DNA of 29,315 nt from a virus (taxonomy: Duplodnaviria; Caudoviricetes), in the IMG/VR virus record IMGVR_UViG_3300044858_001928, positions 1 to 29,315 of that record; one strand, given 5' to 3'. Under the pieces are notes generated by a model, which was not told the DNA's origin, ran no database searches, and saw nothing but the letters and a program-made list of their open reading frames with translations. Numbering within the stretch: position 1 is the stretch's first letter; every line of letters starts with the position of its first letter. The position numbers were made by a program, and so were the translations under genes. Below are positions 1 to 29,315 of the stretch, piece after piece.

Positions 1-1
1 C

Positions 2-316
2 ACAAGGATACATGAGCAGGGCATCAAGTCAGATGGTTCGCAGATTGGAACTTATAGTCCTTCATATCTTGAACTAAGGCGAGAGCAACAAGATCGTAGT
101 AATACCAATGTGAATCTTGTATTCACAGGAGATATGGAAAAAGACTATAAGATCATACCAATATCTGATACAGAGTACGGTCTTGGATATACTGACGATA
201 ACAATGCCGACAAAGCCAAGTGGAACACCCAACGCTACGGAAGAATATTCGCACTCACAGACGATGAACTCTCTCAAGTGCGTGACATCATTAGAGAATA
301 CTTAAACAAATTATAA
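2..316 (+). CDS. 5'-truncated neck/tail-completion (virion morphogenesis-like) protein
   Basis: The frame of ORF 110..316 is open back to base 2 (TRIHEQGIKSDGSQIGTYSPSYLELRR...VNLVFTGDM). The G..IG.YS..Y...R / VNL..TG.M pattern and position before the tail genes fit neck proteins. Confidence 0.6.
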   Translation, partial: TRIHEQGIKSDGSQIGTYSPSYLELRREQQDRSNTNVNLVFTGDMEKDYKIIPISDTEYGLGYTDDNNADKAKWNTQRYGRIFALTDDELSQVRDIIREYLNKL

Positions 317-918
317 TGCCATACATCAGTCAGATCGTTGACATCATCAACAACACTCTTGCCAATGGAAAGATCAAGGATGACATCCGATTCCGCAAGC
401 AACTGCACGGACTGGCTGAACTTTTACCACGACATATCAATGACGATCAGAACGCAATACCTGCACTGGTATCATTGACAAACAACATCACCTTCTCAGG
501 ATTCGATGACAGCAAGAGCATCGTCATCTATCACAGGTGCGTGGAGACAGAAATCATTGAGAGTGAGTTTCAGTTCGGTGATGGACTCAACACAGCAAGA
601 GAAGAAGCAAGGATGCGTATGTACGTATTCGCAAACAGGACAATCACGAAGACCACACCACAGCAGTTGAGCTTCCTGTTGAGTAGTGGAATACAGCAGC
701 AGTTAGCGTACTCGCAGTTGACAAACTATCCGGGACTATTCACTGCTACAATCGAAGCTAATATCACGAATTATAACAGCGTTGAGATATTCTCCAACGA
801 ATACAGATTACCTGCAACGGCTTATCCATTGCAACCGCATCACATATACATGGCGTTAGACTATGTCATCACGACAGACTATGACTTGTCATGTATTGAT
901 GATTGTTTAACTTGTTAA
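316..918 (+). CDS. putative tail terminator / tail completion protein
   Basis: 200 aa, TAATG-coupled to the upstream gene, directly before the MTP; Cys-rich C-terminus (SCIDDCLTC). Mostly a positional call. Confidence 0.5.
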   Translation: MPYISQIVDIINNTLANGKIKDDIRFRKQLHGLAELLPRHINDDQNAIPALVSLTNNITFSGFDDSKSIVIYHRCVETEIIESEFQFGDGLNTAREEARMRMYVFANRTITKTTPQQLSFLLSSGIQQQLAYSQLTNYPGLFTATIEANITNYNSVEIFSNEYRLPATAYPLQPHHIYMALDYVITTDYDLSCIDDCLTC

Positions 919-930
919 AACACAAAACAA

Positions 931-1485
931 ATGTCAGTATATTATCCAGCGTCTAATTGTGGAGGTGGTGCAATTCCACAGTATAGCTGTAACCCTTGCC
1001 CAGAATTTGAAACTGCGAGAATCAGATCGGTGGCGTTCGTAAAGAACACATTCTCATTTACCGATCCTTCCGATCCTACTGAGTGGAATACAGGACTCGG
1101 AACAGGAGACATCATTGTAATATGGGCAACTTCGGGATCTTATGACGGGAGTGTCATTGAAGAGGTTGTTGGATTTGGCGATGCCGAGACAAACAATGGA
1201 GGTGCGACTCACATCCTGACTTACAAGGACCCTAACTCAACTACCAACTGCAACTTCTACAATGCAATCAAGAACAGCAGTGACTACACTGTATGGTTCA
1301 GAACATCGAGCAAGATATGGGAGGCAGGTGCGCCAGCAACGATCACTCCTAAGATTCCAGTGGCTGATGATCTGAAGGCAGTTGTTACCTATGAGGTACA
1401 AGTGAAGTGGCAAAATAGTAACTTGCCATGTCCCTACCCAACTCCCGATGGTATCTTCGATCAGTGCTATATCCCTTTAGTGTAG
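931..1485 (+). CDS. putative major tail (tube) protein
   Basis: 184 aa, acidic and beta-rich, A-rich leader (aaaacacaaaacaaATG), follows neck/terminator genes, ends in a -1 slippery site. Confidence 0.65.
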   Translation: MSVYYPASNCGGGAIPQYSCNPCPEFETARIRSVAFVKNTFSFTDPSDPTEWNTGLGTGDIIVIWATSGSYDGSVIEEVVGFGDAETNNGGATHILTYKDPNSTTNCNFYNAIKNSSDYTVWFRTSSKIWEAGAPATITPKIPVADDLKAVVTYEVQVKWQNSNLPCPYPTPDGIFDQCYIPLV

Positions 1486-1571
1486 AGCCTGAAGAGGGTA
1501 ACTTCGAACTGCTGGAAGATGGGCTACCTGCACTCTTAGAGGATGGTGATTATTCACTGCTTGAAACTTAA
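1473..1571 (+). other. -1 frameshift site C_CCT_TTA (1473-1479) and 30-aa C-terminal extension of the MTP
   Basis: In-frame ATC CCT TTA GTG TAG. The -1 frame reads SVEPEEGNFELLEDGLPALLEDGDYSLLET* to TAA 1569-1571 and fills the gap to ATG 1575. Confidence 0.7.
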
Positions 1572-1574
1572 TCA

Positions 1575-2966
1575 ATGGGACAAAAGATATCTCAACTTAC
1601 AGATGGTGTGACCGCACAGGGCAATGACCTTGTGCGTGTCGCACGATTCAGTGGTGGTCAGTACATCGACAGATCGCTAACACTCGGAGACATCGGTGGA
1701 CTCGTCAGCAATGTCACCGTGACAGGTGGCAATACGCTGCGCTTCGCTGACTTTGAAGATGGTACTAACACGGTAGGGACAGGCACACCACGCACGCTAT
1801 CATCACTCGGATATACCGATGGATCAGCAGCGACACAGTTCCCTCTCACTGCTTCTGCATGGGGGAGCATCACTGCTTCCTCCACTGATTACGATACTGC
1901 TGTGATTCAAGAAGCATTCCTGACGCTCGGTCTTGGAAGCAACAAGATCAAGCAACTCAATGCAGGGTATGGTGATTTCATACTCTCAGGGCATGAGATC
2001 ATACTTCCTGCATACAAGGGGACTGGGTCATCAGGATATCCCAATCAGTTCGTCTTCGATGGACAGGGATGCACTTTCTTCTGTCGTGGATCGCAAACTT
2101 ATGGATTCACATCAGAGATAGCAGATCAGACTGAAGCAGATGACAAGGCGATATTCAACACATGGGCATGGTCGAACTGTAAGATCGTACAAGGTCCCGG
2201 TGGAGGTGTATCGATAGGGATGAGGCTCGGTGCGTGTCGATCGCTCGACATGAGAAACGTAGAGTTCGAAGGTTTAGATGCCAATGGATTCGAAGGTGGC
2301 TTCCTGCTCAATTCTCTATTCACAAATGTCAACACTAACTTCTGCGCTGAGTATGGCGTGAAGATCGACAAGGGATGGTGGAGTGGTGCAGGATACTCTA
2401 CTGCTGGCAATCAACCTATGTTCGTCAACTGCCGTTTCAGAACCACAGACCCCAGCTCTATCGGTGCAGGGATCATCGGTTGCGACAGCGTAGAGTTCTA
2501 TCGCTGTACAGTCGAAGGCACTGATGGTGCGTATGGCATCTACATAGACAACTCTTCAACAACGGTTGCGAAGAATGTTCTGATCAGCGGTGTCCACGCA
2601 GAGATCGGTGGTGGCAACAAGTACACCAATGCCATCATCGGTATGAAGGGTAGTGATCCATTCACCTGTGAAGTGCGTCGTGTCTTCTGGCAATCATCGG
2701 CTGCTAACGTAGTGTTGTTGGAGTCAGAGTCTGTGAATGCAACTAATCACATAGTGATCAGAGACTGCCTGACCAATCAGTCGTGGAAGCTCAAGCAGAT
2801 TGATACTACCGGAGGCACATCATCATGGGACTTGAAGAACATCACGTTGCAAGGTGGACCATCCACTGCTGCTGATGTGATCAACACTGTTACCTATCCG
2901 AACATCTGGGCAACAGCAACTGTGCCTGTAATATCACGAGTAAGATTCGAGAAACCATTGAATTGA
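1575..2966 (+). CDS. tail fibre/spike or virion appendage with parallel beta-helix (pectate-lyase-like) domain
   Basis: N-terminal MGQKISQL motif; DTAVIQEAF cap helix followed by beta-helix-like repeats (NCKI, NVEFEG, NCRFR, RCTVEG, GVHAE). Confidence 0.7.
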   Translation: MGQKISQLTDGVTAQGNDLVRVARFSGGQYIDRSLTLGDIGGLVSNVTVTGGNTLRFADFEDGTNTVGTGTPRTLSSLGYTDGSAATQFPLTASAWGSITASSTDYDTAVIQEAFLTLGLGSNKIKQLNAGYGDFILSGHEIILPAYKGTGSSGYPNQFVFDGQGCTFFCRGSQTYGFTSEIADQTEADDKAIFNTWAWSNCKIVQGPGGGVSIGMRLGACRSLDMRNVEFEGLDANGFEGGFLLNSLFTNVNTNFCAEYGVKIDKGWWSGAGYSTAGNQPMFVNCRFRTTDPSSIGAGIIGCDSVEFYRCTVEGTDGAYGIYIDNSSTTVAKNVLISGVHAEIGGGNKYTNAIIGMKGSDPFTCEVRRVFWQSSAANVVLLESESVNATNHIVIRDCLTNQSWKLKQIDTTGGTSSWDLKNITLQGGPSTAADVINTVTYPNIWATATVPVISRVRFEKPLN

Positions 2967-2969
2967 TAT

Positions 2970-3170
2970 ATGTCTCCACAACAGAAGCAAGTAGTCACGC
3001 ACCTGCATCAATGGTCAACAATCTTATTCTTGCCTGTCATCACCTTCTTAGTTGCGGATATCTACCGTGACTTCAAGCTGACCAGAGATAAGGTGATCCA
3101 ACAGACTGAGCGAATCGAATACCACGAAGACAGATTAACAAGAGTAGAGAGATATGTCTTTAATCAATAG
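2970..3170 (+). CDS. putative holin / small membrane protein
   Basis: One hydrophobic segment (WSTILFLPVITFLVA) plus a coiled-coil tail (HEDRLTRVE), directly before the endolysin. Confidence 0.55.
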   Translation: MSPQQKQVVTHLHQWSTILFLPVITFLVADIYRDFKLTRDKVIQQTERIEYHEDRLTRVERYVFNQ

Positions 3171-3642
3171 CAGCGAACTCATACAAGCGTATGGCGATCC
3201 ACGCATCAACACATCTGCGTGGGAGAGGCAGAACATGAGGTACTATCGTGTACCCGGATTCATCAAAGAGAAGAATCAGTTCCTGCCGAATATCATCTAT
3301 ATGCACAGAGAGTTCATTGATGTTGTTGATGTGTGGCTCACTGCTCTCACCTTCGGTGATCTGATCAAAGAAATCAAGACATACGATGGATGCTGGAATG
3401 TCCGAAATAAGAGAGGGCAGAGTACACTTAGCGTCCATGCTTTCGGTATGGCGATTGACTTCAACGCTACTCATAATCCATTTAAAACAACCAGAGAGCA
3501 AGCCATCGAGAGAGGACTAAAGCCATTCAGCAAGGAGTTCATCAAGGTCAGCCGATCTTACATGGACTGCGGTGCTGACTGGCGCACGACTCCTGATGGT
3601 ATGCACTTTCAAATTAAACGTATCGATGCAATACAATCTTGA
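3154..3642 (+). CDS. endolysin, M15-family Zn peptidase
   Basis: Conserved WNVR...[12 protein letters not shown] and DGMHFQ motifs (SxHxxGxAxD...H). Confidence 0.85.
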
Positions 3643-4984
3643 ACAAGCACGGCTGTGGTTTAGAGACGCACTGCCCACTACTCGTCCCAATGGATTCCAA
3701 GTGAATCGTGATCTGATGATCTTGGATGATAACACATCATACGTGTGGCAAGACCCACAAGGATGGATGAAAGTAGTGTTGCCATTCGGTGCGACTGGTC
3801 CGCAAGGTCCTGTTGGTCCGCAAGGTCCATTAGGCAACACCGGATTGACAGGTCCACAGGGTATGCAGGGTGAGACTGGACCGCAGGGTCCTCCGGGACC
3901 ACAGGGTCCTGCTGGCGGTGGAGGTGGAAGCATACCGACAGGGAAGACATACTATGTCACTAACGAGACCGAGCTACGCAATGCAGTCGCTGCTAACGCT
4001 GCGAAGATTTATGTGGTGCAGGATATCGGACTCACGCAGTCATTGAACTTACCTAAGACATCGCCAAACAGATTCAAGGGCATGGTGATTGATTTGTGTG
4101 GCAACACCATCTTCGATAACTCTACCAATGGTCTGACCTATCTCATAGGACGCAAACCAGCTGATCAGAATGAAGCATTGAATGTCATGCAAAGTTGGGC
4201 ATTGATAATGATGAATGGTGCATTGCAGGGTAAGAGCGCAACGCAGACAGGCACATTGCTTGATCTTGGTGCGACCTACAACTCACGCATTGAAGGAGTC
4301 AATGTCATCAATGCGAAGGTCGGCATCCACATCAAGTTCGGACTTATGACCACGATCCGCAACTCACTGAGCAACTCAATCAGCGAACAAAGCTACGTGC
4401 TTGACAACGGAGACTGGGCAGGTGCAGGACTCAGCAACGCTCAGAGTAATCATTCTCTCATCGAGCAGGTGCGTGTCTTCAATCGTGGTGGTAACTTCAG
4501 TGCGATCTCAGTCATCGGTGCATCGGGTGTCATCATCCGTCAGAGCATCAGCGAGGGAGGCGATCCGCAGCATCATGTGTTCTGGGACTCTAAGGGAGCG
4601 ACAGTGGTGAAGGATGGCAAGATCGAAGGATTCCACATCGAGAGCAAGTCAATGATTGCAGGGATCAAAGTGAAACTTGCATCAGGATATATGACGATTG
4701 CTGATGTGTACAGTCAGTACGACAACGTGCTGATAGACGCTGAGTCTGTGCTTGGATATCCGCACCTATACGTGAAGAATATTCCGTGGTTCACCGGAGG
4801 AAGTAAGTTGAAGACATTAGGCACATCTGTCATCTGGAACTTTGAGGAACTATACTTCGATCCGACAGATGCGACTAAGTGGGTGGGCAATGTCAAGCCC
4901 TTCTACTGGAGCTGGAAGGATATGCGCCAGAGTCCTTTCTGGAAAGGAAATTCTATACAGATCAACTCACAGACATTCCAATGA
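3626..4984 (+). CDS. collagen-repeat fibre protein with beta-helix domain, paralogue of 1575..2966
   Basis: Probable start ATG 3626 (MQYNLEQ). Gly-X-Y repeats at about 3788-3912, a poly-Gly linker, then a beta-helix region alignable by eye to 1575..2966. Confidence 0.7.
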
Positions 4985-5235
4985 TCAAGTTGAGCAACTA
5001 CTGGAAGCCGACAACGAAGACGATGCGAGCAGTCGGTGACACGCTGCTCGGTGTCGGTACTCTTGCGAGTAGCTATGGCATCATGGAGGGGCAGAAGGAT
5101 ATAGCCATCATCTGTCTCGGTAGTGGTGTCGTGGGTAAATTCATCACTAACTTCACAAGCGATGAGAAGAAACTACATAGTGGAGATTCTGCTGCTGATT
5201 CTCCTGCTGACAATAATAATACTGATGAAGTATGA
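4981..5235 (+). CDS. putative holin (two hydrophobic segments)
   Basis: ATGA overlap with the upstream gene; [18 protein letters not shown]...[10 protein letters not shown] resembles small phage holins. Confidence 0.55.
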
Positions 5236-5299
5236 TTTTGATTGCAGCAACATTACTACTCCTACCAACCATACCACTATGTGCGTGGATAGCTTATGA
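5162..5299 (+). CDS. small membrane peptide (45 aa), below the ORF-track cutoff
   Basis: [30 protein letters not shown]...; its TGA overlaps the FkbM ATG (ATGA 5296-5299). Confidence 0.35.
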   Translation: MRRNYIVEILLLILLLTIIILMKYDFDCSNITTPTNHTTMCVDSL

Positions 5300-5865
5300 A
5301 GTATTCGCAGAACAACGAACAAACGATAATCAATAATTATTTTCAAGGACACATCGGTCGTTTCCTTGACATCGGTGCATACGATGGCATCGCACTAAGC
5401 AACACATATGCGCTGGTGTTAGATGGTTGGAGTGGTGTGATGATCGAAGGCAGTCCGATGACTTTTGAATTGCTGAAGAAAAACATCACGCAGGAGTCAG
5501 TCACGCTGATCCATGCACTTGTTGATGTTGAGCAGAGCAGGGAAGTGAAATTCTTCGACAACACTCAAGCAACTGCTACCATGAACATAGGCAACTACGA
5601 GAAGTGGTTGAAGGCAACACCGTTTCACGAATGTACGATGATGACAACTCCCATCTCCGAGATACTTGACGAGCATGGTTATGCTTATGACTTGGTGAGC
5701 ATAGATGTCGAAGGTGGTAGTGCTGATCTATTCAAGTGGATGTCTGCCCGGATGCCTGATGTCAGAGTCTGGGTTGTAGAACACGATGGTCAGGACCTGC
5801 AATTGGAGGGGTATAAGGTGCTGGACCGGAACGGTGAGAACCTTATTTTCGGGAAGATAGTCTAA
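5296..5865 (+). CDS. FkbM-family SAM-dependent methyltransferase
   Basis: YSQNNEQ, FLDIGAYDG..SNT, GWSGVMIE and SIDVEG motifs. Confidence 0.85.
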   Translation: MKYSQNNEQTIINNYFQGHIGRFLDIGAYDGIALSNTYALVLDGWSGVMIEGSPMTFELLKKNITQESVTLIHALVDVEQSREVKFFDNTQATATMNIGNYEKWLKATPFHECTMMTTPISEILDEHGYAYDLVSIDVEGGSADLFKWMSARMPDVRVWVVEHDGQDLQLEGYKVLDRNGENLIFGKIV

Positions 5866-5895
5866 GAATTAACAAATTTTAAGTAAAGTTTTGTC

Positions 5896-5916
5896 GCTGA
5901 TTGTCAAGCAGTTAGC
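5896..5916 (+). terminator. imperfect hairpin after the late operon (possible terminator or protein-binding site)
   Basis: GCTGATTG-tcaag-CAGTTAGC, an 8-bp stem with two G-U pairs; T-rich tract about 10-27 nt downstream, not immediately adjacent. Confidence 0.3.
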
Positions 5917-5945
5917 AGAAAAGTTATGTTTGTTTACTTTTTTAA

Positions 5946-5978
5946 TTAGGAAGTTAATAAAGTATGACTGTATATTTG
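5946..5978 (+). promoter_or_regulatory. Bacteroidota sigma70-type promoter driving the early genes
   Basis: -7 box TATATTTG at 5971-5978 matches TAnnTTTG; TTAG at 5946-5949 is a degenerate -33; lies in an intergenic gap 33 nt before ATG 6012. Confidence 0.7.
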
Positions 5979-6011
5979 CCTATCGATTAACAACAACAAC
6001 AAAAAAACAAC

Positions 6012-6485
6012 ATGAAAGCAATCATCAACAAACAAGCTCCCAACTGCGTTGTCGCAGAATTGAACTACAACAATCTTGCTGACACTTGCAAGGTCTACAC
6101 TCATCGTGGCAACTATGCCACTGCTACGATGGCATGGCTTCAACGACACTTCGGTGTCATCTTCACAGAGGGCAATGATGCTCCTCGTGGAGGAAAGCGT
6201 GGCAACTACGTCACCTTCGCACCGACTCAAGCGTGGATTGACTTCGTGGCAGACTATAAGTCATCCAAGCAGAAGGCAGCCGATGACGCTGCTACTGCGA
6301 AGGCAGAGCGCATGGCAAAGGTCGAGGCGATGACCATCAGTGAGCAGACTGCTCAGACTTTCCGCAGCAAGATTCAAGGCTTGTCTTCACGGAAGCAAAT
6401 CCGCAAGGTAGCCAATCTGATGGCTGCGTCAAAGCTGGGCTTCTACTCCAGTGAAGGTCGTGACAAATTCATGGAATTAGTTTAA
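6012..6485 (+). CDS. hypothetical early protein
   Basis: 157 aa, (CAA)n/A-rich leader, first gene after the promoter. Confidence 0.75.
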   Translation: MKAIINKQAPNCVVAELNYNNLADTCKVYTHRGNYATATMAWLQRHFGVIFTEGNDAPRGGKRGNYVTFAPTQAWIDFVADYKSSKQKAADDAATAKAERMAKVEAMTISEQTAQTFRSKIQGLSSRKQIRKVANLMAASKLGFYSSEGRDKFMELV

Positions 6486-6494
6486 CAATCACAC

Positions 6495-6517
6495 GGGGCG
6501 CAGCATCCTACACTGCA
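6495..6517 (+). repeat. 23-bp intergenic direct repeat, copy 1
   Basis: GGGGCGCAGCATCCTACACTGCA, identical to 6745..6767. Confidence 0.95.
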
Positions 6518-6538
6518 TGATTCAAACATTCAAACATT

Positions 6539-6736
6539 ATGAGAACTGTATCAAAATCAATTACCGGCTCAGTAGTTAAAATACCACTGACGATTCACGA
6601 GCGCATTTATCTGCGCTCATATCTGAAGAGCAGACTACAGTTGCATTGGAGGGATGAGTTAAATGTGTATGCCTTTAGAAGCAAGAACTGCATCTGCTGG
6701 GGTATCCCTAATATTGGCAGCGGAGATTTGTACTAA
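6539..6736 (+). CDS. hypothetical early protein flanked by 23-bp repeats
   Basis: 65 aa ORF that fills the space between the two repeat copies. Confidence 0.65.
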   Translation: MRTVSKSITGSVVKIPLTIHERIYLRSYLKSRLQLHWRDELNVYAFRSKNCICWGIPNIGSGDLY

Positions 6737-6744
6737 CCATCAAG

Positions 6745-6767
6745 GGGGCGCAGCATCCTACACTGCA
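6745..6767 (+). repeat. 23-bp intergenic direct repeat, copy 2
   Basis: GGGGCGCAGCATCCTACACTGCA, followed by acaacaacaATG. Confidence 0.95.
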
Positions 6768-6776
6768 ACAACAACA

Positions 6777-6980
6777 ATGACAACAGAGCAACAACAAATC
6801 ATCGAACGATACTTCAGTAAAAATGGTGAGCAATACCATCTAAACACTGGTAGAATCCACATCGGTTTCTTTGAATTTACGATTAGCCGGGACACTCCCG
6901 TAGTCTTAGAGATTAAAGTGAACCATACTGTGATCACTATGTGGAAAGAAGTCAATCAATTACACATTACTATACTATGA
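6777..6980 (+). CDS. hypothetical early protein
   Basis: Start reassigned to ATG 6777 (MTTEQQQIIERYF) after the (CAA)n leader; ATGA overlap with the next gene. Confidence 0.7.
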   Translation: MTTEQQQIIERYFSKNGEQYHLNTGRIHIGFFEFTISRDTPVVLEIKVNHTVITMWKEVNQLHITIL

Positions 6981-7210
6981 AACAACACGAACTAAAAGCC
7001 ATAAAGAGCGCACTCAAATTCGGTGATGTGGCGATCATCGCAGCCGAGTGCGGAGTCAGCACTGTCACCGTGCAAGCTGCGCTCAGAGGCGATGCAATGA
7101 CCGACACAGCGAAGATGGTCATCGACCATGCCAAGCACCTCATCAAGTTGAGGGAGGATAGAATTGAGTATCTTAGAACGGTGATCAAACCGAAATACGG
7201 CAAGCTATGA
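6977..7210 (+). CDS. helix-turn-helix DNA-binding protein (Cro-like)
   Basis: GDVAIIAAECGVSTVTVQAALRG is an HTH pattern; start ATG 6977. Confidence 0.75.
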   Translation: MKQHELKAIKSALKFGDVAIIAAECGVSTVTVQAALRGDAMTDTAKMVIDHAKHLIKLREDRIEYLRTVIKPKYGKL

Positions 7211-7332
7211 CCATCATCGTCACCAACTCGTTCATGCGCTACCTTAGGTGGGCTGAACTAAATCTACAAACAACGATATACATAAGTCAGAATGGCTCAC
7301 TCATCTATACTATTGACATCCATACACCTTGA
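7207..7332 (+). CDS. small hypothetical protein (41 aa)
   Basis: ATGA-coupled to the HTH gene; MTIIVTNSFMRYLRWAELNLQ... Confidence 0.45.
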   Translation: MTIIVTNSFMRYLRWAELNLQTTIYISQNGSLIYTIDIHTP

Positions 7333-7471
7333 GTTACTCGCAAACATCATCAGGACAGAGTTCGATGTGAGTCCCGATGACGAGTATTGCTGGAGCTTGA
7401 TCGACCTCGCTGCTGCGCTTGAACTCTATGAGCTGGCAGCGGAGATGAAGAAAGATTTACTTATCTCATAA
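7292..7471 (+). CDS. small hypothetical protein (59 aa)
   Basis: MAHSSILLTSIHLELLANIIRTEFDVSPDDEYCWSLIDLAAALELYELAAEMKKDLLIS*; fills the gap before ERF. Confidence 0.55.
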   Translation: MAHSSILLTSIHLELLANIIRTEFDVSPDDEYCWSLIDLAAALELYELAAEMKKDLLIS

Positions 7472-7482
7472 CAACAACAACA

Positions 7483-8058
7483 ATGACAACAACAGACAAC
7501 AACAACATCTGGCACACTGATCACTTCTGGCAGAGTGCCGAGCAGGACAAGATCATTCCTGCGCTATTGAAATTCCATCGCTCTGAGATCAGGGTGAGCA
7601 AGGATCGCACCGTTCCGGTAGGGGGTAACAGAACACGATCTTACACCACGCTGGACGAGATCATGCGTGTGATCAAGCCAGTCTTGGCTGATTGCGGAAT
7701 GTTCCTGATCCAATCCCTCGCTGGAGGCGATGTCATCACGATGGTCGTGCATGAGAGCGGTCAGTTCATTGCTTCCAGAGTTGGCTTTGTCCCGATGACC
7801 GGGAACAACACCAACAACCTCCAGAACGCAGGAGGGGGGCTGACCTACCTGAAGAGATACTGCATATCTGCTCTGCTGTGCATCAATGCGGAGGATGATG
7901 ACGATGGTGCTTCAAGCACCGGTACGGTAGTGACTCCGCTCAAGGACTCGCAGATACCTGCAATCAAGAAGGCTATGGCTGACGGCTATACGCTGGAGCA
8001 GGTGAAGTCAAAGTATTCTATCACATCCAAACAATTAGAACTAATCACAAATGAATAA
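7483..8058 (+). CDS. erf: ERF-family single-strand annealing protein
   Basis: SYTTLDEI, VHESGQFI and QNAGGGLTYLKRYCISALLCINAEDDDDG, the ERF signature. Confidence 0.9.
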   Translation: MTTTDNNNIWHTDHFWQSAEQDKIIPALLKFHRSEIRVSKDRTVPVGGNRTRSYTTLDEIMRVIKPVLADCGMFLIQSLAGGDVITMVVHESGQFIASRVGFVPMTGNNTNNLQNAGGGLTYLKRYCISALLCINAEDDDDGASSTGTVVTPLKDSQIPAIKKAMADGYTLEQVKSKYSITSKQLELITNE

Positions 8059-8557
8059 CGGATATTCCAATCACCCGCTCGACATCACTGACCATGTGAT
8101 GCAGAGCGATCACGATGTCAGCAAGGCGATCATAATCGACCATGCGAAGTCACTCCTGCAACTTATCGAAGAGGGTCACATCGACCCTCTCTCAGTAGCC
8201 ATGCAGATGAAGTATCTTCAGGATGTCATGGAGCTTGCGAAGGAGAAACTCAGAGAGTATGTCCTAAATGAATTGAACAAGTACCAGAAGGGGCAAGACA
8301 TCACCAAGCACGGTGCTACCTTCCAACTCAAGGAGGCAGGAGTCAGCTACGACTACTCCGGCTGCGGTCATGCACACTATAACGAGCTGAAGCAGCAGAT
8401 TGCTATACTCACAGAGCAGTGCAAGGAGATTGAGAAGTTCTTGCGGACAGTGAAGGACTCGATGACTGTCGTGGACGAGTCCACAGGTGAGATCATCACT
8501 ATTCATGCGCCAGTAAGAAGATCAACAACAACATACAGCATAGGATGGAACAAGTAA
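8051..8557 (+). CDS. hypothetical phage protein in the recombination module
   Basis: 168 aa with coiled coils and EAGVSYDYS and VDESTGEI motifs; overlaps erf. Confidence 0.7.
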   Translation: MNNGYSNHPLDITDHVMQSDHDVSKAIIIDHAKSLLQLIEEGHIDPLSVAMQMKYLQDVMELAKEKLREYVLNELNKYQKGQDITKHGATFQLKEAGVSYDYSGCGHAHYNELKQQIAILTEQCKEIEKFLRTVKDSMTVVDESTGEIITIHAPVRRSTTTYSIGWNK

Positions 8558-8922
8558 CCAAAGAACCAATCACACAGAAACAATTCGCTCTGTTTATGTT
8601 CATCACCCTTAGTCAACAGGCTGAGGGGTGGGCATTCTTCCTCAAGGACAACCTTCGCATGGAGTCCAAGATGATCCTTAATCGCTATCTTGCAGGAGCG
8701 AGGTCGTTGATGAATCACATCACCGACCTCTACAACTTCGATGATCTTGTCGATCACGCAAGCGTATGGTCTGACCTCATGCGCCTGATGATGGAACTGC
8801 CCATCGAGAAGCGTGAACTGCTCTACACCGGGATGCTGGAGTTCGTCAATGGCAACATAAAGATCGAGGAAGAGATCACTACGATCACTCCTATCGAACA
8901 ACAACTCTCTGAACCTGCATGA
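8545..8922 (+). CDS. hypothetical protein
   Basis: 125 aa, overlaps neighbours at both ends. Confidence 0.7.
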   Translation: MEQVTKEPITQKQFALFMFITLSQQAEGWAFFLKDNLRMESKMILNRYLAGARSLMNHITDLYNFDDLVDHASVWSDLMRLMMELPIEKRELLYTGMLEFVNGNIKIEEEITTITPIEQQLSEPA

Positions 8923-9539
8923 AGATAAGAGCATTACCTAATGACAGATATTGTCTGGATGCAGATATTCAATACTGGCAAGATATAACTGATGTTAAGA
9001 TAATTGATGGCAAAGAATATAAGCATCTTACCAGAGAATTAATTCAAGCAAATACAATTGATTTGATCAACAATCATAAAACCTATGAAGTATCTGTGGA
9101 TGAATGTCCTTTCGGAAATATCTATCATTGGTTAGAGCTTCGTAACTTATCATTTGCAGATTTTTATCAAAATGGTTATTATTTATCAACGAATCATTAT
9201 GTCAGAATATGGACAGCCCTCTTTGATAATGGTTATCTTGATAAACGAATACAGAGAGTCTTCACAGCAAGCAAGATTCATAGTTTTATGAATACAGGAC
9301 CGAAAGATCATGGCAATATATTTTATCTGCCGTTGTTTGACTATGGATTTAACAATAGTTTTGTTATTCAAATATCTCTTGAGTCATTTTTTGGAATTGA
9401 AGACAAGCGCAAGTTAAAATATTATTATGAAATTAAAAGTTATTTCGATAGAACATATCAAATTGACATAGATGAAGAAATAGGATTCAAACAAGTCATT
9501 AAGATATTAAAGAAGAAAATTGAAAAGACAACAATATGA
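8919..9539 (+). CDS. AT-rich hypothetical protein (probable recent acquisition)
   Basis: 206 aa, ATGA-coupled on both sides, visibly lower GC and more A/T-ending codons than its flanks. Confidence 0.75.
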   Translation: MKIRALPNDRYCLDADIQYWQDITDVKIIDGKEYKHLTRELIQANTIDLINNHKTYEVSVDECPFGNIYHWLELRNLSFADFYQNGYYLSTNHYVRIWTALFDNGYLDKRIQRVFTASKIHSFMNTGPKDHGNIFYLPLFDYGFNNSFVIQISLESFFGIEDKRKLKYYYEIKSYFDRTYQIDIDEEIGFKQVIKILKKKIEKTTI

Positions 9540-9778
9540 AACCAACAAACAACAAGTCACTCCTACATTTTCTCTTTGAAACCATGCACAAATTGGACAA
9601 TAAAGAGATCGACATTGAAACGGCAAAGTCTCAAGCGAATCTTGCAAAGCAAGCAAACAATGCACTCAGATATGAACTTGATCGTGCATCTCTTCAGATC
9701 AAGATTGAAGAAGCGAATGGTGTGCGTAGCAATAGCATCAAGATTCGAGATATTGAGATCAATAATCCGGAAGCATGA
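9536..9778 (+). CDS. hypothetical phage protein
   Basis: 80 aa helical protein (LLHFLFETMHKLD...AKSQANLAKQ), ATGA-coupled. Confidence 0.7.
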   Translation: MKPTNNKSLLHFLFETMHKLDNKEIDIETAKSQANLAKQANNALRYELDRASLQIKIEEANGVRSNSIKIRDIEINNPEA

Positions 9779-10218
9779 CCCTGCAAGAACTCACACAAGC
9801 AGTGTGGCAGGAGAAACTATCACGCTATCCTTACTCAGCAGCTCGGAGCGAAGCATTCCTTCCGCTTCCATTCACTGCGAGAGATGCGAACTCACTCACA
9901 AGGTCCATCGAGGCGTTCATCCGCATCACCGGACATTACTGCGATCGCATCAACAACGTGGGCATCTATGACAAGCGCACAGGCAAGTACAGGAGTGGAG
10001 GCACACGCAAGGGCATCGCTGATATCATGGCAACTAAGAAGGTCGAGTACGATGATCGCATCTACGGCATCGCAGTAGCCATCGAAGTGAAGTGGGGCAA
10101 GGATAGGATGTCAGCGGATCAACTCAAGATCAAGGCAGAGATCGAACGTACCGGAGGTGTGTACATCATTGCTCGTACATGGGAGCAATTCATAGAAGAA
10201 TGGAACAATATAAAGTAA
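9775..10218 (+). CDS. VRR-NUC-like PD-(D/E)XK nuclease (possible Holliday junction resolvase)
   Basis: KGIADI...AIEVKWGKDRMSADQ...GGVYIIAR pattern. Confidence 0.8.
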   Translation: MTLQELTQAVWQEKLSRYPYSAARSEAFLPLPFTARDANSLTRSIEAFIRITGHYCDRINNVGIYDKRTGKYRSGGTRKGIADIMATKKVEYDDRIYGIAVAIEVKWGKDRMSADQLKIKAEIERTGGVYIIARTWEQFIEEWNNIK

Positions 10219-10220
10219 CT

Positions 10221-10847
10221 ATGCAAGTCAAAGACATTACTCCCCTACTCCTGCATCCGCACCCGGTCATCATCGAACTTGGAATGTGCGATGGCTACCA
10301 CAGCAATCTGATGCTGGAGCAACTGCACTCTCTCAACAAGCCATACACTTATCACGGTGTTGAACCAGTCAAGCACCTTTATGATCGAATACATCTTAAG
10401 TATGCAGGTGAGAAACACAACATCGCCATTGCATCAGAGAACGGTGAACTTGACCTACACGTGAGTGGAGGATCACACCCACAACATGGAAGCTACTACG
10501 GTAGCAGCAGCATCCGCAGTCCTAAGTTAGTCACCCAAGCATGGGAGCGCATGACCTTCACAACGCAGCGATGCACTGCGATGACCTTCGATACCTTCAT
10601 TGAGTCAATCGGTCTAAAAGATAAACGCATTGACTTCATTTGGGCAGATATTCAAGGAGCAGAGATCGATCTCATCAATGGAGGACAGCAAGCATTGAAA
10701 CATACTCGATATCTTTACACTGAGTACAACAACTCTGAACTCTATGAAGGATGTCTTGATCTCAATAGCATCCTTGCACTGCTCCCTGATTGGGAGCTTG
10801 TGCATGACTACAACGGAGACGCACTACTCATCAATACACTACTATGA
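10221..10847 (+). CDS. FkbM-family SAM-dependent methyltransferase (second copy)
   Basis: IIELGMCDG, GVEP, GSSSI, IDFIWADIQGAE, YLYTEY and LYEG motifs; start ATG 10221. Confidence 0.88.
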   Translation: MQVKDITPLLLHPHPVIIELGMCDGYHSNLMLEQLHSLNKPYTYHGVEPVKHLYDRIHLKYAGEKHNIAIASENGELDLHVSGGSHPQHGSYYGSSSIRSPKLVTQAWERMTFTTQRCTAMTFDTFIESIGLKDKRIDFIWADIQGAEIDLINGGQQALKHTRYLYTEYNNSELYEGCLDLNSILALLPDWELVHDYNGDALLINTLL

Positions 10848-11164
10848 ACCAGAAACTACTATACACCACCATCGCTGTACTGTCGCTGACAGTTGTGATC
10901 TTACTCTTCCGTCCTGCAAGAGTCAAGATCGAAGAGCGCATCACCGAAGACACAGGACGCATCAACGAACTCGTCACTGAGATCAATCACCAAGACGAGC
11001 GCATCAACACGATGCAGGACTCTCTGACGCTGCTGATAAAAGAGATTGAACTCAAACAGAAACAAATCACTAAACTAACACGCATCAATCATGAGAAGAA
11101 CTCTATCATTGCTCGTATGTCTAACGATGAGCTTGTCCGCTTTCTCACAAACCGCTACAAGTAA
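10844..11164 (+). CDS. N-terminally anchored coiled-coil membrane protein (inner-spanin-like)
   Basis: TM segment TTIAVLSLTVVILLF followed by a long coiled coil; overlaps the next gene. Confidence 0.5.
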   Translation: MNQKLLYTTIAVLSLTVVILLFRPARVKIEERITEDTGRINELVTEINHQDERINTMQDSLTLLIKEIELKQKQITKLTRINHEKNSIIARMSNDELVRFLTNRYK

Positions 11165-11516
11165 GGACTCCATCATCGCACTGCCCAAGCGCATCGTGAC
11201 TAAGATGGTGCAGGACTTAGTACGCTGTGACGATGACCGGGAACAACTGCGTCTGTGCATGGAAGTCAACACCAACTATGAGCAAGCACTGTCTGTCACC
11301 GACAGCATACAATCCATGCACAAGAGCAAGATCGCTTCACTGCGTGAGTCTGTTAGCGTGTATGAGACGCTCACAACAGATCAGGAGTTCAAGATCAGAG
11401 GACTGGAGAAAGACCTTGCCAAGCGCAAGAAGAGCAATCACTGGTGGAAGGCAATCGCCATTGGTGCGATCGGTGGCATCGTAGTCAATCACATGAGCTG
11501 GAGGGGGTGGAGATGA
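11091..11516 (+). CDS. signal-peptide coiled-coil protein with C-terminal hydrophobic segment (spanin-like partner)
   Basis: Signal peptide MRRTLSLLVCLTMSLSAFS|Q, coiled coil, then WWKAIAIGAIGGIVV. Confidence 0.5.
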   Translation: MRRTLSLLVCLTMSLSAFSQTATSKDSIIALPKRIVTKMVQDLVRCDDDREQLRLCMEVNTNYEQALSVTDSIQSMHKSKIASLRESVSVYETLTTDQEFKIRGLEKDLAKRKKSNHWWKAIAIGAIGGIVVNHMSWRGWR

Positions 11517-12559
11517 TTCACTTCTCACTATTCTCAGGCATCGGTGGATTTGATCTTGCATCAGAGTGGATGGGATGGAAGAACTACCTCAGTTGCGAGA
11601 TCAATGAATTCGGAAACAAAATACTTGAATATTACTGGGCAGATGCCTATCATCACAGAGACATTCACACATTAACTTATGAAACAATCGACATTGAACT
11701 TTCCAGAAGATTTGGATCAGACTGGAGAAATGATGACATCATCATCACCGGTGGCTTCCCATGCCAACCCTACTCTATGGCAGGAAAGCGATTGGGCAAA
11801 GAAGACGAGAGACATCTCTTCCCGGAGATGCTTAGAATCATTCGAGAAGTTCAGCCGAAATGGATTGTGGGCGAAAATGTTCTCGGCATTGTTAATTGGT
11901 CAGGAGGGCTGGTATTCGAAGAGGTGCAAGCTGACTTGGAAGCTCAAGGGTACGAAGTACAATCGTATGTACTTCCAGCTTGTGCCGTCAATGCTCCCCA
12001 TCGAAGAGACAGGGTTTGGTTTGTTGCCTACTCCAATGGCACAGGAAAGAAACACAACGGAGGAACAAACATTGCAGAGGAAAGAGAAATACGGGGGGAT
12101 GAAAAGAGCAATGTACTTGCAGAATTATGCGGTGATGGGAATGCTTCCGACCCCGACAGCGACTGGTTGCGACAGGAACACAAACTATGCACAAGGGGGA
12201 ACTTGCCTGAAGAATGGACTGATGAATCAAGGACTCCTCCCGACACCGAGAGCCAATCAGGTAAATGGGTGCGACCTGAACAGCGAGAATTTAGCGAATC
12301 GGAACAAGGGCAATTTAGAGGAACATGTGGCGAAATGGGTAACACAACAGGAAACTGGCAAAACTTCCCAACTCAATCCCCAATTTGTAATGGAAATGAT
12401 GGGCTTTCCTCCCGACTGGACTCTATTACCTTTCCTAAGTGGAGAAACGAGTCAATCAAGGGCGGTGGAAACGCCATAGTCCCTCAAGTCTGCATACAAA
12501 TCTTCAAATCAATAGAACAATATGAACTCTCTCAACAATCTCCTGATCCAATGGGATGA
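11513..12559 (+). CDS. DNA cytosine-5 methyltransferase, large (alpha) subunit
   Basis: Start ATG 11513. Motifs I (FSGIGG), IV (GGFPCQPYS), VI (ENV), VIII (PHRRDRVWFVA) and X (GNAIVPQV) are present; no motif IX in this frame. Confidence 0.92.
   Translation: MIHFSLFSGIGGFDLASEWMGWKNYLSCEINEFGNKILEYYWADAYHHRDIHTLTYETIDIELSRRFGSDWRNDDIIITGGFPCQPYSMAGKRLGKEDERHLFPEMLRIIREVQPKWIVGENVLGIVNWSGGLVFEEVQADLEAQGYEVQSYVLPACAVNAPHRRDRVWFVAYSNGTGKKHNGGTNIAEEREIRGDEKSNVLAELCGDGNASDPDSDWLRQEHKLCTRGNLPEEWTDESRTPPDTESQSGKWVRPEQREFSESEQGQFRGTCGEMGNTTGNWQNFPTQSPICNGNDGLSSRLDSITFPKWRNESIKGGGNAIVPQVCIQIFKSIEQYELSQQSPDPMG
11679..12479 (+). CDS. nested alternative-frame (beta) subunit of the C5 methyltransferase
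   Basis: 266-aa ORF wholly inside the MTase gene; three LPTP modules and LNPQFVMEMMGFPPDWT (motif IX-like). Confidence 0.8.
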   Translation: MKQSTLNFPEDLDQTGEMMTSSSPVASHANPTLWQESDWAKKTRDISSRRCLESFEKFSRNGLWAKMFSALLIGQEGWYSKRCKLTWKLKGTKYNRMYFQLVPSMLPIEETGFGLLPTPMAQERNTTEEQTLQRKEKYGGMKRAMYLQNYAVMGMLPTPTATGCDRNTNYAQGGTCLKNGLMNQGLLPTPRANQVNGCDLNSENLANRNKGNLEEHVAKWVTQQETGKTSQLNPQFVMEMMGFPPDWTLLPFLSGETSQSRAVETP

Positions 12560-12752
12560 CATCGGACTTAAGGTAAGACCATCACACAGCGCATACAACT
12601 CGTGCATCTCTCGCTACTTCGAAGCTCTCGATGGCATCGACATCGCACCTCCTCACCTGCGAGAGTACTACATCGTGAGCAAGCGCAAGTGGGCGAGACT
12701 ATCTCGACTGCTCGATGAGATACTCACGCACCAAGACTGGAACAACTCTTAA
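12522..12752 (+). CDS. hypothetical protein
   Basis: 76 aa, overlaps the 3' end of the MTase gene. Confidence 0.6.
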   Translation: MNSLNNLLIQWDDIGLKVRPSHSAYNSCISRYFEALDGIDIAPPHLREYYIVSKRKWARLSRLLDEILTHQDWNNS

Positions 12753-12766
12753 CCACCAACAACAAC

Positions 12767-12910
12767 ATGATCAACATCAACCAATCACTGCTCATGCACT
12801 TCCTCAGGTGCAGACAGATCAACGGCACTCCCTCAGTCCTCGACATCGTCCTTCGCATCAACAATACCAACACACGCACTGTACTCCCTCCGGGATGGCA
12901 GTGGAGGTGA
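12767..12910 (+). CDS. small hypothetical protein (47 aa)
   Basis: (CAA)n leader then MININQSLLMHFLRCRQINGTPSVLDIVLRINNTNTRTVLPPGWQWR*. Confidence 0.5.
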   Translation: MININQSLLMHFLRCRQINGTPSVLDIVLRINNTNTRTVLPPGWQWR

Positions 12911-12926
12911 TCACTACCACAACAAC

Positions 12927-15308
12927 ATGAGCAAGATCACCATCTTCCCTTCGGTGAGAGAGACATCATCTGGTCACTTCATCACCATCGAGACTGCACT
13001 GCAACGCATCAAAAACAACCCGAAGCAGCATGACCTGATTCAACGCATCCGCAACTCGACAGACAAGGCGCAGCGTGATGAACTCAAGCGCACACTTCCT
13101 GCATATTGCTTCTCCGGGATGTTTACACGGAAGAACACCGCCTCCATACAACAGCACTCAGGACTCATCTGCCTCGACTTCGACAATGAGACACGAGACA
13201 ACATCCTACGTGCAGGAGGTGACTACATCTACGCTTGCTTCCTCTCACCATCAGGCAAGGGGTATAAGGTACTGGTCAGGATCCCTCCATCAATAGAAGA
13301 TCACACCAACTACTTCCTCTCACTCAAGGATCATTTCAACCTGCCATCCTTCGACATCAAAGTCAAGAACATCTCGACCGCTTGCTACGATACCGAAGAC
13401 CCGGACATCTACATAAACACCGATGCACCTGTGTATCTCAAGATGAACTATACCGAGTCGTTCAAGTCCTTCACGCAGATACCAGCAGGACTGCTGATGA
13501 CTAACTCGTCACGCATCATCGACAAGCTCCAGAAGTGGATCGACAGGACCGACTCGTTCACATCAGGACGCAACAACTACATCCATAAGTTCGCTTGCGC
13601 CCTCAATCGCTATGGCATCACCATCGTTGAAGCACTGCGATACCTCCAACAGTTCGCACAACCAGACTTCAGCAGTGAAGAGATCGAGCGTACCGTCAAG
13701 TCAGCGTACAACCTTAACCAAAGCGAACACAAGACCGAGTTCTTCAAGGACGCAGAACCACTGTACGCAGTCCAGCAATGGAAGCGACAGCAACTCCCAC
13801 TGCAAGACATCAAGAGCCAGCTCATCACCAACTACCAGATCACCGGGCAGCAAGCAGATGACATCATCACCGAAGCAAGCAACGCACCTGCATCAGACAT
13901 CTTCTGGTATGAGCGCAAGACTAAAGTAGGCATCATGTACCACGTTGACAAGACCGCCCTTCGTAAGATATACGAGCGGTATGCGATCAGACGCTATAAG
14001 ATGAATGATAAGTCGTGGATGATGGTCCAGATAGATGGGTGCAAGGTCAGAGAGATCGTCATTGACGAGATGAAAGACATCATCCGCAGACACTTCGACT
14101 CACTGCCTGTCACGATCAACAACACTCCCAAGCACATAATTCAGAACCAACTGGAAGACCGACTTGACGAGAACTTCCTGCGCCCAGACAAACTTGCATG
14201 GCTGGAAGACTATCAGATCAAGTTCAACCGTGATGACCTTAACACTGCCTACTTCTACTATCGCAATTGTATGCTAAAGGTCACAGCCGACAACATCGAA
14301 GTGTGCGACTATACCACTACGATGGACTCCTACATCTGGGCTGATCAGATCATCGACAGAGACTTTGAACTGCTGACCAAAGATCAGATTCCATACTCTG
14401 AATATTGGGACTTCATCCGACTCATCAGCACCGGAGATCATATGACCGAAGAGAACATCAGAAACTTCGACTCTATCTGCAACACCATCGGCTTCCTCCT
14501 GCACTCATTCAAGGACAAGTCCAACCCGAAGGCAGTCATCATCACAGACGAGATCATCTCAGACACAGCGCAGGGTGGTGTCGGCAAGGGCATATTCATA
14601 CAAGGCATCTCGCACATCAAGCGCACCGTGAAGTTCGATGGCAAGCTATGGTCGTGGACCAAACCATTCCTATACCAGCGTGTAACCCTCGCCACGCAAG
14701 TCCTCGCATGGGAGGACGTGCTGAAGAACTTCAACTTTGAGAAACTATTCTCCCTGATCACCGATGGCATCGAGATCGAGAAGAAGAACAAGGACTCCTA
14801 CTATATCGACTACGCTGAAGCACCGAAGGTGATGATCACCTCAAACTATGTCATCAGCGGTCACGGTGACTCGCAAGAGAGACGCAAGCATGAGATCGAA
14901 CTCAAACGCTTCTTCCATAAAGACTACAAGCCGGTCCAGTACTTCAAGCACAACCTATTCGATGGGTGGGATGATCGCCAGTGGCTACTATTCGACAACT
15001 TTATGATGTATTGCGTTGCTCAGTACCTTGATGTCGGACTGTTGCCAAGCACCAACAACACGCTGCGCTATAAGAAACTCATCAACACAGTCCCGGAAGA
15101 AGTAATGCAATGGATCAGAGAGTTCGTCATTGTCGGAGTCGAGTACAAGCTCACTGATATAGTTGATCAGATCAGGTCAGCATTCCAAGAGCATCAGAAG
15201 ACCATGCACAGGACAATCATGCAGTGGATCATCGACACATTCAAGTTCATGAATCGCAATGTCACCAAGAAGACAAGCAGAGATGGGGTGTACTTCACGG
15301 TGGGGTGA
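12927..15308 (+). CDS. primase-helicase (VirE-N/BT4734-like primase, PriCT-like domain, P-loop helicase)
   Basis: FSGMF, HSGLICLDFD and FLSPSGKGYKVLV; GRNNYIHKFACALNRYGI; Walker A GGVGKG, Walker B VLAWED, ITSNY and SQERRK. Confidence 0.88.
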   Translation: MSKITIFPSVRETSSGHFITIETALQRIKNNPKQHDLIQRIRNSTDKAQRDELKRTLPAYCFSGMFTRKNTASIQQHSGLICLDFDNETRDNILRAGGDYIYACFLSPSGKGYKVLVRIPPSIEDHTNYFLSLKDHFNLPSFDIKVKNISTACYDTEDPDIYINTDAPVYLKMNYTESFKSFTQIPAGLLMTNSSRIIDKLQKWIDRTDSFTSGRNNYIHKFACALNRYGITIVEALRYLQQFAQPDFSSEEIERTVKSAYNLNQSEHKTEFFKDAEPLYAVQQWKRQQLPLQDIKSQLITNYQITGQQADDIITEASNAPASDIFWYERKTKVGIMYHVDKTALRKIYERYAIRRYKMNDKSWMMVQIDGCKVREIVIDEMKDIIRRHFDSLPVTINNTPKHIIQNQLEDRLDENFLRPDKLAWLEDYQIKFNRDDLNTAYFYYRNCMLKVTADNIEVCDYTTTMDSYIWADQIIDRDFELLTKDQIPYSEYWDFIRLISTGDHMTEENIRNFDSICNTIGFLLHSFKDKSNPKAVIITDEIISDTAQGGVGKGIFIQGISHIKRTVKFDGKLWSWTKPFLYQRVTLATQVLAWEDVLKNFNFEKLFSLITDGIEIEKKNKDSYYIDYAEAPKVMITSNYVISGHGDSQERRKHEIELKRFFHKDYKPVQYFKHNLFDGWDDRQWLLFDNFMMYCVAQYLDVGLLPSTNNTLRYKKLINTVPEEVMQWIREFVIVGVEYKLTDIVDQIRSAFQEHQKTMHRTIMQWIIDTFKFMNRNVTKKTSRDGVYFTVG

Positions 15309-15379
15309 TCCATGCACATGATGCCAGAGGTCATGTCTATGCCCGGTCAATCTGCGACTTCGATGATTACTGGGGGGAT

Positions 15380-15650
15380 CGGTGAGGCTCATGTGGGGCA
15401 AAAGCGAGGCAGATGTGATGATGCGTGAGGTTGATGTGATGCAGTTGCGAGGATGTAACTCGCTGATAATCTAAGATAACGATTATGTGATGATACCAAG
15501 GCTATCTATTTATATATATATATTTTATTTTTATTTACTTCTTCTTTACCTATTGTTATGATTAGTATCATAACATCATAACATAATAAGAGAATCAATT
15601 AGTTAGATCATAACTTTTCATAACATTATCATCACGCATCATCACAATGA
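15380..15650. other. putative origin of replication
   Basis: Non-coding region after the primase. GTGATG(AT)-type repeats on the left, ATCAT(A/C)AC on the right, a perfect 15-bp inverted repeat (15414-15428 / 15632-15646) and a central AT core with (TA)6 at 15511-15522. Confidence 0.75.
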
Positions 15651-15733
15651 ATTTCTGATGAAGATTTATCAGACTTAAGGCAGTGCATGGATTAAAAAAC
15701 TACGTTTACAAGTTAATCATAAACAACAACACA

Positions 15734-15982
15734 ATGGAACAGAAAGACAACTCAGGCGCACTCTTCGCCAACGACAAGAAGACAGCAGACAATCACCCCG
15801 ATTACAATGGGAAGTGCATGGTTGACGGCAAGATGAAGGACCTCGCTGCATGGGTCAAGACCAGCAAGTCCGGGCAGAAGTATCTGAGCATTTCGATTAA
15901 AGAGCCTTACAAAGCCAATACAAGCCCTCAGACGAACGATCGGCAGTCGGTTAATGTAGGACACTCAGATTTTCCTTTCTAA
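15734..15982 (+). CDS. small ssDNA-binding-like protein (DUF736-like)
   Basis: NSGALFANDKK...HPDYNG...AAWVK...GQKYLSISI and an SSB-type C-terminus SDFPF; start ATG 15734. Confidence 0.75.
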   Translation: MEQKDNSGALFANDKKTADNHPDYNGKCMVDGKMKDLAAWVKTSKSGQKYLSISIKEPYKANTSPQTNDRQSVNVGHSDFPF

Positions 15983-15995
15983 GCCTATAAACGAA

Positions 15996-16172
15996 ATGAA
16001 AGCCATAATCTACCAAGATGCCCGGAAACAGTGGAGGTGGAGGATCCTGTCCCGCAACGGCAGGATCATCGCTGACTCAGGCGAGTCCTACACCAGACGC
16101 ACAAGGTGCATGGATGGACTCAAGCTACTTCAGTCGATCTGCAATCAAGAGATTCAAGTCATCATCGCATGA
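15996..16172 (+). CDS. DUF1508/YegP-like protein (58 aa), missed by the ORF track
   Basis: MKAIIYQDARKQWRWRILSRNGRIIADSGESYTRRTRCMDGL..., matching the WRWRxxxxNGxIIAxSGExY pattern; ATGA-coupled to the next gene. Confidence 0.8.
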   Translation: MKAIIYQDARKQWRWRILSRNGRIIADSGESYTRRTRCMDGLKLLQSICNQEIQVIIA

Positions 16173-16816
16173 ACATCAGTTTGGTACACCCCAGCTTCAA
16201 GCGTCCACGACAGGCGCATGACTGCTACAAGCACTGGGTGATGAAGAGCGACAACGCCTGCGAGTATGAGTGGATCATCTCACTCAGCGACAACGATCCG
16301 ACTGCATCGCAGTACATCCACATCTTCAGGCATGAGCCGGTCACCATCATCAGCACTGGAGCGACCAACATGGTCATGGCATCCAATGCAGGGGCGAAGA
16401 TCGCAGGTCAAGATATCTTGATCCTCGTCAGCGATGATATGTTTGCGCCTCAGGGATGGGACTCGATCCTGCTCGATTGGTTCGCTCGCCATCCAGAGCC
16501 TGCGGTATTGCAGGTGCATGATGGCATCAGATCGGACATCCTGACGATCCCAATTATGAACAGAGGCGCATACGAGCGACTCGGCTATCTCTACCATCCT
16601 AAGTATATCAGTATGTTTGCAGACAACGATCTCACCGAGACAGCGAGGAAACACGGAATGTACCACGTGGATGAGAGCATCGAGATCGAACACAGACACT
16701 ACACGGTTGGCAAGTCTCAACTCGATGAGACCTACAAGCGTGAGAACTCAGCAACTGCATGGACACACGGACAGCGACTATTCAATCAACGACAGAAGAT
16801 CGGCTTTCCACTGTGA
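16169..16816 (+). CDS. glycosyltransferase, GT-A fold (GT2-like)
   Basis: ISLVHPSFKRP, ILILVSDDM (DxD-like), GYLYHPKY, FADNDL and IEHRH; start ATG 16169. Confidence 0.8.
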   Translation: MNISLVHPSFKRPRQAHDCYKHWVMKSDNACEYEWIISLSDNDPTASQYIHIFRHEPVTIISTGATNMVMASNAGAKIAGQDILILVSDDMFAPQGWDSILLDWFARHPEPAVLQVHDGIRSDILTIPIMNRGAYERLGYLYHPKYISMFADNDLTETARKHGMYHVDESIEIEHRHYTVGKSQLDETYKRENSATAWTHGQRLFNQRQKIGFPL

Positions 16817-17382
16817 AGCCGTTGTGGACGATCTACATCCTGACCATCACTGGGAGGGAGTCGATGCTCGCACGACTTCGCACACGCCTTGATCCGCAGG
16901 TGGACTGTAAGCCAGTGGAGGTAATCGTCATCAAGGACAATCGAGAGCATAGCATCGGAGAGAAGCGACAGTACGCTGTCACAACGTGCAGGACCAAGTA
17001 CATGAACTTCATCGATGACGATGATATGATCAGCACGAACTATGTTGATCTGATCTTGTCGCAGCTCAAGCGAGATGTGTATGGTGTGGGATTCAAGGGA
17101 ATCATCACGACCAACTCAAAGCATCCTCTGGAGTTCGTGCATCGTGCCGGGCTGAAGTGGAGCGACAAGCCAGAACGATACGATGGTGCAGTGCGCTACC
17201 TTCGTCCTCTAAACCATCTCAATCCGGTGATGACGAGCATAGCGAGGGAGATCGGATACAAGTCTATCAGCATGGGTGAAGACTATGACTATGCGCTGAG
17301 ACTCGCAGATAGTGGGCTGGTGAAGGACAAGATATTCATAGATCAGTTCCTATACTACTATCAATACAGATCGAACAAATGA
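16813..17382 (+). CDS. glycosyltransferase, GT2-like
   Basis: WTIYILTITGR, SIGEKR, YMNFIDDDD and GEDYDYALRL; GTGA overlap start. Confidence 0.82.
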   Translation: MKPLWTIYILTITGRESMLARLRTRLDPQVDCKPVEVIVIKDNREHSIGEKRQYAVTTCRTKYMNFIDDDDMISTNYVDLILSQLKRDVYGVGFKGIITTNSKHPLEFVHRAGLKWSDKPERYDGAVRYLRPLNHLNPVMTSIAREIGYKSISMGEDYDYALRLADSGLVKDKIFIDQFLYYYQYRSNK

Positions 17383-17684
17383 CATACACAGACTATCCGA
17401 GAGCGATCAGCGAAGCAGCGGAGCGAGGCATCAGGTTGAATGATGAGATCGGCAATCGATGCGCTACGCAGGTGGGCAAGGTGAGAGCGCAGCAGTTAGC
17501 GAACCGTGAGCCAATCACTACGATGACCGTGAAGCGGATGTACTCGTACTTGAGTCGTGCAGGGGAGTACTACGATCCTAACGATGACACTGCGTGTGGG
17601 ACGATCAGCTATTTGTTGTGGGGTGGTGAGCCTGCGTTGAGGTGGGCTGAGAGGGTGCTTAGAGAGGAGGGCGAGATTGAGTGA
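17379..17684 (+). CDS. conserved phage protein of unknown function
   Basis: YTDYP...CATQVGKVRAQQLA...TVKRMYSYLSR...ISYLLWGGEPALRWA, a pattern I recognise from aquatic phage packaging/head regions. Confidence 0.7.
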   Translation: MTYTDYPRAISEAAERGIRLNDEIGNRCATQVGKVRAQQLANREPITTMTVKRMYSYLSRAGEYYDPNDDTACGTISYLLWGGEPALRWAERVLREEGEIE

Positions 17685-17693
17685 GTCTGTGTG

Positions 17694-17701
17694 TATCTTT
17701 G
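17694..17701 (+). promoter_or_regulatory. TAnnTTTG promoter box, probably giving a leaderless transcript
   Basis: TATCTTTG in a 21-nt intergenic gap, 4 nt before ATG 17706. Confidence 0.55.
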
Positions 17702-17705
17702 TCTT

Positions 17706-17837
17706 ATGCCATTTAAATCAAAAGCACAGAAGAGTTATCTCTATGCTACCAATCCAAAGGTGGCGAAGGAGTTCGCACGTAAGACATCACCCAAGCAGAT
17801 GAAGTCGCTGCCGGGTAAAGTGAAGAAGAAGACATGA
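17706..17837 (+). CDS. small Lys-rich protein (43 aa), missed by the ORF track
   Basis: MPFKSKAQKSYLYATNPKVAKEFARKTSPKQMKSLPGKVKKKT*; ATGA-coupled to the next gene. Confidence 0.7.
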   Translation: MPFKSKAQKSYLYATNPKVAKEFARKTSPKQMKSLPGKVKKKT

Positions 17838-18031
17838 AGCTCAAGGACAAGATCGAGAGACTGCTCGACTCATATGACGAGTACACGATGAGGCGAGACC
17901 TCGCTGAGTTGTCAGCGCACGATCGTCTGAAGATGATGGCTACGCTTGCGGAGTTCATCACCCCGAAGATGAACAGGCAGGAAGTGAAGACTGATGATGG
18001 TGCTATCAACATAAGAATCATCCGTGAGTGA
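17834..18031 (+). CDS. putative terminase small subunit (short)
   Basis: Directly upstream of and overlapping terL; LAEFITPKM...INIRII C-terminal strand. Confidence 0.55.
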   Translation: MKLKDKIERLLDSYDEYTMRRDLAELSAHDRLKMMATLAEFITPKMNRQEVKTDDGAINIRIIRE

Positions 18032-19247
18032 CATCGAGATCAAACTCAAGCGTCTGCACTCAGGGCAGGAGCGTGTCATCAGTGAGGCGAGTAGGTACAA
18101 TGTGCTGAAGATCGGGCGCAGGTGGGGCAAGACCACGCTTGCGGTGAATGAGTTGCTGCCACAGGTTGCGCTTGATGGCAAGCCGTGTGCGTACTATGCT
18201 CCCACGTATAAGGACCTGCATGATGTGTGGCTGGAGTTGAAGTACACATTGAAGCCGATCATTGAGAGTAAGAACGAACAGACCAAGCAGATGCGTCTGG
18301 TCACAGGTGGGGTGATTGACTTCTGGAGTATGGATGAGCCTGACTCTGGTCGTGGGCGCAAATATGCGAGGGTGGTGATTGACGAGGCAGAGAAAGCCAA
18401 GAAGTTCAGGGAGGCGTGGACGCAGACGATCATGGCTACGCTGCTCGACTACAAAGGCGATGCGTGGATCCTTAGTACACCGAAGTTCGGGAGGACATTC
18501 TTCAAGGAGTTGTTTACCAGAGATGATCCGAGTTGGTCAAGTTTCAACCTGTCAACTTATGACAATCCGCACATCAATCACGAAGAGGTCGATCACCTGC
18601 GTGATCAACTCGATGAGTTGACATTCCGGTGCGAGATACTTGCAGAGGATGTTGACCTCGCAAACAATCCTTTCGCTTACGCTTTCGATGTGGACAAGCA
18701 CGTGCATGATGTGGTATTCGATCCGCATCAGCATATCTATCTTAGCTTTGACTTCAACGTTGATCCGATTACTTGCATTGCAGTTCAGCACGTGAGTGGG
18801 TGCATCAATGTGATTGGTGAGTTCGCACTTCGCAACAGCGACATCTATCAGTTGTGTGATTCTATCATTGCCAAGTATCCGAAGGCATCGCTCATCGTGA
18901 CTGGTGATGCTACGGGTGCGAACAGGTCTGCGCTCACTGCCGGGAACACGGGGTATTATGATGTCGTTCAGTCACGGCTTCGTTTGGGCAGGATGCAGAT
19001 GCGTCAACCTGCTGTGAATCCGAGCGTGAGGGATACGAGGGTGCTGGTGAATAGTCTGCTTCAGAATTACTGCGTCAAGATTGACAGATCGTGCAAGGGG
19101 CTGATCACTGACCTGAAGTACGTGGAGGTGGACGAGGAAGGTGACATCATCAAGGACAGGAGTACGGACGTTCGCAAGAGCGATCTGATGGACTGCTTCA
19201 GATACTATTGCGCTACGTTTCATCGTGATTGGATTCGTTATTTATGA
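18024..19247 (+). CDS. terL: terminase large subunit
   Basis: LHSGQ, Walker A GRRWGKT, YYAPT, Walker B VVIDEA, STP coupling motif, nuclease DFNVDP and DLMDCFRY. Confidence 0.93.
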   Translation: MSDIEIKLKRLHSGQERVISEASRYNVLKIGRRWGKTTLAVNELLPQVALDGKPCAYYAPTYKDLHDVWLELKYTLKPIIESKNEQTKQMRLVTGGVIDFWSMDEPDSGRGRKYARVVIDEAEKAKKFREAWTQTIMATLLDYKGDAWILSTPKFGRTFFKELFTRDDPSWSSFNLSTYDNPHINHEEVDHLRDQLDELTFRCEILAEDVDLANNPFAYAFDVDKHVHDVVFDPHQHIYLSFDFNVDPITCIAVQHVSGCINVIGEFALRNSDIYQLCDSIIAKYPKASLIVTGDATGANRSALTAGNTGYYDVVQSRLRLGRMQMRQPAVNPSVRDTRVLVNSLLQNYCVKIDRSCKGLITDLKYVEVDEEGDIIKDRSTDVRKSDLMDCFRYYCATFHRDWIRYL

Positions 19248-19257
19248 TGTATATTTG
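19229..19257 (+). promoter_or_regulatory. Bacteroidota sigma70-type promoter for the tail operon
   Basis: TATATTTG at 19250-19257, TTGG at 19229-19232, 17 nt before ATG 19275. Confidence 0.6.
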
Positions 19258-19274
19258 TATAAAGATCGACACTA

Positions 19275-20012
19275 ATGGCATCAGTATATTTCAGAGCGAG
19301 ATTCAGATTTTCAGTTGCAGAGGCAACGAGTGTTAGTTGGTTATATACAACTGCTGATTCAAATGGTGATAATTATATCCAGACTGCTTTTGCTTTATCT
19401 CAGGACATGACTGACTCCGTTCAGAGGGCATCAGTATTAAGTGGTATAGAAAGCGGAGTATTGACTTATGGTGGATCAATTGTCACTTCAACAGATTCAT
19501 GGAATTTAGTTGGTGGTGACTATGTATGGATTGTGGACATCGAGAGTACCACACCGACATCGCCATCATCTGTTGGTACGAGAATTATTTGGGCGGCGAA
19601 TCTATGCACAGGCATTGGTGACTATATGTTTCCTGTCACATGGACTGAGTGCGACACACCAACACCACCGATCGACACTACACCGTGCGACATCTGCTAC
19701 GATGTGACTACAGACCCATGCGAGAGTACAATCTTCCTGCCCGGTCTCGATGCAGACACGACATATACACTCACGATGACAGACAACGATGCAGGGGTCA
19801 GCTACAACTACGAGGTGACAACTGACGAGACAGGTGAGGCATCAGTCATCATCGCTGACTTTCCAGTCGGTGCGTTCAGCACCTTCAGCAACTACACGGT
19901 GACCATCGTTGACGAGAACGGTGATCCTGCACAGGTGACGATTGGATACACGACATACGACTGCTACAATCTTATATTCACACCATCAACAACAGTAACA
20001 CCACAGGGATGA
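19275..20012 (+). CDS. acidic Thr-rich two-domain protein, probable virion component
   Basis: Pro/Thr linker (DTPTPPIDTTP), Cys cluster, beta-rich C-terminal domain (VTTDETGEASV). Confidence 0.6.
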   Translation: MASVYFRARFRFSVAEATSVSWLYTTADSNGDNYIQTAFALSQDMTDSVQRASVLSGIESGVLTYGGSIVTSTDSWNLVGGDYVWIVDIESTTPTSPSSVGTRIIWAANLCTGIGDYMFPVTWTECDTPTPPIDTTPCDICYDVTTDPCESTIFLPGLDADTTYTLTMTDNDAGVSYNYEVTTDETGEASVIIADFPVGAFSTFSNYTVTIVDENGDPAQVTIGYTTYDCYNLIFTPSTTVTPQG

Positions 20013-20305
20013 TAAGCAATATGATTGACACGCTGATGTTCATGCTCATCAACAGTATGTTCATCAATGGATTCAAGTTAGCAATGGAAGAGGGCATGAT
20101 ACTCTCATGGCTTGGCAAGTGGGGAGAGAAGTGGCTCGGCTATCTGTGGCAACCGTTAGGGGGGTGCGTGACTTGCATGGCGAGTGTTTACTCGATCCCA
20201 TACTGGCTCACCTTCGACTGGAATCTGCCGATGCTGATCATGTACATCCCGGCACTCGCTGCGCTGAACACGATCATCTATAACAGGTATTTCGCACATG
20301 ATTGA
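20009..20305 (+). CDS. small membrane protein with CxxC (DUF1360-like)
   Basis: Hydrophobic helices around PLGGCVTCMASVYS. Confidence 0.55.
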   Translation: MISNMIDTLMFMLINSMFINGFKLAMEEGMILSWLGKWGEKWLGYLWQPLGGCVTCMASVYSIPYWLTFDWNLPMLIMYIPALAALNTIIYNRYFAHD

Positions 20306-20567
20306 GATCATCAACTCATATCTGATCAAGATGCAATACTTCCCTCTGGGGCGATGTGCTTGTAAGGGCAAGCCATACAGATGGAAGCACAGCGATGGTC
20401 ATGAGGTGATGCTGTTCAACGATGGGAGATGGCAACTGAGGCACAACGGAAGAACGACACGATATGGACAACAAGAAACAATATTACAAGAGATTCAAGA
20501 ATACTATTCGCAACGTCTGGGCGAAGATCATCACTCGTCTCGGTCACAAGCCGATCTGGCAGATTGA
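20298..20567 (+). CDS. hypothetical protein
   Basis: 89 aa with a CAC motif; overlaps both neighbours. Confidence 0.55.
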   Translation: MIEIINSYLIKMQYFPLGRCACKGKPYRWKHSDGHEVMLFNDGRWQLRHNGRTTRYGQQETILQEIQEYYSQRLGEDHHSSRSQADLAD

Positions 20568-21129
20568 AGAGGGTCATGTGATAGAACCTGCCTTCATCAG
20601 TGGAGGGGTTCAATACTACCGACTGAAGGACTACTTCAACACCTTCAGTATGCGAGGGCTGATGGCGTTGCAGGTATATGAAGAGTGGAACATGAGGATG
20701 CAGAAGGAGCATCTGGTACTGTTCATCGAGGCGTTCGACAAGATCATCAATGACCCGAAGCAGATCAAGATCGGTGAGTTGGTCAAGATGGTGAATGCCT
20801 TGAAGGAGCGAGTGGAGTGGGTGGTCCCGACATCGGAGATCATCTATAAGTTCGCAAGTGTAGCGTTCTTCGACAAAAATGAGAGTCCGTACAGTTACGA
20901 TCCTGAGTATTGCAAGCAGAAGATTGAACGCTGGAAGGAGGCAGCTGATGTCAGCGATTTTTTTATCGTAACGCAGCTGAAGGATATGCTGCCATTGCCA
21001 ACGCTATCAGAGGAAGATTTGCGGACTTGTTTAACGGTAATAGATCAGTTGAACATCATGGAGAGGGAGAGTCTCCAGCGTATCGCCTTGCGAAGCAAAA
21101 TGAAAATGGATTCATCCAGCGCACTCTGA
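20464..21129 (+). CDS. tail assembly chaperone (gpG-like)
   Basis: Helical protein with DFF encoded by GAT TTT TTT and an open -1 frame downstream; lies upstream of the tape measure gene. Start uncertain. Confidence 0.65.
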   Translation: MDNKKQYYKRFKNTIRNVWAKIITRLGHKPIWQIEEGHVIEPAFISGGVQYYRLKDYFNTFSMRGLMALQVYEEWNMRMQKEHLVLFIEAFDKIINDPKQIKIGELVKMVNALKERVEWVVPTSEIIYKFASVAFFDKNESPYSYDPEYCKQKIERWKEAADVSDFFIVTQLKDMLPLPTLSEEDLRTCLTVIDQLNIMERESLQRIALRSKMKMDSSSAL

Positions 21130-21215
21130 TAAATCAGAGGTATGGCGTGAATTGCATGAAGCTCACATTGTGGGAATATTTATTACTAATTGAACATACG
21201 AATAAATCAGAATAA
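20958..21215 (+). CDS. -1 frameshift extension of the tail chaperone (gpGT-like)
   Basis: T_TTT_TTT at 20958-20964. The -1 frame opens after TGA 20946-20948 and runs 83 codons past the site (YRNAAEGYAAIANAIRGRFADLFNG...LTLWEYLLLIEHTNKSE*). Confidence 0.7.
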   Translation, partial: FFYRNAAEGYAAIANAIRGRFADLFNGNRSVEHHGEGESPAYRLAKQNENGFIQRTLINQRYGVNCMKLTLWEYLLLIEHTNKSE

Positions 21216-21523
21216 TGGGAAAAGAAATTAACATACTTGCACCGGAGTTAGGCTTCGGGTCATTTGGCATCGCAAAGGTTCAGATTGAAATAACAGAAAA
21301 TGAAGAGACAATAAGCAGTCGATTGTATTACTTCAACATTGCTGAGTTTAGTTCCTTCTGTGATACTGTCAATACAGAGTTCGGGTCTATTCATTTCGGT
21401 CAGCATTACATCGGATTGAGCAATGGAGACTATGATGTCTTACGATACAATGGATCGGAAGTGAACAGTCCTTATGTTATAGTATCTGACTTATCTGAAG
21501 CGATCGCACAGCTCGCACCGTAA
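21215..21523 (+). CDS. hypothetical structural protein
   Basis: 102 aa, acidic, TAATG-coupled to the frameshift extension. Confidence 0.65.
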   Translation: MGKEINILAPELGFGSFGIAKVQIEITENEETISSRLYYFNIAEFSSFCDTVNTEFGSIHFGQHYIGLSNGDYDVLRYNGSEVNSPYVIVSDLSEAIAQLAP

Positions 21524-21525
21524 TC

Positions 21526-22308
21526 ATGCCAACATACTCTGTTGTTGATTTCAGCGACACTACGGTCAAGCTAACCGAAGACAGTCTGGAGTATATCTAC
21601 AAGAAGGTGTACTGCCTGACTGCGGTGTATGGTGACTATGTGTATTTCTACACGCATCAGTTAGAGACTAATCTTCTGCGTCAACAATATGCTATTCTCT
21701 ACACTGACTGCGTTGCACCTGTCGGGACTTCAGCAGCTGACTTAAAGACGAAGATCGATGCGATCATCAACAACTACGCAGCGACTGCGCCATCGGTGTA
21801 CTACGGCAGTTACTACGACAGCACGAATCAGACTAACGCAGGAGCGACAGCAGAGAACATCGTCCAGATCGGGAGTGTGTTTGAAGAGAATGGTGTGAGC
21901 ATTCAGAATGGTGACGAGATCACCGTGAACAATGCAGGCACTTATAATCTTCAGTTCAGCGCACAGTTTGAGAAGACGACTGGTCCTGATGCAGATGTGC
22001 AGTTGTGGTTGAAGTTGAATGGTAGCAATGTCGCTGACAGCAATACTGAATTTGCAATCCGTCACAATAATGGCACATATGTACCTGCATGGAATTTCGT
22101 GCTAACTCTCAACGCAGGAGACTATCTTCAGCTTGCGTGGCATAGTACAGATACGAGTGTGAGTTTACTTGCACAAGGCACAGCAGTATCCCCGACACGA
22201 CCAGCGATACCGAGCATGATCGTCACAATCACTGAAGTGATGGGCGTGAGTGGTGGTGGTGGTGGCTTCGATCCTGCATTAACTTTATCTTACATATCAT
22301 CATACTGA
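21526..22308 (+). CDS. fibre-associated protein with C1q/TNF-like C-terminal domain
   Basis: YYGSYYDSTNQT...AGTYNLQFSAQF...WLKLNG...LNAGDYLQLAW jelly-roll pattern. Confidence 0.6.
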   Translation: MPTYSVVDFSDTTVKLTEDSLEYIYKKVYCLTAVYGDYVYFYTHQLETNLLRQQYAILYTDCVAPVGTSAADLKTKIDAIINNYAATAPSVYYGSYYDSTNQTNAGATAENIVQIGSVFEENGVSIQNGDEITVNNAGTYNLQFSAQFEKTTGPDADVQLWLKLNGSNVADSNTEFAIRHNNGTYVPAWNFVLTLNAGDYLQLAWHSTDTSVSLLAQGTAVSPTRPAIPSMIVTITEVMGVSGGGGGFDPALTLSYISSY

Positions 22309-23534
22309 TGTACTTATCAGCAACGACACATATACTTGAGATACTCTCTGATGCGACAGCGACAACGAACGAGCCTGTCTATTCAGTTGCGTACAACGAT
22401 CACACAAGTGCAGGGATGACCTTGCCACAGAGCAGCAGTCAGGGATTGCTCACTGGCACTACACCAGTGACTGCGGTGAGCGCACCGGGAGCGAGTACGA
22501 CTCGGCAGATCGCACACTTGACAGTGTACAATGCAGACACGGTGACGAGGATCATCACGGTGCAGAAGGATGTGAGTGCTACGAATTACATCGTAGTGAA
22601 GGCATCGCTTGCGAGTGGTGCGACCTTGCAGTTCAGTCGTGAGAATGGCTGGACAGTGCTGAACACAGGAGCAGGGCAGGAGAGTCTTGTCCTTACGCAG
22701 TTCATAGCCAATGGCACGTGGAACAAGTCAGCGACACTCAAGGCAGCGTTAGTATGCTGCTTGGGTGCAGGTGGTGGAGGAGGTAGTGGAAGACAGGGAG
22801 CAGCAGGTGAGAATAGATTTGGTGGCGGTGGCGGTGGAGGCGGTGCGCTTGTGTGGAGGATGTTCCAAGCATCGAGCATGAGTCCATCGTATGCCGTCAC
22901 AGTAGGTACTGGTGGCGGTGGTGCAAATGGTCAGGCATCAACATCGAACAATGGCAACACAGGCACGACTGGTGGAGATAGTTCATTTGGCAGTGCTGTT
23001 ATTGCAAAGGGTGGTGTTGGTGGTAGTGGTGGTACAACGACAGCAGGAACGGCAGGAACAGGAGGAACAGCAGCAGCGTCATCACCTGCGTATGGTCCTT
23101 ATGCTACCCCAGCATCGAGTGGGTCAGCAGGTCAGACAACATCAAGCTCTGCTGTAGGTACTCCCGGATTAAGTGGGTCACTCGCAGGAGCTGGCGGTGC
23201 AGGAGGGCAAGGGATCAACTCGGCTAACACATCAGGCGTTGCCACATCAACAGGTGGTGGTGTCTATACGAATGGTGTGTTGATCACTGGACCCACGACA
23301 GGCAACGCAGGTGTTGCGAATCAAGCGTTGAATTTCATGTTCAGCACTTCGCTCAGTGCAGTGTATGGTCTCGGCACAGGCGGTGCAGGAGGTGTTCCAA
23401 GCAACATCGCAGGTACAGCAGGTGGGTCTTATGGTGCAGGTGGTGGTGGCGGTAGTGGTACGCTCAACGGCACAACAAGCGGGGCAGGTGGTGCAGGTGC
23501 AGGGGGATTGGTAACAGTGTTAGAGATATACTAA
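22308..23534 (+). CDS. glycine-rich tail fibre/adhesin protein
   Basis: FIANGTWNK...GAGGGGGSG...VTVGTGG...GAGGLVTVLEIY, a phage glycine-rich domain. Confidence 0.75.
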   Translation: MYLSATTHILEILSDATATTNEPVYSVAYNDHTSAGMTLPQSSSQGLLTGTTPVTAVSAPGASTTRQIAHLTVYNADTVTRIITVQKDVSATNYIVVKASLASGATLQFSRENGWTVLNTGAGQESLVLTQFIANGTWNKSATLKAALVCCLGAGGGGGSGRQGAAGENRFGGGGGGGGALVWRMFQASSMSPSYAVTVGTGGGGANGQASTSNNGNTGTTGGDSSFGSAVIAKGGVGGSGGTTTAGTAGTGGTAAASSPAYGPYATPASSGSAGQTTSSSAVGTPGLSGSLAGAGGAGGQGINSANTSGVATSTGGGVYTNGVLITGPTTGNAGVANQALNFMFSTSLSAVYGLGTGGAGGVPSNIAGTAGGSYGAGGGGGSGTLNGTTSGAGGAGAGGLVTVLEIY

Positions 23535-23535
23535 G

Positions 23536-25665
23536 ATGGCGATCACGGAAACAGTAAACATCGTATTCGGTGTAGTCAGTGACGAACTCGATGAGAGCAT
23601 CGATAAATTAGTTCGTGCAGGGAAAGTTTCTAAGGAGACTGCTGCTGCTTATAAAGAGTTAGAGAACTCCAGCAAGAAGGCTACAGTTGAACTCGAGAAA
23701 TTAAATAAAGAGTTTGGCGAGAATAGTCAAGAAGCGTTAGAGGCGCAGAAAAGAATTGATGAGCTTAATAATAAACTAAAAAAATTAGATGAAGAAGTAA
23801 AGACAACGGCAAAAGATTTTGTTCCACTTCGTCAACGACTCAAAGAGGCAAAGGAAGAACTTCAGAAAGCAGAGGCTGCATTTGGACCATTTAGCGCAGA
23901 GGCGCAAGCAGCGAGGAAGAACGCAGGTGCATTGGCTGACGAGCTTGCTGACTTGAATCGTCAGGTGGGATTGTTGAACCCGGAGGATAAGATCAAAGCA
24001 TTCAGCAATCTTGGTCAGGGTATTCTCGGATCGTTCCAAGTAGCAACCGGAGCATTGCAAGCATTCGGTGCTGAGAATGAAAGAGTGCAGGAGATTGCAC
24101 AGAGATTACAAGGTGCATTGAATGTCGTGCAGGGAATTCAATCAATAATAGGATTGAAGGAAGCGTATGAGGATGTTAAGATTATTCTTGGTATCACAAC
24201 AACAGCGCAGAAAGCGTTGACTGTTGCTAATGAAGCAGAGGCTGTATCTGCTCAAACAGCAGCAGCAGCGAACAGAGGATTAGCTGCTTCGTTAGGTCCT
24301 ATCGTTTTGATTCTTGGCGCACTCGCAGCAGCATACTATATCTTGGCTGATTCAGAAGAAGCAGCGAAGGGAAGTACCGATGATCTGTTAAAATCATTTG
24401 AAGAATTAAGGAAAGAGCAGGAATTACAATTATCAATTCTGAAATTGCAAGGTGCTAATGAAGCTGAATTAATTAAGAAGAGACTTGAGTTCAATAAGAT
24501 TAATCAGGATACTCTGAATTCAATTAAAGATCAAGTTAAAGAAGAAGAAAAGAAAAAGGATATAACTACATCTATTAATGATCTTAAGAGAAATGAGAAA
24601 CTACTGAATGAAGAATTAAAGAAAAGCATATCTGATTTAGCACAAGAAGAATTATTAAGAGAGCAAGCAGAACGTGAACGACAAGATTCAGCAACAAAGG
24701 GTTTGCAATCACAATTTGAAAGTGAACTTCAGAATCAATTAAAAGCAGTTGATGATTTTGCAAATCTTAGAAAGACTGCTGATCTAACAATTATAGAAAA
24801 CACTAAGGACAGGGAGAATGCAAATCTTGTTACTGAGTTAGAGTCTCTGGAAAAAAAGCGTCAGATACTTGTTCAATTTGGAAAAGATACTGAGTTAATT
24901 GATGCACAGATTGCAGCTAAGAGAAAAGAGATAAAAGATAAAGAAAAGGAAGAATTTAAAGCAGACTATGAAGAGCGACAAAAGTTTATCAAAGATTTAG
25001 CAGCAGCATCATTTGACTTCATTCAAGATTTAAGCAAAGCATCAATACAAGCACAGATAAATGATCTTGAACAACAGAAAGAGCAGGGCATCATCACAGA
25101 GGAAGAGTATCAGGCAAAACTCAGGAAGATCAAGAATGATGCAGCCAAGCAGGAGAAAGAGTTCTCAGTCTTCGCAGCTACGTTAGCATTCACAGAGGCG
25201 TTAGTCAAAGCACTCACAACACCGAATCCTCCAGCAGCGTTAGCATTAGCAGCAGCAGTAGGAGGGTTGAACCTTGCGAAGATCATTGCTACTCCAGTAC
25301 CAAGATTCAAGCAGGGTACTCTCAACGTAGGCGGTGGCAACCTCGATGCTGATGGTGGCAGTCTTGCAATGTTGCATCCGGGTGAAGCCGTGATTCCTGC
25401 CGATCGCAACAGGTCATACCATCCTACACTCAAGGCGATCTACGAGAAGCAGATCAGTCCATCAGATATCAATGCTTATGTGTTGAATCGTCTTGCAGGG
25501 CGTGGTAGTATCGGACGAGATACGGTGACTGCGAAGGTTGACACATACGCATTGAGCAAGGCAATGAGTCGTAACAAGGGAGTGCAGATTGAGAATGCAC
25601 AGATCGTAGGTAAGGCGATTGCGAGTGAACTGGCAGGACGCATTAACAGGAGGCAGATGCTATGA
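23536..25665 (+). CDS. tape measure protein
   Basis: 709 aa, Ala/Glu/Lys-rich coiled coils with hydrophobic stretches; C-terminal RFKQG...AMLHPGEAVIP motif. Confidence 0.85.
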   Translation: MAITETVNIVFGVVSDELDESIDKLVRAGKVSKETAAAYKELENSSKKATVELEKLNKEFGENSQEALEAQKRIDELNNKLKKLDEEVKTTAKDFVPLRQRLKEAKEELQKAEAAFGPFSAEAQAARKNAGALADELADLNRQVGLLNPEDKIKAFSNLGQGILGSFQVATGALQAFGAENERVQEIAQRLQGALNVVQGIQSIIGLKEAYEDVKIILGITTTAQKALTVANEAEAVSAQTAAAANRGLAASLGPIVLILGALAAAYYILADSEEAAKGSTDDLLKSFEELRKEQELQLSILKLQGANEAELIKKRLEFNKINQDTLNSIKDQVKEEEKKKDITTSINDLKRNEKLLNEELKKSISDLAQEELLREQAERERQDSATKGLQSQFESELQNQLKAVDDFANLRKTADLTIIENTKDRENANLVTELESLEKKRQILVQFGKDTELIDAQIAAKRKEIKDKEKEEFKADYEERQKFIKDLAAASFDFIQDLSKASIQAQINDLEQQKEQGIITEEEYQAKLRKIKNDAAKQEKEFSVFAATLAFTEALVKALTTPNPPAALALAAAVGGLNLAKIIATPVPRFKQGTLNVGGGNLDADGGSLAMLHPGEAVIPADRNRSYHPTLKAIYEKQISPSDINAYVLNRLAGRGSIGRDTVTAKVDTYALSKAMSRNKGVQIENAQIVGKAIASELAGRINRRQML

Positions 25666-27713
25666 TGAAGTTCATGTTCGATGGTAACTATGTCGATCCT
25701 GCTCTTAACTGGCAGGAGATCACATCTACATTGAGGCGTGATAAGGATCAGAATCTGTTCTTGTTGTTTCAAGAATATACTCTGGAGTTCGATGGTAGTG
25801 GATTCGCTTATATCAAAGCGATCGTTGATGGTGATACTTTCTGCGAGGAGATCGTTGTTTCAATCTTGAAAGAATGCGATGGTCAGGAGCAATTGATATT
25901 CAAAGGTACATTATTCATAGTAGATGTTGAGATCAACGAGCGCACTTGTATTGCGAATTGCAAGGTCAACGACATGAGTTTTTTTAGTCGTATAAACAAC
26001 AACAAGAATATAGATACTGCTCTCGATGCGGACTTCACGAAGAACCTTGCACAGATCACTGCTCCGGTAGTATATGAACTTGACGTACATCGTGTGTTGA
26101 ACAATGTACTCAAGTACACAGTTGATTGTTGCAGGGTGTTTGAAGCGTTCAAGTATTTCATCTCGTTTATGAGTGACAACAAGGTAGGTTTCGCTTCAAG
26201 TCTTTTCGGCATCAACGGACAATGGGAAGGGCTGTGCATCACCACAGGGGAGCGATTACGTGGCGTGACTCCAAGTATTACGGTAGGAAGATGGGAGCCA
26301 TTCAGTTTCAATGATCTGTTCAATGAGATCAACAAGCGGATTCCAATTGTATTGCTCATTGATGATCCTTATGGATCACCAGTGGTGAGAATCGAGAGCA
26401 TTGACTATCTGAACAATGCGAACATCGTATATTCAGCGAATGACATCGAGGAGATCGTGAGCAGTTACGATCAGGATAAACTCTATGCGGTGGTGCGTTT
26501 TGGCAGTCCTGTTGATGATACGTTCACGGACTTTCCTGAGACGATCAACTTCTATGGATTTAAGCAAGAAGAGTTCCACATCTTAGGCACGTGCAACCTT
26601 GATCAGACTCTTGATCTCACGTGCGACTGGATCACATCGAGTAACATCATCCAGCGTCTTGTTGACTTCGGTGATCAGGGCTATGACAACAATATATTCC
26701 TCATTGATTCGATATTGACAAATGCGACATCAGGCAGGACAACGAACACGAACTTTATCGGCTCTAATCCTGCACGATTCTTCTACAATGAGGAGTTGAA
26801 CAATCAGAATATTGCAGATAGATACATTGAGGACTTGAGCGATAGTCTTGCAGCGTTCTTCGTAGAGACGCAGGATGGGCGTGCGCTCGCTTACAGAGCC
26901 ACTAATCTTGCGTGTACTGGAACACCGAACTATCTGACTCCTGTCACTACTACTCAGTTTAACACGACTGAAAGCTTTGACTTCGGAAACTACTACGATC
27001 CTGTATTGTGCAGGTACACAGCATTGGAGACTGGCGTGTATAATTTCAAAGCACAGATCAGGATACAGTGTCAGGCAGGTACATTGAATGGTAAAGGATA
27101 CTATCAGTTCTGGTGCGTGCATCGTGATTCTGTTGGCAATGTCATACAGATATATCAGATGTACGATCCGATCTTGAATCCTACGAATCCATACATCACA
27201 CCGAATCCAACATTCCCGACCATCAACAATCAGGTGATGTACATCGGACCGAATACAATTCTGGGTGTGACAATTAACGGCATCATCGCACCTACATCGA
27301 TAGCAATGACGCAGGGAGATTACATTGATATGCAAGTGAACTATGATCCTGCGACTACTGTATATCCTGCTGCTCCACCCTATCCTCTCGGTAGTGTGTT
27401 AGGATCGAACAGGGGAACGATCATCGGAGGCATTGACAATACTTACTTTGAATGTACGACTGCGAACAATTATGGTGGTATATTTGTAAATGTGGATCAA
27501 CGAAACATAAGAGTGCAGCTTCACAAGTTCACTTATCCAATGACGCAGACAGACTTCGATGCTATCCTTGCGAATCCTGTTGGTCGATTTACCTTCGGCA
27601 TGAATGGTCAGGACCCTCGATTCGGATGGATTCAAGAATTAAAGTACAATCACACAACTGGTCTTGCAGACATCACATTGCAGACATCTAAAGCATCTCA
27701 GTATGGCAGTTAG
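25662..27713 (+). CDS. minor tail / tail-tip protein with inserted C1q-like domain
   Basis: Follows the TMP; LNWQEI..RD...LEFDG N-terminus, FDFGNYYD...YTALETGVYNFKAQI insert, GWIQELKYN C-terminus. Confidence 0.7.
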   Translation: MMKFMFDGNYVDPALNWQEITSTLRRDKDQNLFLLFQEYTLEFDGSGFAYIKAIVDGDTFCEEIVVSILKECDGQEQLIFKGTLFIVDVEINERTCIANCKVNDMSFFSRINNNKNIDTALDADFTKNLAQITAPVVYELDVHRVLNNVLKYTVDCCRVFEAFKYFISFMSDNKVGFASSLFGINGQWEGLCITTGERLRGVTPSITVGRWEPFSFNDLFNEINKRIPIVLLIDDPYGSPVVRIESIDYLNNANIVYSANDIEEIVSSYDQDKLYAVVRFGSPVDDTFTDFPETINFYGFKQEEFHILGTCNLDQTLDLTCDWITSSNIIQRLVDFGDQGYDNNIFLIDSILTNATSGRTTNTNFIGSNPARFFYNEELNNQNIADRYIEDLSDSLAAFFVETQDGRALAYRATNLACTGTPNYLTPVTTTQFNTTESFDFGNYYDPVLCRYTALETGVYNFKAQIRIQCQAGTLNGKGYYQFWCVHRDSVGNVIQIYQMYDPILNPTNPYITPNPTFPTINNQVMYIGPNTILGVTINGIIAPTSIAMTQGDYIDMQVNYDPATTVYPAAPPYPLGSVLGSNRGTIIGGIDNTYFECTTANNYGGIFVNVDQRNIRVQLHKFTYPMTQTDFDAILANPVGRFTFGMNGQDPRFGWIQELKYNHTTGLADITLQTSKASQYGS

Positions 27714-29315
27714 TTTTATACCCAATCAACCAATATTATTTGAGGCAAGTGACTTTCCTGCACAGCCGTGTTTGAATAAAGATCAGAGAGCCTATGCTCC
27801 ACTGATGCAACAGAACGATGAGATGTGCGTGCAGGTGATTAACGAAGGATGTGAGTCAACCTGCGATACTAACATTGGAGCATTACCAAATCAGTTGACG
27901 AATGGATCACTGACTGTTGACTTCACAGGATGGACGAGTGTGTTGTTTAACACGTTGCCACCAACTCCTGATCCGGGATTCCCACACTTCACAATAAGCA
28001 GTGCAGGGGCTACGTGCGATGGAACTAATTTCTCAGGATTCTATCAGACAATTCCTGCAACAGGAGGCTATTGGCTTGTGAGTTTTGATCTTGATATACA
28101 AAGCGGATCAGTTGAAGTCGGTATTGGTGACGTATCGACAATTAATCTAAATGGAGTAACCTTGAATACTGCATCAGTTAAGAATATAGATAACAGATTT
28201 ACATTTTTTGTTGACACTTCTTTAGGGTCAGATTTATATGTTGTCACAAATGGTGCGGGGTCAATATATACAATCAAAGATATCAAAGCAGTAGAGATAG
28301 GAGGTGCAGGTGGCGCACTATACTGCTATGATCTCGGTGATGTTGACACTAAGAATTGGAGATATGTTGAGAGCGTGAATGGATATCAGGCAATACCGAA
28401 CGCTTCAGCTAACAATATATGCAGTCAGACTTTTGGATTAGCCACAGGACAGACTTACATCATCAGATATACAATCACAGATCAGACGAATGGAAGTCTG
28501 ACATTGACAACTGATACGAGTGCAACAATCATCGACACGCAAACGCAGAATGGAAGTTATGTAGTTTACTATACGCACACACCAGCGAGTGAGCAACTAT
28601 GTCTTGAAGCCGATGCAATGTTTGATGGTGTTGTCGTGATTGATGTATTGATCGCTTGCTATGATCAACAATTTCGCATTTTAGATTTAGAAGACAATGT
28701 ACTTACTAAGTGGTATGACTCTACTGATCCAACGCATCCTGTAACTTTCTATCAGGACAGAATCATCTGGTGTTTCAATCTCAATCAATTGAGAGATGAA
28801 GATGATGAGGATGATATATCACTACCATCAGGGTGCTACAAGGTGCAGATACAAGATTGTTGTGGGGAAGTGCTTGGACAATACACAAGCACGAACTTCA
28901 TCAACTACAATGTGCTTGGATGGGATTGCTCTCGATGGGTGGAAGGTAGTAATGATGGCTATGCTTTCGGCTTCTTCTTCTCTGATCCAAGCACATCAAC
29001 ACAGTTCACTCTCGGACAAAGACTGAGGATACTTCAATTCAATCCTGTATATCCTGCTGTCGTGAATGAATATCTCTACAGCAATGGCAATAGAACACGA
29101 TCTTATGCACAGTCAAGTAAGCAGAGACAAGCGTGGTTCGACTATGTGGATGAAGCGACACACGACATCATCAGATTGCAGATGCTCTGCGATACGTTGA
29201 CGATTGACAATGTGAACTTCTTCTGTCTTGCTGAAGACTATGAGCCGGAGTGGGGCGAGAATGGAAAGTACAATCTTGCACAGAGTCGTGTCACCTTGCA
29301 GATGGTGACTGAGCC
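27703..29315 (+). CDS. 3'-truncated minor tail protein, not in the ORF track
   Basis: ATG 27703 (MAVSFIPNQPILFE...) stays open to the window end; beta-rich with carbohydrate-binding-like segments (NQLTNGSLTVDFTGW, GQTYIIRYTIT). Confidence 0.75.
   Translation, partial: MAVSFIPNQPILFEASDFPAQPCLNKDQRAYAPLMQQNDEMCVQVINEGCESTCDTNIGALPNQLTNGSLTVDFTGWTSVLFNTLPPTPDPGFPHFTISSAGATCDGTNFSGFYQTIPATGGYWLVSFDLDIQSGSVEVGIGDVSTINLNGVTLNTASVKNIDNRFTFFVDTSLGSDLYVVTNGAGSIYTIKDIKAVEIGGAGGALYCYDLGDVDTKNWRYVESVNGYQAIPNASANNICSQTFGLATGQTYIIRYTITDQTNGSLTLTTDTSATIIDTQTQNGSYVVYYTHTPASEQLCLEADAMFDGVVVIDVLIACYDQQFRILDLEDNVLTKWYDSTDPTHPVTFYQDRIIWCFNLNQLRDEDDEDDISLPSGCYKVQIQDCCGEVLGQYTSTNFINYNVLGWDCSRWVEGSNDGYAFGFFFSDPSTSTQFTLGQRLRILQFNPVYPAVVNEYLYSNGNRTRSYAQSSKQRQAWFDYVDEATHDIIRLQMLCDTLTIDNVNFFCLAEDYEPEWGENGKYNLAQSRVTLQMVTE

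Follow-up and report, generated by a model that had tools for sequence, protein, structure and literature searches.

A likely programmed -1 frameshift at the end of a phage tail tube gene adds an acidic LLE-repeat peptide ahead of a KISxL-domain fibre gene

Within the window, by which we mean the whole 29,315-nucleotide stretch of viral DNA that was analysed (IMG/VR record IMGVR_UViG_3300044858_001928), the gene for the tail tube protein very likely ends in a programmed -1 frameshift. The slippery heptamer, the extension read in the -1 frame and the adjacent fibre gene form a three-part cassette, which is present or absent as a unit in the tube family. From sequence comparison, we read the heptamer and extension as a real recoding event that had been hidden until now. 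We give a somewhat better than even chance to a fuller reading, in which the frameshift would add to the tube an acidic tag that binds the KISxL domain of the neighbouring fibre and thereby hangs fibres on the tail shaft. The coordinates of the features are collected in Table 1.

Table 1. Features of the tube-fibre region (window positions unless a locus is named)
Feature	Position	Strand	Basis or remark
Gene for the tail tube (major tail) protein, 184 aa in frame 0	931..1485	+	Fold, homologues
Slippery heptamer C CCT TTA (C CCT TT[A/G] in the family), likely site of the -1 frameshift	1473..1479	+	Alignment, co-occurrence
0-frame stop TAG, one codon past heptamer	1483..1485	+	In 6/18 loci, stop directly after heptamer
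-1-frame extension, 30 aa, net charge -10; tube isoform would be 213 aa	1479..1571	+	
Three LLE(D/T) units, 8-residue spacing, candidate docking tag	1509..1568	+	22-tag alignment
Incidental 47-aa ORF from ATG 1428, not regarded as a gene	1428..1571	+	ATG in 1/18 loci
Putative fibre/spike gene, 463 aa	1575..2966	+	34 homologues
N-terminal KISxL domain, ~45 aa, candidate socket	1575..1709	+	Model, relatives
Insert-bearing extensions	L105:387-788, L106:3214-3621, L034:1226-1633		

The tail tube gene and its predicted frameshift

An earlier note on this DNA had called the first gene of the cassette a major tail protein, which is borne out by its predicted fold, with no Pfam or PHROG match found for the protein. 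An AlphaFold2 model built from 63 sequences (pLDDT 84.5) has the beta-sandwich tube fold with one helix (gpV/Hcp fold), and 48 of the 50 rows of its VIA-align list carry phage tail/neck/baseplate, tailocin/CIS, GTA or T6SS titles, at Z 5.7-7.8. The model aligned over 130 residues both with the YSD1 major tail protein (Z 7.7, rmsd 4.7) and with the SPP1 tube (6yeg; Z 7.4, rmsd 4.5); the top row is a hypothetical protein (Z 8.1). Single Z values are middling, and it is the agreement across the list that carries the tube call. ESM Atlas leads for the protein were PF25595 and PF06199, at 0.88, and a tail-protein gene lies two genes upstream. Assignment of the protein to the tail tube type is thus supported by the modelled fold. 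All 66 homologues are 159-189 aa in length, so there is no in-frame long form among them, and a search for cultured or prophage relatives returned no tube homologue in 50,697 GenBank phage records or in the GTDB scan. Cysteines at both ends of the protein (window 931-1020 and 1426-1470), namely C10, C20, C23 and C179, are nearly invariant and possibly form disulfide or metal cross-links.

The tube gene ends ATC CCT TTA GTG TAG, which places CCCTTTA in X_XXY_YYZ phase, as the earlier note had described. Across 27 window ORFs with 7,636 codon positions, 7 in-phase heptamers of the form XXX-(A/T)3-N occur, and just the one at 1473-1479 stands at a gene end. The site is spanned by contigs from three DNA runs of separate studies, and no indel is listed there, which indicates that the slip site is not an assembly error. 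Downstream of the heptamer, the -1 frame reads SVEPEEGNFELLEDGLPALLEDGDYSLLET up to a TAA stop (1569-1571). LLE falls at residues 11, 19 and 27 of the extension, and the next ATG (1575) lies three bases past the stop. The earlier description of this frame, with LLE every 8 residues and a product of 213 rather than 184 aa, is therefore confirmed.

Comparison of homologous tube genes, which had been proposed as a check, covered 158 tube-family loci in addition to the window; after removal of 8 truncated loci and 20 that were identical around the stop, 131 distinct 3' ends remained. The heptamer and the LLE extension were both present in 18 of these ends and both absent from 113, and neither occurred alone (0/131). 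This pattern strongly supports the frameshift reading of the earlier note, and because the 18 extension-positive loci are related, a Fisher p value for 18 versus 113 overstates the case. Tubes with the extension span 60-100% identity, and in each of the 18 genes CCCTTT[A/G] stands in phase, one or two codons ahead of the stop. CCCTTT was invariant in a DNA alignment of 10 loci, and the slip-site codons were RTC-CCT-TTR in 18/18 extension-positive loci; over the full length of these 18 genes, ATC accounts for 87 of 184 Ile codons, CCT for 80 of 210 Pro codons and TTR for 30 of 86 Leu codons. Of 34 extension-negative loci whose ends are similar ([IV]P[LIV]), none has the same codon combination, and these include two IPL ends written with other codons. 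Upstream of the heptamer, the -1 frame is closed within 4-8 codons in 17 of the 18 extension-positive loci. The heptamer is thus conserved at synonymous positions, and the -1 ORF is conserved only downstream of it and without a start of its own, which is the pattern of a programmed -1 frameshift. A search with the combined slip-plus-tag pattern returned 7 contigs, all of which were already in the locus set.

Two other routes to the same peptide were weighed. Production of a separate mini-protein from ATG 1428, GTG 1464 or re-initiation, with no frameshift involved, has some appeal because the window contains both the ATG and the GTG in frame and because other phages have stand-alone tag genes of 46-74 aa with their own ATG ahead of KISxL genes. 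However, the ATG occurs in 1 of the 18 extension-positive loci and is absent from L001, which is 98% identical to the window, and the GTG is present in 6; a conserved start codon is lacking in the -1 frame, and 7 of the 18 loci lack any ATG, GTG or TTG ahead of the first LLE. An independent start, which the earlier note had named as the competing source of the peptide, therefore fails to account for it, and this route, which would also leave the fixed synonymous codons of the heptamer unexplained, is very improbable. RNA-polymerase slippage or a +2 shift would arrive at the same reading frame as -1 ribosomal slippage, and the one RNA run aligned with the window gives no coverage of the site, with runs X23 and X24 containing small shares of the window only; we consider this route barely credible, since the runs comprise just three C and three T, and the X_XXY_YYZ phase is kept in 18/18 loci. 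Tandem tRNA slippage from CCU-UUA to CCC-UUU is, with high probability, the event that the heptamer would permit.

A 3' stimulatory RNA structure is common in programmed -1 frameshifting and is not obligatory. The stem that had been proposed downstream of the heptamer (AGCCT pairing with GGGCT) did not hold up: RNA of the window folds no better there than shuffled sequence (z -0.27), the stem leaves no spacer after the heptamer and its sequence is not conserved. Relative to dinucleotide shuffles, z fell below -1 in 10 of the 18 loci, whereas relative to synonymous recoding it did so in 5/18 only (mean -0.2), and no stimulatory structure was found in the clade of the window. The adjacent stop codon may aid slippage. 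By eye, a terminator-like GC hairpin directly follows the tube stop in most extension-negative loci (L003-L019 and many others), and the window has no such hairpin there.

Forms of the extension across the tube family

The extension is a bare peptide of 25-34 aa in 15 of the 18 loci. Across 22 aligned tags, L11, E13, G15 and E21 are invariant, and a rule requiring LLE with a period of 8 residues matched one real gene end in the window, with no second tag there. In the remaining three loci (L105, L106 and L034), an insert of about 105 aa lies between the slip site and the tag, which is still the last element. The L105 tube is 98% identical to that of the window, and the L105 and L106 inserts are 44% identical to each other; one of the three inserts matched PF24025 at E 0.024, a weak Ig-like hint. 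In run X1, a minority contig switches to the insert form at 1490, which places short and long alleles in one lake run.

We placed the extension trait on a quick tree of 76 tubes (at least 52% identity), from which the last 8 residues were removed and the partial L105 and L122 were left out. The trait required 5 changes on this tree, and a single clade was rejected (p-AU 2e-5); a tree of full-length proteins gave 4 changes. Independent contrasts numbered 2 on well-supported branches and 5 on all branches, and because only 2 fall on strong branches, the statistical weight of the association is far below what 18 versus 113 implies.

Two distant tube relatives, L069:3520-4151 (39% identity) and L066:3530-4193 (37%), have G GGG GGG and G GGG GAA, respectively, at their ends. 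The -1 frames run on for 205 and 217 aa, and no ATG occurs early in them. The two products are similar to each other (E 5e-8), have no Pfam match and differ from the LLE extension. By sequence, these loci probably represent a second, independent origin of a frameshift extension in the tube family.

Co-occurrence of the tag with KISxL-domain genes

A gene with a KISxL domain came next in all 17 extension-positive loci that had enough downstream DNA, and no such gene lay within 500 nt in any of 104 extension-negative loci. In 9 of 72 extension-negative loci, a KISxL gene was found farther downstream, and the gene just before it ended in an LLE/LTE-type repeat in 9/9. Homologues lacking the slip site, which the earlier note had regarded as telling against a frameshift, make up 113 of the 131 ends, yet the peptide and the adjoining fibre gene are missing there too, which supports the frameshift reading. 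Relatives at 89% identity pass from the tube stop through a hairpin to a small gene that in the window comes after the fibre. None of 8 extension-negative viral records (71-98% complete) contained a KISxL domain anywhere; five positive records contained one each, a result that is partly circular because the profile includes their sequences or close relatives. A locus search from the fibre side returned 4 contigs, all already in the set. We also considered read-through from the tag into the fibre gene, for which the two are in frame in the window, but this candidate was rejected because 6 of 17 loci have a gap of 13, 20 or 23 nt, which puts the two out of frame. Fusion of tag and domain in one chain was seen neither in the fetched loci nor in 154 proteins.

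The earlier note had pointed to genes ending in LLEDG ahead of KISQL genes in other phages, and the co-occurrence check that it proposed bears out this pairing both in the tube family, as above, and elsewhere. Unrelated phages were found by one start motif, which gave 121 loci from 11 of the 64 parts of IMG/VR. With a one-unit tag rule, the tag preceded 44 of 110 KISxL genes versus 7 of 105 control genes. With a strict 8-periodic rule, which was written after the one-unit results had been viewed, and after dereplication, the tag preceded 22 of 66 KISxL genes versus 0 of 83 controls, which leaves 44 of the 66 without the strict motif upstream. In these phages, the tag stands at the end of ordinary genes, 46 to ~480 aa long, and the heptamer was present in 0 of the 20 listed cases. 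The carriers of the tag thus comprise the tube extension, stand-alone genes of ~150 aa, mini-genes of 46-74 aa and genes of ~480 aa. Within the tube family, a clade without the slip site (L038, L041, L042, L044, L046, L121, L127 and L130) has at least one similar ~150-aa gene after the tube gene, and the last of these genes carries an LTE-type tag at its end and stands ahead of a MANKKISQL-type gene; it is an alternative tag carrier.

The KISxL domain was modelled as a short helix, a beta-hairpin and a helix (pLDDT 87.5). Its profile matched 421 proteins, and among the matches listed the domain starts within the first 10 residues in 120/120 relatives; their C-terminal domains vary, some being lectin-like, Gly-rich or chaperone domains. 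No consistent Pfam match was found among 53 members. Atlas leads to known fibre-anchor domains (Mtd_N, T4 gp9/gp10 N, PF24243) reached 0.85-0.90 only. The best VIA match, an internal part of the short tail fibre of phage 7-7-1 (Z 3.4, rmsd 3.9, 45 aligned), was set aside as too weak to use, and a single KISxL match in the search for cultured or prophage relatives (E 9) ran antisense to an annotated gene and was attributed to chance. For the remainder of the fibre protein, the beta-helix label of the earlier note stands on weak ground: PF13229 matched residues 200-337 at E 4.4e-4, below the curated cut-off, and was found in 7 of 34 homologues. The fibre had no match in the PDB by sequence, and PDB sequence searches with profiles of the tube, tag, domain and fibre returned nothing meaningful.

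The best-matching runs for the 29-kb viral record are lake-water metagenomes, and a BT4734-like primase domain in the window hints at a Bacteroidota host. Gene order is odd, in that tail genes follow the terminase (window 18024-29315) and the tube/fibre/lysis block stands apart. In this partial record, no match was found to a portal or capsid gene, nor to a sheath among 28 window proteins. An ORF from ~27703 continues past the window end, and a 221-aa ORF (20464-21129), which sits upstream of a tape-measure-like gene, is followed by a short frame from near 21143 (window 21130-21212) with no assigned gene, where a tail-chaperone arrangement of the G/GT type is conceivable. A collagen-repeat protein after the endolysin (window 3572-4984) is a second fibre-like gene and lacks a KISxL start. 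Two FkbM-type methyltransferases and two family-2 glycosyltransferases (window 5296-5865, 10179-10847 and 16106-17382) possibly modify glycans of the virion or host surface.

A candidate docking mechanism and its alternatives

Docking of the tag on the KISxL domain, to which the co-occurrence points, is fairly probable. In the mechanism that we propose, the tRNAs of some ribosomes would shift from CCU-UUA to pair with CCC-UUU, these ribosomes would continue in the -1 frame, and the resulting 213-aa subunit would join the tube with its acidic tail outside. The three LLE units would bind the N-terminal KISxL domains of the fibre, possibly with one unit per chain of a trimer, such that fibres would hang outside the tail shaft, and the slip rate would cap their number. 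In its broadest form, the proposal is that the LLE-repeat peptide and the KISxL domain are an undescribed, portable plug-and-socket of aquatic phages, in which the frameshift wires the plug onto the tube, the slip rate sets the number of fibre trimers on the shaft, and slip site, plug and fibre behave as one cassette when they are gained, lost or re-spaced; we put this at an even chance. Several points count against this explanation: the tag is acidic yet the domain has a net charge of 0, the extension-positive loci are related and give few independent contrasts, most KISxL genes elsewhere lack the strict tag, the tag of other phages sits on ordinary genes with no heptamer in the 20 listed cases, and no stimulatory structure was found in the clade of the window.

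The frameshift could be real and serve another end. The acidic tail might act by itself, as a surface decoration or an arm between rings, with the fibre anchored at the tail tip, the neck or the head instead, and the pairing due to a co-inherited block. Adjacent sequences recombine together and the tube family offers few independent contrasts; moreover, known frameshift extensions are themselves adhesins (PMC8718954, PMC6669499), and the strict tag is missing ahead of many KISxL genes. However, the tag precedes KISxL genes on carriers as unrelated as the tube extension, stand-alone genes, mini-genes and ~480-aa genes, it precedes none of the 83 control genes, and no second gene end in the window carries it, and we regard a self-acting tail as unlikely. 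Alternatively, the tag might bind the fibre only to help assembly, or only at one ring or a few rings close to the neck or the tail tip, rather than along the shaft. The frameshift product gpGT of phage lambda is described as binding tail proteins and being absent from virions (PMC5009743). In contrast, the extension considered here is fused to a tube fold, and the long isoform of SPP1 is built into the tube at 3:1 (PMC8718954); we consider this alternative quite unlikely.

Among known systems, the closest in recoding is SPP1, whose tube protein is made in a short and a frameshift-extended form (gp17.1 and gp17.1*), both of which enter the tube at 3:1 (PMC8718954). The window resembles SPP1 in its tube fold (6yeg, Z 7.4) and in having a short and a predicted frameshift-extended form. 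The SPP1 extension is described there as a folded FN3/Ig domain, for which direct contact with the cell wall is proposed (PMC8718954), whereas here it is, in 15/18 loci, a bare peptide of 25-34 aa tied to a fibre gene. Frameshifting also adds a CBM to the tail protein TpeX of lactococcal 936-group phages (PMC6669499) and extends tail proteins of Lactobacillus phage A2 and Listeria phages A118, A500 and PSA (PMC5009743). As in those phages, the predicted frameshift here lies at the end of the major tail gene and is optional within the phage group. Their extensions are carbohydrate-binding or Ig-like domains, which are not known to have a separate partner protein (PMC6669499, PMC5009743); the 30-aa peptide of the window has neither an Ig-like nor a CBM fold.

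In docking, the closest parallels lie in other systems. TssG loops of the T6SS anchor TssK trimers through three hydrophobic residues, 6-11 apart, which enter the N-terminal cavity of a trimeric RBP-like protein (PMC6300606). This arrangement is a geometric analogy for the three LLE units; the TssG loops are internal to the baseplate and involve no frameshift, and profiles of the tag and domain had no sequence match to TssG/TssK-type PDB chains. In Klebsiella phages KP32, K11 and KP34, a conserved peptide and a branching domain dock one RBP on the virion, as tested experimentally (PMC13352976). In that group, the secondary RBP that docks has the peptide and the carrier RBP has the domain, whereas here the peptide is on the carrier (the tube) and the domain on the fibre. 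In crAss001, the tail hub gp38/gp39 holds residues 1-26 of gp22 (PMC10172136), which amounts to a fibre N-terminus docked on the side of the tail barrel via dedicated folded hub proteins rather than a frameshift-added tag. The system therefore resembles the SPP1/TpeX group in recoding and the TssG/KP32/crAss001 group in docking, and it is not a member of the group with Ig or CBM extensions. Frameshift-extended tubes are already known; a bare docking tag added by frameshift would be the new element, and in the open-licence literature we found no report of an LLE tag, a KISxL domain or a docking tag added in this way.

If the proposed mechanism is correct, then recoding in these phages would add an attachment point for a separate, exchangeable fibre instead of an adhesin domain, and frameshift efficiency would set the stoichiometry of virion appendages. 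The short stretches without annotation that follow tube genes would be accounted for as well. With its 30-residue peptide and 45-residue domain, the system is compact, and it would provide a function for the widespread, unannotated KISxL domain, which is estimated to occur in ~700 IMG/VR stretches from one start motif alone.
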